Positions 1 through 64,000 of a stretch of 64,000 bases of DNA are shown piece after piece. Source of the stretch: Alphaproteobacteria bacterium (GTDB lineage: Bacteria > Pseudomonadota > Alphaproteobacteria > VGEJ01); NCBI GenBank assembly GCA_965219135.1, contig CBDCMV010000003.1, positions 2,176,616 to 2,240,615 on the forward strand, written 5' to 3'. The position numbers and the translations under genes were made by a program. The notes under the pieces are model-generated. The model was not told the DNA's origin, did no database searches, and worked only from the letters and a program-made list of their open reading frames with translations. Each line of letters starts with the position of its first letter. Position 1 is the stretch's first letter.

Positions 1-1253
1 ACCGCCACGTCGGGCTGGCCGATCAGCCAGAAGCTCTCGTTGCTCGCCCGCTTCTTCTTGAGGTCGTCGGTCAGCAGGTCGGCGTTCATCTGCGCTTTGA
101 GCAACGTCACGCCGGGCCAGTGGGTCTCGTCGATGTCCTTGGCCGCTTCGGGGTCGAATTGGAAAGCGGCGAAGACGATAACCCTCGGTTTCGGGGCGAG
201 AAGCTGCGCCTCCTCGATGGCGCGGGAGACTTGCCGTTGCTCCAGCGGCGCGTGGTCCGGCCCGAACGACACCACGACGCGAACGGCGTCGTAGGCGGTC
301 GCGGGTTCACGGAAGCCGTCGGCGCCGGCGTCGTCGGGACGCGTCTCGCCCTCGGCGTGAAGCCACCGCGTGCCGGGCAGGGGCTCCAGCCGCGCGAACG
401 AGACCCGCTGCCCGGCCTTGCCGCGAATGCCGGCCTTGAGTAGTTCGTCGCGCCAGTCGCCCTGCTGCACGGTCGGGCCTGCGCGTGCCACGGAATCGTC
501 CGCAGGCAGAGGCTCCGACGTCTCGATGTCGTCCAGCGGCCTTACCGCCGGCGCGGGCACCGCCTCCACCGTGAACGGCCCGGTGACGCGTGCTTTGGCG
601 CGGTCGATGTGGGGCTGGTCGTAGAGCACGGTCTCGTTGGACGGCTCGTCGTAACCAAGTGTTCGCGGCGACACCTTGGGGACACTCCGATAACTGAACC
701 CGGCCCCGACGCCTTCACTGGGATGAGCCAACTCGTAATAGTCGTAGTTCGTTGTCATCAGCCGCTGGCGCGCGATGGCGACGGCCACGCGTGAGGTATC
801 GCAGGCGATCCAACGCCGGCCCCAGTCTTCTGCGACTTCTGCGGTAGTGCCGGAGCCGCAGGTAGGATCGAACACCAGATCGCCCGGGTCCGTTGTCATC
901 AAGATACATCGTTGTATGACGCTGGCAGCGGTCTGCACCACATAACGCTTGTTTTTCGCCGACATCGTCGCCGCCCAAAGATTGTTGATCCGCCGCCCTG
1001 GAACCTCGTCTTTATACAGTTTCCAGCTCAACGAATCGCGGCCTTCCGGGGAATCTAACCGTCCCCGTTCGGCCAGCCGGTCCATTCCCTCTTCGGAGAT
1101 CGCCCAGTGTCGATCGGGGCGGCATCTAAAGACGTGCCCGTTGTACTCGTAGGGTTCGGAGGCCTGGGGATTGTCGTTGAACTCGGCGAAAGCGCGGGCC
1201 ATGCCGTGCGGCTTGAGACGCCTGAGTTGGTCGAGGGTGGGATGTTGCGGCAC
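1..1253 (-). CDS. DNA methyltransferase, beta-class N6-Ade/N4-Cyt family, C-terminal portion only. The 3' end runs off the window, and the gene is probably 5'-truncated by the adjacent IS3 remnant.
   Basis: Reverse-strand translation contains the SAM motif I 'DLVFDPTCGSGTT' followed by a long C-terminal extension. No DPPY/NPPY motif lies upstream in the open frame. A frame stop sits immediately 5' of a GTG at 1251-1253, which is preceded by GAGGAG. A transposase fragment lies directly upstream. Confidence 0.55.
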   Translation of the reverse strand, partial: MPQHPTLDQLRRLKPHGMARAFAEFNDNPQASEPYEYNGHVFRCRPDRHWAISEEGMDRLAERGRLDSPEGRDSLSWKLYKDEVPGRRINNLWAATMSAKNKRYVVQTAASVIQRCILMTTDPGDLVFDPTCGSGTTAEVAEDWGRRWIACDTSRVAVAIARQRLMTTNYDYYELAHPSEGVGAGFSYRSVPKVSPRTLGYDEPSNETVLYDQPHIDRAKARVTGPFTVEAVPAPAVRPLDDIETSEPLPADDSVARAGPTVQQGDWRDELLKAGIRGKAGQRVSFARLEPLPGTRWLHAEGETRPDDAGADGFREPATAYDAVRVVVSFGPDHAPLEQRQVSRAIEEAQLLAPKPRVIVFAAFQFDPEAAKDIDETHWPGVTLLKAQMNADLLTDDLKKKRASNESFWLIGQPDVA

Positions 1254-1365
1254 GATGTCTCCTCAGTGGAAGTCCGGTTAATGGAAGTAGTGCGGGCCGC
1301 GGATGTTGAGGTGCCTGACACCATCTAACCGGGCAAGAGCGTCGAGCGACTTGGCCTACCCCCGT

Positions 1366-2100
1366 TGAGTGGTCCAGTTTGATTGTTAGTGCATGACAAG
1401 CCTTTGGTCCATCGGGACGATGGTTTCCGGGGCCGGTGGTCGGTAGTCCAAAGCGCTGTGTGGTCGTTTCGTGTTGTAGTGTCTCCTCCACTGTTCGATC
1501 AGAATCTGCGCCTCTCGCAGGTTGCAAAAGATTTCCCGGTCGAGAAATTCGTCACGGAAGCGTGCGTTGAAACTCTCGCAGTATCCATTCTCCCAAGGTG
1601 AGCCGGGCTCGATGTAGGCTGTTTTTGCGCCGACTGCCGCGATCCAGTCCCGGACGGCTTGAGCAATAAACTCTGGGCCGTTATCGGAGCGTATGTAGGC
1701 GGGTAAACTGCCGTGCTGATGCCGATGATGGCGAGCGTTGCCAGCGGTGGCCCGTGACGGCGAGGGTTATCGTCTCGATAGGGAAAGAACACGTGGTTGA
1801 CCTGCGTCGGCGGTGGATCGATCTAGGATTTCATCGAAGCAGGAGATCTGGAACCGGAATGTGCCGAAGCGTTTGGGGGCCTCTCCGCCAGCGGTAGAGA
1901 CCGGGATCGAACGACGAAACTGCCAAAGAGATACGGCGAAGAAAGATGGTCGCCAGCGTGGTGAACGGGCGCCCCTGGTCGCTGGAGTATCTCGACATTC
2001 TCCCAGTCTCCGCTGGAACTAATATCCCATGACCGGTACGACACGACCGGCCATAAGGCCGATCACGAAATCCAAGCCACTCACTTAAGGTGAGCAAAAT
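1366..2100. mobile_element. IS3-family (IS407-like) remnant, minus orientation. Terminal 'TGAGTGGTCC...' at about 1366; the inner boundary is uncertain.
   Basis: Transposase OrfB C-terminus on the reverse strand: 'SDNGPEFIAQAVRDWIAAVGAKTAYIEPGSPWENGYCESFNARFRDEFLDREIF...RPHSALDYRPPAPE', stop at 1387. The frame is broken by a TAA just upstream of this block. Confidence 0.5.
1387..1800 (-). pseudogene. IS3-family transposase OrfB C-terminal fragment (disrupted)
   Basis: DDE-integrase C-terminal signature (DNGPEF ... WENGYCESFN ... RPHS) with an in-frame stop and frame breaks. Confidence 0.55.
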
Positions 2101-2123
2101 GCAGGGATCGACGACTGTCGTTA

Positions 2124-2522
2124 TTACGAGACGCCTAAGATCAGCCCCAGCGCCATCATAGCAATCGCTACCGTCGCGACGCCCCAGACGATGCTACGAA
2201 GCCAGCGGACTCCGGACGCATAAGCGGGCAGGTAGACAACCCGGCTACCGAACCATATCCACCCGCCGTATGAGGTGAATTCGTTGGCGCGGTCGGACAG
2301 CTCAGCGGCAATGAGCACCACTAAGACGGCGGGAAGCGTTTCGAGGTAATTCGCGAACGCGCGCCGCAGGCGTCCGCTCAACAAGGTTTCGCGTGGCGGA
2401 TCGTCACGAGCGCCGAACGCCCAAGTGTTTCCAGCGGCGACCCACTGCGTCAATCCATGAGCGATGAGATGGACGAACAACCACGCTCCAGCAAGCACGA
2501 TCAGCAGGATTTCGTCGGTCAC
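2124..2522 (-). CDS. MAPEG family membrane protein
   Basis: 132 aa, multi-TM, with the 'RRAFANYLETLP' R-x-x-N-x-x-E-x-x-P-type motif. Confidence 0.5.
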   Translation of the reverse strand: MTDEILLIVLAGAWLFVHLIAHGLTQWVAAGNTWAFGARDDPPRETLLSGRLRRAFANYLETLPAVLVVLIAAELSDRANEFTSYGGWIWFGSRVVYLPAYASGVRWLRSIVWGVATVAIAMMALGLILGVS

Positions 2523-2860
2523 TGTTTTTCCCCTTTCGCCCCCTGGATCGAAAATAGTCCCGGACCACGTACCGCATTGCAGGATGCCCCGAGCGAGTCT
2601 GGCACTGAACCGCGGTCACCGCACCCCCCAAGGTTCCCGCCACCGTGGCCGCGATCCCGGGCTTGCCACTTCCGACCGTGCACTCGTGCACGCCTCCGGC
2701 GGGGCAGCGAAAGCTGTTCTCTCGCGCTTGTCCCCGCCGCCCGAAAAGGGCCCAGCCTCATTCTCTCGCCGGCGCGTCAGGATCTGGCATAGGCTGCGCG
2801 CCTGTTGAGCTATTTCTACGCTTGTGGGCCGGCCCAGGATCGACGCGGGTCTGTCGGTGC

Positions 2861-4120
2861 TCAGGTCTTGACCTTCGGGATGTCTTCCCAACGGGTAGTG
2901 TAGAAGGGCGAGCGGAACGCGCTGCTCGATCGCCAGGCCGCGGCTTGCGCCGCTGGGCCGAATTGGATCGCTCCCGGCCCCAGCCGGTCGTTGATGGCGT
3001 CGAACGCTTCGATCAGCTTGTCGTCCTTTGGATCGTGCGTATCGAATAGCGAGATTGGCGCACGGCCGGCTTCTACGAGGTCGAGCAGCATCACCCCGGC
3101 GCGCTTGTACGCCAGCCCCTCGCGGTAGATGTGCTTCAGAGCGGCCAGCGCGGCTCGCACGACATGCTTCGTGTTATTGGTCGCGGGCGACAGTGCTTCC
3201 GAGCAGGAGGGAGCGTGGTGCGGGCTCTTGCCGAAACGGTTGGTCTCGATGAACACGCTCACCGAGGTTGAGAGGAGATTGGCCCTGCGGATCGATCGTG
3301 CCGCATCGGTCGCGAACATGGTGATCGCATTGGCCAACTCGTCGTAGTCACGCACTTCCGTGCCGAAGGATCGCGAGACCATCGTCGTTTGCTTGGGCTG
3401 GGGCATGTCATCGAAGCCTATACAGTCCTCGCCGCGCAATTCCCGCACCGTCTTCAGCCCGCCGACGCCCATCTCCTTGCGGATCCAGCCATCGGGACGG
3501 CTCGTCAGATCGAGGGCCGTCATAACACCGTTACGGTTGAGTTTTTGGGTGTACTGCCTGCCGATGCCCCAGATATCGCCGACTTCAGTTGACGCCAGCG
3601 CCCTGTCGCGCCAGCGCTCACCGGTGAGATCGAGAACGCCGTCCGTCTTGGCGGAGGTCTTCGCGAGACGGTTGGCGATCTTGGCAAGGGTCTTGGTCTC
3701 GGCGATGCCGATGCTGATCGGCAGCCCGGTCCATTGCCGCACGGTGCGTTTCAGGTCCTGGCAGAATGCCGTGAGCTCTTGCGGTATTCCCGTGAGATCG
3801 AGAAAGCATTCGTCGATCGAGTATTTCTCTACCGCCGGGACCAGTTCCCCGAAGACCTGCATCACCCGGTTGCTCATGTCGGTATAGAACTGGAGGTTGC
3901 CGCTGATGACAGCAACGCTGTGCCGCTCAATGAGGTCTTTCGCCTGGAACGCCGGCTGGGCCATCTTGACGCCGAGCGCCTTCGCCTCGTCGCTGCGCGC
4001 GACGATGCAGCCGTCGTTTGATGACAGGACCACGGCGGGACGGCCCTCGAGCGCGGGACGGAAGACCCTTTCGCAGGAGACGAAGAAGTTGTTGCAGTCG
4101 GCAAGTCCGTAGACGCTCAT
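2861..4120 (-). CDS. umuC: Y-family translesion DNA polymerase V catalytic subunit UmuC
   Basis: N-terminus 'MSVYGLADCNNFFVSCERVFRPALEGRPAVVLSSNDGCIVARS...' is typical of UmuC/DinB. It overlaps umuD by 4 nt. Confidence 0.85.
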   Translation of the reverse strand: MSVYGLADCNNFFVSCERVFRPALEGRPAVVLSSNDGCIVARSDEAKALGVKMAQPAFQAKDLIERHSVAVISGNLQFYTDMSNRVMQVFGELVPAVEKYSIDECFLDLTGIPQELTAFCQDLKRTVRQWTGLPISIGIAETKTLAKIANRLAKTSAKTDGVLDLTGERWRDRALASTEVGDIWGIGRQYTQKLNRNGVMTALDLTSRPDGWIRKEMGVGGLKTVRELRGEDCIGFDDMPQPKQTTMVSRSFGTEVRDYDELANAITMFATDAARSIRRANLLSTSVSVFIETNRFGKSPHHAPSCSEALSPATNNTKHVVRAALAALKHIYREGLAYKRAGVMLLDLVEAGRAPISLFDTHDPKDDKLIEAFDAINDRLGPGAIQFGPAAQAAAWRSSSAFRSPFYTTRWEDIPKVKT

Positions 4121-4470
4121 GGCAGGCTTCGCACCACACCGGCAACGACGCCCCAGACATGGGCATCTTCGCCCTCGATTGCGGCAAAGGGACGGGCGGT
4201 TAGCTCACCTTCGATTGCCGCCATGACGATGGAGCCCGTACCCGGCGTACGTGAACGGTCGACGATCAGGGTGTCGCCGGCCAGGATCCCGTGTTCAGCC
4301 ATGCCGCCGCCCTCGGCCGTGACGAAGAACGTCGCCGCCGGGCGCTTTATGAAATGGTCGTCGAGGCTAAGACTCGTTGTCGGGGTAACTACGGTAAACA
4401 TCGGGCAAGCCCGTAAATTTCCCTCGTCGGCGGCGGCCAAATTGGTTTGGCGGTAGAACGCATCAGGCAC
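4117..4470 (-). CDS. umuD: UmuD (LexA-like S24 peptidase accessory subunit of pol V)
   Basis: '...GMAEHGILAGDTLIVDRSRTPGTGSIVMAAIEGELTA...' S24 fold. It is translationally coupled to umuC. Confidence 0.85.
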   Translation of the reverse strand: MPDAFYRQTNLAAADEGNLRACPMFTVVTPTTSLSLDDHFIKRPAATFFVTAEGGGMAEHGILAGDTLIVDRSRTPGTGSIVMAAIEGELTARPFAAIEGEDAHVWGVVAGVVRSLP

Positions 4471-4593
4471 ACTGGTTCAAGGTGAACGACGTGAAAAGAG
4501 AAATAGCAACCTGGCGTGTAATAGCGGCAATCAGTTACACCAAAGCTGGGCCTCGCTACAGTATCAAGAGGCTTAAAATGAGAGGTTTAATAA

Positions 4594-4971
4594 ATGGCTA
4601 TCGATGAGACGGGGCTCACAAAGGGCCAGGTGAGAAAGTTGAACGCGCTTCGGAAATCTGTCGGCGACGACCTCGCCGAAGAGGTCTTCGCAAGGTGGCT
4701 GGAGCGGGAGGCTGCCTCACAAGCCAGGAGCAAGCCAGGTCCCGTGGCGATGAAGATCGTCGAGGCTCTCGCGGGCTTTGTGCATGACCCGAAGTTCAAT
4801 CTCGGCAATCATGGCTATACACTACGCCGCGCCAAAGGCAAAGGTGCGTCGGGCTTCATTGCATACAAGAATGAAAAGGTAAAAGAAGCGTTGGCACCGT
4901 CTTCCAAAATTGAGTCTAAGGAGCCCCGCCAAGAAGAGAGGGCAGCTATGCCTGGGTCCGTTGCTTCGTGA
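4594..4971 (+). CDS. Hypothetical protein; left copy of an inverted paralog pair (see 45663-45998)
   Basis: 125-aa ORF. The first ~110 aa are about 93% identical at nucleotide level to the reverse-strand ORF at 45663-45998. Confidence 0.5.
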   Translation: MAIDETGLTKGQVRKLNALRKSVGDDLAEEVFARWLEREAASQARSKPGPVAMKIVEALAGFVHDPKFNLGNHGYTLRRAKGKGASGFIAYKNEKVKEALAPSSKIESKEPRQEERAAMPGSVAS

Positions 4972-5426
4972 GCAACTGTGGCGTTGGACGCTCCTTCAAA
5001 TGAGCAACGCGGCCATCGGCACATCAAGAACAGTCCCGGAGGCACCTACCATGCTATCGGGCACAACAAAGACCTGCCCTGCTTATCAAACTGGAACGAC
5101 ACGAGGTAGAGTTGTATCGCGGAGAGGAAAAATGAACTCCTACCGTGGCGGTCGCTAGAATTATCAAAACACTCGAACTCAAATATTTGAAAGGAAGGGT
5201 CAACTACCTTTGGATACTAAAATATTGAGCTGGGGCGAGCCGAACTGTCACAAAAAGTTAGTGATTGCCGTGCCCAGCCATTGGGCGGCACTTCGGCTCC
5301 CTGTTGCTGAGATTCGCATAACGGCGATGCATGATGCATGTCAATCCGATGGATGATCCCATCAACTACGGTCACCGCCAGGCCGTGATGTCAGCGCCTC
5401 AGCCCAAACGAGGCGTCGCATGATGA

Positions 5427-6701
5427 TTGGCGGCGAACGGCAGGACGGAGGTGATGGCTGCAAGTCGAAAGTGGCTGTTCAAGAATAAGTTTCGAGCAAG
5501 GGTCTATGGCTGGCGCGGATCAAAACTTGCGATCAGCCGACTCAAGGAAGCAGCCTCCGAGATCAAGTCGGTGGCGAAATCCGACCCGGTCGCCGCGGGA
5601 GAGGGCACGGTGTCGCTGATGGAGCGTATCTGGCCTGCCTTCCAGGACATCGACACCTCGTCTGGCGCCTTGGGAACGGCGGTTGCCCGAACGTTGAACG
5701 AGCTCATTCCGATCCTGGCCGACGCGCCGACCGATCATGCAACCAGAAGCAAGTGGCTCGAACGCTTGTTCGAGGCGGTCCAGAACGATGGCGTCGAGTA
5801 TCTGAGACCGGCCGAAGAGCGCTGGGGCGAGATCGCCCACTATCCAGACTTGATCAATAAATATGCGGATCGCCTCATCGAGATGGTGAGCCGCGCCTGG
5901 TCCGATCATCAAAGCTTTCAGTATGTGACAGGAACTTCGATTTGCTTGTCATGCCTGCTTGAAGCTGGCCGCTACGATGAGCTTCAGGAGTTGCTTGCGG
6001 CACGACGGACAAAGTTCTGGTCCTGGCACCGGTTCGGAGCAGAGGCGTTGGTCCGCGAAGGTCTGTGGGAAGGCGCTATCGCATTTGCTGAAGGCGTGCG
6101 CGCCACCTCGAATTCCCGCCACGACGACAATTCCATCGACTGTTTTTGTGAGGGTCTTCTGATCCAGCACGGCCGCACCGATGAAGCTTATCGAAAGTAT
6201 GGATTGCGGGCTGCGAGCGGGACGACCAATCTCGCCGTCTACCGCGCATTGGCACGGCAATATCCTGATCGCGACCGCCGTCAAATACTCCTCGATCTGA
6301 TTGAGAACCGTGGTGACAAGGGCAAATGGTTCGCCGCCGCGAAGGATGAGGGGTTTCTCGATATCGCTCTTGAGTGCGCCGGAACCCACGGAGCAGACCC
6401 CTCGACGTTGGTTCGCGCAGCTCGCGATTTCGCCGAAGCTGAGCCTCGGTTCGCTGCCTCGGTCGCATTGATGGCGATCAGGCAACTGCTGGGAGGCGGT
6501 GGTTACAATCCGCCCCTGTCGGATGCTGAAGGGGCTGTTGGATACCTGTTCGCAGCTGCACAGCGCATTGGCTCTACAGGATGGGCGCGCCAGGAGCTGG
6601 CCAGACTGGGGCAAGAGCCTTGCAGTCCTGGGCGCGAATTGTTCCGGGATACGGTGCGGGCGGCACTGTTCCGCCACGATGGAATTAGCTCCCCCGGCTG
6701 A
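5427..6701 (+). CDS. Hypothetical protein (424 aa; the start could be an internal Met)
   Basis: Long ORF with protein-like composition. No motif recognised. Confidence 0.4.
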   Translation: MAANGRTEVMAASRKWLFKNKFRARVYGWRGSKLAISRLKEAASEIKSVAKSDPVAAGEGTVSLMERIWPAFQDIDTSSGALGTAVARTLNELIPILADAPTDHATRSKWLERLFEAVQNDGVEYLRPAEERWGEIAHYPDLINKYADRLIEMVSRAWSDHQSFQYVTGTSICLSCLLEAGRYDELQELLAARRTKFWSWHRFGAEALVREGLWEGAIAFAEGVRATSNSRHDDNSIDCFCEGLLIQHGRTDEAYRKYGLRAASGTTNLAVYRALARQYPDRDRRQILLDLIENRGDKGKWFAAAKDEGFLDIALECAGTHGADPSTLVRAARDFAEAEPRFAASVALMAIRQLLGGGGYNPPLSDAEGAVGYLFAAAQRIGSTGWARQELARLGQEPCSPGRELFRDTVRAALFRHDGISSPG

Positions 6702-6746
6702 CCAGCGCCAGCCGTTCCGCACAGGCACTGAGCTGCCAGCCTTGCT

Positions 6747-7050
6747 TCAAGACTTCGCAAACGTGCCGTGTAGTCCAAGAGGCAGGGGATAGGGCAGAAT
6801 GCCTTGCCATACCGGACCCTCGGAGATGTGCTTGGCATCGAACACGTTTAGTCCCGAGGCTTCGCGCCCGACATCGAGGTACGGACCAATCAGCCAGCCG
6901 TCTCCCTCGGCCTCGCCGCGGGGCACGAACACGTGCTCCTCGGGGATTTGATCTCGCGGGTACGTCCAACCATCGATCGCGCCCTGTTCAGGATCGATGC
7001 TGGCAACCCGCCGGAACGGCCAGCCGTCTTCCGAACCGCTGCCACTCACC
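6747..7050 (-). pseudogene. Carotenoid oxygenase (RPE65 family) C-terminal fragment
   Basis: 'EEHVFVPRGEAEGDGWLIGPYLDVGREASGLNVFDAKHISEGPVWQGILPYPLPLGLHGTF' matches the conserved C-terminal blade of carotenoid cleavage oxygenases. No N-terminal body is present. Confidence 0.55.
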
Positions 7051-7491
7051 CATGCCGGGATGCTGGTGGGCTTGCGGGCGCTCGGCGAGCGGGCGCCGGT
7101 GCTCGGCATCTGCGTGCGGCGCGATGCCGGCCGGCAGGCTGACCGGGTGGCGCAGGTGGCCTCTGGACTGGCGGCAATGATCGATCGCCCCGACGCTTTC
7201 GATGCGGACGACGTCGAGGTGTCCGACGCGGTGCACGCGCCGGGCTACGGCCGGCTCAACGAGCCGGTGCGCGAGGCGATGGCGCTGGCGGCGCGCCACG
7301 AGGGGCTGCTGCTCGACCCGGTCTACACGGCCAAGGCGATGGCGGGACTGATCGCCCATGTGCGTTCGGGGCGGATCGCGGCGGGCAGCCGGGTGCTGTT
7401 CGTCCACACCGGCGGGCAGCCGGCGCTCTTCGCCTACGCTGACAGTCTCGGGTCCTGGCTCTCGGAAGCGCCGGAGGGGCGGGCGCGCTGA
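7030..7491 (+). pseudogene. ACC deaminase / D-cysteine desulfhydrase family (PLP fold II) C-terminal fragment
   Basis: 'THAGMLVGLRAL...HEGLLLDPVYTAKAMAGLIAHVRSGRI...SRVLFVHTGGQPALFAY' C-terminal region only. It abuts the oppositely oriented oxygenase fragment. Confidence 0.5.
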
Positions 7492-7510
7492 CGGAACGCG
7501 CCGCGCCGGG

Positions 7511-8449
7511 TCAGGGGAAGCCCGGTGCGGCGGGCGGCGGGGTTGCCGCGCTGGCCTCGCGCAAAATCCATTCGCGGAACGCCCGGAGCTCGGGCCGCTG
7601 CCGCGAGGCCGCGGTGGTGATCAGGCAGCAGCGCTCGGGTGCCTCCTCCTGGCGGTCGAAGAGCGGAACCAGCGTCCGGTTCTCCAGCTCCTTCGCTATC
7701 AGCATCGGGCGCCCGATGACGGCCCCGAGCCCGCTCGCCGCCGCCTGGACCAGCATCGAGTAAAGGCGGAAGCCCGAGGCCCTTGAGAGGTCCGGCGTGG
7801 GGACGCCCTGGCGGGCGAACCAGTAGGACCAGTCGGCGTCCCAGCCGAGGTCGTAGAGCAGCGGCCAGTGGCGCAGCTCGGCCGGGCTCCGGGGCCGCCC
7901 ACGCGCGGCCAGCAGCGCCGGGCTGCACACCGGCAGCAGTGCCTCCTCGTAGAGCGTCTCCTCGAGCAGCGTCTCCTCGCGCCGGGTCAGCGGGCGGGGC
8001 GCCGAGGTCTCGCCCGAATAGGCGAGCCAGGCGTCGAAGTCGCGCCGCGACGGGTCGACGCTCCGATGATTGGTCTCGAGCTCGATGGCGATGCCGGGAT
8101 GGGCCGCCTTGAACGAGGCGAGCCTCGGCAGCAGCCACTTCTCGGCCACCGCCTCGACCGAGACGATGCGCACCCGGCGCGGCGTGGAGCGCTGCTGCTC
8201 GGAGGCGCCGTGCACCTCGGCCAGGATGCGCTGCACCTCCTTGAGATAGGCACGGCCGCGGCGGTTGAGGTGGACGCTGCGGCGCCTCCGCTCGAAGAGC
8301 ACGGCGCCGAGATGCCCTTCCAGGGAGCGGATGCGGTGGCCGACGGCGGCGGCGGTGACGCCGAGCTCCTTGCCGGCCAGCGCGAAGCTCTGGTGCCGGG
8401 CGGCGGCCTCGAAGAAGCGCAGGCTGTCGAGCGGGGGAAGGTGGAGCAC
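7511..8449 (-). CDS. LysR-family transcriptional regulator
   Basis: N-terminal HTH 'LDSLRFFEAAARHQSFALAGKELGVTAAAVGHRIRSLE' plus a C-terminal substrate-binding domain. Confidence 0.8.
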   Translation of the reverse strand: MLHLPPLDSLRFFEAAARHQSFALAGKELGVTAAAVGHRIRSLEGHLGAVLFERRRRSVHLNRRGRAYLKEVQRILAEVHGASEQQRSTPRRVRIVSVEAVAEKWLLPRLASFKAAHPGIAIELETNHRSVDPSRRDFDAWLAYSGETSAPRPLTRREETLLEETLYEEALLPVCSPALLAARGRPRSPAELRHWPLLYDLGWDADWSYWFARQGVPTPDLSRASGFRLYSMLVQAAASGLGAVIGRPMLIAKELENRTLVPLFDRQEEAPERCCLITTAASRQRPELRAFREWILREASAATPPPAAPGFP

Positions 8450-8555
8450 GACGAAGGTCCGGAGGGAGCCAGTTGGTAAAACGTGATTATGTCATCTTAC
8501 ATCCGTCCGTTGGAGACAAGTTCGGGCGCCGCGGCGGCGCGGCGGAACGCCGGGC

Positions 8556-8921
8556 CTAGCGGCCGCGGAAGCGCCGGCGGTCGCCGTGGCGTTCGGTGGT
8601 CTCGTGGATGTCGAGGAGGATCCGCCGGACCTCCTCGTAATAGGCGCGACCGCGGCGGTTGATGTACACGCCGCGGCGCCTTCGCTCGAAGAGCTCGGCG
8701 CCGAGATGGGCCTCCAGCATGCGGATACGGTGGGCGACGGCAGGCGGGGTGACGCCGAGCTCGTCGGCGGCATGGGCGAAGCTCCGGTGCCGGGCGGCGG
8801 CCTCGAAGAAGCGCAGGCAGTCGAGGGGCGGCAGGGGTTTCACGGATACGGGCGCGAGGAACGGAGGGGTCGGGCAGAGATAAACAGATACTTCGTAATT
8901 GCACAAATATGACTTTCTCAT
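8556..8921 (-). pseudogene. LysR N-terminal HTH fragment (tandem partial duplicate of the 7511-8449 5' end)
   Basis: 'LDCLRFFEAAARHRSFAHAADELGVTPPAVAHRIRMLEAHLGAELFERRRRGVYINRRGRAY' parallels the N-terminus of the intact LysR. There is no effector domain. Confidence 0.5.
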
Positions 8922-9208
8922 GATGCCTTCTCAAAGGGAGGCTCCGAACCGCTGTTTTCATATTGCAGGGCTGTGTCATGGGGACCGTTTGGCTAAATCT
9001 GACAGGCACATTGATAAAATAAGAGTATCTCATACACTGAAAACTTTCGTGTTTACAATCACTTGAAATCCCGTTATGATTCGTCTTTTGTCAGCGGCGG
9101 TGTCAGGGTCGCCGCTGGCTTTATCTTGGGGGATGCGAATTCGGGAGAGGCGCGATGACGGGGTCGGGTCTTGCGAGGTGGTTGGATGGTATCGGCTCTA
9201 TAATTAGA

Positions 9209-9260
9209 AGCGCCGAGCGCCGAGCGCCGAGCGCCGAGCGCCGAGCGCCGAGCGCCGAGC
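9209..9260. repeat. Heptanucleotide tandem repeat (AGCGCCG/CGCCGAG) x 7.4 in the intergenic region upstream of the autotransporter
   Basis: Seven perfect CGCCGAG units at 9211-9259. A 7-nt unit shifts frame by one per unit. Confidence 0.9.
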
Positions 9261-9405
9261 GCCGAGGCCACGACTGCGCCTCGGCCGCGGGAGCAACGCC
9301 GCCCGCCATCGCCGCCTGACCGGCTGCCGCCCCGCCGGGGCGGCCATTCCTCTCGACACACTGTAACCGCCGCCGGCCGGCCGGCCGGCTTCGCGCGCCT
9401 CGCCG

Positions 9406-12400
9406 GTGCGCGGCGCGCGCTCTTCCGTGCCGCCCGCGCGGCAGCCGTTGTCGCGTGCCTCAGTCTTGCCGGCGCCTTCGTCCTGCCGGCGGTGCAGGCG
9501 CATACCACGGGACAACGGGCCCCACGGCTCGGAACACACCCACTTCTACCTCTGGCACACCACCATGACGGTGGGGGAGTCCAACGATTTTCTTGGATAC
9601 TCCAAGGACGAAGGCTGGGGAGAACTCAGCACCGGCCGGGAGTTCAACTACCCACCCTGGTCCCCGCCCCACAAACATCACTTCGACCCCGACTACGAAT
9701 TCTCCGTGGGAGCGCTCTATATCGACCCTTCACTCGCGGAAGATACCCTTGTTCTCGAGATAGATGATGCCGACGGGGCCAATAATATCGACGTCGGCAA
9801 CCTCACGCTCTGGATCCGCAACACGAGCATTCCGTTGTCAGATATCGGTGGTATTAGGCGCTCCTACGGCTTTGATGTTCCCTCCGGACCCGACCTCGAC
9901 TGGAAAGAGGGCGACACGGTCAGGGTGGTGCTGTCCTACGACCGCCTGCTGCCGTCTGAGCCGAGGAACGTGAGTGTGACGGCGCCGCCGGGTGAGGGCG
10001 GGACGCTGGCGGTGAGCTGGGACGAGCCGGACGACGAGGGCACCTTCCCGATCGAGTGCTACCTCGTCGAATTCCGCCACCCGAGCGGCGATATCAAGAA
10101 ACGAAAGCAGTCCTATCCCGGCTCTCGCGGCCCCGGAAAGGGATGCGGCGACAGCCCCCCGACCAGCGTGAAGCGCACGGACCTCGAACCGGGCGTCAGA
10201 TACGAGGTCCTGGTGCAGGCGTTGAGCGGCGACGGCTTCAGCGAGTGGTCGGACATGAAGACGGCCCCCCGCACCAACCGGGGAAGGGCGTTGGGGGCGC
10301 GCTTCGTCTCGCCGCCGGAGCGCCACGACGGCGAGAAGCGGATCAAGGTCCGGGTGGAGTTCAGCGAGGCGCCTGAGAACGTGGGCGCGGACGGCGTGGA
10401 GGTCGAGGGCGGCGCGGTGACGTCGGTGAGCCCGGTGGGCGGCGATGCGCCGGACGGCGCGGAGACCCGCTCGATCGGCAACCGCGATGCCGGCCGGCAG
10501 GACCGGGAGGTGGTGTGGGAGATCGAGATAGAGCCGGACTCGGACGGCGACGTGACGGTGAGCCTGGACGCGGGACGCCCATGCGACGAGGAAGGGGCGA
10601 TCTGCACCGCGGACGGGCGGACGCTGTCGGAGGGGATCTCGACCACGGTCGAGGGTCCGGAGGAGGGTCCGCCGCCGCTGACGGCGAGTTTCACGGGTCT
10701 CCCGGAGACGCATGACGGGGAGAGCGCGTTCACGTTCAGGATCGCGTTCAGCGAGCGGGTCGGCTGGATGAACGGCCGGCGGTTGCGCGAGAACGTGGTG
10801 GCGGTGGCCGGGGGCCGGGCGACGTCGGCCGGCCGGGTGAACCGGCGCCGGGACCTGTGGCAGGTGACGGTCGAGCCGGACTCGCCGGCGGACGTGACGG
10901 TGACGCTCAGCGCCGGGGCGGCCTGCCGCACCCCGGCGGCGGTGTGCACGTCGGACGGCCGCGCGCTGTCGAACAGCATCTCGGGGACGGTGCGGACGGT
11001 GCGGGGTCCTGTGGCGCTCTCGGTGGCGGACGCGCGGGCCGAGGAAGGCATCGACGAGACCATCGACTTCGCGGTGACGCTGAGCCGGGCGGCATCCGGC
11101 ACGGTGGCGGTGGCCTATGCGACCGCCGACGGGACGGCGACCGCGGGCGAGGACTACACGGCGCGGAAGGGCCAGCTGACCTTCGATCCGGGCGAGACGG
11201 AGAAGACGGTGCGTGTGCCGGTGCTGGACGACGCGATCGACGAGGGCGAGGAGACCTTCACGCTGCGGCTCACGAACGCCTCGGGGGCGGCGATCGCCGA
11301 CGGCGAGGCGACAGGCACGATCGAGAACTCCGATCCGCTCCAGAAGATGTGGCTCTCGCGCTTCGGGCGCACGGTGGCGGACCATGTGGTGGACGCGGTG
11401 GCCGGACGGCTGTCCGCTCCGCTCGCGGGTGCGCAGGTAACGCTGGCCGGGCAGAGCGTCGATCTCTCTCGGACCGGCGATAGCGCGGTTCTCGTGGACG
11501 CGATGACCGGCCTCGCCCGGGCCTTTGGGGCGCCGGCCGGTCCCGCGCCGACCGACCGGACCGCGCTGGACGCAGGGCCGGACCGGCAAGGCGGCGCCTG
11601 GGATAGCCCGGCTGCTGGCGGCAGCTCGCCTGCCCGCTCCGTGACGGGCCGCGATCTGCTGCTCGGGAGCTCGTTCCACCTGGCCTTGGACGGCGAGGGC
11701 GACGGCGGCGGTCCGGGCCTTACGGCCTGGGGCCGGGTGACGGTGGGCGGTTTCGACGGCCAGGGTGAAGCCGAGACGGGCGCCATGCGCATGGACGGAG
11801 AGGTCATCACCGGCATCCTCGGCGCGGATGCGCAACGGGGCCGCTGGCTCGCGGGTCTCGCGTTCTCGGTGAGCGAGGGCGAGGGCACCTTCGAGCAGCC
11901 GGAGGCGGGCAACCGCGGGACGGTCGAGAGCAACCTGACGAGCGTGAACCCCTATCTGCGTTTCGAGGCGAGCGAGCGGCTCTCTACCTGGGGGCTTCTC
12001 GGCTTCGGCACAGGCGAGATGACGATGACCGAGGCGGCCCGGGGCGAGCGCGGCGAGACCGTGAGCCGGACCGACATCGAGATGCGCCTCGCCGCCGTTG
12101 GCGCGCGTGGCGCGCTGCTTGATCCGGGAACCTCGGGCGGCTTCGACCTCGCGGTCAAGGCGGACGCGTTCCTGGTCGAGACGGAATGGGAGAAGGTCTC
12201 GAACGAGACGGATACGCAGGCTGGCGCAAGCCGGGTGCGGCTGGTCCTCGAAGGCTCGCGGGCGTTCGAGCTGGGCGGGAGCGCAAAGCTGACGCCAGGG
12301 CTGGAGCTCGGGCTTCGCCATGACGGCGGTGACGCGGAGACTGGGACCGGCGTCGAGGTCGGCGGCAGCGTTGGCTACGCCGACGCGGCATCGGGCCTCT

Positions 12401-12852
12401 CCGTCGAGGCGCGCGCGCGGACGCTCATCGCGCACGAGGCCTCGGGCTTCGAGGAGTGGGGGGCGAGCGCCTCGGTGCGCCTCGACCACGGCGCCGAGGG
12501 CCGCGGGCTCTCGTTCAGCCTCGCTCCCACCCTGGGGGCGTCGTCGAGCGGGGTGGACCGGCTGTGGTCGCTCCAGGACGCGCGCGGCCTCGCGCCGGAG
12601 GGCGAGTTCGAGGCAGCGCGGAGCCTGGAGGCGCATGTCGGCTACGGGCTCGGCGCCTTCGGCGACCGCGGTCTCGCGAAGCCCTATGCGGGCCTTTCGC
12701 TTGGCGAGGGCGGGGCGCGCACCTGGCGCGGGGGCGTGCGCTGGACGCTCGGGCGGAGCCTCGACCTCGGTTTCGAGGGCAGGCGCAACGAGGCCGCCAA
12801 CGACAACGATCCGGAACACGGCATCGGTTTCAGGTTGAAGACTCGGTGGTAG
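9406..12852 (+). CDS. Autotransporter outer-membrane protein. The passenger has an FN3 domain, internal repeats and a Calx-beta domain; the C-terminus is a beta-barrel translocator. The N-terminus is out of frame with its signal peptide.
   Basis: FN3: 'PRNVSVTAPPGEGGTLAVSWDEPDDEGTFPIECYLVEFRH...YEVLVQALSGDGFSEWS'. Calx-beta: 'VAYATADGTATAGEDYTARKGQLTFDPGETEKTVRVPVLDDAIDEGEETFTLRL'. The C-terminal ~300 aa are Gly-rich alternating beta and end '...GIGFRLKTRW'. The in-frame N-terminus lacks a signal peptide. Confidence 0.7.
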   Translation: MRGARSSVPPARQPLSRASVLPAPSSCRRCRRIPRDNGPHGSEHTHFYLWHTTMTVGESNDFLGYSKDEGWGELSTGREFNYPPWSPPHKHHFDPDYEFSVGALYIDPSLAEDTLVLEIDDADGANNIDVGNLTLWIRNTSIPLSDIGGIRRSYGFDVPSGPDLDWKEGDTVRVVLSYDRLLPSEPRNVSVTAPPGEGGTLAVSWDEPDDEGTFPIECYLVEFRHPSGDIKKRKQSYPGSRGPGKGCGDSPPTSVKRTDLEPGVRYEVLVQALSGDGFSEWSDMKTAPRTNRGRALGARFVSPPERHDGEKRIKVRVEFSEAPENVGADGVEVEGGAVTSVSPVGGDAPDGAETRSIGNRDAGRQDREVVWEIEIEPDSDGDVTVSLDAGRPCDEEGAICTADGRTLSEGISTTVEGPEEGPPPLTASFTGLPETHDGESAFTFRIAFSERVGWMNGRRLRENVVAVAGGRATSAGRVNRRRDLWQVTVEPDSPADVTVTLSAGAACRTPAAVCTSDGRALSNSISGTVRTVRGPVALSVADARAEEGIDETIDFAVTLSRAASGTVAVAYATADGTATAGEDYTARKGQLTFDPGETEKTVRVPVLDDAIDEGEETFTLRLTNASGAAIADGEATGTIENSDPLQKMWLSRFGRTVADHVVDAVAGRLSAPLAGAQVTLAGQSVDLSRTGDSAVLVDAMTGLARAFGAPAGPAPTDRTALDAGPDRQGGAWDSPAAGGSSPARSVTGRDLLLGSSFHLALDGEGDGGGPGLTAWGRVTVGGFDGQGEAETGAMRMDGEVITGILGADAQRGRWLAGLAFSVSEGEGTFEQPEAGNRGTVESNLTSVNPYLRFEASERLSTWGLLGFGTGEMTMTEAARGERGETVSRTDIEMRLAAVGARGALLDPGTSGGFDLAVKADAFLVETEWEKVSNETDTQAGASRVRLVLEGSRAFELGGSAKLTPGLELGLRHDGGDAETGTGVEVGGSVGYADAASGLSVEARARTLIAHEASGFEEWGASASVRLDHGAEGRGLSFSLAPTLGASSSGVDRLWSLQDARGLAPEGEFEAARSLEAHVGYGLGAFGDRGLAKPYAGLSLGEGGARTWRGGVRWTLGRSLDLGFEGRRNEAANDNDPEHGIGFRLKTRW

Positions 12853-13121
12853 GCGCTCGGGTCCGGGGACGGTAGCGGGGCGCCGGTGCGCATGACAGCG
12901 CCGGCGCGTCGGAGGGACCCGGGGAGGATGCCGCCGTGTCCACCCCACCATGCGCGGGCCGGGCCTCGAACTTCAATCCGATCGATCCCGCATTGGGCGG
13001 GGCAACGCCATGGCGCCGGGGCATGGGGGACACACCAGGACGGCCCCCGCCCGCCGCCGGGGCGATATCCGGCATGGGCGGCCCGGCCGGCCCTGTCGAC
13101 CGCCGGCGAAGGGAGCCGGCG

Positions 13122-13700
13122 ATGAGCGGCAGGAGGGCGACCGCCCGTCCGGTCAGCGCCTGGCGGTTCTTGAGACGCAACCCCGAATATGTCGAGGCGT
13201 GGCGCGCCGTGGCGGCCAGGCTGCCCAGCCAGCCGGGCCGGAACTTCCGGGTGCGCGCGCAGACGGACGAGGATCTCGAGGCCGCCGCGTGGGGTCTGCT
13301 TGCCTGGGAGGACCCGCTGGACGAGGAAGGGCCGGCCTCGCCGTTCTGGGCGGAGGCGCCGATGCTCAATGCTGAAGCCGCGCCGCGGGGCGTGCCGCCG
13401 CTGGCGAAGATGATCGAGGAGGCGGGCGCCCGCCTCGCCGGGCTGCGCCTGGCGGACGGCGCCCTGGTCCTGAAGATCGAGCGGGGCGACGCCGCGGCGC
13501 AGGTGCGGGTCGCCCATGCCGAGGCCTTCGATCCCGCGGCCGGCCTGGTTCTGCGGCTGGCCTTTGGCCTCGAACTGCCGGTGGCGCTGGCCCGCGTGCG
13601 CGATCTGTGGGCGATCGTGGACGCGGGCGGGAGGAAGGGCGGCGGTCCGTCCCCCGGGCCAGGGAGGGCGAGCTCCTGCTCGCCCTCGACGGGAAGCTAG
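13122..13700 (+). CDS. FseA-like ICE transfer activator, N-terminal part (DUF6499-like 'WRFLRRNPEY' region)
   Basis: ATG at 13122 with AAGGGAG RBS. 'MSGRRATARPVSAWRFLRRNPEYVEAWRA...'. The frame degenerates into low complexity after 'DLWAIVDAGGRK'. A downstream ORF in another frame continues protein-like sequence. Confidence 0.5.
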   Translation: MSGRRATARPVSAWRFLRRNPEYVEAWRAVAARLPSQPGRNFRVRAQTDEDLEAAAWGLLAWEDPLDEEGPASPFWAEAPMLNAEAAPRGVPPLAKMIEEAGARLAGLRLADGALVLKIERGDAAAQVRVAHAEAFDPAAGLVLRLAFGLELPVALARVRDLWAIVDAGGRKGGGPSPGPGRASSCSPSTGS

Positions 13701-13861
13701 CCGGCAAGACCCACCGCCTGATTGCCATCGATCTCTACGGCGCGTCCCGGGTGGCGGAGGAGTGGGCCGCCGGCGGCCCGGTGCGTTCCCTGGTGGGCCG
13801 CCGCATCAAGCGGTCCATGCACGTCATGGACGGCGGCTACCGCAAGCTCGTGACCGGTTGA
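13607..13861 (+). CDS. FseA-like activator, C-terminal part (DUF2285-like), in the -1 frame relative to 13122-13700
   Basis: Protein-like from about 13660: 'GELLLALDGKLAGKTHRLIAIDLYGASRVAEEWAAGGPVRSLVGRRIKRSMHVMDGGYRKLVTG'. Its frame is open from 13376. Confidence 0.45.
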   Translation: MGDRGRGREEGRRSVPRAREGELLLALDGKLAGKTHRLIAIDLYGASRVAEEWAAGGPVRSLVGRRIKRSMHVMDGGYRKLVTG

Positions 13862-13996
13862 CGGAAGGCGCCGATCCCTCGCACGGGGAGCGTCGCACCC
13901 GGACGGGGGGTCGTTTCTGGGAATCTCAGAATCGACTCTGCCGGCAACAGCCCCGGCCTGCTTCACTGGCCTCCCGCCCCCTGCCGGGAGACCGTC

Positions 13997-14293
13997 ATGA
14001 CCGACCCCGCGCCCCGTTATTTGGACACGAGTCAGGCCGCCCGCTATCTCGGCATCAGTCCCAAGACGCTCATGCGGATGCGGGTCCCGGAGTTGGGCGA
14101 TATCGGCCTTCTTGAACTTTTCGAATTCCGGGGCCGTTTCGGCCTCGGCATCGAGCGTGACCTCCATTTCCGGCCCAAGCACCGGATTTCCACATACGCC
14201 GAGGCCGCGAGCGCCGCCGGCCGCATCGTCGAATTCGGACCCGAACTCGACGCCGCCGCCCGCATACGAACCGAGGCCGAAGCCCCCGCCTGA
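13997..14293 (+). CDS. Excisionase-like / MerR-AlpA-type helix-turn-helix DNA-binding protein
   Basis: 'YLDTSQAARYLGISPKTLMRMR' HTH. GGGAGA RBS. 98 aa. Confidence 0.55.
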   Translation: MTDPAPRYLDTSQAARYLGISPKTLMRMRVPELGDIGLLELFEFRGRFGLGIERDLHFRPKHRISTYAEAASAAGRIVEFGPELDAAARIRTEAEAPA

Positions 14294-14306
14294 TCGCCCT
14301 CCGGCA

Positions 14307-14349
14307 ACGCCCCGTCCCGGCTTCTCCGGGGCGGGACGTTCTTTAGGCT
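14307..14349 (+). terminator. Rho-independent terminator candidate after the HTH gene
   Basis: GC-rich imperfect hairpin CCCCGTCCCGG-cttctc-CGGGGCGGGACG followed by TTCTTT. Confidence 0.45.
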
Positions 14350-14523
14350 ACCCCGCCGAAGCTGCTGTTATGGCTGCTGCATGTAACCCCGCCCACCATC
14401 GCCGTCCACCGTAAGGAGGACGGGCCGCGGCTTCCGGGCTGGCCGGACGGAGCGGTGCGGGAGTGACAGCCCCGCGCCGCTCCGGTCCCGCCGTTCACGC
14501 ATCCCTATCATTGGAGCCTGCAC

Positions 14524-17500
14524 ATGCTCGACGCCCATCCGGCGCCGGCCGCGCCCGTGCGCGCGCCCGCCGCCTCCGTCCCCACGGCCACTACCGCATA
14601 TCTCTGCGGCCCGCAACACGAGCCCCGTTCCAAGCCCGCCGCGCTATTGGCCACCGCCCGTACCCTGCTGCCGGTCCTGGAGGCCGGCCGCGCGCTCGAT
14701 GTCCACGCGTTGCGCGAGGCCATGAGCGATGCCTTCGGGGCCACCGACGCCCAGGGCGCCTGGGTCTGGAAGGACGCCTACGAGGCGGCCGAAGCCGCGC
14801 TCGTGCTCTTCCTCCAACGTTACGGCCGCGCCATGCGCCGCGAGGCCGGCCCGGATACCGGCGGCCCCGCCGCCATGCTTGGCATGCTGGAGACTATCGC
14901 TGCCCTGGAGCCCTCTCAGACGCGGCGTTCCGAGGAGCAGATCGCGCTACAGCAGTTCTCGACGCCGCTGCCGCTCGCCTACGCCGCCCTCCAAGCCGCA
15001 GCCATCCGTCCCGGCGATGTCGTGCTCGAACCCTCCGCCGGCACCGGCATGCTCGCGGTGATGGCCGCGTGCGCGCTCGGCAATGGTTCCGCCGGCTCCC
15101 TCCACCTGAACGAGATCGCCGCCACCCGCGCCGGGCTCTTGTCCGGCCTGTTCCCCGGCGCGGCCGTCACTCGCCACAACGCCGAATCCTTGCGCGACCG
15201 CCTGCCGGCGCTCCGTCCCAGCGTGGTCCTGATGAACCCGCCGTTCTCGGCAAGCCCCGGCGTTGACCGCGCCAGCAAGGACGCCGACCTGCGCCATATT
15301 CGCTCGGCCTTCTCGATGCTTCCGCCGGGCGGGCGGCTGGTGACCATCTCGTCCGCCCACTGCGCACCCGGCGACGCCGCCTGGAAGGATGCTTTCGCAT
15401 CCCACGATTTGGCGGCCCGCGTGGTGTTCTCCGCCGCGATCGACGGGCGTGTCTACGCGCGCCGCGGCACCACCTTCGACACCAGACTCACCGTGCTCGA
15501 CAGAGGCGGGGACGAACGGGGCCCGATCGATCCGCTCGCCCGCATCGCGGACACCGCCCAACTGCTCAAGGCCGTCGCCGCCGCGGTGCCCGCCCGTCTG
15601 CCCGTCGAGCCGGTGCAGGCCGTTCCGGTTCGTGCCGCCGATCTGTTCGGCAATGCACCGGCACCCCGCCGGGTATCCGCCAAGCGTGCCGGGACGGCCC
15701 CCTCCGCGCCGCAGCCCCATGACTGGGGCCCCATCGCCGAGCTCGAATACGAAGCCGGCCGGCCCGCTGGGGACTCCGCCGATAACGCGCACGCCTCCGG
15801 CCCATACGAGCCCTGGCGAGCGGGCACCATCGGTTTCCCCGGCGCGGTCGAGCATCCCACCCCGCTGGTGCAGTCCGGCGCCATGGCGGCGGTGCCGCAC
15901 CCGGCGCCTTCGTACCATCCCATGCTTCCCACGCGGATCCTGACCGACGGGCTCCTGTCCGATGCCCAGCTCGAGAGCGTCGTCCTCGCCGGACAGGCAC
16001 ACGAACGCCACCTCGCCGCGCTCTACCGCATCGGCGCCGGATGGGAGACCGTGCACCGCGTCGACGGCGAGAACGATGACGGCAATGACGCCAACAACGA
16101 TCATGACGCCGTTCATGCGCATCCCGACAACGGCGGCGATAGCGCAGGCGACAACGAGCCGCTGTCGAACCCGGTGCGCTTCCGGCACGGCTGGATGCTG
16201 GGCGACGGCACCGGCTGCGGCAAGGGCAGGCAGGTCGCTGCCATCGTCCTCGACCAGTTGCTACGGGGGCGAAAACGGGCGCTCTGGCTCAGCCAGTCCG
16301 ACAAGCTGCTTGAGGACACGCGCCGGGACTGGACCGCAATCGGCGGCCGCGATGATGATGTGATCCCGTTGGCCAAGGTCCGCCAGGGGGCCGCCATCCC
16401 CCAGGCGCAAGGCATCCTCTTTGCCACCTATGCCACGCTGCGCTCGCCGGCCCGGCAGGGGAAGCAATCGCGCCTCGACCAGATCGTCGCCTGGCTCGCC
16501 GGGAGTGCCGACGAAAACGACCCCCACGCCTTCTCGGGCGTCATCGTCTTCGACGAGGCGCATGCCATGGCCAACGCCGCCGGGTCCAAGGGCTCACGCG
16601 GCGACGCCGCGCCCTCGCAGCAGGGACGCGCCGGTCTGCGCCTGCAGAACGCACTCCCCGACGCCCGCGTCCTCTACGTCTCCGCTACCGGCGCCACCAC
16701 CGTCCCCGGCCTTGCCTACGCAAGGCGCCTCGGCCTCTGGGCTTCCGGCGAGACCCCGTTCGAGGAACGCGCGGCGTTCGTCGCGGCCATGGAGGCCGGC
16801 GGTGTCGCGGCAATGGAAGTGGTTGCCCGCGACCTCAAGGCCCTCGGCCTCTATCAAGCCCGCGCGCTATCCTACGACGGGGTGGACGTCGACATCCTGG
16901 AGCACCCGCTCAGCCACGAGCAGCGCCGCATCTACGACGCCTATGCCGGAGCGTTCAAGATCATCCATGCCAACATCCAGGAGGCGTTGAAGGCCACCGG
17001 CATCGTGGAGGGGGGCAACACCCTCAATCGCAATGCCAAGTCCGCCGCGCTCAGCGCATTCGAGGGCGCCAAGCAGCGCTTCTTCGGCCATCTGTTGACC
17101 AGCATGAAGTGCCCTTCGCTGATCGCCGCCATGGAAGCGGACCTGGAAGCGGAGCGGTCGCCCGTTGTGCAGCTCGTCTCGACCGGCGAAGCGCTGATGG
17201 AGCGCAGGATCGCCGAGATTCCAGCCTCGGAATGGGACGATCTCAGCATCGACCTGACCCCGCGGGAGTATGTACTGGATTTTCTCGCCCACGCCTTTCC
17301 GGTGCAGTTGCAGGAGCCCTTCACCGACGACGACGGCAACGTCATGTCGCGGCCCGTGTTCGACGACGATGGCAACCCGGTGCTCTGCCAGGAAGCCGTG
17401 GCCAAGCGCGACGCGCTCATTCAGAAGCTCGGTTCCCTACCGCCGGTACAGTCTGCGCTCGACCAGATCGTCCACCGCTTCGGACACGATGCCGTCGCCG

Positions 17501-18744
17501 AGGTCACCGGGCGCTCGCGCCGGGTGCTCAAGATTACGGACGCCAGGGGCGAGCGCCTGGCGCTGCGCTCCCGTCCCGCCTCAGCCAACCTCGCCGAGAC
17601 CGCCGCCTTCATGGATGGCAGCAAACGCATCCTGGTGTTCTCGATGGCCGGCGGCACCGGGCGCAGCTACCACGCCGACCTCGGTTGCGCCAACACCGCG
17701 CGCCGCGTCCACTATCTGCTGGAACCGGGCTGGCGGGCCGACCAGGCAATCCAGGGCCTTGGCCGGACCCACCGCACACACCAGGCCTCGGCGCCGCTGT
17801 TCCGCCCGGTCGCTACCGACGTGAAGGGCGAGCGCCGCTTCATCGCCACCATCGCCAGAAGGCTCGATTCCCTCGGCGCCATCACGCGCGGCCAGCGCGA
17901 CTCACAGACCGCCATGGGCGGCGATGACACCGCGTTGTTCCGGGCCAGCGACAATCTCGAGAGCCTCTACGCCAAGTCGGCGCTGCGGCAGTTCTACATC
18001 GCGCTCTGGCGCGGCCACATCGAAGGCTGGTCGCTCGACCGCTTCGAGGAGGCCACCGGACTGAAGCTCACTTGGGAGGGCAGTCTCAAGGAGGACCTGC
18101 CGCCGATGCCGAAGTTTCTCAACCGGCTGCTTGCGCTTCCAATTGCCGAGCAGAACGCGCTGTTCGCCGCGCTTGAGGCCCGCATCGAGGCCAATATCGA
18201 ACACGCCGTCGAGGCCGGCACCTTCGAGCGGGGTGTCGAGACCATCGCCGCCGACTCGCTCTCCGCCGGCGCGCGCGAGACGGTGTTCGTCCACGAGGCC
18301 TCCGGCGCCGAGACCGAGCTCCTCGAAGTCCTGCGACGCGACAGGCTCGAGCCGCTTACCGCCGACGCGGCGCTCAAGCTTCATCCCGAGGCCTCCGACC
18401 GCAAGCCCCGGCTCATGGTGAACGGCCAGTCGAAGCGCGCCGCCCTGGTGCGGCCCGCATCGTCCCGCATGTTCGACGACGGCGGGGTGCAGGAGCGCGT
18501 CCGCCTGATCCGCCCCGCTGCCCGGGACACCATGGCCCGGGACGCGCTCGACGCCTCCCAATGGCGGGATGCCGATGAGGACCGCTGGCGCGCCTTCTGG
18601 GAGGCCGAGGTCGCGGAGCTGCCGTCGCACACGGAGTCCCGCTTCTGGCTGGTCGCCGGCCTGCTGCTACCGATCTGGGACCGCCTGCCCGACGAGAGCA
18701 TGCGGGTGCGCCGCCTCGTGACGGACAATGGCGAACGACGCTGA
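14524..18744 (+). CDS. Fused N6-adenine methyltransferase / SNF2-like (strawberry-notch type) helicase of the kind found in ICEs and plasmids
   Basis: N-terminal MTase motifs 'VVLEPSAGTGMLAVMAA' and 'VVLMNPPFSASPG'. Helicase Walker A 'GDGTGCGKGRQVAAIV', DExH 'IVFDEAHAMAN' and a C-terminal helicase domain. 1406 aa. Confidence 0.8.
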   Translation: MLDAHPAPAAPVRAPAASVPTATTAYLCGPQHEPRSKPAALLATARTLLPVLEAGRALDVHALREAMSDAFGATDAQGAWVWKDAYEAAEAALVLFLQRYGRAMRREAGPDTGGPAAMLGMLETIAALEPSQTRRSEEQIALQQFSTPLPLAYAALQAAAIRPGDVVLEPSAGTGMLAVMAACALGNGSAGSLHLNEIAATRAGLLSGLFPGAAVTRHNAESLRDRLPALRPSVVLMNPPFSASPGVDRASKDADLRHIRSAFSMLPPGGRLVTISSAHCAPGDAAWKDAFASHDLAARVVFSAAIDGRVYARRGTTFDTRLTVLDRGGDERGPIDPLARIADTAQLLKAVAAAVPARLPVEPVQAVPVRAADLFGNAPAPRRVSAKRAGTAPSAPQPHDWGPIAELEYEAGRPAGDSADNAHASGPYEPWRAGTIGFPGAVEHPTPLVQSGAMAAVPHPAPSYHPMLPTRILTDGLLSDAQLESVVLAGQAHERHLAALYRIGAGWETVHRVDGENDDGNDANNDHDAVHAHPDNGGDSAGDNEPLSNPVRFRHGWMLGDGTGCGKGRQVAAIVLDQLLRGRKRALWLSQSDKLLEDTRRDWTAIGGRDDDVIPLAKVRQGAAIPQAQGILFATYATLRSPARQGKQSRLDQIVAWLAGSADENDPHAFSGVIVFDEAHAMANAAGSKGSRGDAAPSQQGRAGLRLQNALPDARVLYVSATGATTVPGLAYARRLGLWASGETPFEERAAFVAAMEAGGVAAMEVVARDLKALGLYQARALSYDGVDVDILEHPLSHEQRRIYDAYAGAFKIIHANIQEALKATGIVEGGNTLNRNAKSAALSAFEGAKQRFFGHLLTSMKCPSLIAAMEADLEAERSPVVQLVSTGEALMERRIAEIPASEWDDLSIDLTPREYVLDFLAHAFPVQLQEPFTDDDGNVMSRPVFDDDGNPVLCQEAVAKRDALIQKLGSLPPVQSALDQIVHRFGHDAVAEVTGRSRRVLKITDARGERLALRSRPASANLAETAAFMDGSKRILVFSMAGGTGRSYHADLGCANTARRVHYLLEPGWRADQAIQGLGRTHRTHQASAPLFRPVATDVKGERRFIATIARRLDSLGAITRGQRDSQTAMGGDDTALFRASDNLESLYAKSALRQFYIALWRGHIEGWSLDRFEEATGLKLTWEGSLKEDLPPMPKFLNRLLALPIAEQNALFAALEARIEANIEHAVEAGTFERGVETIAADSLSAGARETVFVHEASGAETELLEVLRRDRLEPLTADAALKLHPEASDRKPRLMVNGQSKRAALVRPASSRMFDDGGVQERVRLIRPAARDTMARDALDASQWRDADEDRWRAFWEAEVAELPSHTESRFWLVAGLLLPIWDRLPDESMRVRRLVTDNGERR

Positions 18745-18925
18745 GGCGTGGCCGGGATTGAGCGTCGAGCAGGCCTACGGCCGCCTGCCGGAACCCGAGA
18801 ACGGCGACGGGAACGACAGCCCTACTTCCGGGGCCGGCGGCAGCGCGGCAGGCGCGCAATCCGCTGCCGGCGACGAGGATCCGTCCGACAACGACCATCC
18901 GCAAGCCGAGGGCGATCTCCGCCTC
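18745..18925. repeat. Inverted partial duplicate of an internal segment of the vWA/DUF2201 gene (partner 23130-23310)
   Basis: Encodes 'AWPGLSVEQAYGRLPEPENGDGNDSPTSGAGGSAAGAQSAAGDEDPSDNDHPQAEGD'. The intact gene has 'AWDGLSVEQAYDRLPESENSDGNDSPTSEAGSNAAGAQSATGANNPSDNGHPQDEGD' on the opposite strand. Roughly 85% nucleotide identity. Confidence 0.8.
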
Positions 18926-19074
18926 TCGGCGGTGCCGGATCGACGGCCGGTGCGCGAAGCGCGCGCCGCGCCGTGCGGCCGGATACGGCTCGGGTCGGAT
19001 TACAGAAAAATAGGCCGGCCCCGTGCCGGTCATCGGCGCGGGAGCGGCCCCGTTGAAGATAAGGAGGAAGCGGA

Positions 19075-19386
19075 TCAGGCGGTAAGGTGCCGTCGTTTTC
19101 GAACATCCGAGTGCATCGGAGGCGGCGTCCAGGGGACGAGATCGCGCTCAACGAGCATCGCGGCGGCGGCCGGACGGATCTCGCTCCGTTTGTCGACCTG
19201 GCGGGGTCCTTTCCAATCTTCGGAGAGATGCACGACGTAGTAGTGCGAACGATCCGGTGTGGCGTAGTCGATACGCCGGGTGACCGAGCCGACGGTTTCG
19301 CCGTAGACAACGATCATGTACTCGTCCTCTCCGGAGCGGCGGAACGTGATGTCATGGGCACTGAAATCGCAACTGGACATGGGCAA
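19075..19386 (-). CDS. Hypothetical small protein (ICE module)
   Basis: 103-aa ORF between the helicase and ssb. No motif recognised. Confidence 0.35.
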   Translation of the reverse strand: MPMSSCDFSAHDITFRRSGEDEYMIVVYGETVGSVTRRIDYATPDRSHYYVVHLSEDWKGPRQVDKRSEIRPAAAAMLVERDLVPWTPPPMHSDVRKRRHLTA

Positions 19387-19520
19387 TCTCCCGGGGAAAT
19401 GGAATGCGGCAGGCTGGCAAGGGGTTCCCTTCCGCGCGCGTAGCGGTCAAAAAAGAAGGCCGGTTCCGCGCCAGGATCGACGCGGAATCGGCCCCGAAGT
19501 TCGCGGGAGGGAGGAGCCCG

Positions 19521-19964
19521 CTAGAACGGAATCTCGTCGTTCATGTCCGCCTGGCCGGCCGGATCGGATGCGGCTGGCGGGGTCGCCTCAGCGTTGTTCG
19601 CCGGGACGCCGTTGGCGGGTTTGTCTAGGAACTGAATGCGCCCGCCGGGGACCAGTAGGATCTCGGTGGAGAAGCGATCCGACTCCTCGCCGTCCTTGCG
19701 CCACTTGCGGGTCTGCAACTTGCCCGCGACGTAGACCAGCCGGCCCTTCCGGGCGTGCTTTTCGAACATGTCGACCAGCCCGTTCTGGAAGGTGACGACG
19801 CGGTGCCATTCCGTCCGGTCGACCCGCTCGCCGGTCTGGCGGTCGATGTAGCTCTCGTCGGTGGCGATGCTGAGGTTGGCGACGCGCCCGCCGCTGGAGA
19901 GCTGGTTGATGCTGACGTCGGCGCCGAGGCGGCCGATTACTTCTGCGCGGTTCAATCCGAACAT
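19521..19964 (-). CDS. ssb: Single-stranded DNA-binding protein
   Basis: OB-fold SSB N-terminus 'MFGLNRAEVIGRLGADV...VDRTEWHRVVTF', an acidic tail and C-terminal 'DEIPF'. Confidence 0.85.
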   Translation of the reverse strand: MFGLNRAEVIGRLGADVSINQLSSGGRVANLSIATDESYIDRQTGERVDRTEWHRVVTFQNGLVDMFEKHARKGRLVYVAGKLQTRKWRKDGEESDRFSTEILLVPGGRIQFLDKPANGVPANNAEATPPAASDPAGQADMNDEIPF

Positions 19965-20200
19965 GATCGTGTCTCCTATTCAATCTGGTTTATGACGATG
20001 GTTGCCGAACGGGCCGGTTCTCTCTCGATCCCCTTCCCGTTCACTTCTCTCAAGCTCCTCTCCAACTCTCTGTTGCCGCCGGCCCCGTTGCCTGCCAAGT
20101 GGGCGACGACCTTGCCGCTTGCACGGGAGAGAATGGCGGGGCCGACTAGGGCGAGTGGGTGCGGAACGCCGCGGAGATGCGGGTCCTGGTCGGCCCTTCG

Positions 20201-21700
20201 TCAGCCGTCCGCCCCGAGGCCTGGCGCGTAACCGAGGACTTCGCGGATCGTGTGCGAGGGCAACACCGCGCGGCCCATCTGGAACAGCATAAGGTCGAAG
20301 GCGGCCCCGAAATCCTCCGCGAGGTGGGCCTTGACCAGCGCGGTACGGATGGCGCGGAGGTCGTCGCCGAGCCCGATGCCGACGCCGGCCTCCTTGCGCG
20401 CTTCGGCTTCCGCGTCGGGACGCGCGGGCGGCACGGCCGGAGCGGAGATGGCGGGGGCCTGGATGCCGGGGATACCGGCTTCATCGCCGCCGTCATCGAG
20501 CTGCCCTGCGGCATTCGCATCGCCGGGCTCTTGTGCCGGCATGTCCTCGGGCCTGACCAGGCCCTGGACGACTTGTAGCTCACCGTCCCTGCCGACGGTG
20601 GCGATGCATCCGGCGATCGCAAAATCCTCATGCCGGAACGTGGCCCGCGCTTCGACCGCGGCGTCGATCTCCTCGAGCCGGGTTTCGATGGCGTCGGCTT
20701 CGATTGCGAGCTCCTCGGTCCACGCGTCGTCGTCCATCTCGGCAAGCTCGTCGTGACGGGTCCGCAGGCGCTCGCTCTCCGCCTTCTCCTCGCCGGTGGG
20801 TTGAGCCGGTTGGGGATGGATCCGGCCGAATCGGGCGAGGTCGGTCCAGTCGACCTCAAGGCGCGCCTCGGCCCACTTCCAGCGGGTCGCGACCTCGTCC
20901 GCCGCTGCCTGGAGGCTCTCGGTGGCGAGCTTGTCCAGGAGATCGGGATCTTCGAGCCAGACGCCCCGCTCGTCCTCATCCGCGAACAGGTCGCGGTCGA
21001 CCCGTCCGCCGGCCGCCTCGTAAGTCTCGACGCCGACGAAGTGCGCGGTGATGGAGGTGGCGGGCACCCTGTCCTCGGTGAGCATGCGTTTGATCTGCCA
21101 GCCGCTTGGCCGGTAGCTCTGTTCCTTGACCCGCTCCCACACCGCCATCTGGCGCTCGCGGTCGGCGGTGACGGCGAAGGCCTTGAGGGTATCGAGGTCG
21201 ATCTCGTCGGCGCGGTAGGCGTCGAGGAGTTCGGGCGCGGCGTTGCCGAGGCGCAGGCGCTGTTCGACGGTACGCTCCGCCACCCCGAAGCGGGCGGCGA
21301 TGTCGGCGACGGTGGCGCCGGCATCGGCCAGCGCCCCGAAAGCCTGCACCTGGTCGGCCGGGTGCATGGCAACGCGGACCATGTTCTCGGCGAGGGAGAG
21401 CTCGTTGTCGGCCGCGCCGTTGCCGATGACGCGGCAAGGGACAGGGAAGTCGAGGGCCAACACGCCCTCGCGCGCGAGGTCGATGAGCGCCTTTAGCCGC
21501 CGGCCGCCGGCGATGACGGCGTAGCTGCCGTCCGCATTAGAGTCGCATGAGCGAACCACCAGGTTCTCAAGCAGCCCGTGCGAAGCGATGGAAGCCTTGA
21601 GCTCGGTGAAGGCGGTCTTGGCGGCCACGGTCTTGCGGACGTTGGCGGGCGAGAGTTCCAGCCGGTCGAGCGGGATGGATCGGATGACGGGGTCGGTCAT
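20201..21700 (-). CDS. ParB-like nuclease domain protein (ICE-type, not a partition ParB)
   Basis: Start 'MTDPVIRSIPLDRLELSPANVRKT...GLLENLVVR...YAVIAGGRRLKAL' with GGAGA RBS. The track ORF extends further 5' through low-complexity sequence. Confidence 0.75.
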   Translation of the reverse strand: MTDPVIRSIPLDRLELSPANVRKTVAAKTAFTELKASIASHGLLENLVVRSCDSNADGSYAVIAGGRRLKALIDLAREGVLALDFPVPCRVIGNGAADNELSLAENMVRVAMHPADQVQAFGALADAGATVADIAARFGVAERTVEQRLRLGNAAPELLDAYRADEIDLDTLKAFAVTADRERQMAVWERVKEQSYRPSGWQIKRMLTEDRVPATSITAHFVGVETYEAAGGRVDRDLFADEDERGVWLEDPDLLDKLATESLQAAADEVATRWKWAEARLEVDWTDLARFGRIHPQPAQPTGEEKAESERLRTRHDELAEMDDDAWTEELAIEADAIETRLEEIDAAVEARATFRHEDFAIAGCIATVGRDGELQVVQGLVRPEDMPAQEPGDANAAGQLDDGGDEAGIPGIQAPAISAPAVPPARPDAEAEARKEAGVGIGLGDDLRAIRTALVKAHLAEDFGAAFDLMLFQMGRAVLPSHTIREVLGYAPGLGADG

Positions 21701-21965
21701 GTGCGGAGTTCTCCAGAGATGGGACGGCCGCGCGGTGCGGCCGGTCGATGAACGGACGCGTGATCGTGATCGAACACGCGTCCATGGAAGGGAAAGCCGG
21801 GAGCGCCCTCTCGGACGCCCGGGACTCGATCTCAACGGGGCCAGGCTCTGTCTCTTGGTGCCGCACGGCCAGGGAGCCGGTGTCTGGAATAAGTCCGAGC
21901 AGTGACAATCGAGGGAGTCGGGTTCGGCACTCTTGCCGGACGTTGCCGCTGCAGTGGCAGCCCGG

Positions 21966-22205
21966 TCATGCCTCTCGTTCGTCGTGGTCGGTCAGTCGAA
22001 TTCCCGCCACGATCGACACGAAGAGCGGGGTAATGAGGTATTCGTCCTCGCTGCCGCCCTCGCCGGCCGGGTGGACGGTGACGGTGGCGATGGCTGCTTC
22101 CGGTTTCCCTGCGCAGAAGCAGGAGACGAGGGCGAAATTCTCATAGCAGCCGCTGGTCAGTGCCTCGAAGGCGCGGCGGTGCTCGTCTGTGATGTTGGTG
22201 GTCAT
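21966..22205 (-). CDS. Small conserved hypothetical protein (79 aa)
   Basis: ATG at 22205 with GGAGA RBS: 'MTTNITDEHRRAFEALTSGCYENFALVSCFCAGKPEAAIATV...'. Confidence 0.4.
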   Translation of the reverse strand: MTTNITDEHRRAFEALTSGCYENFALVSCFCAGKPEAAIATVTVHPAGEGGSEDEYLITPLFVSIVAGIRLTDHDEREA

Positions 22206-22351
22206 GGTTGCGATCTCCGTGTGGACGGGGCGCCGGCGCCGATTGCTCTCACCCGGGCAGCGGCCGCGAGGGCGCGGTCGCCGGGGGAGCGGCGGTGGTT
22301 TTGTGGCGCTTGGTATGGGGGCAGCGGCGCGACGGGCGCCGCCGAGGCGGC

Positions 22352-23761
22352 TCAATCGGATACGATGGAGATGTGCTCGCCCCAGGGCGGTGGGCTGCGC
22401 CACGTCCCGCCAACCGGTCCGTAGTCGCACCACAGGACAGGATAACCAGGCTCGTTCTCGGGGTAGCTGTCGCACTCCATGTCGGTGAAGTAGAGACAGC
22501 AGCTTGGGCGTAGACCTTGCGCGGCAAGCCACGCGAAGCCGGGCCGGAAGTCGGTGCCGCCCCGGCCCTTCAGCGCGATCTCTTCGGGCAGGTCGCCGGC
22601 GGCATAATCGGCGGCGTCCTGCAAAGCGGCGTCGACCTGCAGGACGAAGACGGTCTCCGGTTGTAGTTCGGCGGCGATCTCGCGCACCTCGGTCCAGAAT
22701 GCGGCGAGAGTCCGGGCCGGCAGCGAGGCCGAGGTGTCGATGATGACGGCGATCGTGTCGATGCCTTGCCCGCGGATCGAGGGAAGATAGAGCCCGTTGT
22801 CGATGAAGCGACGGTTGGGGAGGCTCCAGCTGTAGTCGCTGCGGGCCGCGTCGGTCATGTAGCGGCGCAGGAGCGTGCGCCAGTCGAGGACGCTCGCGTG
22901 GGCGCCGCGGATGGTCCCCTCGACGGCGCCCGGCGCCTTGCCCTGCGCCTTAGCGAGGCTCAAGGCCTGGTGCATGGCCTCGTCCCAGGCCTGCTCCTCT
23001 GCGGCGGTGTCCAATGGCGCCTCGACGGACACGCTGTCATCGCCGTTGCGCGATCCCGCGTCCATGATTTCGCCTGTGCCGCCGGGATCGAAACTCGTCG
23101 GCGCGTCGCCCCCGCCGACCGTTCCTGGACCGTCCTTGTCTTTCGGATCGGCGTTATTGGACAGGTCGCCGGTGGAACCGGAATTATGGTCGCCACCGTC
23201 CGCAGCTGGATCACCCTCGTCTTGCGGATGGCCGTTGTCGGACGGATTGTTGGCGCCGGTAGCGGATTGCGCGCCCGCCGCGTTGCTGCCGGCTTCGGAA
23301 GTCGGGCTGTCGTTTCCGTCGCTGTTCTCGGATTCCGGCAGGCGGTCGTAGGCTTGCTCGACGCTCAATCCGTCCCACGCCTCGGCGTCGGGCGGCAGGG
23401 TGAAGCCCGCGTCGCGCAGCAGCCCGTGGGTGACGAGCTGCGAGGCCCGCTGCCAGCGTTCCGGATCGCGCTCGCCCCGCCGCGTGTGGTGCTTCAAAGT
23501 GCAGGCCAGCACCACCCGCCCGATCGCCGTCTTGATGAGATCGGCGTCGGTATCCGCGACCCACTGCGGCGAATAGCGGATCTCGTGGCCGTCGCTCGCG
23601 AGCGTCTCGCGGCTGGCGTCGGCGCGGATCGGCAGACGCAACGCCAGGCTGCCGAAGAAGGGCTGATCGCGGAGCAGCGCGGTGACGCAGTCGCTGAGGC
23701 GGTACGCAGACTCCCTGCCGGTCCTGGCTGTGGCCGGTATCATCATGATTGCATCCACCAC
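22352..23761 (-). CDS. vWA / DUF2201 (CobT-like metallopeptidase-fold) protein, partner of the MoxR-type ATPase
   Basis: C-terminal vWA-like 'IDTIAVIIDTSASLP...' and an acidic low-complexity linker. Start alternatives are GTG 23761 and ATG 23743. Confidence 0.65.
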   Translation of the reverse strand: MVDAIMMIPATARTGRESAYRLSDCVTALLRDQPFFGSLALRLPIRADASRETLASDGHEIRYSPQWVADTDADLIKTAIGRVVLACTLKHHTRRGERDPERWQRASQLVTHGLLRDAGFTLPPDAEAWDGLSVEQAYDRLPESENSDGNDSPTSEAGSNAAGAQSATGANNPSDNGHPQDEGDPAADGGDHNSGSTGDLSNNADPKDKDGPGTVGGGDAPTSFDPGGTGEIMDAGSRNGDDSVSVEAPLDTAAEEQAWDEAMHQALSLAKAQGKAPGAVEGTIRGAHASVLDWRTLLRRYMTDAARSDYSWSLPNRRFIDNGLYLPSIRGQGIDTIAVIIDTSASLPARTLAAFWTEVREIAAELQPETVFVLQVDAALQDAADYAAGDLPEEIALKGRGGTDFRPGFAWLAAQGLRPSCCLYFTDMECDSYPENEPGYPVLWCDYGPVGGTWRSPPPWGEHISIVSD

Positions 23762-23976
23762 AGGTGGGTGGCACGGCCGCCCACCTGTGCCATGACGCTC
23801 TGAATCCAGCCGCGGGCTTCCGTATCGGCAAGGTGGCGATAGGCGGAGATGCGCTGGAGGCCGGTGGCCCTCGCCAATGCGCTTGTGGACATGGGTTCGT
23901 GGCGCGCATCCTTGCGGACTGGCACGTTCTCAAAGAGCCGGTTCATGCGGGAGTGGTTGAGCTGCGAGGTGGGCAT
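23743..23976 (-). CDS. Small HTH-containing protein, translationally coupled to the DUF3150 gene
   Basis: Its ATG overlaps the stop of the upstream gene (TAATG). GGAGG RBS. 'MSTSALARATGLQRISAYRHLADTE' is HTH-like. Confidence 0.4.
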   Translation of the reverse strand: MPTSQLNHSRMNRLFENVPVRKDARHEPMSTSALARATGLQRISAYRHLADTEARGWIQSVMAQVGGRATHLWWMQS

Positions 23977-24875
23977 TACGCCGCCTCCCGATCAGCCGCG
24001 CCGGCGGGCGCAAAATACCCGGCGAATTGCTCCTTCAGCGCGTCGGCGTCGCGCTTCACCTGGCGCCGGACATTCGGATTGAAGGTGCGCGACGGGCGGA
24101 GCGTTTCGGGATCGGCACCGGCGATGCGATCCTTCACCCGCTCGCAGAGGCGTGCGAGGTGATCGTCGCCAAAGATGTTGAGGCGGGGCACCACGTCGAC
24201 CAGGCCGCGGATGTTCTCGATCATCGAGTCGCGGAACACCAGCGGCTTGCCATTCTCGTCCTCCTGCAGGCGCCCCGAGACGCGCTCGACCGCCTCGCCC
24301 AGGCGCCGGTAGAGATCGGCCACCGCGTCGTGCAGGCGTTCCTCGATCTGGTGCTCGATGTCGCGCTTGACCCGATCGGTATCGCCGGAAGCGAGCTTCG
24401 CCATGAAGTGGTCGGCGTCCGGGACGGGCACGATCCGGTAGCGGATCGCGAACTTGCCCTGGAGCGCTTCTTTCGAGGGATAGTCCTCGATGCGGAACAG
24501 CCGCCCGAGGTCCATGCGCGACTGGTCGATGTAATCGTCGTAATCCTCGATGAAGCGGGCGCGCTCGCGCACCACGCGCTCGCGGAGGGCGTTCAGCAAC
24601 TCGGTGTAGCGCTCGTAGTTGGCGACGGTGAGCAGCCGCGAGCCCTGGTCGTCCCAGGGCAACGACTGGTCGTAATGGCTGGAACGCGCAGCGCTCATGG
24701 TGGCGGTCAAAGCAGCGAAAGCGGCCTTAGGCAGGAGCCGCTTGTTGTAGCGTCCCGCGCTCGCGCTCGCCTCGTGGTGGGCGGCGACATGGTTGCTGGC
24801 CTGGCGGTCGTAGAGCCGGCCGGACCAGGCATTGATGCGCAAGGACACCAGCATGGCGTCGTGAGTGAGGTTCAT
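23976..24875 (-). CDS. DUF3150 family protein (ICE module)
   Basis: 299 aa with GGAGA RBS. It sits in the conserved DUF3150 - ATPase - vWA gene neighbourhood. Confidence 0.55.
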   Translation of the reverse strand: MNLTHDAMLVSLRINAWSGRLYDRQASNHVAAHHEASASAGRYNKRLLPKAAFAALTATMSAARSSHYDQSLPWDDQGSRLLTVANYERYTELLNALRERVVRERARFIEDYDDYIDQSRMDLGRLFRIEDYPSKEALQGKFAIRYRIVPVPDADHFMAKLASGDTDRVKRDIEHQIEERLHDAVADLYRRLGEAVERVSGRLQEDENGKPLVFRDSMIENIRGLVDVVPRLNIFGDDHLARLCERVKDRIAGADPETLRPSRTFNPNVRRQVKRDADALKEQFAGYFAPAGAADREAA

Positions 24876-24902
24876 AGTCGGGGTCTCCGAATAAGAAGGT
24901 GT

Positions 24903-25928
24903 CTAATGGGTCCTGGCTGCGGCCCAGCGGATGAAGGCCGGGGTGTTCTGCAGGGCCGGGTCGCGCCGCACGCACGAGCCGACGAGGAACTCGCCGACTT
25001 CGCGCCTGAGCCGCGCCGCATAGGTGACGATGGCGCCGAGATTGATGTCGTCGGCGAGGCGGTAGAGCGAGCCGCAGAGAGCGATCAACGCGCTCGCGTT
25101 GTCGGGAACGGCGGCGTTCTCTGGATCGTCGATGACGGCCCTGGGATGGGGAAGCTCGCGCCAGACCTTGAGGAAAGCGGCGAACTCGACGGCGGCGGCC
25201 TCGCCGACGGTGCCCCGGAACAGCGCGCGCTCGGAGACCGTATCGAGGCCATTGCGGTGTTGCAGGATGTTCGAAATGAAGCTCCAGGTACGCGGGCAAG
25301 CAAAAGCGGCCTCCCGCGTCTGGGGGTCGAACTGATGCAGGAGCTCCGGCCTGAGCTGGATGAAGAAAATTACCTCGGCCGCGATTGCGTTGACCGCAGC
25401 CCAGGCGCACCAATCGGCCGCGTCGACGCGGATCTCCAGATGAACGAAGCGCGATGCGAGCGGTGTCGGCATGCGGTGGGTAACGCCGCGATCGCTTTCA
25501 CGGTTGCCGCAGGCGATCAGCGACGCGCCCTCGGGTAACTCGTACTCGCCGCATTTGCGGTCGAGCACCAACTGGTAAAGAGCGGCCTGGACCATGGGCA
25601 GGGCGGAGGGCAGTTCTTCGAGGTTGATGAGCCAGCGGCCGGGATCGTCCGATGGCGGTAGGAAGGAGGGGGGCGCCCAGCGGGTGCGGTCGGCGCCGTC
25701 GCGCCAGGGGATGCCGCGCAGGTCGACGGGATCGAGCAGCAGCGCGCGCACATCGACGTACTCGCGGCCGCCGGCGGCGGCGACCTGTTGGGCGATGTCC
25801 GATTTTGCGCTGCCGGGCGGGCCCCAGACCACAGCCGGTTGGCGGGCTTCCACCAGCAACGCCAGGGTGTCGGCGAGCTCGCTCGGGCGAAGTGTGTAGT
25901 CGGCGGAGATGGTGTCGGGGTCGGTCAT
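24903..25928 (-). CDS. MoxR/CbbQ-like AAA+ ATPase
   Basis: Walker A 'VVWGPPGSAKSDIAQQVA' and Walker B 'LINLEEL'. 341 aa. Confidence 0.75.
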   Translation of the reverse strand: MTDPDTISADYTLRPSELADTLALLVEARQPAVVWGPPGSAKSDIAQQVAAAGGREYVDVRALLLDPVDLRGIPWRDGADRTRWAPPSFLPPSDDPGRWLINLEELPSALPMVQAALYQLVLDRKCGEYELPEGASLIACGNRESDRGVTHRMPTPLASRFVHLEIRVDAADWCAWAAVNAIAAEVIFFIQLRPELLHQFDPQTREAAFACPRTWSFISNILQHRNGLDTVSERALFRGTVGEAAAVEFAAFLKVWRELPHPRAVIDDPENAAVPDNASALIALCGSLYRLADDINLGAIVTYAARLRREVGEFLVGSCVRRDPALQNTPAFIRWAAARTH

Positions 25929-26626
25929 TGGGAGCTCCGGACAAGTGGAAGTCGCGGGCGGAACGCCTCCAGACGCTCCGATCCTCGCCCCTTCCGAGCT
26001 TGGCTTTGCTCCTCGACGTGTCAGGGCACGAGCCTGCCGAACGGATCAAGCGCTCCCCGCGTGACCGGGGATCTCGCAGCTACGGCGCCGTTGCTGTCTT
26101 CGGGAAAAGACGGGCGGGTTGGAGAAACTGGATGATGGGAGTTTGGTTGTGACGGGCGGCGTCGCCTGCTCAAGGTCCGCGACCAACGCTGTACAGTCTA
26201 CTCAAATTCAAATTAGCTTGAGTGATAATCTGGATTGTTCTTCAATTGAGTTGAAGCGTCTCAACTGTTTTTCGAGAAATTATCTGACGTTTCCGATCTA
26301 TTTCCCGCCGCCAGATTGTGGTGGTCCCAAAGACATTGTCACGTTATCGAACGGCCGTGCCACGAATTGGCATAAATCTCAAACTCAAGCGGTGGCGGGG
26401 CAGTTTGCCGCAGGCTCAGTGCGTGGTTGCGAAACTGGCGCAATGTTATTCGGGGAATCAGATAGCGTTGAACGTTGAAGGTGTTGTAAACCGTGGTGTA
26501 GGTAGAGAGAAACCGTTGCGCTGATCGAGCCGGTTTGAAACGCTGCATTCGTCGTTCCCGCTGCCGGATCGGCGCTCCGGAATCCGGCGTTATTTTGAAA
26601 ATGCAGGACAACAAGGTGCGCCATTC

Positions 26627-27376
26627 ATGACAGTCAGGATATTGCTGCCGCTGCTGGCGATCGCCGCCGCCGCGGCATTCATCCCGGACAGCCGCGCTGA
26701 GTCTCCGGTCACCCCGAACCTCGACAGGGAGGCGGTCCGCAAGATCGTCAGGGAATACCTGCTCGAACATCCCGAAGTCATCGAAGAAGCCATCCAGGTT
26801 CTGCAGGCGAGGCGGGAATCGCGAGAGCAGGACCGCGTCCGCGCGGCGCTCCTCGAGCACGACAAAGCGTTGCGGTCCCACCCGATGTCGCCGGTCTCGG
26901 GCAACCCGAAGGGCGATGTCACCCTCGTCGAGTTCTTTGACTACCAGTGCGGCTATTGCAAACGGTCGCTGAAGCCCGTGAAGGACCTGCTGGAGACTGA
27001 CAGGCAGCTGCGCGTCGTCTGGAAGGAGTTTCCCATCCTCGGTCCGGTATCGCGGTTCGCGGCCCGGGCGGCGATGGCCTCCGAGAAGCAGGGCCGGTAC
27101 TTCGAATTCCATGTCGCCGTCATGGGTTCGCGCGGTAAACTGACGGAAGACAGGGTCATGGCTATTGCCGGCAGCGTCGGTCTCGACATCCAACGCCTTC
27201 GCCGCGACATGGAGGATCGCGCCATCGAGAACTACCTCGACGAAACAATCCGCCTGGCCCGGGTCCTCGGCATCCGCGGGACTCCTGCGTTCGTGATCGG
27301 CGACACCCTGGTTCCGGGCGTCGTCGGCGATGCCCGCCTGAAGGAACTCATCGCCAAGGCCCGGTCGGGCAGCTAA
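26627..27376 (+). CDS. DsbA-family thiol:disulfide oxidoreductase (periplasmic)
   Basis: Signal peptide 'MTVRILLPLLAIAAAAAF'. Thioredoxin CxxC 'FDYQCGYCKR'. AAGGTG RBS. Confidence 0.85.
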   Translation: MTVRILLPLLAIAAAAAFIPDSRAESPVTPNLDREAVRKIVREYLLEHPEVIEEAIQVLQARRESREQDRVRAALLEHDKALRSHPMSPVSGNPKGDVTLVEFFDYQCGYCKRSLKPVKDLLETDRQLRVVWKEFPILGPVSRFAARAAMASEKQGRYFEFHVAVMGSRGKLTEDRVMAIAGSVGLDIQRLRRDMEDRAIENYLDETIRLARVLGIRGTPAFVIGDTLVPGVVGDARLKELIAKARSGS

Positions 27377-27596
27377 GGCCGCGGTCGGCCGTAAGCTGGC
27401 GCAGCCGGAACGCACGGCCCCACGTTCCGCGCCGGCATGTTCATGCGGTATTTTTTCCATCCCGTCTGCCTGCGGACCGGGACGGGCTCACCTTCCGGGT
27501 GTGTTGTTCGGCTCCGAACATTAACCCCTGACAAATGAACGGGATCAACAACTTGCGGAGCCGATCGGCGTCGAAGGGCCGCGCCGGTCAACAATC
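27147..27596 (+). repeat. Direct repeat copy 1 (dsbA 3' end plus 220 bp downstream), about 96% identical to 32336-32788
   Basis: Alignment by eye of 27161-27380 against 32361-32590 shows only a handful of mismatches. Confidence 0.85.
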
Positions 27597-27856
27597 CAGA
27601 CCGCCGCGGCACGGATCACTGGAAGCATCGGCGGGAATCTGTCGTCTGTTCAAGTGGTCGACGAAACCAATAGACAATGAGTACGCGCTGTCTACACCAC
27701 AGATTCACATCACGGCCGCTCGCGATCAGCAAAAACCAGTGTGCCGGGTACGAAATGCCCGCTGCGGACATATCGCATTTGCGTGGCACACGTCATCTCT
27801 TGTTCTACACTGACACAGTTTCCGCTCACACCGGTAAAATCACAGGGAGGACGACC

Positions 27857-28051
27857 ATGGCAAAGAAACGCGCGGATCGCAGCCGAGACACCGCACCCGA
27901 ACCCGGTCCAGCCGCCAAACCAAAGACCGTCCCCGCCAGCAAAGTTGGATTGTCGCTCACGATCAGCGACAAGGCGCTGAAGGATTTCGATCGAAAGCAG
28001 GAGGAGACCATCAAAGCAGCTGAAAACGACCAGAAGTTCTCATGGCGATGA
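27857..28051 (+). CDS. Small basic hypothetical protein (64 aa) upstream of the papain-like peptidase gene
   Basis: ATG 27857 with GGGAGG RBS: 'MAKKRADRSRDTAPEPGPAAKPKTVPASKVGLSLTISDKALKDFDRKQEETIKAAENDQKFSWR'. Confidence 0.35.
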   Translation: MAKKRADRSRDTAPEPGPAAKPKTVPASKVGLSLTISDKALKDFDRKQEETIKAAENDQKFSWR

Positions 28052-28104
28052 GCTGCGCGCTCACCTAGCTTTCCCGCGACCCGCATCCACCCTTCCGCCC
28101 GATA

Positions 28105-29682
28105 ATGAAAATCTCGCATACCGTCGAGGCGCTCGACAGCGCCGCAGCATGGTCGCGCCTCGCACGGGTCCTCGGCGGCGCGGGCCTTGATGTCGTGCGC
28201 AACACGATCCGGCATCTCCGCGTGCTCGACGTCAAGTGTTACGTTCTCGAGGATCCCTACATCGATCGTGACTACTCGGCAGATTACGCCCAGTTTTACG
28301 CCCTTACGTTCCACGCCCACGAGCGCCACTGCAAGCGCGTCCACTTCTTCTCGCAGGACATCTCACCGCTGCTCCACCGGCCACTGTCGACCGATCGACT
28401 GAATGACCTGGGCGACCTTGCAAAGGGCGCCTATTACGGCTTCTGCGTCGTCCGACCCCTGTCAGCCGCTCCGATCGGCAGAACGGTTCTGCTGGCCCGC
28501 CTCGGCAACGGCTTCAACATGGAGGCCGCCGTAACCTGCCGCGCCGACATCAACGCCCACCTCCTCGGCACGCGATTGCAAGTCACCGGGACCTCCTTCC
28601 TCCAGCAGGACTCCCGCGTGGGCGCCTGCGCCCAGGTCGCCATCTGGGCCGGCATGCGCCACATGCACGCACGGCACAACTACAACTGGGTATCCGTCGC
28701 CGACATCACGCGATTCGCCGGTCTCCCATCCGTGACGGAAGCGGTGTCGCTGCCCAACGCGTCGGACCGCCTGTCGTCTGACGCAATGGTGCGGGCAATA
28801 GCCGAGGCCGGCTATCAGCCCCTTTGTCTGCCGCGTCCGGGCATCGGCCACGCCATCCTCCCATATGTCGAGTCCGGCATCCCCGTCATCCTCGGCCTCG
28901 ACATCGGCAGCACGGTCGGCCACGCCGTCACGGTCGTCGGCCGCGTGTTTGCAAGGCAGGGGAATCCGACCACCAGCGCATTCGACTACGTCCCCGCCTA
29001 TATCGTCCACGACGATCAGAGCGGCCCCTACATGTGGCTCCCGGCGGACAAGCATGCCAGCACGACATTTTCCTTCAGCGACGACACCATCAAGCGCGAC
29101 ACTCTCGGCGGTCCCATCGAGTTGAACGTGGAGTGCCACGCCGTCTTCGCCGTAGCCCTCATGTCCAAGAGAGTCTTCTCCACCGCCGCGCGCGCCGAAC
29201 ACAACGCCTGGAGCCAGATCGATGAGAACCTGAAGGCCCTGCCCGATGCACGCAAAGCCCTCACCGAACTAGATATACCGGTGAACGAGATGCTGATGGA
29301 CGAGCTGCAGTCGGCCCACAGCGACGGCAATATCGTCCTACGGACGTACTTGACCTCCGCTGCCGGCTACCGGCGCCACCTCGCCCAAGGCTCAGCAAGC
29401 CACGCGCTCAAGGACGCGCTCCTACACCTCCATCTGCCGCATTTCTCGTGGATCACCGAGATTTCCACCATCGACTCGTACAACCAGCCCTCTCCCGGGC
29501 TGCGACGCATCTACGGCCACACGGTTCTGGACGCGACCTCAACCGCCGAACTCAAGGACGCCCTGCTCGTGCTCCATCTTCCCGGACTGCTCCTCACCAA
29601 GGACCCCAACGCGCGAGGCAAACAACAAATCACCGCCATCGAAGACGACAAACTGTACGAGTGCCGCGAAAAGCGCCTCTAG
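28105..29682 (+). CDS. Papain-fold cysteine peptidase domain protein (525 aa); candidate peptidase or effector of the adjacent Ubl system
   Basis: Catalytic-Cys context 'QQDSRVGACAQVAIWAG'. Catalytic-His context 'GSTVGHAVTVVGRVF' (papain-like G-H-A-V-x-x-V-G). Its 3' end converges on the JAB-E1 gene with a 4-nt overlap. Confidence 0.5.
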   Translation: MKISHTVEALDSAAAWSRLARVLGGAGLDVVRNTIRHLRVLDVKCYVLEDPYIDRDYSADYAQFYALTFHAHERHCKRVHFFSQDISPLLHRPLSTDRLNDLGDLAKGAYYGFCVVRPLSAAPIGRTVLLARLGNGFNMEAAVTCRADINAHLLGTRLQVTGTSFLQQDSRVGACAQVAIWAGMRHMHARHNYNWVSVADITRFAGLPSVTEAVSLPNASDRLSSDAMVRAIAEAGYQPLCLPRPGIGHAILPYVESGIPVILGLDIGSTVGHAVTVVGRVFARQGNPTTSAFDYVPAYIVHDDQSGPYMWLPADKHASTTFSFSDDTIKRDTLGGPIELNVECHAVFAVALMSKRVFSTAARAEHNAWSQIDENLKALPDARKALTELDIPVNEMLMDELQSAHSDGNIVLRTYLTSAAGYRRHLAQGSASHALKDALLHLHLPHFSWITEISTIDSYNQPSPGLRRIYGHTVLDATSTAELKDALLVLHLPGLLLTKDPNARGKQQITAIEDDKLYECREKRL

Positions 29683-31100
29683 CCCCCAGCCGGCCTCGTC
29701 GGCAGCATCGCGTTATCGCCCATTCCCATCCGGCTGTGCTCCTTCCCCGAACACTCGGCGCAGTCTTCGCCCCGTGTTGGCATGTCATAGCCTGCGACCG
29801 CACGACGGGAGTTCCACCGGAACCACCCGGACTCGGCGTCGGCGTATTTCAGGCCCGTCAGGTGGAACAGGAAGTCGTCCGCGGCGTGTGCGCAAGCGAT
29901 CGCGTTCATCGTCACCACGCTGGGTGCCACGACGTCCGGGTCGTCCACATACGCGTAGCCGCGCTTGGCTGCGTCTGGCACGGCTTCGTCCTGCAATCGT
30001 GCCGGACTGATGAGTCCGTTGCACCAGAGGCATCCTTGTTCGGGCGTGACCATTCGACTGACGCAAAACACGTTCCCGACCGTCCCATCCTCCGCGACCG
30101 GAATCTTGGCTCCCACCTGGATGCCCGGGATCCCATACTGGTGCACGATGGCGTTGAACAGCAGCCGCGCCCCCATCGTGTCCGCCGCCAGAAACAGGAA
30201 ATCGCAGTCCGTGAAGCGCGCTGCGACGTCGGCTTCCAGGAAATCTCTCGGTACTGCCTCGATGCGCGCCTCCCGATTTGCACGACGAATGTTGCGGGTC
30301 GCCATGCGCACCTTGCGACTCTGGAGCCTGGGAGCAATCGCCCGCGGCAGCCATGACGGTACGACCGCGTCGCGGCGGCGCGCGGCGATGAGCCGCGGCA
30401 GGTTCGTATGCTCGGCCTTCTCCGGATCCGCGAGCACGAACTCCCCGACTCCGAGCCGACCCAGAAGCTCCGCCAGCACAGAGCCCGCGCCCCCCAGCCC
30501 GACGATACCGACGCGTGTCCGCCGCAGCAGCAACTGACCTGCGTCGCCGAACAGGCGGCTTTGCCGGTCGTATATTCCCACCGCGACCGCCTTCTTCTCC
30601 GGCTTGGGAAACAAAATCTGCCGGCGATGCCCGACGATTGTGGCGTGGCTCAGCTCCGCGCGCTCGCATCCCGGAAACCACAGGTCCCCGGCTACCGCCG
30701 ACTGTGCGAGCACCAGCGCGCCAACCGGCATGCCCCGCGCAATGTCGAGCAGCGCCGGATACCCCCGTTCGTGGGACGCCATGTCGGGCTCTGAAAATCC
30801 GACCGAATTCGTGCCACCATGGTTGTGGATCGCGAGATAGGCCAGTCTGCGGTCTCTCGCACGCAGAATCCTGCTCTGGATGAACTCCGCCTTCAGCATG
30901 CGGTAGCCCCGCTTGCCAGGCACGTAATCGACGCCATCTTTGGCCAGGTGAAGCTCTCGCGCGACCAGCCGCAGGCCCCGGTCCGACTCGCAGGTGCCAG
31001 CCAGGATCACCGCGCCGTGTTCGTCGCCGTCGCCGGGGAACAGGTGCCGGTGCAGATCGCCGTACAGCCCGGCGGGGATTGTCAGCCTCCAGGGCCTCAT
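29679..31100 (-). CDS. JAB/MPN metallopeptidase :: E1-like (ThiF/MoeB) fusion protein, system A
   Basis: Start 'MRPWRLTIPAGL' overlaps the upstream E2-like stop (TGATG). JAMM-like 'E...HNHGGTNSVGFSEPD'. E1 Rossmann 'VGIVGLGGAGSVLAELLGRLGVGEFVLAD'. Cys-rich 'CLWCNG'. Confidence 0.7.
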   Translation of the reverse strand: MRPWRLTIPAGLYGDLHRHLFPGDGDEHGAVILAGTCESDRGLRLVARELHLAKDGVDYVPGKRGYRMLKAEFIQSRILRARDRRLAYLAIHNHGGTNSVGFSEPDMASHERGYPALLDIARGMPVGALVLAQSAVAGDLWFPGCERAELSHATIVGHRRQILFPKPEKKAVAVGIYDRQSRLFGDAGQLLLRRTRVGIVGLGGAGSVLAELLGRLGVGEFVLADPEKAEHTNLPRLIAARRRDAVVPSWLPRAIAPRLQSRKVRMATRNIRRANREARIEAVPRDFLEADVAARFTDCDFLFLAADTMGARLLFNAIVHQYGIPGIQVGAKIPVAEDGTVGNVFCVSRMVTPEQGCLWCNGLISPARLQDEAVPDAAKRGYAYVDDPDVVAPSVVTMNAIACAHAADDFLFHLTGLKYADAESGWFRWNSRRAVAGYDMPTRGEDCAECSGKEHSRMGMGDNAMLPTRPAGG

Positions 31101-31489
31101 CACTGGGTCTTCATCCACGTCACCACCTTCAACAGCTTCAACGCCGCCGTATCCCTCTCCGGGTTCAGTCGGTTCGAGCGGCGAGAGATCTGAATCGCCT
31201 GCTGGCCTCGGAACGATGCCGTCCCGAACCCGCTGCCCAGGCCCGCTCCCTCCGATCGCGCCAGCTCCGGGTTCGTGAAATGCGGATACACGTCGGCGTA
31301 TGGGTATTGGAACGTGATGTGGAAGCCGAACCACGCTTCGGCCTGTGCGTAGGGGTATCCCAGCGGGACGCGCCTGACCACCACGACCGCTCCGGCCGAG
31401 CCGTCCGGCTCCACCTCCACGTCACACCCCTCGAACGTGCAGCGGATCTCCTCGATGGCCTGCGCCACTGCCGGGGTGAGGTTGCTCAT
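31100..31489 (-). CDS. E2/UBC-fold protein lacking the catalytic Cys (UEV-like), system A
   Basis: 'VVVVRRVPLGYPYAQAEAWFGFHITFQYPYADVYPHF' parallels UBC '[20 protein letters not shown]'. The following HPN-Cys position is 'TNPE...GSGFG', with no Cys. Stop and start overlaps (ATGA) with both neighbours. Confidence 0.5.
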   Translation of the reverse strand: MSNLTPAVAQAIEEIRCTFEGCDVEVEPDGSAGAVVVVRRVPLGYPYAQAEAWFGFHITFQYPYADVYPHFTNPELARSEGAGLGSGFGTASFRGQQAIQISRRSNRLNPERDTAALKLLKVVTWMKTQ

Positions 31490-31752
31490 GAATTGTCGTC
31501 GTTCTCGATCGCCAGGAAGCGCTCGCCCTCATGCACCACGATTTCCTCGTTGTCGCCGACTAGCTTTGTCTTGCCGCCGCCGAGTTCGATGCTGAGTACG
31601 AAATTCTCCTTGATGTTCACGTCCTGCTCGATGGCCGCCTTCTTGACGCTCGCACCTGTCTGCTTCGCGCCCTCGAGCACCACCGGCTTTTCGTTCACCG
31701 TGACGTCGAACTTGCCGTCGTTCACCTTGTTCACCTCTTGCTCGCTCGCCAT
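31486..31752 (-). CDS. Ubiquitin-like beta-grasp protein (88 aa), system A
   Basis: ATG 31752 with AAAGAGG RBS. 'KFDVTVNEKPVVLEGAKQTGASVKKAAIEQDVNIKENFVLSIELGGGKTKLVGDNEEIVVHEGERFLAI' resembles ThiS/MoaD/Ub strand order. The stop overlaps the E2-like start (ATGA). Confidence 0.5.
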   Translation of the reverse strand: MASEQEVNKVNDGKFDVTVNEKPVVLEGAKQTGASVKKAAIEQDVNIKENFVLSIELGGGKTKLVGDNEEIVVHEGERFLAIENDDNS

Positions 31753-31824
31753 GTCCACACCTCTTTCAATGTTGGCGTTGAATTGCTATCATGCAATATA
31801 TCGTACTGACCTCTGATTGCAAGA

Positions 31825-32196
31825 GTGAAATCGATGGATGACCGGACCAATCGCTTTGACGTCGACGCGCTGCATGCCGCCATGGACTCCGAGCGGCGTT
31901 CCCGGCGTCTCACATGGAAGGAAGTAGCAGCGGAGTCGGGTGTCAGCGCGTCGACCCTCACTCGCCTGTCCCAGGGCCGTCAACCGGACGTCAACAGCCT
32001 TGCGGCACTAACCGCTTGGCTCGGCATGTCTGCCGACCAATTCATGCGCGACGGGCAGGTCGCGCAATTCGGTAGTGCGAGCCCGCTCGCGCAGATCTCG
32101 TCCATCATCCACCGCGACCCCCACCTCAGTCCTGAAGGCGGCGCCGCACTCGAGGAATTAATCAGAGCGACGTACGCACGCCTGAGAACGGACTAG
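31825..32196 (+). CDS. XRE-family (Cro/CI-type) HTH transcriptional regulator, divergent from the Ubl operon
   Basis: 'LTWKEVAAESGVSASTLTRLSQGRQPDVNSLAALTAWLGMSADQF'. Confidence 0.75.
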   Translation: MKSMDDRTNRFDVDALHAAMDSERRSRRLTWKEVAAESGVSASTLTRLSQGRQPDVNSLAALTAWLGMSADQFMRDGQVAQFGSASPLAQISSIIHRDPHLSPEGGAALEELIRATYARLRTD

Positions 32197-32335
32197 GACA
32201 CGCCCACAGACTGACCGCGGTCACGGCATCTAGGTACCGCTCCGTTGGGCGGCGCCCTCCAATGTTGATCGGCGTCCAATTTTGACCCCCCTAGGTCCAC
32301 TAAAATCAACGGGCTAGCGTGCTTATCGGCGTCCA

Positions 32336-32576
32336 ATCGACACGCCGATCAACAGTCATGGCCCTTGCCGGCAGCGTCGGTCTCGACATCCAACGCCTTC
32401 GCCGCGACATGGAGGATCCCGCCATCGAGAACTACCTCGACGAAGCAAGGCGCCTGGCCCGGGTCCTGGGCATCCGCGGGACTCCTGCGTTCGTGATCGG
32501 CGACACCCTGGTTCCGGGCGTCGTCGGCGATGCCCGCCTGAAGGAACTCATCACCAAGGCCCGGTCGGGCAGCTAA
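32336..32576 (+). pseudogene. dsbA 3' fragment (direct repeat copy 2; the repeat spans 32336-32788)
   Basis: Encodes 'ALAGSVGLDIQRLRRDMEDPAIENYLDEARRLARVLGIRGTPAFVIGDTLVPGVVGDARLKELITKARSGS', the C-terminal 80 aa of DsbA only. Confidence 0.8.
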
Positions 32577-32799
32577 GGCCGCGGTCGGCCGTAAGCTGGT
32601 GCAGTCGGAACGCACGGCCCCGCGTTCCGCGCCGGCATGTTCATGCCGTATTTTCCATCCCGTCTGCCTGCGGGCCGGGACGGGCTCATCTTCCGGGCGT
32701 GTTGTTCGGCTCCAAACATTGACCCCTGACAATTGAAGGGGATCAACAACTGGCGGAGCTGATCGGCGTCGAAGGGCCGCGCCGGTCAACACTCGTAGC

Positions 32800-32935
32800 G
32801 GGCAGCGCTCCGTTCGTTGTCGCGTGGTGCCTTGCCGCGATGACGATGGTACCCGTGCCTGGCGTGCGCGAACGGTCGACGATCAGGATGTCGCCGGCCG
32901 GGATCCCGTGTTCGGCCATGTCTCCTGAAAAAACC
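32800..32935 (-). pseudogene. umuD internal fragment (about 130 bp)
   Basis: 'GDMAEHGIPAGDILIVDRSRTPGTGTIVIAA' versus the intact UmuD 'GGMAEHGILAGDTLIVDRSRTPGTGSIVMAA'. Confidence 0.7.
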
Positions 32936-33114
32936 TTCGACAGCACCAGCCCGGATCGCAAAACTCCCTCAAACCCGAACGCTCGGCGGAATCAGGTCTC
33001 GACAGTTACCAATTCAAAAAGTTCTCGACACCACTTATTGCGCTTTTCCATACCTGGCGCAGGAAGAATTTGCCGCAAATGACACCCATCGTCGTGTGTT
33101 GCTGTGCACCTATA

Positions 33115-34860
33115 TCATCCCCAATGAACTTCCTTGTAGTCTAGTAGTTCACTACCATGAAATTTCTCCGTCTTGTTTCCTTGCCGCACCCAAAAATCGG
33201 TGAACTCTTTACTATTCGCCGGACGAGCGAAAACGGGCTTGGCCGACGCGGCCACGTCTATGCGGCATACATCCTCACTACTCACCTCGTGAAATGAAAT
33301 TCGGCACAATGCTGGAGAAGGGCCCGAAATTTTATCTCCTATGAGTTGGGTGAGAAAACGCTCAAATCCATCTCGGTTTCGGTCGGACAACGTTGCGTAG
33401 TCTTCTTCGAGACCGGTCACCGTTCCATCATCTGCGACCCCGATGAGTAACGATCCCCCTTCGCCATTCATGAATCCGGCGACGCTTTTGACGATGATTT
33501 GCTCGCTTTTTCCTTTCGTGTCCGTCCCATAGCTCCACCTTGCGCGCTCCTTAAACTCTAGAATATTGGATTCGCCATTGACAACGAGGTCTAGAATCGA
33601 TGCTCGGCCTGCCGGTGCCTCAACCTTGCTCTCCCATAGTCTTTCGAAACCCTTCCTAACCACCTGCGCGATTAGCTTTCGACGTTTTTCACAGAACTCC
33701 GCATAGTCGAGTTGTTCCCAACCGGTTGGCAAGGCATGCCAGTGTATCTGGCGCTTCAGCCGTTCAGCGTCCGGAGTTTCAGTCATTGTCACCCAATATT
33801 CCTGCGGCGACTTGCTGGAAATTGCCAAATTGTCCGACCAATCCACGAAGGCCATATTGGCGATCGCATTGACCCTTGCGTTATCGGTAATGTTAAGGGT
33901 CGCGAGATAAGCCTTGGGAAACAGATGATGGCGCTCCATGTCTTTCACCGGCGTGACAACGGGATCGAGCATGGTCGAGACTTTTTTCTCCGAGAACAGC
34001 ACTTCTGCTTCAAGAATATTCAAGGCTGCCCAGTACGCTGCCAACGGTGGTGATTTAGCTGATGAAGTATCAAGTCGGTTGGGGAGCGTAATGTCCCAAT
34101 AATCCTGGGTAAAGGAATCGCGCACAATGCGATCTAGCGTTTGACAAAACTTCTCAGCATCCCCCGCTGGAAAATCTCCGATGCGGTTTAAATCGGCCTC
34201 CAATTGCGTTTCTGCAGACCCGGTATAGCGACCCATCGTGTGTGCCATGAACCACCAACGCGCAATAACCTGGCGTAGCCTCCTTAGGTCTACGCCGTAT
34301 TCCGTACGGCCGAGCAACCACAAGATGTATACAAACATGAGTGCAGCTTCGGAGGAGATCATGCGACTAGAGCGGAAGCCGGCATGTTGGAGGCATTTTA
34401 GGTACTCATGCCAGTTCGTAAGATCAAGCGCGGCATCGTGCGCGACTTGAAGTCTCGAAAATTGTGAGTCACGACGTTCCGTGCTGAACTGTCCGGTATC
34501 CAAGTCTTTTCCACGGAGTATGGAGTAGACGTAATTTAAGCGACCACGTCGGAATGCGAGCCCGACGGACGACCTCAGTAATTGATCTGGGGATGGTTCG
34601 ATGAAGTGGTTGAAGGGAGACGGTCCGTTAGTGCTGGGCACTTTGGCCAAGCGTGAAAAGTCTTCTAGTTCACGCCGGCCCTTTTCCCAAAAGACCGACA
34701 TCAACGTCAATATGAAATCCGCATTGTTGAGACGAACACCTTCGCTGTTTATTCGCACGAAGACTTCAGCAACGTGTTCTTCGTCCACCTCACGATCGAG
34801 TTCGATTGCCTGGAAAGGATAGTTCTGGAGGTCTTTGAGTCGATCTATATTTTCAACAAG
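33115..34860 (-). pseudogene. GmrSD-like type IV restriction-type protein (DUF262 C-portion + DUF1524 His-Me finger) fused to a C-terminal AlbA_2/Schlafen-like domain; 5'-truncated at the 34860 junction; low-GC block
   Basis: 'HHLFPKAYL' DUF1524-type motif. C-terminal 'ILEFKERARW...SVAGFMNGEGGSLLIGVADDGTVTGL' AlbA_2 motif. The frame is open up to a TAG exactly at the GC-composition junction about 34860. No DGQQR N-terminal motif and no canonical start there; the first in-frame GTG is at 34788. Confidence 0.5.
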
Positions 34861-34861
34861 T

Positions 34862-35010
34862 CGGTTCTTCTCGTGTCGGTGATGTGGCTACGGGCTGTCG
34901 AGGGGGGTCGGCCCGGACCGCTGGGATTTGATCGGCGCCTGCGTGGTGTTGATCGGCGCCGGCATCATCCTCTTCGCGCCGCACGGTGCCTGAACGGTAT
35001 CCTCGCAGCA
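34862..35010 (+). pseudogene. EamA/DMT-family transporter C-terminal fragment
   Basis: '...GYGLSRGVGPDRWDLIGACVVLIGAGIILFAPHGA*' terminal TM helix only. It begins exactly at the low-GC insertion junction. Confidence 0.45.
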
Positions 35011-35216
35011 CCCGCGATTCGTTCGGGCGACGGGCCGGTGCCGTTCGGCGCTCGACCGGCGTGCCGAGCGACAGGAAATGATTTCGGCCGTTTCCTTTGG
35101 CTCCGGGGGCATCGCTGGGGCCCGCTTTCTCGGACAAATCCATGACGGAAGGCTCGAATCTCAACCTTCGGCGAACAGTTCCGGGGGCCTAACAATTCGA
35201 AAACCACTGCTCCTGG

Positions 35217-36659
35217 TCAGTCGCTAATTTCTTTCGACGTGCCTGCTGAGACGATCGGATCCTCATGTTCCACCAAAGGAAATGGAAAATCATCGCCCGT
35301 GCCCGTGTGCGCGACGAAGAGACAATCCGGGCTACAGTCGCATTTCATGTCGCTGTCCATCATTCCGGTCGCGAAGTGATAGGTCTGAGCACCCGGGTTG
35401 CCAATCCCCACAGGTTGCACCACCAGGCTCAGGAATTGCGCCACCATCAGCCCGGCTGACCCCAATGCGAATCCGAAGACGTTCTCGTTCTGCCGTAGAA
35501 CATGATTGGTCGGAAGCCGTTCGATATAGCTGGGGTCGTCGAGGAGCCCTTGCCGCTCAAGCGTGACGTTCGCCGGATCGAACTGGCCCAGACACTCCAG
35601 GCAGCGTCTGCCCGTGACAGCCACATGCGCCCCCCACTCGGCGCCCCGCAGCTGGCCGTTCGGCTTGACCCGAACAAGAATCCCTCCATCGACGACCGGG
35701 ATGTGGTGTGCGTAAGCCAGCATGTTCAGCACTTGCCGTGGCCAGGGTCTGTCCACACAGCTGAACAGAACGTCGCAATCGAGGGCGGCCTTCAGGCCGC
35801 ACTTCCGCGTGACGGACTTCGGGTGCACCCTGATATCCACGTTTTCGGCTGTGGCGTGCCCGACCAGATGCTCGGCTGCGACCTCCACCTTCGACCGACC
35901 GATATCGCCGACAGTCGCGTGAAGAAGCCTGTCGAGATTGTGCTCTTCGACCTCGTCGAAATCGATCAGGCTTACCGTTTGCACGCCCATTCTGACCAGG
36001 CTTTCGGCCACGATTGAGCCGACACTGCCAAGCCCGACGACGCCGCAGTGCAACCGAGCCAGCAGGTTCTGCTTAGACTCTCCCCATGCGGAATAAGTTC
36101 TTTTGAGCGCCTCCTTGAACTTCGGTTTCGGCGCCAATCGGTCCATGTAGGTCACGTCGAAAGCATCGCCCACGACGCGTACGCTCCCGCACCATCGCCG
36201 CTCGAACTCCCGTCTCCCGGTCCGAATCCAGAACCGGGCACTCAGGGCTCCATCGGTTCCCATTGTCAGCCCTATCAAGGGCAGGCCTGTCGTTCCCAGC
36301 ATCGATGGCGCCATGCGTCGCTCGCTTGTCACATCCATGTCGCTCATGCCCTGCCATCCGGGCGTGAGGTGGCTGTGTAGAAAAGCGACGCCGGCCTTCT
36401 TGGCCAAAGCTGCGTCCGCGACGCGATCAAGGTATTCGGGCAAGAAACTCACGTTACCGTGCAATCGTCGCTCGCCATCCCGCGGAAGCATTACTTCCGT
36501 CAGAACAGACGTTGTCCGCGTTCTACCCGTGCTTGGTGTCCACAGCGCAAAGCAAAGATCCTCCTGTCTCTGCCCCTTGGTCGTATGTTGAAGGAGGTGT
36601 CCTCTCAGGGTGTCAGCGACCTCGCACGGCAGCACAACACTGTATTCGACTGAGCTCAT
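35217..36659 (-). CDS. JAB/MPN :: E1-like (ThiF) fusion protein, system B (paralog of 29679-31100)
   Basis: Start 'MSSVEYSVVLPCEV' overlaps the upstream stop (ATGA). JAMM-like 'QED...FLHSHLTPGWQGMSDMD', same H-x-H-x8-S-x2-D spacing as system A. Rossmann 'CGVVGLGSVGSIVAESLVRMGVQTVSLID'. 'RRCLEC'. Confidence 0.7.
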   Translation of the reverse strand: MSSVEYSVVLPCEVADTLRGHLLQHTTKGQRQEDLCFALWTPSTGRTRTTSVLTEVMLPRDGERRLHGNVSFLPEYLDRVADAALAKKAGVAFLHSHLTPGWQGMSDMDVTSERRMAPSMLGTTGLPLIGLTMGTDGALSARFWIRTGRREFERRWCGSVRVVGDAFDVTYMDRLAPKPKFKEALKRTYSAWGESKQNLLARLHCGVVGLGSVGSIVAESLVRMGVQTVSLIDFDEVEEHNLDRLLHATVGDIGRSKVEVAAEHLVGHATAENVDIRVHPKSVTRKCGLKAALDCDVLFSCVDRPWPRQVLNMLAYAHHIPVVDGGILVRVKPNGQLRGAEWGAHVAVTGRRCLECLGQFDPANVTLERQGLLDDPSYIERLPTNHVLRQNENVFGFALGSAGLMVAQFLSLVVQPVGIGNPGAQTYHFATGMMDSDMKCDCSPDCLFVAHTGTGDDFPFPLVEHEDPIVSAGTSKEISD

Positions 36660-37039
36660 TGGCTTTCCCAAAGCGCACGTACGTGCTCCATGTATCGCAA
36701 GGTGTTCTTCGCACCAGACGACCAGTTCGGATGTGGCCGGCTCCAATACTGCCAATCAGACCCGAAGTGCTTGCTATGGCCGGTGCTGGAGTGGATATGT
36801 CCAGTAGGATGCGTTCCATCGGGTTGGTTCTGGTGAATCAGCTTGTGAATATGCGGACCGGACGGCGGCGAAAGCGGGAAGTCGGGCGGGGCAACGATAC
36901 CGATATCGACCTCCAGGCCCTCGTACTTCCCCACTTCGACCCGGTAAGACGGAATCATGATGTGGTGGTCGGGAAGTTCAACGACATCAGTTCCCGCATG
37001 CCGCAACTGATCGGCGAAGAGCGGCGCGCCAACTAGCAC
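36656..37039 (-). CDS. E2/UBC-fold protein without any cysteine (UEV-like), system B
   Basis: 'YRVEVGKYEGLEVDIGIVAPPDFPLSPPSGPHIHKL' UBC-core-like. The protein has zero Cys. GTG start overlaps the Ubl stop by 7 nt. Confidence 0.45.
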   Translation of the reverse strand: MLVGAPLFADQLRHAGTDVVELPDHHIMIPSYRVEVGKYEGLEVDIGIVAPPDFPLSPPSGPHIHKLIHQNQPDGTHPTGHIHSSTGHSKHFGSDWQYWSRPHPNWSSGAKNTLRYMEHVRALWESQ

Positions 37040-37296
37040 AGTGTTGTCGGTTCCGGTTGGTTGCCGGAAACGCCTGTTTCACCAAGATAGTGGCTAACGA
37101 ACTTCGCTCCTTCGAAGAGATCGATCTCCACTTCGCCCTTGTCCTTGTACGAGATCCTGCTGTCGCGCTTGATCTGGATTAGGTAATTCTGTTTCGGATC
37201 GAGTTCGCCCAACGCGAGAATTGCGTTGGCCGTCATCGTCTTTTCAGGGGCCGGGTAGGTCTCGTTGTCGATTTCAATCGTGAACAAGGCGGACAT
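37033..37296 (-). CDS. Ubiquitin-like beta-grasp protein (87 aa), system B
   Basis: ATG 37296 with GGAGA RBS. 'LFTIEIDNETYPAPEKTMTANAILALGELDPKQNYLIQIKRDSRISYKDKGEVEIDLFEGAKFVS' parallels the system A Ubl. Confidence 0.5.
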   Translation of the reverse strand: MSALFTIEIDNETYPAPEKTMTANAILALGELDPKQNYLIQIKRDSRISYKDKGEVEIDLFEGAKFVSHYLGETGVSGNQPEPTTLC

Positions 37297-37332
37297 TCTA
37301 ATCTCCTCGGATTGCGACTCGCTGTTGGTCCG

Positions 37333-37512
37333 TTACGGCTTTGGTGGTCCCGTGCGTTCCCAGGTATGCCCCGGCTCCTGCGTCGGTGGCAGCTTCGGAT
37401 CGCCTGGTTCGATCGTCACTTCGCGCGGCTTCGGCACCGAGCCGCCACGCGGCCCGCGTTCGATGTATTCCCCTGGTCGATTCGGCTTTTCGCCCGGCTT
37501 TTGCGTAGTCAT
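37333..37512 (-). CDS. Small Pro/Gly/Glu/Lys-rich ORF (59 aa) immediately upstream of Ubl B
   Basis: ATG 37512 with strong AGGAGA RBS. 'MTTQKPGEKPNRPGEYIERGPRGGSVPKPREVTIEPGDPKLPPTQEPGHTWERTGPPKP'. Too short for the ORF track. Confidence 0.3.
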   Translation of the reverse strand: MTTQKPGEKPNRPGEYIERGPRGGSVPKPREVTIEPGDPKLPPTQEPGHTWERTGPPKP

Positions 37513-37533
37513 TCCTTGATTCTCCTTGTTTTG

Positions 37534-37848
37534 CTACGCCCCCATGCGGGCGCGGCGGTCGTTGATCCATTCCCAGGCCCCCTTGGGGAGCCAGCCCCGG
37601 TAATCCTTGGTGACGCCGATGACGAGCGCCCTGTCGTTCTCTTCGAAATGCGTATCGAGGCGCTTCCAAATGCCTTCGGCGTCAAGCTTGGTATCGATCA
37701 GCCAGGTCGAGCCCAAATAGTGCCACCAGGCACCGCAGCCCTTGATGGCCTGATAGAGGCCCGTATAGTCCTGATCCGGTTTCTTGAGGTCGTAATTGAT
37801 CGCATAGATCAATGGTTGGCTTTGCCTTGCCCTGGGCACCACCGGCAC
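37534..37848 (-). CDS. Hypothetical protein (104 aa), first gene of the system B operon
   Basis: 'PLIYAINYDLKKPDQDYTGLYQAIKGCGAWWHYLGSTWLIDTKLDAEGIWKRLDTHFEENDRALVIGVTKDYRGWLPKGAWEWI' is globular-looking. No family recognised. Confidence 0.4.
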   Translation of the reverse strand: MPVVPRARQSQPLIYAINYDLKKPDQDYTGLYQAIKGCGAWWHYLGSTWLIDTKLDAEGIWKRLDTHFEENDRALVIGVTKDYRGWLPKGAWEWINDRRARMGA

Positions 37849-37957
37849 GCTGCGCGCTGGCTCTTATACTTCCCTATGCGGCTGCGGCGGCGGTTTCGGA
37901 CACGGCGGCAAAAAATAGATCGATGTCCGAGAGGTTCCTTGGATCCCGCATAGGGAG

Positions 37958-38554
37958 GTGATGGTAGGAGCGAATGCCTTGTCTACGATGAGTTCCGCGG
38001 CACATCGAACGCCCGATGAGATCGTCCGCGCAATACAGGGCCTGTCGGACGCCGATTGGACCAGGTTGGGCAAGGTGGGTGCGCTCTATGCACGCAACGG
38101 CCTAATCGAGGCGGACGATCTCCTCCAGGAAGCGTTCCGCCGTGCTCTCGACGGGCGTCGCAGTTGCCCGGCTCATGTCGGTCCGGTCAAGTTTCTCGCC
38201 GAGGCCATGCGCAGCATCGCCGATGGCGAATCGGAGAAAAGTGAAGGTAAGCCCCGGCTCGTCCCCATAGCGAACCATGGTGGCGACGAGACGGCCGTTG
38301 ACCCGCCCGATCCAGGACTCGACCCCGAGCAGCGCGCTGGCAGTGCCGAAGAGGTAGCGGCCATGGAAGCGTGCTTGCTCTCGCTCTTCGAGGACGACGA
38401 GATCGCCCAAGTGATTCTCGAAGGTATGATGGAAGGTATCGAGGGCGAAGAACTGAGGGAGCTTACCGATCTGGACAACACTGCCTATCAGAGCAAGCGC
38501 AGGCTGATCCGCCGGCGGATCGACAAGAAGTTCCCCAAAGGATGGACGTCATGA
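37958..38554 (+). CDS. ECF-type sigma-70 family factor (regions 2 and 4)
   Basis: Region 2-like 'DDLLQEAFRRALDG'. Region 4 HTH 'ELRELTDLDNTAYQSKRRLIRRRIDKKF'. GGGAGG RBS. Confidence 0.55.
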   Translation: MMVGANALSTMSSAAHRTPDEIVRAIQGLSDADWTRLGKVGALYARNGLIEADDLLQEAFRRALDGRRSCPAHVGPVKFLAEAMRSIADGESEKSEGKPRLVPIANHGGDETAVDPPDPGLDPEQRAGSAEEVAAMEACLLSLFEDDEIAQVILEGMMEGIEGEELRELTDLDNTAYQSKRRLIRRRIDKKFPKGWTS

Positions 38555-38982
38555 CCGGAGACCGGAAGAAGATGCGTAACGCGCTGGACCGGCTGGCAGA
38601 TGCTCTTGTGGACGACATCCTCAATGCGTCTGACGAGGAGATTCTGGCCGAAGCCGAAGAGGACGGCGTTGACCCTGCCAGGCTCGCTGGTCGCTTGCGT
38701 GAGGATTTCGAGCGCACGGCTACGGAGGCGGGAAAAGCGAAGCTCGCTGCGGCCAGACGGGGCGCGGCCAATGCCCGGCGATCGGGTGCTCGCGTGGTAA
38801 GGATAGAACCCGCTGATGCGCGGCGCCGCTACGACGCCATGATTGCTCAGGACCCTAAATTGACTGAGAAACTGACACTGGCCGCCCGGAAGGGTGAAGG
38901 CCAGTCCGAGAGCGATATCGACAGCGCCATCGAAGACCTGACCGAACTCGGCGCGTTCGATGCGGAGGACGATGACACGTGA
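38548..38982 (+). CDS. Hypothetical acidic protein (possible anti-sigma or adaptor), coupled between the sigma and the ImmA-like peptidase
   Basis: ATGA overlap with the sigma stop and GTGA overlap with the downstream start. 144 aa with a helical, acidic C-terminus. Confidence 0.4.
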   Translation, partial: VMTGDRKKMRNALDRLADALVDDILNASDEEILAEAEEDGVDPARLAGRLREDFERTATEAGKAKLAAARRGAANARRSGARVVRIEPADARRRYDAMIAQDPKLTEKLTLAARKGEGQSESDIDSAIEDLTELGAFDAEDDDT

Positions 38983-39818
38983 CCTCACTGTCGCCAGCCG
39001 AACGAGTCCTGCGCGACCTGGGCATCACTGATCCAAGCGAAATTGACCTTGAAGCAATCGCCTGGCACTTGGGCGCCCGGATCAAGCGCTGCGACCTGGA
39101 CGGCTGTGAGGCACGCATCATCGGTCACGGTGGCCGCGCGATCATCCGGGTGAACCGTTCGAGCCACCGCCGCCGGCAGCGCTTTTCGATCGGGCACGAG
39201 TTGGGGCACTGGCACCATCATCAAGGCCGGACGCTGATCTGCCGTTCCGAGGACATCGGCAGCCGCAAGCAGGGAACGCCGCAGCTTGAGCGCGTGGCAG
39301 ACGCCTATGCGGCCGAACTTCTCCTGCCGCGATACCTTTTTGTGCCTATTTCTCGTCAATATGCCGAGGCGAGCTTCCGCACGGTGCGGGAGTTAGGCAA
39401 CCTATTCGACGCCAGCCTGACTGCGACCGCCAACCGGCTGGTGGAAAGCCGACATAGCCCGGCCCTGCTTGTTTGCCATGGCCTTGAGGGACGCAAGTGG
39501 TTCGCCCGTTCGACCGATGTGCCCGACAGGTGGTTCCCCCGAGACGACTTGGATCCAGAAAGCTTTGGCTTCGACTTGCTCTTCGGACAGGGACAGGAGG
39601 AGACTCACCCCCGCCTGATCGGCGCCGACGCTTGGTTCGACCGGGACGAAGCAGAACGCTACGAACTTCGCGAGCATTCCGTCCGCACGGGTGACGACGA
39701 AATCCTCACTCTTTTGATGTTGACCGAAGACCGGATGTTGGAGGATTGGGGCTCTGGCGTCGCAAAGGGATCGCGGAGGACGCGCTTCGCCACGAGCTGG
39801 ACGCCATACCGTCGCTAG
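38979..39818 (+). CDS. ImmA/IrrE-family zinc metallopeptidase (COG2856-like)
   Basis: HEXXH 'SIGHELGHWHHH'. Family-typical context 'ADAYAAELLLPRYLF'. Confidence 0.7.
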   Translation: MTSLSPAERVLRDLGITDPSEIDLEAIAWHLGARIKRCDLDGCEARIIGHGGRAIIRVNRSSHRRRQRFSIGHELGHWHHHQGRTLICRSEDIGSRKQGTPQLERVADAYAAELLLPRYLFVPISRQYAEASFRTVRELGNLFDASLTATANRLVESRHSPALLVCHGLEGRKWFARSTDVPDRWFPRDDLDPESFGFDLLFGQGQEETHPRLIGADAWFDRDEAERYELREHSVRTGDDEILTLLMLTEDRMLEDWGSGVAKGSRRTRFATSWTPYRR

Positions 39819-40005
39819 AACGTGGAATTGGCCAGCCTGACATTTCGCGCGACTGCCAGACCGCGCTAGGTCTGTAAAGTGTTCTGAAAGGGCGGAAGAT
39901 TCTTGGCGGTGCTTGGCGGTGATTGACAAACAAAGGTTTACCGGTGGTCGTCGAGGCGGGCTTGGCGCCGGCAAACCTTCAGCCACCTCAATGGAGGCAT
40001 AGGAT

Positions 40006-40869
40006 TCAATTCGTGCCGGAGGCAGCTGCCCACTGTTTGAGTCCTTCTGCCCACGAATAACGTATTAGTCTACGATCTACGGCGTCTAGTACGTGACCCC
40101 ACGAATAGGTGCCCTCATTTGGAAAAGTTTTCGTATGCGCAGGTACGTTTACCATTGCGAGATATTCGCCGAGGATTCCGACGGCAACTCTGAGTGAGTT
40201 TTGACCCGGGACGAGCACGATTAGCGAGCCCTTCCGATTAGAGCAGAAACTGCGAAGGCATCGAAGTTGCCAATCATTCTCGGACAATAGTCCAGACAAA
40301 TAATGATCGGCCCGCAGTGTGAGGTGGTCGAAACCGTGATTGTGCGACGTATCCTGCAGAGGTGCCATCGAGGGATCTACACCCATAACTTCGCGTAGCT
40401 GTTGGTGATCTACCTCATGGCGAAATAAGTCTCCGTACACGAAATACCCGGCGGCCAATGCTACCTTGGCTGCAAAACGTACCGGCAGGTCGACATTCAA
40501 GGATGCTTGTAATTGTATGCTCTCACCCCCTGTTTTCGTCTCTCTGTCCTGTACATCCCGTAGCCGGATGCCGAGCTTCCGGTGGATGTGTAGCTGGGCC
40601 GGGCGATTTGATTCGCCGTATGTGGCATTCTTCGCGATAGCCCAAGGTTCTTTACCACTATGTCCACGCGCGCCGTACTCCGATCGTCGCAAGGCCACAA
40701 AGAACTCGTTTGCCAGCGCACCGTCGATCGCAGCGCCCAGTGTTGAATTGGCTGTCTTGTCAACCGGTATTTTCAGTTCGTTTACTCCACCCAACGACAT
40801 AGGGATGATATGTTCTGAACTTACTTTCTCTTTTGAAAGATCGCGGTCGGTGTAAGGGCAATAGATCAA
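40006..40869 (-). CDS. HNH endonuclease domain protein (287 aa), low-GC orphan
   Basis: N-terminal 'MIYCPYTDRDLSKEKVSSEHIIPMSLGG' HNH-type Cys/His motif. Visibly AT-richer than its flanks. Confidence 0.5.
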   Translation of the reverse strand: MIYCPYTDRDLSKEKVSSEHIIPMSLGGVNELKIPVDKTANSTLGAAIDGALANEFFVALRRSEYGARGHSGKEPWAIAKNATYGESNRPAQLHIHRKLGIRLRDVQDRETKTGGESIQLQASLNVDLPVRFAAKVALAAGYFVYGDLFRHEVDHQQLREVMGVDPSMAPLQDTSHNHGFDHLTLRADHYLSGLLSENDWQLRCLRSFCSNRKGSLIVLVPGQNSLRVAVGILGEYLAMVNVPAHTKTFPNEGTYSWGHVLDAVDRRLIRYSWAEGLKQWAAASGTN

Positions 40870-41097
40870 TTAAGATGTTCCTCGAATGCGTGACGGAGCA
40901 ATACTAGAGCCTATCCGGTTTGCTTGGAACCTCATCCAGAGCTTCGGATGCCTTGCATCCCACAGGGGTCTTCGACGCGTCAAGCTCGGCGGCTCGCGCG
41001 GGATGGGTTTGCCACGATGAGAATCGGGGAGAGCCCATGCCGCATCGACATCGCACTCTGACGTTGACCCCAAAATCCGGACCAGGTGGTTCTTCAC

Positions 41098-42000
41098 CTA
41101 TGCGGCCTGAGCGATGGTCATGTCCCTCCTGGCCTGTGCCGGCGTCCGGTAGCCGATGCTCGAGTGGCGCCGTCGTTGGTTATAGAAGATCTCGATGTAC
41201 TCGAATAGCGCAGCCCTGGCCTCGCGCCGGGTAGAAAACCGGGTACGGTGCACGAGTTCGGTCTTGAGAGACCCAAAGAAGCTCTCCATAGGGGCGTTGT
41301 CGAGGCAATTCCCCTTGCGGCTCATGGAGGCCTTGATGCCATGGAGGCGGAGCAGTTTGCGGTAGTCACCGCAGGCATATTGCACACCGCGGTCGGAATG
41401 GTGGATCAGCCCCATGGGCAACCGGCGGCTGCGGATCGCCATCTTCAGCGCCTCCTCGCACAGGACGCTCTTCAGCCGCTCGGACATCGACCAGCCGACG
41501 ATCTCCATCGTGGCCAGATCCTTGACGGCGGCGAGGTAGAGCCAGCCTTCGTCAGTTGTGATGTAGGAGATGTCAGCGAGCCAGACCGCATCGGGCGCAA
41601 CGGCTTCGAAGTTGCGGTCGAGCAGATTGGGCGCGATCGCATGGGAGTGGCGGCTGTCGGTGGTGATCGGCGCCCGCCGCCTGCCTCGCGGTGGACGAAT
41701 GCCGTTCTCTCGCATGAGCTTGGCGACCGTGCGCTTCGAGGTGCGAAAGCCGCGGGCTTTCAACTCGGCATGGATCCGAGGCGCGCCGTAGCACCTCTTG
41801 CTCTGCTCGAAGATCTCCCGGATCTCGGACCCGAGCCTGCCACGCCGGGCAACGCGTTCAGCTCTCTTTGGGGCCGCACGCCGCCGGGCGTGGAACCAGC
41901 TGTGAGCAACCCCCAGGACCCGGCACATGAACCGGATGGCGTGCTCTGAAGCATGGGCGGCGATGAAAGCGTGCTTCGTCTTCATGTCTTCGCCGCCCAT
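41098..42000 (-). CDS. IS3 transposase OrfB (DDE integrase core)
   Basis: 'DISYITTDEGWLYLAAVKDL...HHSDRGVQYA...CLDNAPMESFFGSLK'. Confidence 0.8.
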   Translation of the reverse strand: MGGEDMKTKHAFIAAHASEHAIRFMCRVLGVAHSWFHARRRAAPKRAERVARRGRLGSEIREIFEQSKRCYGAPRIHAELKARGFRTSKRTVAKLMRENGIRPPRGRRRAPITTDSRHSHAIAPNLLDRNFEAVAPDAVWLADISYITTDEGWLYLAAVKDLATMEIVGWSMSERLKSVLCEEALKMAIRSRRLPMGLIHHSDRGVQYACGDYRKLLRLHGIKASMSRKGNCLDNAPMESFFGSLKTELVHRTRFSTRREARAALFEYIEIFYNQRRRHSSIGYRTPAQARRDMTIAQAA

Positions 42001-42281
42001 TGAGCGAAAAAAGCCGAGGCTTTGCGTAGAACCTCAACCTCCTCCGTCAGCCGCTTGTTATCCCGGCGAAGCTGCACCAGTTCAGCGGCCTCGGCTTTCT
42101 GCGCCGCGGTCGCCGCGGCCGAACCCGCGGCCTCAAGCTCGAGCCGCCAGGTCTTCAACTGCGTTGGCGTGACGCCGAGCTCGGCAGCCACACTGCTATG
42201 CGTCGCACCCGGCTCCGACAGCCGGGCAACCGACTGTTCCTTGTATTCCGGCGAAAATCGCCGCCTCGTCTGCTTTGTCAT
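41982..42281 (-). CDS. IS3 transposase OrfA (HTH)
   Basis: 'MTKQTRRRFSPEYKEQSVARLSEPGATHSSVAAELGVTPTQLKTWR'. Confidence 0.8.
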   Translation of the reverse strand: MTKQTRRRFSPEYKEQSVARLSEPGATHSSVAAELGVTPTQLKTWRLELEAAGSAAATAAQKAEAAELVQLRRDNKRLTEEVEVLRKASAFFAQWAAKT

Positions 42282-42600
42282 CTCGTCCCTCCAGGTCGGT
42301 ATTCAATTTACCGCCTGGTCCGGGATCCGGGAGCAACGTCACTCATCGCAATCTACGGAGCAAATCAAGGTCTCGATTATCCTCCGGACGACTTCGAGGT
42401 CCAGTATATCGGTTTCCGTAGCGTGAACGACCAGGGTCGGGCAAGCGATCCCGGGCTGGGAAGGCCACAAATCGAGCGGTGCGATCGGGTCGCCCCGCCG
42501 CCGCGCCTCGCGGTTCTGCGGCGTCGCGGCGATGCGGTCGAAGACAACCCTTGGCCCGGCGCATAGACTGGCGTGGCAACGAACAACCAAAGGGACCCGG

Positions 42601-42897
42601 ATGAGTGCCGTCGTACTACTCGTGGAGTTGAAGATCGCCGAAGGCAAGCGGGATGCCTTCATCGCCCGCGGAATACAGCACCGCGAGCGGGTTCTGAAGA
42701 ACGAGCCGGGCTGCCAGCGATTCGACATCGTGGTCCCGGACGGCACGGCCGACGTCGTGCGGCTCTATGAAGTCTATGACGACCAGGACGCGGTCGACCA
42801 CCAGATGAAGACCGACTACATGGCCGCCTACCGCGAGGATACTGCGTCCATGGTGGCGGACCGGGAGATCGTAACGGCGCTGCTGGGGAACGATTGA
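42601..42897 (+). CDS. Antibiotic-biosynthesis-monooxygenase (ABM/Dabb) family protein
   Basis: 98 aa from an internal Met: 'MSAVVLLVELKIAEGKRDAFIARGIQHRERVLKNEPGCQRFDIVVP...'. Confidence 0.5.
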   Translation: MSAVVLLVELKIAEGKRDAFIARGIQHRERVLKNEPGCQRFDIVVPDGTADVVRLYEVYDDQDAVDHQMKTDYMAAYREDTASMVADREIVTALLGND

Positions 42898-43589
42898 ATT
42901 CGCGCCCGGAGAAGACTGGGGGCGCCGGCGCGCACGCCGTTGTCGCGCTCGAACCTCTTCTCCCACTCATTGAGCGTCTGCGCCGTGCAGCCGATCTTCC
43001 CAGCTATCGAGAAACAGCCGCCCAACGCGAGGCGTGTTCGCCTACGTGATCCAGAACCATCCGCACCGCACGGGCGCGAATCTCAAAAGAAAACCTGTTC
43101 CTTGTCTTGCTCATAATGGCTCCACTTTCTCAAGAGTTGGAGCCTCCGACAAACCCGGCGCGGTTCAACTGGTCAGCCCGACTGTGAACAGGGCCTGGCC
43201 CACAGGGTTGCAGGCATTGAGGTCTCGGCAGGCGAAGGGAACTGCTGCGAGAGCCACACGTATCGATGGGTTCGACTTCAAGGTGTTAGAGAACGCCCGC
43301 CGCCCTGCCCATGATGATCTACCGTCATCGAGGGTAAGCGTGACAAGGGTGCGCTTGTCGTTCCAATGGTCCTGACTTTCATGACTTCCGATTCGTCCAA
43401 ACCTGCCAATGAGCGCCGACGAGACACGCGTGTTTGAATCTTGCCGGAGACCCATACGGTGCCCCGAGGGGCAGAGAAAGGCGGCTGCTCCAAGGCCCGG
43501 TGTCACCACATGAAACTTCAAGCCTTCAGACCAATCTACGGGTGCCCGGTCGAACGCCCTGCTCCTGCTGCAGGAGCGGAACTGCTCCG

Positions 43590-44262
43590 GAGCTACCCGG
43601 CCGGCGGCGCGCCCCGCCCGATCGCGCTGTCGCGCAGCGTCCGTTCGAGCAGGCGGAACGGCTCCAGGTCCTCGGCGGCGCACCGGGCGGCGAACCCGGC
43701 GCGGCAGCGGCGCGGGCGCTCGGCGTCGATCTGTGGATCAAGCGCGACGACTGCACCGGGCTGGCCCTCGGCGGCAACAAGGTGCGCCAGCTCGAGTTCC
43801 ACTTCGGCGAGACCCGGGCGCGCGGCGCCGACACGGTGCTGGTCACCGGCGCGGTGCAGTCGAACCTGGTGCGCCTCGCCGCCGCGGCCGCGCGCAAACT
43901 CGGAATGGCAGTGCACATCCAGCTCGAGGACCGGGTGGCGGACGGGGGCGAGACCTACCACACCTCCGGCAACCTGCTGCTCGACCGGGTGCTGGGTGCA
44001 ACCCTGCACCCGTTCCCGGAGGGCGAGGACGAGGCGGCGGCGGACGCGGCGATGGAACGGCGCGCCCGGGCGCTCGCCGATGAGGGCCGCGAGCCCTACG
44101 TCATCCACTCCGCCCCCGGCCATCCGCCGCTCGGCGGGCTCGGCTACGTGCTTGCCGCCGAAGAGATCGTGGGCCAGGCCCCCAGCATGCGCTTCGACGC
44201 CGTCGTCTGCGCCTCGGGCAGCGCACTCACCCACGCCGGCCTGCTGGCCGGGCTGCGGGCGC
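43590..44262 (+). pseudogene. ACC deaminase / D-cysteine desulfhydrase family N-terminal and central part, truncated at 44262 by IS21
   Basis: 'GVDLWIKRDDCTGLALGGNKVRQLEF...VTGAVQSNLVRLAAAAARKLGM...HSAPGHPPLGGLGYV...ASGSALTHAGLLAGLRAL'. The reading frame then runs directly into istB sequence. Confidence 0.55.
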
Positions 44263-44293
44263 TCCGACCAAGATTACCGCCGATACCGCCAAG

Positions 44294-45079
44294 TTGCCGC
44301 TGATGCTGACCGCGCTGCGTCTGCCGACCTTTGCGAACCTGTGGCCGGCGTTCGCGGACAGGGCCGATCGTGAAGGGTGGCCGGCCGCCCGGTTCCTGGC
44401 CGCTCTGGCCGAGTTGGAGCTGGCCGAGCGTGATCGCCGCCGCATCCAGCGCCATCTCAGGGAGGCACGCCTGCCCATGGGCAAGACGCTCGAAAGCTTC
44501 GACTTCGCGGCCGTGCCAACACTCAGCAAGGCCCATGTCATGGCCCTGGCCGAGGGCGACAGCTGGCTGGCCAAGGGCAACAACATCCTCGCCTTCGGCC
44601 CGCCCGGTGGCGGAAAGGGCCACTTGGCGGCCGCACTTGACCATGCGCTCATCCACAAGGGCTACAGGGTGCTGTTCACCCGAACCACGGATCTCGTCCA
44701 GCGGCTGCAAACGGCACGCCAGAACCTCACGCTTGCCCAGGACGTCGCCAAGCTCGACAAGTTCCACCTGCTGATCCTCGACGACCTGTCCTATGTCCAG
44801 AAAGATCACGCCGAGACCAGCGTCCTCTTCGAGCTTATCGCCGCGCGCTACGAGCGCCGCTCCATCATGATCACCGCCAACCAACCCTTCGGCGGATGGG
44901 ACGGCATCTTCCCGGACAAGGCCATGACCGTCGCTGCGATCGATCGCCTCGTCCATCACGCCGTCATCTTCGAGATGAACGTGGAAAGCTACAGACGCCG
45001 CGCGGCCCTCGAGCGCGCGACATCGAAACCCGACACAGCCAGCGACATCCCAAACGCACAACCGAAAAAGGACACCTGA
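44294..45079 (+). CDS. istB: IS21-family IstB helper ATPase (IS remnant; no istA present)
   Basis: Walker A 'AFGPPGGGKGHLAAAL' and Walker B 'LLILDDLSY'. Confidence 0.8.
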   Translation: MPLMLTALRLPTFANLWPAFADRADREGWPAARFLAALAELELAERDRRRIQRHLREARLPMGKTLESFDFAAVPTLSKAHVMALAEGDSWLAKGNNILAFGPPGGGKGHLAAALDHALIHKGYRVLFTRTTDLVQRLQTARQNLTLAQDVAKLDKFHLLILDDLSYVQKDHAETSVLFELIAARYERRSIMITANQPFGGWDGIFPDKAMTVAAIDRLVHHAVIFEMNVESYRRRAALERATSKPDTASDIPNAQPKKDT

Positions 45080-45345
45080 TCTTCAGCCAAATCGGCCCCG
45101 GCGTGTCATCGAGCCTTGATCCCGAAACCACGCATGGGCATGCTCAAAACAGTGCAGTCGGCACGTCACCGACGATGTCGCTCACCATTCACCAGCGATG
45201 TCGCGCTACAGTCATGTCCCGAATCTCACTGTCGGTCGGTTCAGAGAAACTACCAATCTATGCTGCAGAGGATGCATAGCTTTGCGTTGCTGACGCACCG
45301 GGATCCCGCGGTGCCAGCCTGTTGATTTAACCCAATGATCGCGTT

Positions 45346-45666
45346 CTATTCGGTCGAAACCTGCGTTTTGGCTTCCTCGAGCAGGCGGGTCATCTCGTGA
45401 CGCACCTTGTGCTCGTCCGTCGCGATCCCTTTGTCGGTCAGGTCGCCGAGCACCTTCCGCAACACATCGGCATCTCCCGGCTCTTCAAAATCGGCGATCA
45501 CGACCTGCTTGGCGTAGGCTTCAGCATCCGCGCCTGAAATGCCCATTTGCTCCGCTGCCCACAGGCCGAGCAGCTTGTTGCGCCGCGCGATGGTCTTGAA
45601 CTGGAACTCCTGATCATACGTGAACTTGGCTTCGGCGGCTGTTTTGCGGTCATCAAAGGCGGTCAT
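45346..45666 (-). CDS. F1-ATPase inhibitor zeta subunit (DUF1476), alphaproteobacterial type
   Basis: 'MTAFDDRKTAAEAKFTYDQEFQFKTIARRNKLLGLWAAEQMG...VVIADFEEPGDADVLRKV' closely matches the Paracoccus zeta-subunit pattern. Confidence 0.75.
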   Translation of the reverse strand: MTAFDDRKTAAEAKFTYDQEFQFKTIARRNKLLGLWAAEQMGISGADAEAYAKQVVIADFEEPGDADVLRKVLGDLTDKGIATDEHKVRHEMTRLLEEAKTQVSTE

Positions 45667-45998
45667 CGACTGAGCTCCTCAACTTCAGAAGACGGGGTCG
45701 GTGCTTTATCCGCCTTTTCATTCTTGTATGCGATGAAGCCCGACGCACCCTTGCCTTTGGCGCGGCGCAGTGTGTAGCCATAATTTCCGAGATTGAATTT
45801 CGGGTCATTCTCAAAGCCCGCGAGAGCCCCGACGATCTTCATCGCCACGGGATCTGGCTTGCTCCTGGCTTGTAAGGCAGCCTCCCGCTCCAGCCACCTT
45901 GCGAAGACCTCTTCGGCGAGGTCGTCGCCGACAGATTTCCGAAGCGCGTTCAATTTTCTCACCAGACCTTTGGTGAGCCCGGTCTCATCGATAGCCAT
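45663..45998 (-). CDS. Hypothetical protein; right copy of the inverted paralog pair (see 4594-4971), coupled to the zeta gene
   Basis: 'MAIDETGLTKGLVRKLNALRKSVGDDLAEEVFARWLEREAALQARSKPDPVAMKIV...'. 4-nt overlap with the downstream gene. Confidence 0.5.
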   Translation of the reverse strand: MAIDETGLTKGLVRKLNALRKSVGDDLAEEVFARWLEREAALQARSKPDPVAMKIVGALAGFENDPKFNLGNYGYTLRRAKGKGASGFIAYKNEKADKAPTPSSEVEELSR

Positions 45999-46488
45999 TT
46001 CCTGAACCTCTCATTTCAAGCCTCTTATACTGCCGCGTGGCCCGACTGGTGCAACTGATTGCCACTGTTACACGCCAGCTTGCCGTTTCCCTTTTCACGT
46101 CGTTCTACTTGAACCGATGTGCTGGATGTATTCTACCGCCAAACCAAGTTAACCGCCGCCGGCGCCGACAAGGTAAATTTACAGGCATTGCCTGATGTTC
46201 ACCGTAGTTACCCCCACGACGAGTCTTAGAGGCCGTTTCGAAAGGGGTTATAAGTTTGTATTGACGAAAAACGCTATTTAACCCAAACTCCCGGCCCTGC
46301 GAGGGAGGATCAAGATGCGCATTGCCCTGGCTGGATAACAATCAGGGTGTATGAAGGTGATGGCGGTCGTTTCCTGGGTGTAGCCACTGGTGAGGTCAGA
46401 GGGCACGCCTTCGAGGCGATAGCGACCGACGTAAAAAACGCTAGCGCGATCGCGATCAAATACAGCATCGACCAGAATTGGTGAGGCA

Positions 46489-46761
46489 ATGAGTGACCGG
46501 GACGATGAGTTCAGGGAAAAGCTAAAAAGTCTCGGTCTCGAAGAGGTTAGGCGCAAACGCGCGAATAGAAACTATGGCGAAAGGAAACAACGCGTCGTAG
46601 ACGAATGGATTGAGTCTCAAGAACGAGAGCGTTCAGAATCGTCACGAGAAGAAGACCTTGGCATCAAGCGATATGCCGCAAGCAGGCAGAATATAGCCGC
46701 GATAGCTGCAATAATAGCCGCACTCATGGCGATTATTGGAGTGATAATTTCGATCATATGA
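46489..46761 (+). CDS. Small C-terminally membrane-anchored hypothetical protein (90 aa) in an AT-rich segment
   Basis: Charged N-terminal part and hydrophobic tail 'IAAIAAIIAALMAIIGVIISII'. Confidence 0.3.
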   Translation: MSDRDDEFREKLKSLGLEEVRRKRANRNYGERKQRVVDEWIESQERERSESSREEDLGIKRYAASRQNIAAIAAIIAALMAIIGVIISII

Positions 46762-47233
46762 TTAGTCCTTTCTGTGTTCTGAACATTCAAGAAAATTGAC
46801 TGAGGCAATTAGCAATCCCCTCCCGGTGCCACGGGCGGGGCTCTTAACCCACGACAAGGAGAGTTCTCATGATGGATGATCCAGCGCCTCTCTCGCAGTA
46901 TGGAGCGGCCGCCCTTCTTGCAGTGCTCGCTCAATCTCTTCGACATAACGAGTCGCCTCATCCGCTATCGCCACTGGTGCTCGCGGAAAGGATGATTTCT
47001 GATCTGCGAAACGCAGAACGGAAACAGAAGGGAGACGAAGAGGCCATAGCGACATTGAAAGCCGCACTTCGGTATTTCTATGTGGCCGAACAGGTGTCGG
47101 GGAAGGAGTAGTGGACATGGGCGCGCGCCTCGGCTATGAAGAGGCGCCGTTCTGGTGCTCTCAGCCAGGACGTTGATCCGTCTCTCCTAGCCGGCCAGCC
47201 TCGAAGACGGTCCACAGCAATGTGAGTGGTGTC

Positions 47234-48169
47234 CTAGTCGGCCACCAACTCGCGGTATTGCAACCGCTTGCCGTTCATTCCGCGCACGATAGCGGCCATC
47301 TGGTCAAGGGTGTCTTGCTCGCGGACGCCGTGGCGCCCGGCAAACTCGTTGACGTAGCGCTGCAAGTGCTTGGGGCTCATCTTGTGGTAGGTGCCCTTGT
47401 GCGCCCGCTTGAGCATCGACCAGAACGACTCAATCCCGTTGGTGTGTGCCATCCCGTCAACGTACTCGCCAACGCTATGACGCACGCTCGTGTGGTCGAA
47501 GGGTATGCCCTTGTAGGCCGCTGCGTCATCAGTTTAGACGGTCGCGCCCTTGGCGGCGGTGTCAGCGACAAACTTCTGTAGGGTCTTGGCGTCGGTTTTC
47601 TTGGTGACCTTGGCCCGAACCTTGTTCGTCTTGCGATCCTTCGCACCGACAACTGCGGTCTTGCCGACAGTCCCGCGACCGGTCTTGAGCTTCTTACCCT
47701 TGTGCTTATTCCGCTCCTTGCCGCCAAAGTACGTCTCATCAATTTCGACCGGACCGACAAACGGCGAATCATCGCTTTCCCACGCCTTGCGGATACGCTG
47801 GAGCATGAACCATGCTGCTGGCTGGGATACGCCGATGTCCCGATGCAACTTCATGCTCGATACGCCCTTGAGGCTGGTCAGGTGCAGATAAATAGCAAAC
47901 GCCCATTTGCGCAACGGGATATGGGACTTGTGCATCGCGGTCCCGGTCTTGACCGAGAAGTAGCCCCGGCAATCCGAGCACCTATAGGGCATGTTGTTGT
48001 GGCTGGCTTCGTGGGTGCGTGTGCTCCCGCAATGCGGACAGTAACGCCCATCGGGCCAAATGCGAGACTCGAACCAATCGCGGGCGGCGTCTTCTGTTGG
48101 AAACATATCGCAGAGCTGCACCAGCGTGATGCCGTCGCGGTCTGATTTACCGGGTGATGTGTAAGTCAT
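47234..48169 (-). pseudogene. IS1595-family (ISXO2-like) transposase with an in-frame TAA
   Basis: N-terminal Zn-ribbon 'CPHCGSTRTHEAS...YRCSDCRGYFSVKTGT' and C-terminal 'TNGIESFWSMLKRAHKGTYHKMSPKHLQRYVNEF'. TAA at about 47528 lies where this family has a conserved Tyr ('ATV*TDDAAAYKGI'). Confidence 0.75.
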
Positions 48170-48224
48170 GATCCAATTCCCCTCTAATGTTCATATGGGG
48201 ACTGGTGATCAGAATGTCAATACA

Positions 48225-48750
48225 AACTTATAAGCCCCTTTCGAAAGGGGTTGAGTGGCCGGTGTCGATGTGGTTCCAGGAAGGTTGTTGAGACCGATCT
48301 GGAGCCGCCATGTGGACGCCGACCACCCGAGAGCAGCATAGCCGCAAGGCGCTGCGTTATCAGACTGATTTGACCGATGCGGAGTGGGTTGTGATCGAGC
48401 CTCATTTGCCTCCGGCTCATGGCACGGGACGGCCCCGGTTATGGCCGATGTGAGAGATCATCAACGGCATTTTCTACGTGATTGCGGGCTGGCTGCCCTT
48501 GGCGCTTGCTGCCAAGCGATTTGCCACCGTGGGGCACGATCTATCGCTGGTTCGCCAAGTGCCGCGACGACGGCCTCCTTGAGAAGATCAATCACTCTCT
48601 GGTCATGGCCGATCGCGAGCGGGTCGGACGCGAGGCCAGCCCGAGCGGCGCGATTGTCGACAGCCAGAGCGTCAAGACGACCGAGGCTGGTGGCCCCCGC
48701 GGCTACGATGCGGGTAAGAAGATGCGTCGAAACCGCACGCCGAACAACAC
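48225..48750. mobile_element. IS5-family remnant A (terminal hairpin, disrupted orfA, start of orfB), truncated
   Basis: End motif CCCCTTTCGAAAGGGGTTGAGTGGCC. orfA 'MWTPTTREQHSRKALRYQTDLTDAEWVVIEPHLPPAHG' with in-frame TGA. 'DSQSVKTTEAGGPRGYDAGKK' then breaks off. Confidence 0.65.
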
Positions 48751-48790
48751 CCCACCACCTCCCCGAGCGCAGCTTCGGTGTCGGAATTTG

Positions 48791-51700
48791 TTACGACACA
48801 AATGAACCACGTGGGAGGAGCGGCTTCCACTCCCGCCCGTTCGCCTTCCCCGCAGCCCAAAACACTGGGAGCGTGTTGTTGGGTATTGTATTGTGAAAAG
48901 ATACAAGAGCAGCCATGTTCCCGAAACCCAGCGGGTTCTGTGGTGCAAGCTGTCGTCCGATCTGTAGCATCACGTCCTGTGCGTACGCCCTCTCGCCCTC
49001 GTCTTCGAACATACCGGCGTCTGGGGCGAAGGCCCTCACCTTGTCATCGAACGTGGTCATCGTCAGGACTTGCACCTTTGGGAACTGCTGCTTTATCCGG
49101 CCAATCGCCTCCGGAAACGCCGTCTGCAGGCAGCACACTACCCGACCCTGCTCGGCCAGTTGCGAGAAGAGATCCCGGTCCATCGACCAGAGCCGTCCGA
49201 GCCCCTTCGCGAGCGTGTTCCCTGTCCCCGCGAAGTCGTCCACGACGACGAGAACGGGATCATTGTCGAGACGGCCCTGCACCCAAGTGTACATGCCTTC
49301 GATCGGGCCGCATTTGCCAGGCCCCATGCGCTTGGCGAGCTCCCGGGCGGTAGCGGCGCCGCTTCTCGTTTCCGAGTCCACGTGACCGAGGTAGAGGTTG
49401 TCCTTCCTTCGCCTGAAGATGCGCCACGCACCATCGCCGATGTCCTGCCTCCTCGCGTTGAGCGATTCGTCCATCTTAGCGAGCCCGTTGACGATCGCGC
49501 CGCCATTGACGAACCCGTTTTCGGCGAGCCGTTTCAATAAAAGGAACGCCACCTCGATGCGCCCGTCGTCATCGAACTGGCGTAGCCATCGACGAACTTC
49601 CGCGACGTCCTTCTGTTTTCCGAGGTAGAGGAGGCGCTCCGACACGGACAAGAGCTCGTCCTCGTCGATGGGAAAGGCGGAAGACTCCATGATCGTGAAC
49701 GAGGCCAGCTCCTCGGCAGGGTCCATCGAGGCCAGCTCTTTTTGAAACGCCCGCCAAACCGGCATGAGCTCCGCTTCGCCGTTCTCAAGTAACCAGTCGC
49801 GGAATACCGGGAGTTCCACTTTGCAATCTCGTGCACCGCCTCTTTGCCGAGACACAACTCGCCTGCGCACCAGACCGTTCTCCACCTCCCGGAGATCCTG
49901 TAACGGGAGTCGTTCGTGCTGTTCTAAGCCGAGTTGCCCCTGTGCTTCGACGAGATCGTCGAGCGACTCGTATCCGCCCGAACGCAGCGTCGCAACGCAT
50001 GCGAGGAACAGGCAGTTGTTGGCCACGGACCGCTGCTTGTCGTTGGGATCGAGTACTGGAACATCCTCCCAAAAGTGCGCGAAATTCGTCGGCCCAAGTT
50101 CGCGAACCAGACTACGCCGCACGTAGTCGAAGTCGCTGGTCCCCACGAATGTCCGCCGTTCCTGGGCGCACCGCTGGAACACCTTCCCGCCGACCAGGTG
50201 CATGTAGAAAGGGTTCCCCCGGCAATATTCAACGATTCTCTTAACTGCGGCCGGCTCGTACTCGATCTTGCCGGCTACCGGATCTATTACGAGGGCCTCG
50301 CAATCCGCGTCCACCTCGATTCGGTCCAGCGAACTGTTCACCCATTTATTCAGGTCGGCCGAATGGCTGTCGTAGATGCTGTTCATCCGCTCGCTACCCA
50401 CAAACATGAACGTTAGTCCAACCTCCGAGAGCGAGCGCAGGGCCTTAACGAATTGCTTTCCCCGCTCACCCAGATAGAAGGCGGGATTGAGGTCGTCAAA
50501 CTCGTCGATGATGACCAGCATCTTGCGGTCGGTCTCGCGGGCCAACTCTTCCACGTAGGGAACGAGGCGACCCAGGCCCGCTCGGAATTCATCCTCTTTG
50601 GGGGCTTCGTGCTCGATCCCCAACACGCTTATCAGGCGCGTCGCAATGGTGTGCCCCAGCTGCCCCTCGTGCAGCGACGCCAGTTCGCCCATCCTCAGCA
50701 CGATGCACGCGATGTCCCCGCGTTCGTTCAGCTTGGCCGCAAGTACCTGGAGAACCGAAGTCTTACCGACTCGCTTCTGACCCCACAGGAACGTCGACGT
50801 CTCGTTCGACACGTGAAGCTCTAGCTCCGCGAGGACGGAGTCCCTGCCGTACAGGTCCTTCTTCTCCCGGATTGGATTGATCGCGTAGGGGGGATTCCTT
50901 AGCAGTTCGTCCCAGTCCGGCTGCGTTCGTTGCTGTTCGAACTCCAGGCTCTGCTCGAACCCGAGGCGCGTTCCGTTGGCCGTATGGCATTCCAGAACGG
51001 CCGCCAACTCAAGCGTTTCCTCGCCCGGCGCATTGCTCAGCGTGAGCCGGATCAGGCGCTCGGTGCCGGGCGGCAGATCGAACGGAGTTGAAGGTTCCGA
51101 TGCCGATAGCTCCGCCCTACCGGCGGATGCCCCCAATCGGATGCTTACCGCGTGCGCAGTTCCATCGCCGTCGTTGACCACGCGCGCCGGAAATACGACG
51201 TCTTGGTCGCCTCTGTCGAGATCCAGCTTAAACGTGCCACCGACGACTTGGAGTGCCGGCTTCATCATCTCGTCGCTCGCTTGGGTTCCCTCTTCGATGA
51301 GGCGCGACATGTGCCTGCCCACGGGTTCCAGCACCATCCTCTGGAGTCTATGGTGCAAGTCCTCTCCTAGCCCGTCGGTGGTCCGCTGCAGTTGCCGACT
51401 CAAGTCCCTTGCACGCCTCGGGATTCGCTCCCCCTCGTACTTCTCGCAGCTCTCGCAGAACTTGCGGAACAGCGTTCCGAGCAGCACTTCTACATCCCTG
51501 AGGGTCTGCCGTTCCCCCAGAAGCGCACACGACGCATACGCGTGGGCGTTCTTGATGATGTCCGTGGATGGCAGCTTGGCGGCGACAGGCGTCGATTGGC
51601 AGAAGCTTTCTACTGACTTCTCCAGCGCCGAACTCAATTCCTTCGTCTTGGCCGTGGCCGCGCGCATCGTTGCGGCCGGGCTGATCTTCGCCGGCAGCCC

Positions 51701-52396
51701 GAACAGCGATCGGAGCGGCTCCGCCACCCGATAGTTGATGTCGCCCACCGTCGCGGGAAGCTCCCTCCCCGCGTCCGCCGTCCTGAGCGTTGCATGGACG
51801 ACCGCCAAAGCGAGCAGATCGATCACGAATTTGTCTGCATGCTCCAGCAGATCCCCAATGGTGTTGATCTCGGCGTGGACAGGATTGGACGAGGCCCACT
51901 GCGTAACGATGTTGACGAAAGTCTTCTCGACATCGTCAACGTCCACGGAAGTTAGTTGCGATGCGTACGCCTCCCCGACACCGAGGTTGTCGCCGCTCGT
52001 TCGATACCGGTCGAGAATCGCTTGGAAACCTGCGGCTGCGTCCTCCGGCTCGGCCGCATCTCCGCCGTCGTCCGTGGTGTGACCTTCCGCTTCCGTCATG
52101 TTCTTATCGGCTACTTCAACCAGAAAATTTACCGACGGGTCGCGTGCATTTCCGATGGCCAGAACATCTGGAAAACGTTCTACGAGTTCCTGCATCGTCA
52201 TCCCGTCGTAATCGGATTCCCGAAAACGTCTCCCCGAGCGCTGCAGCAAGCGGTTCTTCAACACACTGAGGTTCATCTTGCGCCAGCCGGGCTTCCCCTT
52301 GACCTTGGCATCCGCGAAAGCTTGCACGAACAGTTCACGCAACTCTTCGTCCTTCTTCTGCTTGCTCAATCCCATTCTCCAAACACTTGTGGGCAT
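48791..52396 (-). CDS. Large P-loop NTPase (STAND/AAA_16-like) protein with a C-terminal phosphoribosyltransferase (PRTase) domain and an about 470-aa N-terminal domain of unknown function
   Basis: Walker A 'FLWGQKRVGKTSVLQVL'. Walker B 'MLVIIDEFDDL'. C-terminal PRPP-binding motif 'VLVVVDDFAGTGNTL'. 1201 aa. Confidence 0.6.
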   Translation of the reverse strand: MPTSVWRMGLSKQKKDEELRELFVQAFADAKVKGKPGWRKMNLSVLKNRLLQRSGRRFRESDYDGMTMQELVERFPDVLAIGNARDPSVNFLVEVADKNMTEAEGHTTDDGGDAAEPEDAAAGFQAILDRYRTSGDNLGVGEAYASQLTSVDVDDVEKTFVNIVTQWASSNPVHAEINTIGDLLEHADKFVIDLLALAVVHATLRTADAGRELPATVGDINYRVAEPLRSLFGLPAKISPAATMRAATAKTKELSSALEKSVESFCQSTPVAAKLPSTDIIKNAHAYASCALLGERQTLRDVEVLLGTLFRKFCESCEKYEGERIPRRARDLSRQLQRTTDGLGEDLHHRLQRMVLEPVGRHMSRLIEEGTQASDEMMKPALQVVGGTFKLDLDRGDQDVVFPARVVNDGDGTAHAVSIRLGASAGRAELSASEPSTPFDLPPGTERLIRLTLSNAPGEETLELAAVLECHTANGTRLGFEQSLEFEQQRTQPDWDELLRNPPYAINPIREKKDLYGRDSVLAELELHVSNETSTFLWGQKRVGKTSVLQVLAAKLNERGDIACIVLRMGELASLHEGQLGHTIATRLISVLGIEHEAPKEDEFRAGLGRLVPYVEELARETDRKMLVIIDEFDDLNPAFYLGERGKQFVKALRSLSEVGLTFMFVGSERMNSIYDSHSADLNKWVNSSLDRIEVDADCEALVIDPVAGKIEYEPAAVKRIVEYCRGNPFYMHLVGGKVFQRCAQERRTFVGTSDFDYVRRSLVRELGPTNFAHFWEDVPVLDPNDKQRSVANNCLFLACVATLRSGGYESLDDLVEAQGQLGLEQHERLPLQDLREVENGLVRRRVVSRQRGGARDCKVELPVFRDWLLENGEAELMPVWRAFQKELASMDPAEELASFTIMESSAFPIDEDELLSVSERLLYLGKQKDVAEVRRWLRQFDDDGRIEVAFLLLKRLAENGFVNGGAIVNGLAKMDESLNARRQDIGDGAWRIFRRRKDNLYLGHVDSETRSGAATARELAKRMGPGKCGPIEGMYTWVQGRLDNDPVLVVVDDFAGTGNTLAKGLGRLWSMDRDLFSQLAEQGRVVCCLQTAFPEAIGRIKQQFPKVQVLTMTTFDDKVRAFAPDAGMFEDEGERAYAQDVMLQIGRQLAPQNPLGFGNMAALVSFHNTIPNNTLPVFWAAGKANGREWKPLLPRGSFVS

Positions 52397-52488
52397 CTAT
52401 GTTTAGGCCACCCGCCACGGATTGCCGCTAACCATCATCGCTCGGGGCTTCCGGGCTCGATACGATTTCTAACGCGGCCGAGTAGCAA

Positions 52489-54109
52489 ATGCCCCCTAGG
52501 AACGAAACTGCCGCGCCGGCCGGTGCGGAGAATAGCACGCTGTATGTTGCGATCGAGATCCGCCGGAAGAGCTGGGTGGTCGGGATCAAGAGCCCGGTGA
52601 ACGAACGGATCGGCTTACATACGATCGAAGCCGCGAACGTCGATGCCCTCCGGGATTTGATTGAGCACCATCGAGCCAAGGCCGAACGGGTTCTCGAGCG
52701 TGAAGCGCGCGTTCTGAACTGCTACGAGGCGGGCTACGAAGGCTTTTGGCTGGCACGCTGGCTCGACGGTGCCATGGCCGTTGAGACGGTCGTGCTCGAT
52801 CCTGCGAGCCTTCTGGTGAACAGGAAGGCGAAACAGCGCAAGACAGACCGGATCGACGCGAAGAAGATGGTGCGTGCGCTGCTGGCGCACGACCGGGGCG
52901 ACGCGGCCGTGTTGAGCAGGGTACGGGTGCCGAGCGTGGAGCAAGAGGACCGCAAGCGACTGCATCAGGAGCGCCAGCGCCTGGTGAAGGAGCGACATCG
53001 TTGACGAACTCGATCAAGGGACTTCTCAAGTTGCACGGCATCTTTGATGTGCAGCCCCGTTCGAAGGATTTCGAGGCGAAGTTCGCCGATGTGAAAACCG
53101 CGTACGGGGAACCGCTCCCGCCGGCGGCCCGGCAGGAGATTCTGCGGATTTCGGAACGGCTGGCACTCGTGGAAGAGCAGATCGCCCAGGTCGAGGCCGA
53201 GCGTGATGCGTTCGTGCTGTCTGGAAAGACGATCTCGATGGTGGATGCGCCCGAGGGAAGTCAAGCGCGGGCGGCGGCGAAGATCGCGGCGCTGACCCGG
53301 CTGAAGCGCTCGGGAGAACTAAGCGCGGTGTGGGTTCCCGACGAGGAGCAGGAGGCGGTCCGCGATCTGACGCGGGCGCGCGAGGATATGAAGGCGATTG
53401 AACTCAAGGCGCGGCAACGACTGGGGGCGTTTTGCTGCGCCACGGGCGGGTGTACCGGGAAGGCAAGTGCCGCTGAACGCAGCAGCACTTTCGCTGGCTG
53501 GAGGAGCAGCGGTTCACGCACCCGGCGCAGCAGGTGGTGTTCCAGGAATACACCGATACGGTAGTGGAGGCCCGCACTCGGGTGGCAGGTCTCGAGCGGC
53601 AGATGCGCGAGGCGCTGACACGGTGGTCGTTACGCCCGGTGGTCGAGGCCCTCATCGCACTGCGGGGGGGTGGATGTGGTTCACGGCGATGACGGTCCTG
53701 GCCGAGCTCGGGGATCTCACGCGCCTTGACTCCCCACGCGAGTTGATGAGCTTTGTGGGGCTGGTGCCGAGCGAGCGCTCCTCGGGCGGAGTTCGGCGCT
53801 GAGGGGGGATTACCAAAAAGGGGCAATGGGCATGTGCGCCGGGTGCTGGTCGAGTCGGCCTGGTGCTATAGGTTTCCCGCGCGCAAAACCAGGCACTTGA
53901 CGCGCAAGGCGAGTGCGCCGCCGCCGGCGGTCCAAGCCATCGCCTGGGCGGCGCAGAAACGGTTGTGCGCGCCGTACCGGCATCTGTATCACGCGGGCAA
54001 GGCGAAGTGTCAGGTCACTACTGCGGTAGCCCGCGAGCTGGTGGGGTTCATCCGGGCGGTCGCCTGCGAGGTGATGGGTCGAGCCCATGCGACACGGGCG
54101 CTGAGCTGA
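52489..54109 (+). pseudogene. IS110-family transposase, copy 1, broken into three frames
   Basis: ORF fragments 52489-53004, 53001-53564 and 53753-54109 together parallel the intact copy at 58737-59927 ('STLYVAIEIRRKSWVVGIKSP...'). Confidence 0.7.
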
Positions 54110-54249
54110 ACGATGGGCCGGAGTTTTCCATGCCTTGTCCACCATGCGCTCCCAAGGCAGGCCGAGTGCAGTGTGTTGCAATCAGGGCGTGGCGGGCCGG
54201 TGAGGAGAATCCTCGGGAGTGTCAGAAGATTTGTGCTCGGGCCGTTTTG

Positions 54250-55452
54250 TCAGACATTGACGAACCTTTCGCCGAAGATGACGGCGAACTGTGTTTTGGC
54301 CTCGAACCATTCCCGCGGCGGACGTTTCCACGCCTCGGCCGCATGATCGAGAACGAGATATAACAACTTCGAGGCGGCCTCGTCACTGGGGAAGTGGCCG
54401 CGGGTGCGGACAGCGCGCCGGATCTTGGCGTTGAGCGACTCGATGGCGTTTGTGGTGTAGACAATCCTGCGTACCGCCTCGGGGAAGACAAAGAAGGGCG
54501 AGACGTGTTCCCAGTTGCGCCGCCAGCTCTGTGCGATGGCCGGATATTTCTCGCCCCAGGGGCCGGCCTCGAAGGCATCCAGCGCCGCCAGGCCGGCATC
54601 GGCGTCCTTGGCCCGGTATACGTCCCTGAGCGCCTTGGCCACATGTTTTCGATCCTTCCATGACGCAAAATTCATGGAATGGCGGATCAGGTGGACGATA
54701 CAGGTCTGGACCACAGTCTCGGGGAAGGTGGCGTTGATCGCCTCGGGGAAGCCCTTGAGACCATCGACGACGGCGAGCAGGATGTCCTGCACGCCCCGGT
54801 TCTTGAGCTCATTCATGACGCGCAGCCAGAACTTGGCGCCTTCGGTCTGCTCGATCCACAGACCGAGGATCTCCTTGGTGCCATCGGGAAGAATGGCGAG
54901 GGCGATATACACCGCCTTGTTGCGAACGAACCCCTCGTCGCGGATCTTGACCCGGATGGCGTCGAAGAAAACGATGGCGTAGCAGGCATCCAGTGGTCGG
55001 TTCTGCCATTCGCTCACCGCCTCGAGAACGGCATCGGTGACCGTTGAGATCAGGTCCGGTGAGACCTCTATACCGTACAGCTCCTGAAGGTGACCGCGGA
55101 TCTCGCGGACCGTCATGCCGCGGGCATACATGGAGATGATCTTCTCGTCGAAGTCCGGGAACCGGCGCTGGTATTTAGCGATCAGCTGCGGATCGAAGGT
55201 GCCGGCCCGGTCACGTGGAATATCCAGCGTCACCTTCGACGTACCCGTGAGGACCGTCTTCTGCGATCGGCCGTTATGGCGATTGGTTTTTCCATCCGCC
55301 GTTTCCGCATCAAGATGCGCGTCGAGCTCCGCATTCAGGACACGTTCCGACAGCCCTTTCTTCAACTCGTCAAGCAGACCGTCCTGGGTGAATACCGTTT
55401 CCGGATCACGCCCCTCCAACAGCTGGTCCAATAGTTCCTTCTCGATAGCCAT
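54250..55452 (-). CDS. IS256-family (mutator-type) transposase
   Basis: '...ISMYARGMTVREIRGHLQELYGIEVSPDLIS...VYIALAILPDGTKEILGLWIEQTEGAKFW...' is typical of IS256. Confidence 0.85.
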   Translation of the reverse strand: MAIEKELLDQLLEGRDPETVFTQDGLLDELKKGLSERVLNAELDAHLDAETADGKTNRHNGRSQKTVLTGTSKVTLDIPRDRAGTFDPQLIAKYQRRFPDFDEKIISMYARGMTVREIRGHLQELYGIEVSPDLISTVTDAVLEAVSEWQNRPLDACYAIVFFDAIRVKIRDEGFVRNKAVYIALAILPDGTKEILGLWIEQTEGAKFWLRVMNELKNRGVQDILLAVVDGLKGFPEAINATFPETVVQTCIVHLIRHSMNFASWKDRKHVAKALRDVYRAKDADAGLAALDAFEAGPWGEKYPAIAQSWRRNWEHVSPFFVFPEAVRRIVYTTNAIESLNAKIRRAVRTRGHFPSDEAASKLLYLVLDHAAEAWKRPPREWFEAKTQFAVIFGERFVNV

Positions 55453-55727
55453 AGGATGCTCCTTTCTTTTTCATCACTATGGCCCAAAGCACAAGATTCC
55501 GGATACTCCCGAATCCTCGGGCACTCTACGAGGGGGCTGGTTCAGCCAGACCGACCCACGACCTTAGAGAAAGGCAGCTCCGCGACGAAGTGAAGTCTGG
55601 TGGTAGCCAACCCACGAATATCAGAGAGATCCACCGTCGCGAATCATGCCGGCCGCGTCCTGATTCCAGCGCATTGAAGAAAGCAACTTCGGAAAACGCA
55701 ACGAAAACTTGACAGGGTCAATCTATA

Positions 55728-56591
55728 TCAGAGTGCGTGATTTCTTGCAGACACCACGGCTTTGCTCATCTTTTCAATAGCTGCTGCATCGATTTTCCCG
55801 AGCGCATCTTGAGCGAAGTGTTGTCCGGAGACCATATGCCGTAACTCCGCGAGCATCTTGGCCTCCACTTTATCAATCAGCCAGGTGAATTTTCCAAACG
55901 GTAATTCATTGAAATGAGTCAATTCTCGTTCGTCGAGTACGGCAGCTATAATTTCATATGTCTTTTTATCGCTAAACCAGCCGACTACCTTCTCGTCATC
56001 ATTATTGAACATCCCCAAGACAATAAACAGTCGCAAATGAATAGCTCTATAGCAGTTCAAAAGCATCCACAGATATTCACCAACGAAGGGACGAACTTTT
56101 TCCAAGTCTGATGAAATCGTTTGAAGCCTTTCCTTAAGTTCCTCGATCGGACTTCCTTGCAAGAAACTAGCACCCAACTCAGACTCCTTTGCCGCTCTGA
56201 ATTTCTGCGCCTCGGAGTCTTTGAATAGATCTACAATGGACATTGTTGGGAACGTTAGTTTACGTAACTCCAACACTTCGTCCCAAATCTTGTCCGCTGC
56301 GACGAACTTTCTCTCCATCGACGATTTCTGGCCTTCGGAAAACGACGACCTGACAGTGTCAAGAAAAGCTTTGTGGATCTGCAAATCGTTACTCAATCTC
56401 AAATTGGCTTCCTCAATCTGGAGAGCCAGTTTGGCCTTGTGGCTTTCGAGTTGTGTATCAAAATCGTGCTGAATTCCTGATCGGAATCGAGTGACGATCC
56501 ACTCTCGAATGACATTTTTGAACAAAGCGCCCAGTACGAGAATGAGCACAGTGCTGAGAAGCGCTGGCGATACGGCTTCTAGAGCTACCAC
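55728..56591 (-). CDS. Membrane-anchored coiled-coil hypothetical protein (about 288 aa from a GTG start)
   Basis: N-terminal TM helix 'ALLSTVLILVLGALF' then a long heptad-like region. The track ORF N-terminal extension runs into the IS5 remnant and is discounted. Confidence 0.35.
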   Translation of the reverse strand: MVALEAVSPALLSTVLILVLGALFKNVIREWIVTRFRSGIQHDFDTQLESHKAKLALQIEEANLRLSNDLQIHKAFLDTVRSSFSEGQKSSMERKFVAADKIWDEVLELRKLTFPTMSIVDLFKDSEAQKFRAAKESELGASFLQGSPIEELKERLQTISSDLEKVRPFVGEYLWMLLNCYRAIHLRLFIVLGMFNNDDEKVVGWFSDKKTYEIIAAVLDERELTHFNELPFGKFTWLIDKVEAKMLAELRHMVSGQHFAQDALGKIDAAAIEKMSKAVVSARNHAL

Positions 56592-56640
56592 TATTCTTTC
56601 CCTTCGATGATAAATTGCCGTTAATCTACACGATGTGGGC

Positions 56641-57091
56641 CTAACAGGCCGTTTCGAAAGGGGTTGAGTGGCCGGTGTCGATGTGATTCCAAGAAGGTTT
56701 CTGAGACCGATCTGGAGCCGCCATGTGGACGCCGACCAGCCGAGAGCAGCATAGCCGCAAGGCGCTGCGTTATCAGACTGATTTGACCGATGCGGAGTGG
56801 GTTGTGATCGAGCCTCATTTGCCTCCGGCTCATGGCGCGGGACGGCCCCGGTCATGGCCGATGCGAGAGATCGTCAACGGCATTTTCGACGTGATGCGGG
56901 CTGGCCGCCCTTGGCGCTTGCTGCCAAGCGATTTGCCACCGTGGGGCACGATCTATCGCTGGTTCGCCAAGTTCCGCGACGACGGCCTCCTTGAGAAGAT
57001 CAATCACTCTCTGGTCATGGCCGATCGCGAGCGGGTCGGACGCGAGGCCAGCCCGAGTCCTGGATTTGAAAAAATCTGCATTCGCTGCTGA
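56641..57091. mobile_element. IS5-family remnant B (end motif plus intact-looking orfA 56723-57091), 3'-truncated
   Basis: GGCCGTTTCGAAAGGGGTTGAGTGGCC end. orfA 'MWTPTSREQHSRKALRYQTDLTDAEWVVIEPHLPPAHGAGRPRSWPMREIVNGIFDVMRAGRPWRLLPSDLPPWGTIYRWF'. Confidence 0.65.
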
Positions 57092-57122
57092 TCACCGGTC
57101 AGTGAAAGACTGACGGGCACGG

Positions 57123-57563
57123 TCATCGTTCGAACTCCCGCGCGAGCCAGTCCTCGATCAGGAAGACGTGCGTGTTCAGGCCGTCGACACCCACCCTCCA
57201 GGGATTCTGTGTTGTCCGGTGACGCGACCAGCGCTGACACGTCCTCCCGTCAATCACCTGCTTGGCCTTCGTCGCACCAATCGGCTTGCCGTCTTTTCGC
57301 GCGAGCGCCGGCAAGAAATAAACCATGTTCAGTTCCGTGTTCGGATACCCGGTTTCCATTCGGATGGCCGCCGTCACCCTGGGATGGTTGTACCCGTCAT
57401 GCGGCGGAAACTCGTGGATCAGCACCCATTGGGAGCCATCCACGATGGTCTCCCAAGGATGCCCGTACTCTTCCAGGAACTTGTCGTCCTGCGTCGAAGT
57501 CGCGACGCAGGGCCACGCCTCAACCCTCGGTCTGGTCGCGCGGCAGCGCCTTGAATTTCTCAA
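57123..57563 (-). CDS. Hypothetical protein (146 aa)
   Basis: 'WVLIHEFPPHDGYNHPRVTAAIRMETGYPNTELNMVYFLP...GRTCQRW' is protein-like. Family unknown. Confidence 0.3.
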   Translation of the reverse strand: MRNSRRCRATRPRVEAWPCVATSTQDDKFLEEYGHPWETIVDGSQWVLIHEFPPHDGYNHPRVTAAIRMETGYPNTELNMVYFLPALARKDGKPIGATKAKQVIDGRTCQRWSRHRTTQNPWRVGVDGLNTHVFLIEDWLAREFER

Positions 57564-58349
57564 CGCCGGGTCGACGGAGATCGACCTTCTCGTCGAGTCC
57601 GACCTTGCGCGGCCGTTCGCCGGCGAACTTGACCCGGAGCGTGTAGTCCTTCGCCGGCAGCAAGCCCGCCAGCGTCAGCACGCCGTCAGGGTGGCCGCGT
57701 TCTGCCAATCCGCCGCCACGGCCGAAATGGACTAGAGCACCACGCCGATATCGCCCTGCGGCCACCACCCCGGGAGGTTTCGGGGGCGGCCGCTCACGAA
57801 CTTCGCCGCGTGATCGCCGACTCAAACGGAGACAGGAGCGGTGACACCCGCCCGCTGTGGATAACCGGGTTGTCGCCGCCAGACTCTTGGCGGTCACTGC
57901 GCCAACCCGGTTACCTACAGCTCGACCAAGTCCGACACCCCAAACACCGCGTCTGGGGGTACGACCGCACGCTCAAAGTGAGAAATTTTCGATCGACAAA
58001 AGTGGGAAATTTTCAGTCGCAATTGACACCCACCACGCTGACACTCAAATTAGCCCGATCACTCTCAAATCCAGCGCCTCAAAAACGCCTCGTGAGAAGT
58101 CCGGGTCAGAGCAGTGCTTTCGTCTGCCCCATACCCGCTCGGCCGCCCGCCATCACCCGGCCACCCGGCGACCGAACGACCGAACGTGTGTGGACGCCCC
58201 CGTTGATGCAAGCAGTTTTTGGTCGGCTCGGTGCATGCGGTCAGGTGCTGTCGTGTGTCCGGCCTCTCTATGCGGCAGATGACACGCCGCGGGCCCTTTA
58301 TGAGGCGACAACAGTCAAGTGACAAATTGGACTATGGCGTCGGCATACG

Positions 58350-58570
58350 TCGGTCTCCCCGGGTTTCCCGCTCTATGGTTGGTCGTGCCAGGTTCGGAAC
58401 GTCTTCTTGCATCGGTCGCGCGGCAATACGCGTACCCACCTTTTATCCGGCCGGATCCGTCAGTCTCCCCGGGTTTCCCGCTCTATGGTTGGTCGTGCCA
58501 GGTTCGGAACGTCTTCTTGCATCGGTCGCGCGGCAATACGCGTACCCACCTTTTATCCGGCCGGATCCGT
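58350..58570. repeat. 110-bp tandem direct repeat, two copies plus a 9-bp partial third
   Basis: 58350-58459 and 58460-58569 are near-identical ('CGTCAGTCTCCCCGGGTTTCCCGCTCTATGGTTGG...TTTTATCCGGCCGGATC'). Confidence 0.85.
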
Positions 58571-58736
58571 CAGTCTGCATGACCCGTACCCCGATCCCGC
58601 TTACTGCGGGCGCAACGTTCCGAGGGTGGGGCCCATCTGTATGGCGGCGTCTTTCAGCCCGGCCCGCGGTCGGCCACTCACCACCCGGCTCAAACCCGGC
58701 CGGGTCCGGCCGGATTGGAGAAGCGAGGTCTTGTGT

Positions 58737-59927
58737 TCAGGCGAGCCTGGCGCCTGTCGGCACGAGACCGGTCTCGGAGAACCGCCAGAGGGCGATGAGC
58801 AGCTTGCGGGCGAGCGCCACGATCATCACCCGGCGGATCCGTCCCCGCGCCCCAGCGGTACGCTGTTCAAACCATTCTGAAAGTGCGCTGTCGGGCTGAT
58901 ACCGCACCCAGCGCCACGCCATTTGAATGAGTTGCGCCCGGATCCAGGCCGGGCCATCGCGACCGATCCCCTGGTCCCGTAGCGTGTCCCCGCTGGCCCA
59001 GGGGGTTGGTGTCATGCCGACCCAGCTTGCGAGCTCCCGGCGGTTGCGGAACCCGCGGTAGAAGATCTCGTGGATCAGCAGGGTCGCGTCGTTCTCGCCG
59101 ATCCCCTTCAGCCGGGTCAGCGTCGCGATCTTCACCATCGCCTGCGCGACACTACCCTCCGGGACATCCGCGATCGAGAGTTTTGCTCCCGACTGCGCAG
59201 CCTCGTCTCGTTCGGCCTCGACCTGCACAATCTGTCGTTCCACAAGGGCCAAGCGCTCCGCAAGTCGCAGGATCTCCTGCCGGGCTAACAGCGGAAACGG
59301 TGTCCCATACGCGGTCCTCACTTCGGCGAACTTCGCCTCGAATCCCTTGGCGCGGGGCGCCAGGTCGAAGACGCCGTGCAACTTGAGGAGCCCCTTGATC
59401 GAGTTCGTCAACGATGTCCGTTCCTTCACTAAGCGCTGGCGCTCCCGAAGCAGGCGCTTGCGGTCCTCTTGCTCCACACTCGGCACCCGCACCTGGCTCA
59501 GCACGGCCGCGTCGCCGCGGTCATGCGCAAGCAGTGCCCGTACCATCTTCTTCGCGTCGATCCGGTCTGTCTTCCGCTGCTTTGCCTTCCGGTTTACCAG
59601 GAGGCTCGCAGGATCCAGCACGACCGTCTCGACAGACATAGCCCGGTCCAACCAACGTGCCAGCCAGAACCCCTCGTACCCGGCTTCGTAGCAGCACAGA
59701 ACACGCAACTCACTACCGAGAACCCGTTCGGCCTTGGCCCGATGATGTTCAATCAGAGTCTTGAGGCCCTCAACATCCGCAGCGGCGAGGGGGTGAAGGC
59801 CGATCCGCCCGCCCGCCGGGCTCTTGAGCCCAACCACCCAGCTCTTCCGGCTGATCTCGATCGCGACGTAGAGCGTGCTAGATTCTGCGCCGGTCGGGGC
59901 GGCGGTGATTTCGCTTCTTGCTGGCAT
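58737..59927 (-). CDS. IS110-family transposase, copy 2 (intact)
   Basis: 396 aa. N-terminal DEDD domain 'STLYVAIEISRKSWVVGLKSP' and C-terminal 'VPGIGPI'-type domain. Confidence 0.85.
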   Translation of the reverse strand: MPARSEITAAPTGAESSTLYVAIEISRKSWVVGLKSPAGGRIGLHPLAAADVEGLKTLIEHHRAKAERVLGSELRVLCCYEAGYEGFWLARWLDRAMSVETVVLDPASLLVNRKAKQRKTDRIDAKKMVRALLAHDRGDAAVLSQVRVPSVEQEDRKRLLRERQRLVKERTSLTNSIKGLLKLHGVFDLAPRAKGFEAKFAEVRTAYGTPFPLLARQEILRLAERLALVERQIVQVEAERDEAAQSGAKLSIADVPEGSVAQAMVKIATLTRLKGIGENDATLLIHEIFYRGFRNRRELASWVGMTPTPWASGDTLRDQGIGRDGPAWIRAQLIQMAWRWVRYQPDSALSEWFEQRTAGARGRIRRVMIVALARKLLIALWRFSETGLVPTGARLA

Positions 59928-60155
59928 CTCCTGTCTCCTGATGAGGGTTTACAAGAACGGTAGCGTAGCCCCGGTCTCGGATTCGCCTCATAGGATCTGT
60001 ATGGAGATACGCGGATTGGGTCCAAATCGGTTACGCGAGCTTGAAAGCTCTCCGTTCGGATGCTGGTTTTCCCAACCCGGTCTCGTTGACCTTTGCCCTT
60101 ACCTGTCCTCCGTCCTGCCCACATCCCCGACGGCTTCCCGCACTTCGCCGTTCTC

Positions 60156-61178
60156 TCAGGCGGTGGCGGGAGCCCGGTAGCTCTCCTTCTTCGTCAGTAG
60201 CGCCCAGACGATGCGCGCCATCCTGTTGGCCAGCGCCACCGCGACGAGCATCCTCGGCTTGCGCGCCAGCATCCCGGCCAGCCAGGGGTCCGTCGTCACG
60301 CCGCGCCGAACCGCCCAGCGGACCACAGTCATCGCGCCTGTGATCAGCAGCCGTCTCAGATCGCGCTGGCCCATCTTCGATATTTTGCCCAGCTTCGGCT
60401 TACCGCCGGTCGTGTGCTGGCGCGGCACGAGGCCGAGCCAAGCGGAGAAGTCGCGGCCGCGCCGGAAACTCTCCATCGGCGGTGCGAAGGCCTGGATTGC
60501 CATCGCGCTGATCGGCCCGATCCCCGGCACGCTCATCAGGCGCCTCGCCTCCTCATCCTGCCGTGCTCTCACGTGGACCTCCTTCTCCAGGCCCGCAATC
60601 TTCGCATCGAGGCCGGCGATCTGCTCAAGCAGAAGGCCGGCCAGCTCGCGGACCGCTTCCGGCAACCTCGAAGCCGGTCCCTCAAGCGCCGAGGCCAGCC
60701 GGCCGACATGAGCCGGCCCCTGCGGGGCAATGACACCGAACTCCGCCAGATGGCCACGCAGCGCATTAATCGTCTGGGTGCGCTGGCGCACCAGAAGATC
60801 GCGCGTCTGGAACAGCATGCCCCGAGCCTGCTGTTCCTCCGTCTTCACAGCCACAAAGCGCATGGTCGGCCGCGACGACGCCTCGCAGATCGCCTCCGCA
60901 TCCGACGCGTCGTTCTTTTGCCGCTTGACGTACGCTTTGACGTAGATCGGTGGGACCAGTCGCACCGCATGGCCGAGACTGCCGATCTCCCGGCCCCAAT
61001 GGTGCGCGCCGCCGCACGCCTCCATCGCCACCGTGCAGCGTGGCTGCGCAGCCACAAAGTCCAACAGCTTCGCCCGGCTCAGCTTCTTGCGGGACGCAAC
61101 CGACCCATCCGCCCGCGCACCGTGCAGCTGAAAGCTGTTCTTCGCCAGATCGATCCCGATCATGTGAACCTGTTCCAT
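60156..61178 (-). CDS. IS110-family transposase, different subgroup (intact)
   Basis: 'MIGIDLAKNSFQLHGARADGSV...SVPGIGPISAMAIQAF...' in 340 aa. Confidence 0.85.
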   Translation of the reverse strand: MEQVHMIGIDLAKNSFQLHGARADGSVASRKKLSRAKLLDFVAAQPRCTVAMEACGGAHHWGREIGSLGHAVRLVPPIYVKAYVKRQKNDASDAEAICEASSRPTMRFVAVKTEEQQARGMLFQTRDLLVRQRTQTINALRGHLAEFGVIAPQGPAHVGRLASALEGPASRLPEAVRELAGLLLEQIAGLDAKIAGLEKEVHVRARQDEEARRLMSVPGIGPISAMAIQAFAPPMESFRRGRDFSAWLGLVPRQHTTGGKPKLGKISKMGQRDLRRLLITGAMTVVRWAVRRGVTTDPWLAGMLARKPRMLVAVALANRMARIVWALLTKKESYRAPATA

Positions 61179-61387
61179 GGACGCCCCCTTCCTCGCTTGG
61201 CGTTAACAACACCGCCAACCTGGCACATCGCGATGCCGTCGGGAGGGGCGTCCACCCCATCGGTTGAACGGTTTCTGGTTAAGAGGTCAAGGGAGGTCAA
61301 GGGAAGTCAGGAGATGCCTGGAGCTCTCTTAAAAACCATTCCGAGGACATTCCGAAACGTGTTTTGGAAGAGGTTGCCTGGAAGAAC

Positions 61388-61424
61388 AAACGCCGCTAAG
61401 ATATTGTCTTAGCGGCGTTTTATT
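61388..61424 (+). terminator. Rho-independent terminator
   Basis: AACGCCGCTAAG-atattgt-CTTAGCGGCGTT followed by TTATTT. Confidence 0.6.
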
Positions 61425-61472
61425 TGGTTGCGGGGGTTGGATTTGAACCAACGACCTTCAGGTTATGAGCCG
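61425..61472 (-). tRNA. Partial tRNA-Met (initiator-like), 3' half only (anticodon loop through CCA); likely integrase att-site remnant
   Basis: Reverse complement reads 'CTCATAACCTGAAGGTCGTTGGTTCAAATCCAACCCCCGCAACCA' (CAU anticodon loop, T-arm GGTTCAAATCC, acceptor, CCA). No matching 5' half or D-arm upstream. Confidence 0.6.
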
Positions 61473-61701
61473 GAATGATACCCTCTGGTCCGGAACCCGC
61501 CTCTACTGCGCTGGGAAGCGCTCACATGCGCTAGTCTACAATAAACTCCCGTTTTTCCGCGACATAAAAATCTAACATCACACTTGAGTCATCGCCAGAG
61601 ATACGCTCTAATGCGCAGCGGTTTACCTTGACTCGCTTGCGGTACGCTTACGGTAAAGCGATATAGGGTTCTTGTCAAACAGTGTGAGAAAAGAGCTATT
61701 C

Positions 61702-61827
61702 ATGGCCAGATTGGAATATCGGTCGGTTTCCAAGCGCACGGTGGATGGGCTCTCCGTTGGGGACAAGGATACCGTGTTCTGGGATCGCGAACTCTCCGGG
61801 TTCGAAGTCAGGAAATTCTCTTGAACC
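61702..61827 (+). pseudogene. Tyrosine integrase N-terminal (arm-type DNA-binding, DUF4102-like) stub, 41 codons then stop
   Basis: 'MARLEYRSVSKRTVDGLSVGDKDTVFWDRELSGFEVRKFS*' matches the P4-type integrase N-terminal pattern (L..R.V..L.....D...WD..L.GFG.R). No catalytic domain follows. Confidence 0.55.
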
Positions 61828-62128
61828 AAGACGTTCTGATAAACTTATCATAAACCATTGATACGTATTAGTAATTGGTGTGTACTGCATTCAATCGTGC
61901 CCCCCTCCATTCCGGTTATCATTTTCACGTAAGCAAAGGGCAAGCGGATTCGATCAATACCCTGGGCACCCTTGCCCCCCGTTGTCGTCGTTCACTACCA
62001 GGCACGACCGTCGCTCCCAACAGCTCGGCCCGCGTAATCGACCTTTTCGGCGACTGCCTAGCCGAACGGGCCGTGGCTATCGTCATGTAACATCGAGCGC
62101 GGAACTCCGGCTGGAAGAGCGCAAGAGA

Positions 62129-62921
62129 TTACCCGCCCGAACGACCGGTCGGATCGGGTGCGGACCAATATTCGCCGAACTCGAGGATGCGGCTTCGCCT
62201 GGTCCAGTTGCCGGGCTCTCCGGACCAGCTCCATTCGACGTGGAGCCATTGGTCGGGATCGCGGGACGGATCGAGCGGCTTCCATCCGGGGTCGTCATGC
62301 AGCGCGAGTGTATGCGCCAGATAGGCGAAGGCCATGTGGAGGCTGGTCCATTCGAGGAAGCACATGCCGTCGAGCGTCTCGGAAACGATGAGGCCCCTGT
62401 TTTCATCAAGGTCGGCGAAGGAAACATGTATCTGCTCGCCATCCATAAGCAGGGAGCTGTCCTGAACGTCGTAGTCGCCGATGCAGCGCATGATCGCGGT
62501 CGAGGGTGGACAGCCGAGTGCCTCCACGCGGGAAAGGGCGTCCTCTTCGAGCGCCCCGAGGAGAGCGAAGGAGAGCGGATACGGGCATGATTCCGGCGTC
62601 GGAACCGGTTCCTGCATCGACACGCTGAAATAGGGCTCCGCGTCGCCGCCGGTGAGCTCGCCGAAGCCGATCGTGCCGTCCGGTCGGAGACTCGCTACGG
62701 GGCACAACTCGCGCAGCCAGGACAGTTTCCGCTGCGCGTAATCGCTGAGGTTCCACGATCCCCGCAGCGACTTGTAGTTGCAGGCGCTGGCGCCGCGTCG
62801 CCTCGTTGAGCGAATCCAGCCAGGGACGATGCGCGGCGTCGGGCCGCTGCGACGACGGCCGGCAGAGCTCGCTGTCGAGCGCGAACGCGAACTCGTGGGT
62901 CATCGCCATCCGGTCTTGCAT
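62129..62921 (-). pseudogene. Hypothetical protein with an apparent frameshift around 62765
   Basis: N-terminal ORF 'MQDRMAMTHEFAFALDSELCRPSS...' (62921 down to about 62770) and the protein-like continuation 'NYKSLRGSWNLSDYAQRKLSWLRELCPVASLRPDGTIGFGELTGG...' lie in adjacent frames. Confidence 0.3.
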
Positions 62922-63137
62922 CGCGGCTTCCCAATTGGCGGTGGATCGGCCCCACGGCGTAGGGGTTCCAGCCTGTGTCCATAACGCCTGTATGGCACGC
63001 CGGGAGCCGGCAGGCCATTGCCCCGCATGGTCCGGTCAACGGTCATGATCCGGCCCGGGTCCCGCTTGAGATCCCGGAATTCCTCCGCCGCGTCCCCTGA
63101 CCGCTACCCGCTTCTGCACCGCCGCGAACTGCCCGTC

Positions 63138-63926
63138 TCAGAACGAATAGCGCAGCGACATCCGGAAACCGTGGCCCGTGAGCCTTGCCCGCGTCGGCGC
63201 CAGATCGAGCGCCAGCGGCTCCCGGCTTCCGTCCCGCCAGATTACCCGGCCCGCACCTCGACCGGTATGGACGGCCCCGAGGTCGGTATAGCGCCAGGCC
63301 AGATCGACCGTCACCCGCTCGCCCAGCGCCGCCGCCACCCCCGCTGTCACCATCCATGCAAGATCCGTCCGGCCCGCGCCCGGAACGATCGTCGTCGTCG
63401 CCGGAAACGTCATGCGGGTCTGCCCGATCCGGGTGTGCGCAACGCCAAGGCCGGCCCCGACAAACGGCCCGAACGGGCCGATCTTCGGTACGCCCGCACC
63501 CGGCAGGTCGATGTAGGCGGCAACCATGCCGGCGAACGATGACAGATCGGCCGCTACGGATTGCCGGCTCTCCGGCGACAGAAAGTTGGCGCGGCCCCTG
63601 AAGGCGAAAGCCGGCCGGTATTCGACCAGAACCTCAAGTCGGGCTGCGGGCGCTACTGCAAGGCCGAGTCCCAGCTCAAGGGGAATCATCGTCCCGAAAT
63701 GCCCGACCGAACGATAGGGAGCGCCGTCTCCGCCGGTGCCGCAGCCATAGAGCGCCGCCGGCGAGGCGCTCGAACAGTCCCGATCCCTAAAGACGGTCTT
63801 CCCCGCGCGGTCGAGACCGAGGCCGGCCCGCACGTACCAGTCGGCGGCGGAGGGTTCGGCCGCTCCGACCGCCATACACCCCGCGGCCATCATCGCGCTC
63901 GCCGCCCAACGGCGCCACCTCGTCAT
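63138..63926 (-). CDS. Outer-membrane beta-barrel protein (OmpA-like / Omp25-type porin family)
   Basis: Signal peptide 'MTRWRRWAASAMMAAGCMAVGA'. Alternating Gly/aromatic beta-strands. C-terminal 'RMSLRYSF'. Confidence 0.65.
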   Translation of the reverse strand: MTRWRRWAASAMMAAGCMAVGAAEPSAADWYVRAGLGLDRAGKTVFRDRDCSSASPAALYGCGTGGDGAPYRSVGHFGTMIPLELGLGLAVAPAARLEVLVEYRPAFAFRGRANFLSPESRQSVAADLSSFAGMVAAYIDLPGAGVPKIGPFGPFVGAGLGVAHTRIGQTRMTFPATTTIVPGAGRTDLAWMVTAGVAAALGERVTVDLAWRYTDLGAVHTGRGAGRVIWRDGSREPLALDLAPTRARLTGHGFRMSLRYSF

Positions 63927-64000
63927 GTCCTGCTAATGCCCCTCGGTGCGGCCGTCCGCGAACTGCACGTCGAACGACAGGAAGCGGTCGAAGAGGGCGG

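What the first reader, a model, noticed from the sequence alone, without database searches (positions are those of the whole stretch)
9155..9600. Autotransporter N-terminus: signal peptide encoded in a different frame, upstream heptanucleotide repeat, and an RBS-equipped ATG that reads through the repeat
The FN3/Calx-beta autotransporter frame (codon phase 1, open from the TAA at 9364) has no signal peptide. A textbook Sec signal peptide 'RRALFRAARAAAVVACLSLAGAFVLPAVQA|HTTGQ' is encoded at 9411-9500 in phase 3 (open from 9204). This requires a frame change near 9500-9520.

An ATG at 9155 with a GGAGAGG RBS reads through the (CGCCGAG)7 tract in phase 2 and stops at 9317. Gain or loss of one 7-nt unit would move that reading frame into phase 1 or 3. 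The arrangement looks like slipped-strand phase variation of a surface protein, or a pseudogenised version of one. The present repeat number does not yield a clean ORF, so it may be phase OFF.
Basis: seen in the sequence. Interest (0 to 1): 0.6.

Follow-up and report, generated by a model that had tools for sequence, protein, structure and literature searches.

The report
Repeat-switched surface protein gene, currently off
The start of this large outer-membrane surface-protein gene carries a run of eight perfect 7-base repeats that sets the reading frame, which is the layout of a stochastic on/off switch; this copy sits in the off frame and also has a one-base insertion, and the same start cassette occurs in uncultured bacteria assigned to several phyla.

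Summary
The tract is (AGCGCCG)x8, not 7, at 9209-9266. ATG 9155, with RBS GGGAGAGG, reads through it in phase 2 and stops at 9317. A conserved Sec signal peptide lies in phase 3 (9411-9500). The FN3/Calx-beta body is in phase 1.

Three homologous loci place the phase 3-to-1 break at one extra G in GGG 9507-9509. In most relatives the conserved leader (MTAPRPREQ...) starts with ATG directly after the repeat. Here, and in two relatives, that codon is ACG (9270), so only the upstream ATG can start translation.

Related loci carry 2-20 heptamer units by DNA count, and about 31 inferred from one gene call. A near-identical allele has 20 units against 8 here. Other family members carry (AGCCG)n or (AG)n at the same position, so the unit length is never a multiple of 3. 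In-frame and out-of-frame states both occur.

Best reading: a slipped-strand translational phase-variation switch, caught OFF. Losing one unit restores the frame. A second lesion, the extra G, is either a real mutation or a consensus error.

The "autotransporter" label is only partly supported. The C-terminus is a predicted beta-barrel closest to BrkA, but it has no Pfam hit and about 18 strands. Verdict: new variant of a known kind.

The parts
9052..9080 (+). Sigma-70-like promoter TTTACA-17 nt-TATGAT inside the AT-rich gap (GC 43-50%)
   Evidence: 10 of 12 consensus matches; 3 sites found against 0.2 expected. The TTGCAA/TTTACA...TATGAT(TCG) arrangement recurs at the same distance in L002, L066, L005, L007 and L008. 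Function is inferred.
9090..9119 (+). GC-rich hairpin at the start of the predicted 5' UTR, followed by TTTATCTT
   Evidence: One search reports a 12-pair stem. One search finds the stem kept in 6 loci, with 3 pairs showing changes on both sides. Its role (mRNA stability or attenuation) is unknown.
9143..9150 (+). Shine-Dalgarno-like GGGAGAGG, 4 nt before ATG 9155
   Evidence: A GGGAG motif lies in the equivalent position in relatives.
9155..9319 (+). Upstream start codon and its present reading frame (phase 2, 54 codons, TGA 9317-9319). This is the N-terminal exon-like part of the gene when the repeat number is permissive.
   Evidence: The N-terminal peptide motif xxxCA(R/K)WLExV is conserved in relatives with AGG/CGG/AAG codon changes. 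It is fused in frame to the leader in L005, L007, L009, P0128, P0132, P0153 and others.
9209..9266 (+). Simple sequence repeat (AGCGCCG)x8, stop-free in all frames; the proposed slipped-strand switch
   Evidence: Related loci have 2-20 units by DNA count and about 3-31 inferred from gene calls.
9270..9272 (+). ACG at the position of the family's conserved ATG (MTAPRPREQ...); the canonical internal start is missing in this allele
   Evidence: alignment. The codon is ATG in L001 and L003-L009, ACG in the window, L002 and L065, CTG in L067 and GTA in L069. L068/L070 have TTA at the equivalent position.
9270..9410 (+). Pro/Arg-rich pre-signal leader (TTAPRPREQRRPPSPPDRLPPRRGGHSS...AGFARLAGA), phase 3
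   Evidence: It is shared by dozens of family members with unrelated passengers. It has no Pfam hit, so it is not ESPR.
9372..9389 (+). Short (GCCG)x4.5 tract inside the leader
   Evidence: The leader of some relatives (P0038, P0041) shows a compensated frame excursion around this region.
9411..9500 (+). Sec-type signal peptide RRALFRAARAAAVVACLSLAGAFVLPAVQA, with predicted cleavage after VQA; phase 3
   Evidence: It is conserved and in frame with the passenger in P0007, P0023, P0028, P0031 and P0044. The cleavage site is inferred by inspection.
9507..9509 (+). GGG run holding one extra G relative to homologues; it shifts phase 3 to phase 1
   Evidence: records (9509, G, -) against L002. The same GG is seen in L001 and L065.
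9511..12852 (+). Passenger and C-terminal membrane domain in phase 1. Components: N-terminal domain DNGPHGSEHTHFYLW...; fn3 at about 9955-10254; Calx-beta at about 11017-11322; helix plus beta-barrel at 11332-12849, ending ...FRLKTRW
   Evidence: The public database annotates only the part from ATG 9565 (P0001, 1095 aa).

Best explanation
This is the 5' end of a contingency (phase-variable) surface-protein gene.

**Proposed layout.** Transcription starts from the promoter at 9052-9080. Ribosomes load at GGGAGAGG and ATG 9155 and must read through the (AGCGCCG)n tract to reach three parts in turn: a conserved Pro/Arg-rich leader, a Sec signal peptide, and then the FN3/Calx-beta passenger with its C-terminal outer-membrane beta-barrel.

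**How the switch would work.** The unit is 7 nt, so each gain or loss of a unit by slipped-strand mispairing moves the downstream gene through the three frames. This allele has ACG where the family normally has a second ATG just after the repeat. The upstream ATG is therefore its only start, and the switch is strictly ON/OFF.

**State of this copy.** With 8 units the ribosome ends at TGA 9317, which is OFF. Seven or 10 units would be ON.

**Second lesion.** One extra G at 9507-9509 separates the signal peptide from the passenger. As sequenced, the gene would stay broken even after a switch. This is either a recent inactivating mutation in a silenced copy or a consensus error.

**Shown:** the anatomy, the frame arithmetic, the tract-length polymorphism, the frame states among relatives, and the position of the extra G.

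**Inferred:** that slippage occurs at a useful rate, that the upstream ATG is used, and that a signal peptide 113 residues from the N-terminus still works.
For: 1. **Anatomy.** The layout is as described.
2. **Repair test.** Removing one unit and one G yields a single uninterrupted 1229-codon ORF from ATG 9155.
3. **Hypervariable tract.** The window and L002 differ at only 9 positions across about 8835-11280, namely 5 upstream of the tract, the G indel and 3 substitutions. Yet they carry 8 and 20 units. L007 and L009 carry 6 and 3 units. P0132 and P0156 carry about 15 and about 3.
4. **Different repeats, same position.** Other members carry (AGCCG)x18 in L068, (AGCCG)x29+15 in L070 and (AG)x16 in L069. 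Units of 7, 5 and 2 nt are all non-multiples of 3, and all are stop-free.
5. **Members without a post-repeat ATG.** These are ACG x3, CTG, TTA x2 (L068 and L070), GTA, and one with the segment replaced. Except for the window itself, all still have intact 3-5 kb ORFs in the leader frame and an RBS plus start codon upstream of the repeat.
6. **ON and OFF states both occur.** L067 and L068 are in frame from their upstream ATG. L069 is in frame only from a TTG (1501); its upstream ATG (1505) is out of frame. The window, L002, L065, L066 and L070 are out of frame. Unfused upstream peptides ending RRGHDCAS...PAIAA* exist as separate gene calls (P0147, P0150, P0155, P0163).
7. **Upstream peptide conserved.** The motif CA(R/K)WLE is kept with AGG/CGG/AAG codon changes.
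8. **Weak internal start.** The post-repeat codon has only a poorly spaced GAGG 2 nt upstream (read).
Against: - No reads, transcripts or proteins are available, so switching within a population is not shown.
- Most family members do have an ATG right after the repeat, and gene callers start there. For them the repeat could be a 5' UTR or upstream-ORF element rather than coding sequence.
- The two DNA-level allele pairs differ by multiples of 3 units (12 and 3). That keeps the frame instead of switching it. The chance of this is about 1 in 9, so it is weak evidence, but it is not what a freely switching tract predicts.
- A signal peptide preceded by about 85 residues is unusual.
- The first 26 leader codons show no third-position bias in variation (8/9/9). 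Their conservation is therefore not obviously protein-level.
- This particular copy has a second lesion, so it may simply be dead.
Confidence: 0.7

Rival explanations
1. The gene is a plain pseudogene of a family whose real start is the ATG just after the repeat. This copy lost that start (ATG to ACG) and then gained a frameshift. The repeat lies in the 5' UTR or in a small regulatory upstream ORF. Its length polymorphism is neutral, or only tunes translation of the main ORF by occluding the main start or by ATGA stop-start coupling.
For: - The post-repeat ATG is conserved in L001 and L003-L009 and in about 40 gene calls.
- With ATG present, an out-of-frame upstream ORF stops either at +47 or exactly at the ATGA overlap (L006). 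That layout is compatible with translational coupling.
- The window carries two lesions.
- Several relatives are frameshift-truncated (P0135, P0127, P0129).
Against: - ACG is found in three independent assemblies. Two of them (L002, L065) keep intact ORFs of more than 3 kb.
- Other members with CTG, TTA or GTA at that codon are in frame from an upstream start through the repeat and were called as full-length proteins (P0113, P0061, P0118).
- Three different non-triplet repeat units at one position are hard to explain as neutral.
Confidence: 0.2
2. One or both frame problems are assembly or consensus artefacts. The extra G would be a homopolymer error. The 8-unit count would be a consensus drawn from a mixed or mis-polished repeat. 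The gene would then be intact in the organism.
For: - The related contigs carry metagenome-assembler style names with low coverage (2x-8x).
- The G indel is one of only 4 differences from L002 in 2 kb.
- Database relatives often show truncating frameshifts.
Against: - Other long ORFs in the window are uninterrupted: 1406 aa at 14524-18744 and 1201 aa at 48791-52396, both with full-length domain hits. The assembly is therefore not riddled with indels.
- A GG-to-GGG run is short for a homopolymer error.
- A perfect 8-unit tract flanked by unique sequence lies well within a long read.
- L002 is out of frame in the same way in an independent assembly.
Confidence: 0.25
3. The frames are joined during expression rather than in the DNA. 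This would be programmed ribosomal frameshifting, transcriptional slippage on the repeat, or initiation at the non-canonical ACG.
For: ACG sits exactly at the family start position. Repeats can promote polymerase slippage, which is general knowledge.
Against: - No slippery heptamer or stimulatory structure was identified.
- Rfam finds nothing in 8700-9700.
- Two separate frame changes would be needed, one at the repeat and one at 9509. Homologues are co-linear at 9509 without the extra G.
- Efficient ACG initiation is not established in bacteria.
Confidence: 0.03

Closest known systems
Neisseria opa genes (CTCTT pentamer repeats in the signal-peptide coding region of a multigene outer-membrane protein family); from established knowledge, not tested here
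   Same: Both have a non-triplet SSR inside the 5' coding region, before or within the export signal of an outer-membrane surface protein. Both are multigene families with a conserved 5' end and variable exposed parts. In both, ON/OFF is set by repeat number modulo 3.
   Different: Here the repeat lies upstream of a long Pro/Arg-rich leader, not inside the hydrophobic core. The unit is a GC-rich heptamer, or a 5-mer or 2-mer in paralogous members. Most members also have a second in-frame ATG after the repeat. The hosts are uncultured bacteria with 60-70% GC assigned to several phyla. The proteins are 1000-2000 aa, with FN3, Calx-beta, cadherin or LRR passengers and a C-terminal barrel.
Phase-variable autotransporters: Lav (GCAA(n), PMC9022572) and NalP/MspA (homopolymeric tracts in the coding sequence, PMC3723659)
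   Same: A large secreted or surface protein with a C-terminal membrane barrel is switched by an intragenic SSR near the 5' end.
   Different: No sequence similarity was found. The C-terminal domain here has no PF03797 hit, and the model has about 18 strands rather than 12. The repeat type differs, and there is a conserved mobile leader cassette.
H. influenzae hmw1A/hmw2A 7-bp repeats (heptanucleotide SSR upstream of adhesin genes); from established knowledge; heptanucleotide repeats in H. influenzae are covered in PMC2651432
   Same: A heptanucleotide SSR is associated with a large adhesin, and copy number varies between strains.
   Different: As I recall it, the HMW repeats lie between promoter and start codon and grade transcription. 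Here the tract is downstream of an RBS plus ATG, is stop-free, and is read in frame into the protein in many alleles.
Extended signal peptide region (ESPR) of autotransporters and two-partner-secretion (TPS) proteins
   Same: A conserved N-terminal extension precedes an otherwise ordinary Sec signal peptide on very large surface proteins.
   Different: There is no Pfam ESPR hit. The sequence is unrelated (MTAPRPREQRRPPSPPDR...). The extension is longer, about 45 residues before the signal n-region. It is conserved at the DNA level even at synonymous sites.

Membership tests
SSR-driven translational phase-variable (contingency) locus | Perfect tandem repeat whose unit length is not a multiple of 3 | tested here: met
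   (AGCGCCG)x8 at 100% identity. Paralogous members carry 5-nt and 2-nt units.
SSR-driven translational phase-variable (contingency) locus | Repeat lies within the translated region, between the start codon and the functional domains, and is stop-free in all frames | tested here: met
   RBS plus ATG 9155 lie upstream and the tract has no stops in any frame. In-frame read-through into the leader is seen in L005, L007, L009, L067 and L068. Whether ATG 9155 is used in vivo was not tested.
SSR-driven translational phase-variable (contingency) locus | Tract length is polymorphic between closely related alleles while the flanks are conserved | tested here: met
   8 versus 20 units, with 9 other differences in about 2.4 kb. 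6 versus 3 units in L007/L009.
SSR-driven translational phase-variable (contingency) locus | Different alleles occupy ON and OFF frames | tested here: met
   Frame offsets 0, 1 and 2 are all observed among 15 SSR-bearing loci.
SSR-driven translational phase-variable (contingency) locus | Reversible, high-frequency switching within a clonal population, with matching protein ON/OFF | not testable with these tools
   This needs reads, cultures or reporters.
Classical (type Va) autotransporter | N-terminal Sec signal peptide | tested here: met
   Present in phase 3 and in frame with the passenger in homologues. It is disconnected in this copy.
Classical (type Va) autotransporter | C-terminal autotransporter beta-domain (Pfam PF03797, 12-stranded barrel) | tested here: inconclusive
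   - No Pfam hit even at E<=10.
- No PDB sequence hit.
- The AF2 model has pLDDT 59.7 and shows about 18 long strands.
- The best Foldseek match is the BrkA beta-domain (E 1.2e-5, TM 0.60 on the target). TonB-dependent receptors and LptD score similarly.
- One relative (P0100) has a precomputed PF03797 hit.
Classical (type Va) autotransporter | Alpha-helical linker preceding the barrel, and a C-terminal aromatic residue | tested here: inconclusive
   The model predicts a helix at residues 2-28 of the C-terminal fragment. The protein ends in ...FRLKTRW. Whether the helix sits in the pore cannot be judged.
ESPR-type extended signal peptide | Match to the conserved ESPR motif or Pfam model | tested here: not met
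   No ESPR hit on the repaired N-terminus or on a family leader.

The most novel reading that the evidence does not exclude
The window shows one copy of a horizontally mobile 'contingency cassette'. The cassette consists of a promoter, a 5' hairpin, an RBS and short N-terminal ORF, an interchangeable non-triplet SSR (7-, 5- or 2-nt units), a Pro/Arg-rich leader and a Sec signal. It is nearly identical at the DNA level in chromosome-scale MAGs labelled Nitrospirales, Binatia, Alpha- and Gammaproteobacteria, and it sits in front of many different adhesin-like passengers. On this reading, whole communities of uncultured bacteria share a plug-in module for stochastic switching of surface proteins. 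In members that keep the second ATG, the module may give a three-state output: fusion, occlusion, or ATGA coupling.
Probability: 0.35. Interest if true: 0.8.

Novelty: new variant of a known kind. Interest (0 to 1): 0.6.

Why it matters
SSR phase variation is textbook biology for a few host-adapted pathogens with small, AT-rich genomes. Here the same logic appears in GC-rich, uncultured bacteria. It takes the form of a conserved start cassette shared across MAGs assigned to at least four major lineages, placed before very different surface-protein passengers. Three different repeat types fill the same slot.

If confirmed with reads, three things would follow:
- Stochastic surface switching would be shown to be a transferable module in environmental or host-associated communities.
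- Annotators would have a rule for recovering the true N-termini of this family. Public gene calls currently truncate them, as in P0001, which starts 53 codons inside the passenger.
- Repeat length in long-read metagenomes could be used to read the ON/OFF state of surface proteins in situ.

For this particular gene the practical message is that it is not expressed as sequenced.

Tried and rejected
- **JGI metagenome scan.** Scanning with the 20-nt leader pattern gave 55 hits. All were chance matches and none had the leader context.
- **Own contig.** Looking up the window's own annotated protein (P0001) to name the source contig returned nothing on record. The cluster look-up gave no names or accessions. 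The organism of the window remains unknown.
- **Sponge-symbiont origin.** I guessed this from the domain types and MAG names and could not support it. The only papers holding 'Rarilocul' concern mangrove and compost. I dropped the claim.
- **GC3 test for indel errors.** A GC3-per-ORF screen of the window was not discriminating, because antisense frames score equally high. I abandoned it.
- **Sequence-level autotransporter test.** Pfam and PDB sequence searches of the C-terminal 506 aa and of the N-terminal passenger domain found nothing.
- **Known RNA elements.** Rfam found none in 8700-9700.
- **Plasmids.** The 5' region has no similarity to the plasmid collection.
- **Literature.** Searches found no description of this cassette.
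- **Promoter-spacer SSR.** Rejected, because the promoter-like hexamers lie upstream of the tract, and the tract follows an RBS plus ATG.
- **Gain of one unit as a rescue.** Rejected. It would put ATG 9155 into phase 1, but phase 1 has TAA at 9364 and would skip the signal peptide.
Full report
**1. What is in the sequence**

The region lies after a divergently oriented LysR gene (7511-8449, minus strand) and an AT-rich gap (GC 43-50% at 8900-9200). In order, it contains the following.

- A sigma-70-like promoter, TTTACA-17-TATGAT, at 9052-9080.
- A GC-rich hairpin at 9090-9119.
- GGGAGAGG at 9143-9150.
- ATG 9155.
- A perfect (AGCGCCG) array at 9209-9266. TRF gives 8.3 copies at 100% match. 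A regex count gives 8 full units.

The ATG frame (phase 2) reads MTGSGLARWLDGIGSIIRS(AERRAPS)n... and stops at TGA 9317.

Phase 3 is open from 9204. It encodes a Pro/Arg-rich stretch followed by GARRALFRAARAAAVVACLSLAGAFVLPAVQA|HTTGQ. It has no ATG/GTG/TTG before 9492.

Phase 1 is open from 9367. It carries the 1148-codon body, with fn3 (E 1.6e-10) and Calx-beta (E 7e-23), and has no signal peptide.

**2. Where the frames should join**

The protein search found an identical public gene call, P0001. It starts only at ATG 9565 (MTVGE...), which avoids the problem region.

The homologue P0007 (74% identity) begins MTAPRPREQAGPPSPP...GARRALFRAARAAAVVACLCLAGAFALPAVQADTTDNGPHGSEHTHFYLW. There the signal peptide is in frame with the passenger.

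At the DNA level, L001, L002 and L065 read accacGGacaacggg where the window reads accacGGGacaacggg. The alignment with L002 places a 1-nt insertion at 9509.

**3. The start of the family and the ACG**

Dozens of hits with very different passengers (cadherin-like, LRR, SRCR, FN3 and Calx-beta combinations) share the leader M(T/S)APRPREQRRPPSPPDRxPPRRGG...ARRGLVRSARALAAAALLALSGALALPAQAQ.

The first codon of that leader sits 3 nt after the repeat, or directly after it in L004, L007 and L009. It is:
- ATG in L001 and L003-L009;
- ACG in the window (9270), L002 and L065;
- CTG in L067;
- GTA in L069;
- TTA in L068 and L070;
- absent in L066, where the segment is replaced.

The alleles without ATG have no other start codon in the leader frame downstream of the repeat. 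Except for the window, they still keep intact 3-5 kb ORFs. All have an RBS plus start codon upstream of the repeat.

**4. The repeat behaves as a hypermutable, frame-setting tract**

- *Length polymorphism.* The window and L002 are nearly identical from about 8835 to 11280. They differ at 5 sites upstream of the tract, the G indel and 3 substitutions, but carry 8 and 20 units. L007 and L009 carry 6 and 3 units. Gene calls P0132 and P0156, which look like the same gene, carry about 15 and about 3. Across the family the count runs from 2 units (DNA loci) to about 31 (inferred from gene calls).
- *Frame states.* Among alleles lacking the post-repeat ATG, L067 and L068 are in frame from the upstream ATG. 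L069 is in frame only from a TTG at 1501; its ATG at 1505 is out of frame. The window, L002, L065, L066 and L070 are out of frame. Among ATG-type alleles, both in-frame (L005, L007, L009) and out-of-frame (L004, L008) states occur. In L001 the upstream ORF stops before the tract, and L006 has only a degenerate repeat of about 2 units. Unfused upstream peptides ending RRGHDCAS...PAIAA* are present in the protein database (P0147, P0150, P0155, P0163).
- *Different repeats in one slot.* The same position holds (AGCCG)x18 in L068, (AGCCG)x29+15 in L070 and (AG)x16 in L069. Units of 7, 5 and 2 nt are never multiples of three, and all are free of stop codons. This is the signature expected when selection favours frame switching rather than a particular peptide.
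- *Upstream peptide.* The motif xxxCA(R/K)WLExV before the repeat is conserved with AGG/CGG/AAG codon changes. That is consistent with it being translated.

**5. State of this copy**

ATG 9155 is at offset 1 relative to the leader, so translation ends at 9317. That is OFF.

- Removing one unit, or adding two, restores the frame.
- Removing one unit and the extra G gives a single uninterrupted 1229-codon ORF, with 113 residues before the predicted VQA|H cleavage site.
- Fixing only the repeat gives a 201-residue product.

No repeat number can compensate for the extra G, because the signal peptide and the passenger are in different phases. The copy is therefore either a silenced gene that has begun to decay or a correct gene with one consensus error. 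I cannot decide between these without reads. Other long ORFs in the window are uninterrupted. Several database relatives are frameshift-truncated.

**6. Caveats on mechanism**

- Most relatives keep the second ATG. For them the tract could act through an upstream ORF. When that ORF is out of frame it ends either 47 nt inside the main ORF or exactly at an ATGA overlap (L006). That could give occlusion or coupling rather than simple ON/OFF.
- The two DNA-level allele pairs differ by multiples of three units (12 and 3), which preserves the frame. With two pairs this is weak evidence (about 1 in 9 by chance), but it is noted.
- The first 26 leader codons vary equally at all three codon positions (8/9/9 variable columns). 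They are almost invariant across MAGs of different phyla. Their conservation therefore looks DNA-level or recent, although L069 shows synonymous changes in TAPRPR.
- The leader matches no Pfam family, including ESPR. Rfam finds nothing in 8700-9700.

**7. Is it an autotransporter?**

The C-terminal 506 residues have no Pfam or PDB sequence match.

An AlphaFold model built on 27 sequences has mean pLDDT 59.7, with 70-85 in the barrel core. It shows a helix followed by about 18 long antiparallel strands.

The best Foldseek match is the BrkA autotransporter beta-domain (E 1.2e-5, TM 0.60 normalised on the target). Hbp, EspP and NalP also match, but TonB-dependent receptors and LptD score similarly.

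The protein ends in an aromatic residue (W). So it is an outer-membrane beta-barrel protein with an autotransporter-like layout. Membership of type Va is not established.

**8. Distribution and context**

The cassette is made of an AT-rich promoter, a hairpin, an RBS plus short ORF, the SSR and the leader. It was found in chromosome-scale MAG records titled Nitrospirales (where the heptamer is absent), Candidatus Rariloculus (Gammaproteobacteria), Candidatus Binatia, and four Alphaproteobacteria.

It was also found in several ENA assemblies. It was not found in the JGI metagenome set or in plasmids.

Several paralogues occur per genome, judged from recurring contig lengths.

The gene is GC-richer (72-74%) than the rest of the window (57-68%). 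It sits at the edge of a mobile or defence island holding:
- a Strawberry-notch-like helicase and a ParB-like protein;
- DUF2201;
- two ThiF-family proteins;
- a Schlafen AlbA_2 protein;
- a PRTase-CE/AAA_22 protein;
- Mutator and IS110 transposases.

In L001 the gene is flanked by two tyrosine recombinases and TraL/TraE/TraK.

The window-L002 comparison is mosaic. The segment 8835-11280 is near-identical and its flanks are diverged, with the barrel about 75% identical from 11283. This points to recombination that moves the promoter-leader-passenger block between barrel backgrounds.

**9. Comparison with known systems and verdict**

The logic matches known SSR contingency loci.
- Neisseria opa genes have CTCTT repeats in the signal-peptide coding region (established knowledge).
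- Lav has GCAA(n) (PMC9022572).
- NalP and MspA have homopolymeric tracts in the coding sequence (PMC3723659).
- The heptanucleotide unit recalls the HMW adhesin repeats of H. influenzae, but as I recall those are promoter-proximal (see PMC2651432 for SSRs in that species).

What differs here:
- the GC-rich units;
- the placement of the repeat before a long conserved leader;
- the optional second start codon;
- the interchangeable repeat types;
- the cross-phylum distribution of the cassette.

I found no paper describing it.

The finding is a new variant of a known kind, and this particular copy is non-functional as sequenced.

Noticed in passing
window 9090-9119 (and the equivalent positions in L005, L007, L008, L009, L066): There is a conserved hairpin right after the predicted -10 box. 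Three of its pairs keep pairing through changes on both sides. In most relatives the loop contains CCATGG. A second predicted stem overlaps the GGGAG ribosome-binding site. Its function is unknown; mRNA stability, attenuation or RBS masking are possibilities.
   Followed up: partly
window ~8835 and ~11283 (versus L002): The comparison is sharply mosaic. The promoter, leader and passenger block is about 99.7% identical to L002. The LysR side is 82-92% identical, and the C-terminal barrel from 11283 is only about 75% identical. This suggests recombination that swaps passenger blocks between barrel backgrounds.
   Followed up: partly
window 9372-9389: A (GCCG)x4.5 micro-repeat sits inside the leader. 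Relatives P0038 and P0041 read part of the leader in another frame and then return to the original frame (RRGRPFLSIRCIRRRQ versus RRGGHSSPYAVTAAGRPAG). The middle of the leader therefore tolerates frame excursions.
   Followed up: no
window 10000-16000 versus the rest of the window: The surface-protein gene and its immediate neighbours are 72-74% GC, while most of the window is 57-68% GC. This is consistent with acquired DNA.
   Followed up: no
window 14524-18744, 20201-21835, 22352-23761, 29679-31334, 33115-36755, 48791-52396, 54250-55452, 58737-59927: The gene sits at the edge of an island of mobile and defence-type genes. These are a Strawberry-notch-like helicase (AAA_34 plus Helicase_C_4), a ParB-like protein, DUF2201 (metallopeptidase plus VWA), two ThiF-family proteins, a Schlafen AlbA_2 protein, a 1201-aa AAA_22/PRTase-CE protein, and Mutator and IS110 transposases.
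   Followed up: partly
window 58348-58576: A 110-bp unit is repeated 2.1 times at 99% identity, next to the IS110-family transposase gene.
   Followed up: no
L066 1290-1312; P0152: One sub-lineage has replaced the MTAPRPREQRR segment with an unrelated AT-richer stretch (aatattgcttaggttccaccaga, read as EYCLGSTR). In it the repeat joins directly to PPSPPDR. An in-frame version exists as gene call P0152.
   Followed up: no
P0159 (Micromonospora sp. CA-263727 hypothetical protein): The same heptamer, read as (SAERRAP)n for about 24 units, occurs at the C-terminus of an unrelated actinomycete protein. AGCGCCG arrays therefore arise independently in GC-rich genomes.
   Followed up: no
L001 1-2593 and 7740-9546: In the closest ATG-type relative, the gene is flanked upstream by two tyrosine recombinase genes. 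Downstream lie an HTH_17 (excisionase-like) gene and TraL/TraE/TraK. That is an integrative conjugative element setting.
   Followed up: no
L006 1501-1699 (Binatia MAG): This copy has only a degenerate repeat of about 2 units, and its leader-frame ORF stops inside the signal-peptide region. It is probably a dead copy. Its upstream ORF ends exactly on the ATGA overlap with the leader ATG.
   Followed up: no

Follow-up and report, generated by a model that had tools for sequence, protein, structure and literature searches.

A candidate single-polypeptide anti-phage protein joining an NTPase module to a retron-type phosphoribosyltransferase in an alphaproteobacterial genome

The phosphoribosyltransferase (PRTase) effectors of type III-A retrons, such as Retron-Eco11 (PMC7736814, PMC12746101), are controlled by msDNA and accompanied by a reverse transcriptase and msr/msd. 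Activation of Retron-Eco11 causes PRPP depletion and abortive infection, with PRPP the most discriminating depleted metabolite, and a G-x14-PNN-type motif is a hallmark of retron PRTases (PMC12746101). ShosTA/PsyrTA (PMC11961720, bioRxiv 2022.05.11.491447) also uses a PRTase-fold toxin in phage defense; the toxin binds PRPP and is regulated by antitoxin turnover. In Avs/AVAST, bNACHT (PMC13581612), and DS-8 (PMC13092281), one large protein combines an NBD-HD-WHD switch with an enzymatic death effector, and these horizontally mobile genes occur in defense islands and undergo modular domain shuffling. In its main text, a 2026 survey of STAND proteins (PMC13581612) makes no mention of a PRTase effector. 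Pfam includes a PRTase family named PRTase-CE (PF24390), a name for which we traced no publication in the literature.

We analyzed a window (the whole stretch of DNA under study, 64,000 nucleotides) from an Alphaproteobacteria bacterium that encodes a protein with elements of both kinds of system. The gene (48791..52396, minus strand; ORF call and 58 homologues) is a complete 1201-aa ORF with a LOTUS-helical-Ig-NTPase-PRTase-CE architecture. Its limits are exactly those of the preliminary description, and the motifs quoted there for both Walker boxes and the PRPP loop are present. The ORF is full length, has no frameshifts or stops, keeps all invariant family residues, and agrees with the family consensus up to the last C-terminal residue. 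It is a genuine gene rather than a chance ORF, because about 58 homologues match its length and architecture and because the catalytic motifs (Walker A, Walker B, and the PRPP loop) are invariant in an alignment of 40 sequences. The homologues, mostly full length and 46-92% identical, all derive from MAGs or metagenomes and span about five phyla; a search of 72,556 plasmids and 50,697 phages returned no full-length relatives. With 1194 aa, the closest homologue falls short of this length by exactly 7 residues. If the difference is N-terminal, its start corresponds to Met8 (52373-52375, minus strand), and the true start here may be at 52375, which would also yield 1194 aa. Members from Pseudomonadales, Bryobacterales, and Thermodesulfobacteriota MAGs share 68-79% identity. 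This high cross-phylum identity, together with the IS-bounded copy in the window, argues that the family moves horizontally, as had been proposed.

The C-terminal domain (PRTase-CE, aa 934-1196; 48809..49597, minus strand) is a full-length, high-scoring member of PF24390 (120 bits, E=1.5e-34, profile positions 1-253 of 253). Its earlier recognition as a defense-type PRTase was borne out by the PADLOC PRTase_III-A (retron type III-A) model, which matches from the PRPP loop through the C-terminus (E=5.7e-26), and by the conserved motifs. Under the motif definitions of PMC12746101, the PRPP loop VLVVVDDFAGTGNT (aa 1048-1061; 49214-49255, minus strand) is intact, and the type III-A signature is present as G1157-x14-P1172-N-N-T-L-P1177 (48866-48928, minus strand); both are invariant across the family. 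The PRPP-loop pattern hhhhhDDxxxTGxT and the G-x14-PNN motif are those of the type III-A effectors, whereas the spacing here is PNNxxP versus the published PNNxP. The loop carrying this motif has low pLDDT in the model. PDB matches to OPRTase were found only at E>1, and the domain belongs with the retron-effector clade rather than with metabolic PRTases. PRPP depletion and abortive infection are probably to be expected of this homologous effector as well. Unlike the retron effectors, the fusion protein has no C-terminal winged-helix tail behind the PRTase, and in place of msDNA the fused NTPase and an ~500-aa N-terminal region would exert control. The homologue loci contain no reverse transcriptase, conserved flanking DNA, msr/msd or other flanking noncoding RNA, or Rfam match. 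In contrast to ShosTA/PsyrTA, there is no DprA-like antitoxin gene and no N-terminal pyrophosphatase domain, and the fused NTPase would take over the regulation; PADLOC and PDB sequence searches gave no link to ShosT. We rejected membership of the 1201-aa protein in the retron, ShosTA, DS-32, and PADLOC Avs families. The suggestion that such an NTPase-PRTase protein was undescribed holds in part: the PRTase is already a Pfam family, so that the novelty is confined to the fusion and the front end.

With the same NTPase-gated role in immunity or conflict, PRTase-CE could, rather than draining PRPP, phosphoribosylate a specific target (a base, nucleotide, nucleic acid, or protein) or make a toxic or signaling nucleotide. 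Distant stand-alone PRTase-CE proteins (~285 aa, 23-32% identical, lacking the NTPase and N-terminal region) belong to a cassette, ParB_N - PRTase-CE - Dam-type methyltransferase, that is conserved between two unrelated contigs, and these partners hint at DNA- or nucleic acid-directed chemistry. However, besides the WHD of the NTPase module, no nucleic acid-binding domain adjoins the PRTase. Also in keeping with a specific target, the ~110-residue helical subdomain ahead of the PRPP loop (aa 934-1046), strongly conserved and family-specific, could serve as an acceptor-binding hood, and ShosT binds PRPP, yet common purines yielded no acceptor for it (PMC11961720). Given that the one retron-type PRTase with this motif to have been measured directly showed PRPP depletion (PMC12746101), we regard this alternative as unlikely.

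The center of the protein is predicted to be an NBD-HD-WHD NTPase of ORC/Cdc6-STAND type, for which the assignment to STAND or to ORC/Cdc6-like AAA+ is not clean. The P-loop NBD (aa 511-689; 50330..50866, minus strand), delimited by AAA_22 and by a structural model with a parallel sheet of five strands, contains Walker A GQKRVGKTS (aa 539-547; 50756-50782, minus strand), Walker B MLVIIDEFDD (aa 626-635; 50492-50521, minus strand), LYGRD (aa 515-519), and FVGSERM (aa 665-671). AAA_22 passes the Pfam gathering score (E=2.6e-8); AAA_16, ATPase_2, and nSTAND1 match the 1201-aa protein weakly, below their gathering scores, and family member P0079 clears the nSTAND1 threshold. Model secondary structure places a helical lid at aa 696-766 and a winged helix at aa 784-860 (together aa 696-860; 49817..50311, minus strand), completing the NBD-HD-WHD module (aa 511-860; pLDDT of the model 80.7). 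Foldseek aligned this module over 370-430 columns with 2qen, Cdc6/ORC, RuvB, the NLR resistosome 9h2l, and MalT (8bob). The best match is 2qen, the archaeal ATPase_2 Walker ATPase PABY2304 (E=9e-10, TM 0.65 on target, 395 columns). As in 2qen and Cdc6/ORC, a GR[DE] motif precedes the P-loop; those proteins are only 12-16% identical in sequence and lack the LOTUS/helical/Ig region and the PRTase. The original label of STAND-like NTPase is therefore supported by the NBD-HD-WHD arrangement and by P0079, and is not clear-cut against ORC/Cdc6-like AAA+. Beyond the retron PRTase model, PADLOC reported no Avs, NLR, or other NTPase-system match. Further points count against a defense reading: in fold, the module comes closest to archaeal ATPase_2 and ORC/Cdc6 proteins rather than to a characterized antiviral STAND, and the C-terminal effector, with the presumed sensor N-terminal and no repeat-type sensor (TPR, WD40, or LRR), reverses the polarity of characterized Avs proteins. 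Between module and effector (aa 863-933; 49598..49810, minus strand), the model has a long connecting helix (model residues 364-391), a flexible linker (low pLDDT at model residues 393-407), and the beginning of the PRTase helical subdomain.

The N-terminal ~470 aa had been described as lacking a recognizable motif, but we found three folded parts within aa 1-488. The first is a small alpha/beta LOTUS/OST-HTH-like domain (aa 12-91; 52124..52363, minus strand; Pfam and model), predicted as H-E-H-H-H-E-E with pLDDT of about 75-89. Its Pfam OST-HTH match is below the gathering score in the 1201-aa protein (E=0.0038), and two stand-alone relatives, P0135 and P0136, clear that score. Members P0082, P0090, and P0094 are missing the domain, which is an optional family module. 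It is followed by an acidic, disordered, hypervariable linker (aa 96-118; 52043..52111, minus strand; pLDDT <50, mean pairwise identity 0.14), at the place where divergent members (P0050, P0052, P0053, and P0055) keep an ~110-aa second domain. Next is an all-helical domain of ~13 helices (aa 119-377; 51266..52042, minus strand; pLDDT mostly >90), a candidate sensor or regulatory domain. Foldseek searches of PDB and BFVD returned only generic helical matches to it and no specific structural relative; the same tool matched the third part, an Ig-like beta-sandwich (aa 382-488; 50933..51253, minus strand), to PapD/ASH-type and sialidase CBM beta-sandwiches. The helical and Ig-like parts occur solely with the same NTPase and PRTase-CE, and with no other NTPase or effector. 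The N-terminal region varies more than the catalytic parts: mean pairwise identity peaks in the NBD (0.76) and, among folded domains, is lowest in the Ig-like domain (0.49), which is also the leading candidate for a surface that contacts a ligand. A sensor role for the N-terminal region as a whole is purely an inference from these features.

Among the homologue loci (8 annotated and 14 further), no neighboring gene is shared, consistent with the earlier view of the gene as a single unit. The preliminary description had set embedding in salvage or ComF-like operons against a defense role; purine/pyrimidine salvage, de novo nucleotide, and competence/ComF genes do not recur beside the homologues in the inspected loci. 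In most of these loci, defense genes directly adjoin the gene. One locus has CRISPR-Cas I-C, another ThsA_Macro (Thoeris) and IS elements, another RES and Mrr, and another a PLD/NgoFVII nuclease with integrases. Type II CBASS, DndB, and type I R-M occur together at one locus, an ScoMcrA-type HNH protein and a serine recombinase at another, and Dnd/Pbe, AbiEii, PD-T4-6, and PDC-S11 at further loci. Toxins are also among the neighbors. Many neighborhood genes are housekeeping genes, and several loci have only these apart from mobile-element genes, so the defense-island association in the inspected loci is real yet not exclusive.

These neighborhoods also bear on a non-immune role, as a factor in mobile-element maintenance, addiction, or inter-element competition, or as an ATP-regulated enzyme of nucleotide metabolism riding IS or integrative elements. 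Transposases, integrases, or recombinases are present at every homologue locus, some surroundings are otherwise purely housekeeping, the NTPase and N-terminus are matched by no defense-specific HMM, and the family is known solely from MAGs. Nevertheless, we consider such a role improbable, given the directly adjoining CRISPR-Cas, CBASS, Thoeris ThsA, restriction nuclease, Dnd/Pbe, and Abi genes, the absence of recurrent nucleotide or competence genes, and the retron-effector affinity of the PRTase. Moreover, an addiction module would need an antitoxin-like partner, and none is conserved at the homologue loci.

The IS5, IS1595, and IS110 debris reported around the gene is all present, with IS5 and IS110 sequences abutting it. 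In blastn comparisons with L026 and L027, the unit shared with the locus of the closest relative (90% DNA identity) is limited to 48764..52470 (minus strand), which adds to the gene 74 bp on its upstream side and 27 bp on its downstream side, so that IS DNA adjoins the gene within these distances. At the 3' end is a truncated IS5-family fragment (48233..~48764, plus strand) whose DUF4096 ORF (48482-48805; Pfam) overlaps the final 15 nt of the gene. The first 413 bp of this fragment recur in a repeat search at 56646..57057 (plus strand; direct repeats D1/D2, 95-99% identity). The two copies bracket an 8.4-kb segment with the gene, an IS110 remnant, an IS256, and a 375-aa ORF. The two-ORF IS110-family remnant directly upstream of the gene (52489..53564, plus strand; weak Pfam DEDD_Tnp_IS110 match) is an inverted, diverged copy of an intact IS110 at 58737-59927 (I1/I2, 78-82%). 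The intact IS256 (Mutator-family) transposase (54250..55452, minus strand; Pfam Transposase_mut, E=5.8e-143) matches IS256 copies in plasmids. Downstream of the gene lies an IS1595-family transposase fragment (47534..48169, minus strand; Pfam DDE_Tnp_IS1595 and Zn_ribbon_IS1595). An IS21 IstB is found at 44294-45079. Elsewhere, the window encodes two CBASS-type E1-E2 proteins, a capP-like protein, and a Schlafen/AlbA_2 protein.

Expression of the window copy is uncertain. Native DNA extends no more than 74 bp upstream of the gene, and a scan of 48500-52800, including this DNA, for sigma-70 consensus sites found no sigma-70-like promoter; the gene may therefore be unexpressed here. Whatever the function of the family, this copy could be a silent passenger, an intact ORF stranded among IS fragments without its promoter and spared decay only because the rearrangement happened recently. 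The end of homology to the closest relatives at the IS110 remnant and the IS5 overlap are in line with this, as is visible decay in other copies (L019 is split by about 1.7 kb; L013 and L018 are truncated at the N-terminus). The intact ORF, with every invariant residue and a consensus C-terminus, argues otherwise, and the promoter scan covered only sigma-70 consensus sites. IS elements often carry outward-reading promoters. Overall, we view a silent copy as somewhat doubtful.

The architecture, lack of a conserved partner, horizontal mobility, and frequent defense and mobile-element neighbors are observed here. We consider it fairly likely that the gene product is a stand-alone anti-phage (abortive infection) candidate that unites sensor, NTPase switch, and effector in a single polypeptide. 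At rest, the protein would be a closed, nucleotide-bound monomer with its PRTase off. The variable helical and Ig-like region would recognize an infection cue, and the LOTUS module may be an optional accessory that binds nucleic acid or a helicase. Recognition would lead to nucleotide exchange and NTP-dependent oligomerization via the NBD-HD-WHD. Since type I PRTases typically work as dimers, oligomerization would turn on catalysis by bringing the PRTase domains together. Once active, the PRTase may use up PRPP, either by transfer to some acceptor or by hydrolysis. As with the Retron-Eco11 PRTase, loss of PRPP would starve nucleotide and NAD synthesis, halting phage replication while sacrificing the cell.

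The gene at 48791..52396 (-) encodes a single protein in which a sensor-like region is fused to a P-loop NBD-HD-WHD module and a retron-type phosphoribosyltransferase (PRTase); the catalytic motifs of the module and the PRPP site of the PRTase are intact. The open reading frame, 1201 aa with an ATG start, lies exactly where the preliminary description placed it, and all the motifs quoted there were recovered: Walker A GQKRVGKTS (aa 539-547), Walker B MLVIIDEFDD (aa 626-635) and the PRPP loop VLVVVDDFAGTGNT (aa 1048-1061). A search of a 5.8-billion-protein collection identified about 58 relatives with 46-92% identity, nearly all 1150-1300 aa long, that share the precomputed Pfam annotation PF24390 and PF13401; in a 40-sequence alignment the catalytic motifs do not vary. 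With relatives of like length and domain content and with invariant motifs, this is a real gene. No source gave a name for the family among these relatives. The closest relative is 1194 aa, seven residues shorter; if the difference is N-terminal, its start corresponds to Met8, and the true start of the window gene may be at 52375.

Two confident AlphaFold models on family alignments cover the N-terminal 510 aa (pLDDT 83.5) and the C-terminal 702 aa (pLDDT 80.7). They predict a small alpha/beta domain (aa 12-91), an acidic disordered linker (aa 96-118), a bundle of about 13 helices (aa 119-377), a beta-sandwich (aa 382-488), a P-loop NBD with a five-stranded parallel sheet (aa 511-689), a helical lid (aa 696-766), a winged helix (WHD; aa 784-860), a long helix (aa 863-890) followed by a flexible linker, and the PRTase (aa ~912-1201).

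The C-terminal domain (aa 934-1196) spans all 253 positions of the Pfam PRTase-CE (PF24390) profile and scores 120.4 bits (cut-off 27; E=1.5e-34); PRTase-CE is above threshold in all full-length homologues. The PRPP-loop pattern (4-5 hydrophobic residues, two acidic residues, xxx-T-G-x-T) is present; D120, T125 and G126 are fully conserved in a 13-sequence PRTase alignment, and D121 almost so. A PDB search returned no solved structure related to PRTase-CE by sequence at better than E=0.17; the sole PDB matches, both of them marginal, align on the PRPP loop (OPRTase 2yzk, E=1.1). Retron type III-A PRTase effectors carry a PRPP loop and a distinctive Gx14PNNxP motif (PMC12746101). The only strong PADLOC matches are five retron type III-A PRTase models, the best of which (E=5.7e-26) runs from the PRPP loop to the C-terminus. 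The family has an invariant G1157-x14-P1172-N1173-N1174-T-L-P1177 motif, with two residues between NN and the last proline versus one in the published motif. This loop is the only part of the PRTase modelled with low confidence. In ShosT, a flexible catalytic loop becomes ordered upon PRPP binding (PMC11961720), and the low-confidence loop of our model would fit a loop of that kind. Identity with the anti-phage protein DS-32 was rejected, as the NCBIfam model for this PRTase-like protein (NF053875) scores 20.3 bits against a cut-off of 250 and the alignment is limited to the final ~40 residues; DefensePredictor is the source of the 'DS-n' names (PMC13092281). No publication behind the Pfam name 'PRTase-CE' was found in the literature.

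The class of the NTPase is less sharply defined. AAA_22 is the sole NTPase model above its Pfam gathering score in the window protein; nSTAND1 reaches 17.5 bits against a cut-off of 27.1, and AAA_16 and ATPase_2 are likewise below cut-off. One family member, P0079, exceeds the nSTAND1 cut-off with 29.5 bits, and a PDB profile search matched an NB-ARC protein at E=0.009. Foldseek aligned the NBD-HD-WHD part over 370-430 columns, best to the archaeal 'ATPase_2' structure 2qen (TM 0.65 on the target) and next to Cdc6/ORC, RuvB, the wheat NLR resistosome 9h2l and MalT 8bob. The tripartite module of NBD, helical domain and WHD, present in both the AlphaFold model and the Foldseek alignments, does not discriminate in favor of STAND, because Cdc6/ORC-type AAA+ proteins have the same module. 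Leipe and colleagues are said to have listed the STAND signatures in 2004 as hhGRExE before the P-loop, a doubly acidic Walker B and an Arg in the sensor-1 strand. Their counterparts in the window protein are LYGRD at 515-519, in which G and R are invariant and the second E is missing, IIDEFDD, and FVGSERM with an invariant R670; these motifs are compatible with STAND but also with ORC/Cdc6-like AAA+ proteins. No repeat-type sensor was detected after the winged helix by Pfam or in the C-terminal model, and the only PADLOC matches in the NTPase region are mad8 (E=2e-4) and PDC-S01 (E=6e-3). The earlier designation of the NTPase as STAND-like holds for its NBD-HD-WHD fold. As a class assignment it is not clean, since by Foldseek ORC/Cdc6 and ATPase_2 are as close as STAND is. 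The full-length search had a single match outside the family, P0060, a 1330-aa protein with N6_Mtase, Eco57I, Methylase_S and an AAA_16 NTPase. It aligns over the NTPase region (E=9e-8, 23% identity), and its type I restriction M and S domains suggest that the NTPase lineage has also been fused to restriction-modification modules.

The N-terminal ~470 aa, previously described as lacking any recognizable motif, include a weak OST-HTH match, a confidently modelled helical domain and an Ig-like sandwich. The OST-HTH/LOTUS (PF12872) match spans aa 13-81 and is weak, at 17.5 bits against a cut-off of 23.8; family member P0070 reaches 22.2 bits, and two stand-alone relatives of this module, P0135 and P0136, are above the cut-off (24.8 and 24.7 bits). 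The modelled secondary structure of aa 12-91 is compatible with the LOTUS fold, and no LOTUS structure is among the top 50 Foldseek matches. For the beta-sandwich, Foldseek found Ig-like matches to PapD/ASH-type domains and a sialidase CBM. For the helical domain, searches of the PDB and the BFVD viral models gave only generic helical or Ig-like matches and no specific structural relative. LOTUS domains of eukaryotes bind either RNA or DEAD-box helicases. Pfam annotates the family as a predicted RNA-binding domain. Retron-Eco11 is triggered by phage helicases (PMC12746101). We note the helicase parallel as a lead and give it no weight.

A profile of aa 1-510 searched against 1.84 billion representative proteins gave 564 matches in three tiers: (i) full-length family members, (ii) proteins whose match begins only at about residue 100 and which carry the same NTPase and PRTase-CE, and (iii) hundreds of ~270-aa proteins whose match is confined to aa 2-90 (E ~1e-20), two of which pass the OST-HTH threshold. 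In the second-tier members P0082, P0090, P0094 and P0079 the first domain is absent or replaced by another. The helical and Ig part was never found with another NTPase or effector. The ~270-aa proteins combine the LOTUS-like domain with a second conserved region (R.DLW...SG..Y.WD...LP...W...F), and this region is the ~110-aa 'insertion' of the divergent family members P0050, P0052, P0053 and P0055. It appears from these alignments that a whole pre-existing LOTUS-containing module was captured at the N-terminus of the family, and that in the window subfamily only the disordered linker remains of its second half. Using tblastn, we detected no separate LOTUS-module gene at the loci of LOTUS-less members (L017, L020, L021, L023 and L024); a split system was rejected on this basis, and the module is therefore considered optional.

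The ~270-aa proteins form an unnamed family (P0133-P0208 and P0313-P0420) from Streptomyces, Acidobacteriota, Gemmatimonadota and others (e.g., L033:7001-7894 and L034:7001-7828). The fused form of the whole module occurs at the N-terminus of the four divergent members and at L022:2439-3137. Neither PADLOC nor NCBIfam matched the stand-alone module or the N-terminal 510 aa. Stand-alone copies have no consistent context: one is in an ICE-like region of Streptomyces, where it precedes an overlapping 275-aa gene, and one is among housekeeping genes.

Mean pairwise identity within the family is 0.76 for the NBD, 0.73 for the HD and 0.69 for the PRTase, and it is 0.58 for the helical domain, 0.56 for the WHD, 0.55 for LOTUS and 0.49 for the Ig domain. 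Judged by sequence identity, the catalytic parts are the most constrained, and the N-terminal region varies most freely, the Ig domain in particular, as would be expected for a recognition surface.

The genomic context identifies a single, mobile gene that is often located in defence islands. No neighbor gene is shared across the eight annotated homologue loci. Type I-C CRISPR-Cas lies directly downstream at L001; L003 has IS elements, ThsA_Macro and a PhdYeFM antitoxin; and a RES toxin accompanies Mrr at L004. At L005, integrases and IS elements occur with a PLD/NgoFVII-type nuclease; L006 combines DndB and a type I restriction subunit with a complete type II CBASS; and L007 has a metallophosphatase with AAA_27. 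The loci of the closest relatives carry integrases, an XRE regulator and Multi_ubiq (L026), and a serine recombinase with a ScoMcrA-type HNH nuclease (L027). Among 149 flanking ORFs from 14 further loci we identified Dnd/Pbe, AbiEii, PD-T4-6, PDC-S11 and mad2/HNH, as well as integrases, transposases, a DNA methylase and ordinary housekeeping genes. A hidden partner gene was rejected, as no family occurs in more than 2-3 of these 149 ORFs, and the upstream ~230-250-aa ORFs of L026, L003 and L004 were dismissed as partners because they are not homologous to one another. The claim that the gene is single thus stood, with no recurrent neighbor family in the 8 annotated and 14 further loci. The salvage or ComF operon setting that the preliminary description had named as counter-evidence to a defence role was seen in no locus inspected.

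The relatives occur only in MAGs, from Pseudomonadales, Ectothiorhodospiraceae, Alpha- and Betaproteobacteria, Bryobacterales, Thermodesulfobacteriota, Desulfatiglans, Desulfobacterales and Gemmatimonadota, or about five phyla. Members from different phyla are 68-79% identical, implying horizontal transfer; together with the flanking IS elements in the window, this bears out the proposal that the gene was horizontally acquired. Searches of 72,556 plasmids and 50,697 phage genomes yielded no family member. Decay is evident in some copies of the gene, among them L019:5556-12159, where the LOTUS part (5556-5813) is ~1.7 kb away from the rest (residue 242 on, at 8001); the extra DNA contains a 468-aa ORF and looks like an insertion. 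Matches at L013:8001-11366 and L018:8001-10878 start only at residues 76 and 240, respectively.

In the window, Pfam confirmed the IS5, IS1595 and IS110 fragments reported around the gene, and further IS elements were added. The IS1595 fragment is at 47534-48169, and the DUF4096 ORF of an IS5 fragment (48482-48805) overlaps the last 15 nt of the gene. On the other side are an IS110 remnant (52489-53564) and an intact IS256 transposase (54250-55452), whose best matches are on Azospirillum plasmids (~75% identity). An IS21 IstB is at 44294-45079. DNA homology to the closest relative (90%) is confined to 48764-52470 and thus to the gene with 74 bp of upstream and 27 bp of downstream sequence. Two direct copies of the IS5 fragment (48233-48645 and 56646-57057), each a truncated IS5 5' end, are 95-99% identical and 8.4 kb apart. 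They bracket a segment containing the gene, the IS110 remnant, IS256 and a 375-aa ORF, a composite-transposon-like arrangement. Part of the IS110 remnant (52507-53306) is an inverted, diverged copy (78-82%) of 59106-59906 within an intact IS110 (58737-59927). No sigma-70-like promoter was detected near the gene, so expression of the window copy is uncertain. The 375-aa ORF, 55728-56855 (-), has a low GC3 (0.51) and no Pfam, PADLOC or NCBIfam match; its real start is probably further downstream because its 5' end extends into the second copy of the IS5 fragment. There is also a 110-nt tandem duplication at 58338-58557.

The gene is in the lower-GC, IS-rich half of the window, which also carries two CBASS-type E1-E2 proteins, a Schlafen/AlbA_2 protein and, as single ORFs in a bulk PADLOC scan, capP-, HEC-05-, mad2- and RmrA-like matches. 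The capP model (a CBASS-associated metallopeptidase regulator) is matched by one window ORF at E=2e-61; HExxH candidates for it are 38979-39818 (+) and 40006-40869 (-). Two ThiF-domain proteins, at 29679-31334 (-) and 35217-36755 (-), presumably the two E1-E2 matches, flank the 557-aa Schlafen/AlbA_2 protein (33115-34788) within a patch of low GC (0.51-0.53). No cyclase was identified at 29679-36755, which may be an unusual ubiquitin-like or CBASS-derived defence locus. By appearance, 14524-23761 is an ICE- or plasmid-like block, with a 1406-aa Strawberry-notch-type helicase (AAA_34 and Helicase_C_4; 14524-18744), a 544-aa ParB_N protein (20201-21835) and a DUF2201 metallopeptidase/VWA-like protein (22352-23761). 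A 1148-aa Calx-beta/fn3 protein (9406-12852) is in the high-GC (0.70-0.74) part. Amid IS debris, 45346-45666 (-) encodes a complete ATPase inhibitor subunit zeta (PF07345, E=4.6e-41); the family is known mainly from Alphaproteobacteria, which gives a hint of the lineage of the host.

The window protein overlaps with several known systems and coincides with none. Its effector is homologous to that of retron type III-A by PADLOC score and G-x14-PNN motif, but the two other defining retron parts, the RT and the msr/msd ncRNA, are absent. No RT-like ORF was seen near the gene within the window, and no RVT-type Pfam family occurs in the eight annotated neighborhoods or among the 25 most frequent of the 80 families in the 149 flanking ORFs. 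An Rfam search of the whole window gave nothing above gathering score, and seven homologue loci compared have no conserved non-coding flank; a retron-like RT or ncRNA partner was rejected on these grounds. The predicted working resembles that of antiviral STAND/NLR-like receptors. Avs/AVAST proteins, however, have an N-terminal effector, a central STAND NTPase and a C-terminal, often TPR-like, sensor, whereas here the effector is C-terminal and the order reversed, and no PADLOC Avs or NLR model matches the protein. ShosTA/PsyrTA pairs a PRTase toxin bearing an N-terminal hydrolase domain with an adjacent DprA-like antitoxin. This identity was rejected: there is no ShosT or PsyrT model among the PADLOC matches, no DprA-like gene in the annotated homologue neighborhoods and no sequence match to solved ShosT chains. 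Literature searches found no paper on an NTPase-PRTase fusion, and the main text of the 2026 STAND survey by Lee et al. (PMC13581612) makes no mention of a PRTase. The effector is not new, since PRTase-CE is already in Pfam. The novelty lies in joining an NTPase switch to a retron-type PRTase, in the reversal of domain order, and in a presumed sensor of helical and Ig domains with an optional captured LOTUS module.

How might such a protein act? We predict that the N-terminal helical and Ig region would recognize an infection cue, and that recognition would license nucleotide exchange and oligomerization of the NTPase module. Oligomerization would pair the PRTase domains and thereby activate them. 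PRPP could then be consumed, so that nucleotide and NAD synthesis fail and the infection is aborted. This last step is drawn by analogy with Retron-Eco11, in which PRPP-loop mutants lose defence, and activation leads to PRPP depletion and abortive infection (PMC12746101).

Alternatively, the PRTase chemistry may be directed at nucleic acid or another specific target. This reading draws on distant stand-alone PRTase-CE proteins of ~285 aa, 23-28% identical to the C-terminal domain of the window protein. Two of these are in a three-gene cassette with ParB_N and a Dam-type (D12) methyltransferase (L028:5018-7719 and L030:2917-5937), and others occur at L029 and L031. The cassette is conserved in two unrelated contigs, one copy adjoining a prophage-like block, and may represent a separate undescribed conflict or DNA-modification system.

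The most far-reaching interpretation is tentative, and we rate it at rather less than an even chance. The window protein would found an undescribed family of reversed-polarity single-protein immune receptors, in which a novel N-terminal sensor (helical and Ig-like, with the optional captured LOTUS module) detects phage nucleic acid or a helicase, an ORC/Cdc6-STAND-type NTPase oligomerizes, and the retron-type PRTase is switched on.

Defence PRTases (retron III-A, ShosT/PsyrT, Ophion OpnC and DS-32) are an emerging effector class, and those characterized all need partner genes or an RNA/DNA hybrid. Current defence-annotation tools recognize only the PRTase half of the present family, whose members so far come only from uncultured bacteria. 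A self-contained NTPase-PRTase protein would be simpler for working out activation logic and chemistry. If the reading is true, a retron PRTase effector can run on a protein switch without reverse transcriptase or msDNA, and the family offers a tractable one-gene system for determining the acceptor and chemistry of defence PRTases. The repertoire of NLR-like bacterial receptors would likewise gain a new effector and a new sensor fold, in an order reversed relative to Avs.
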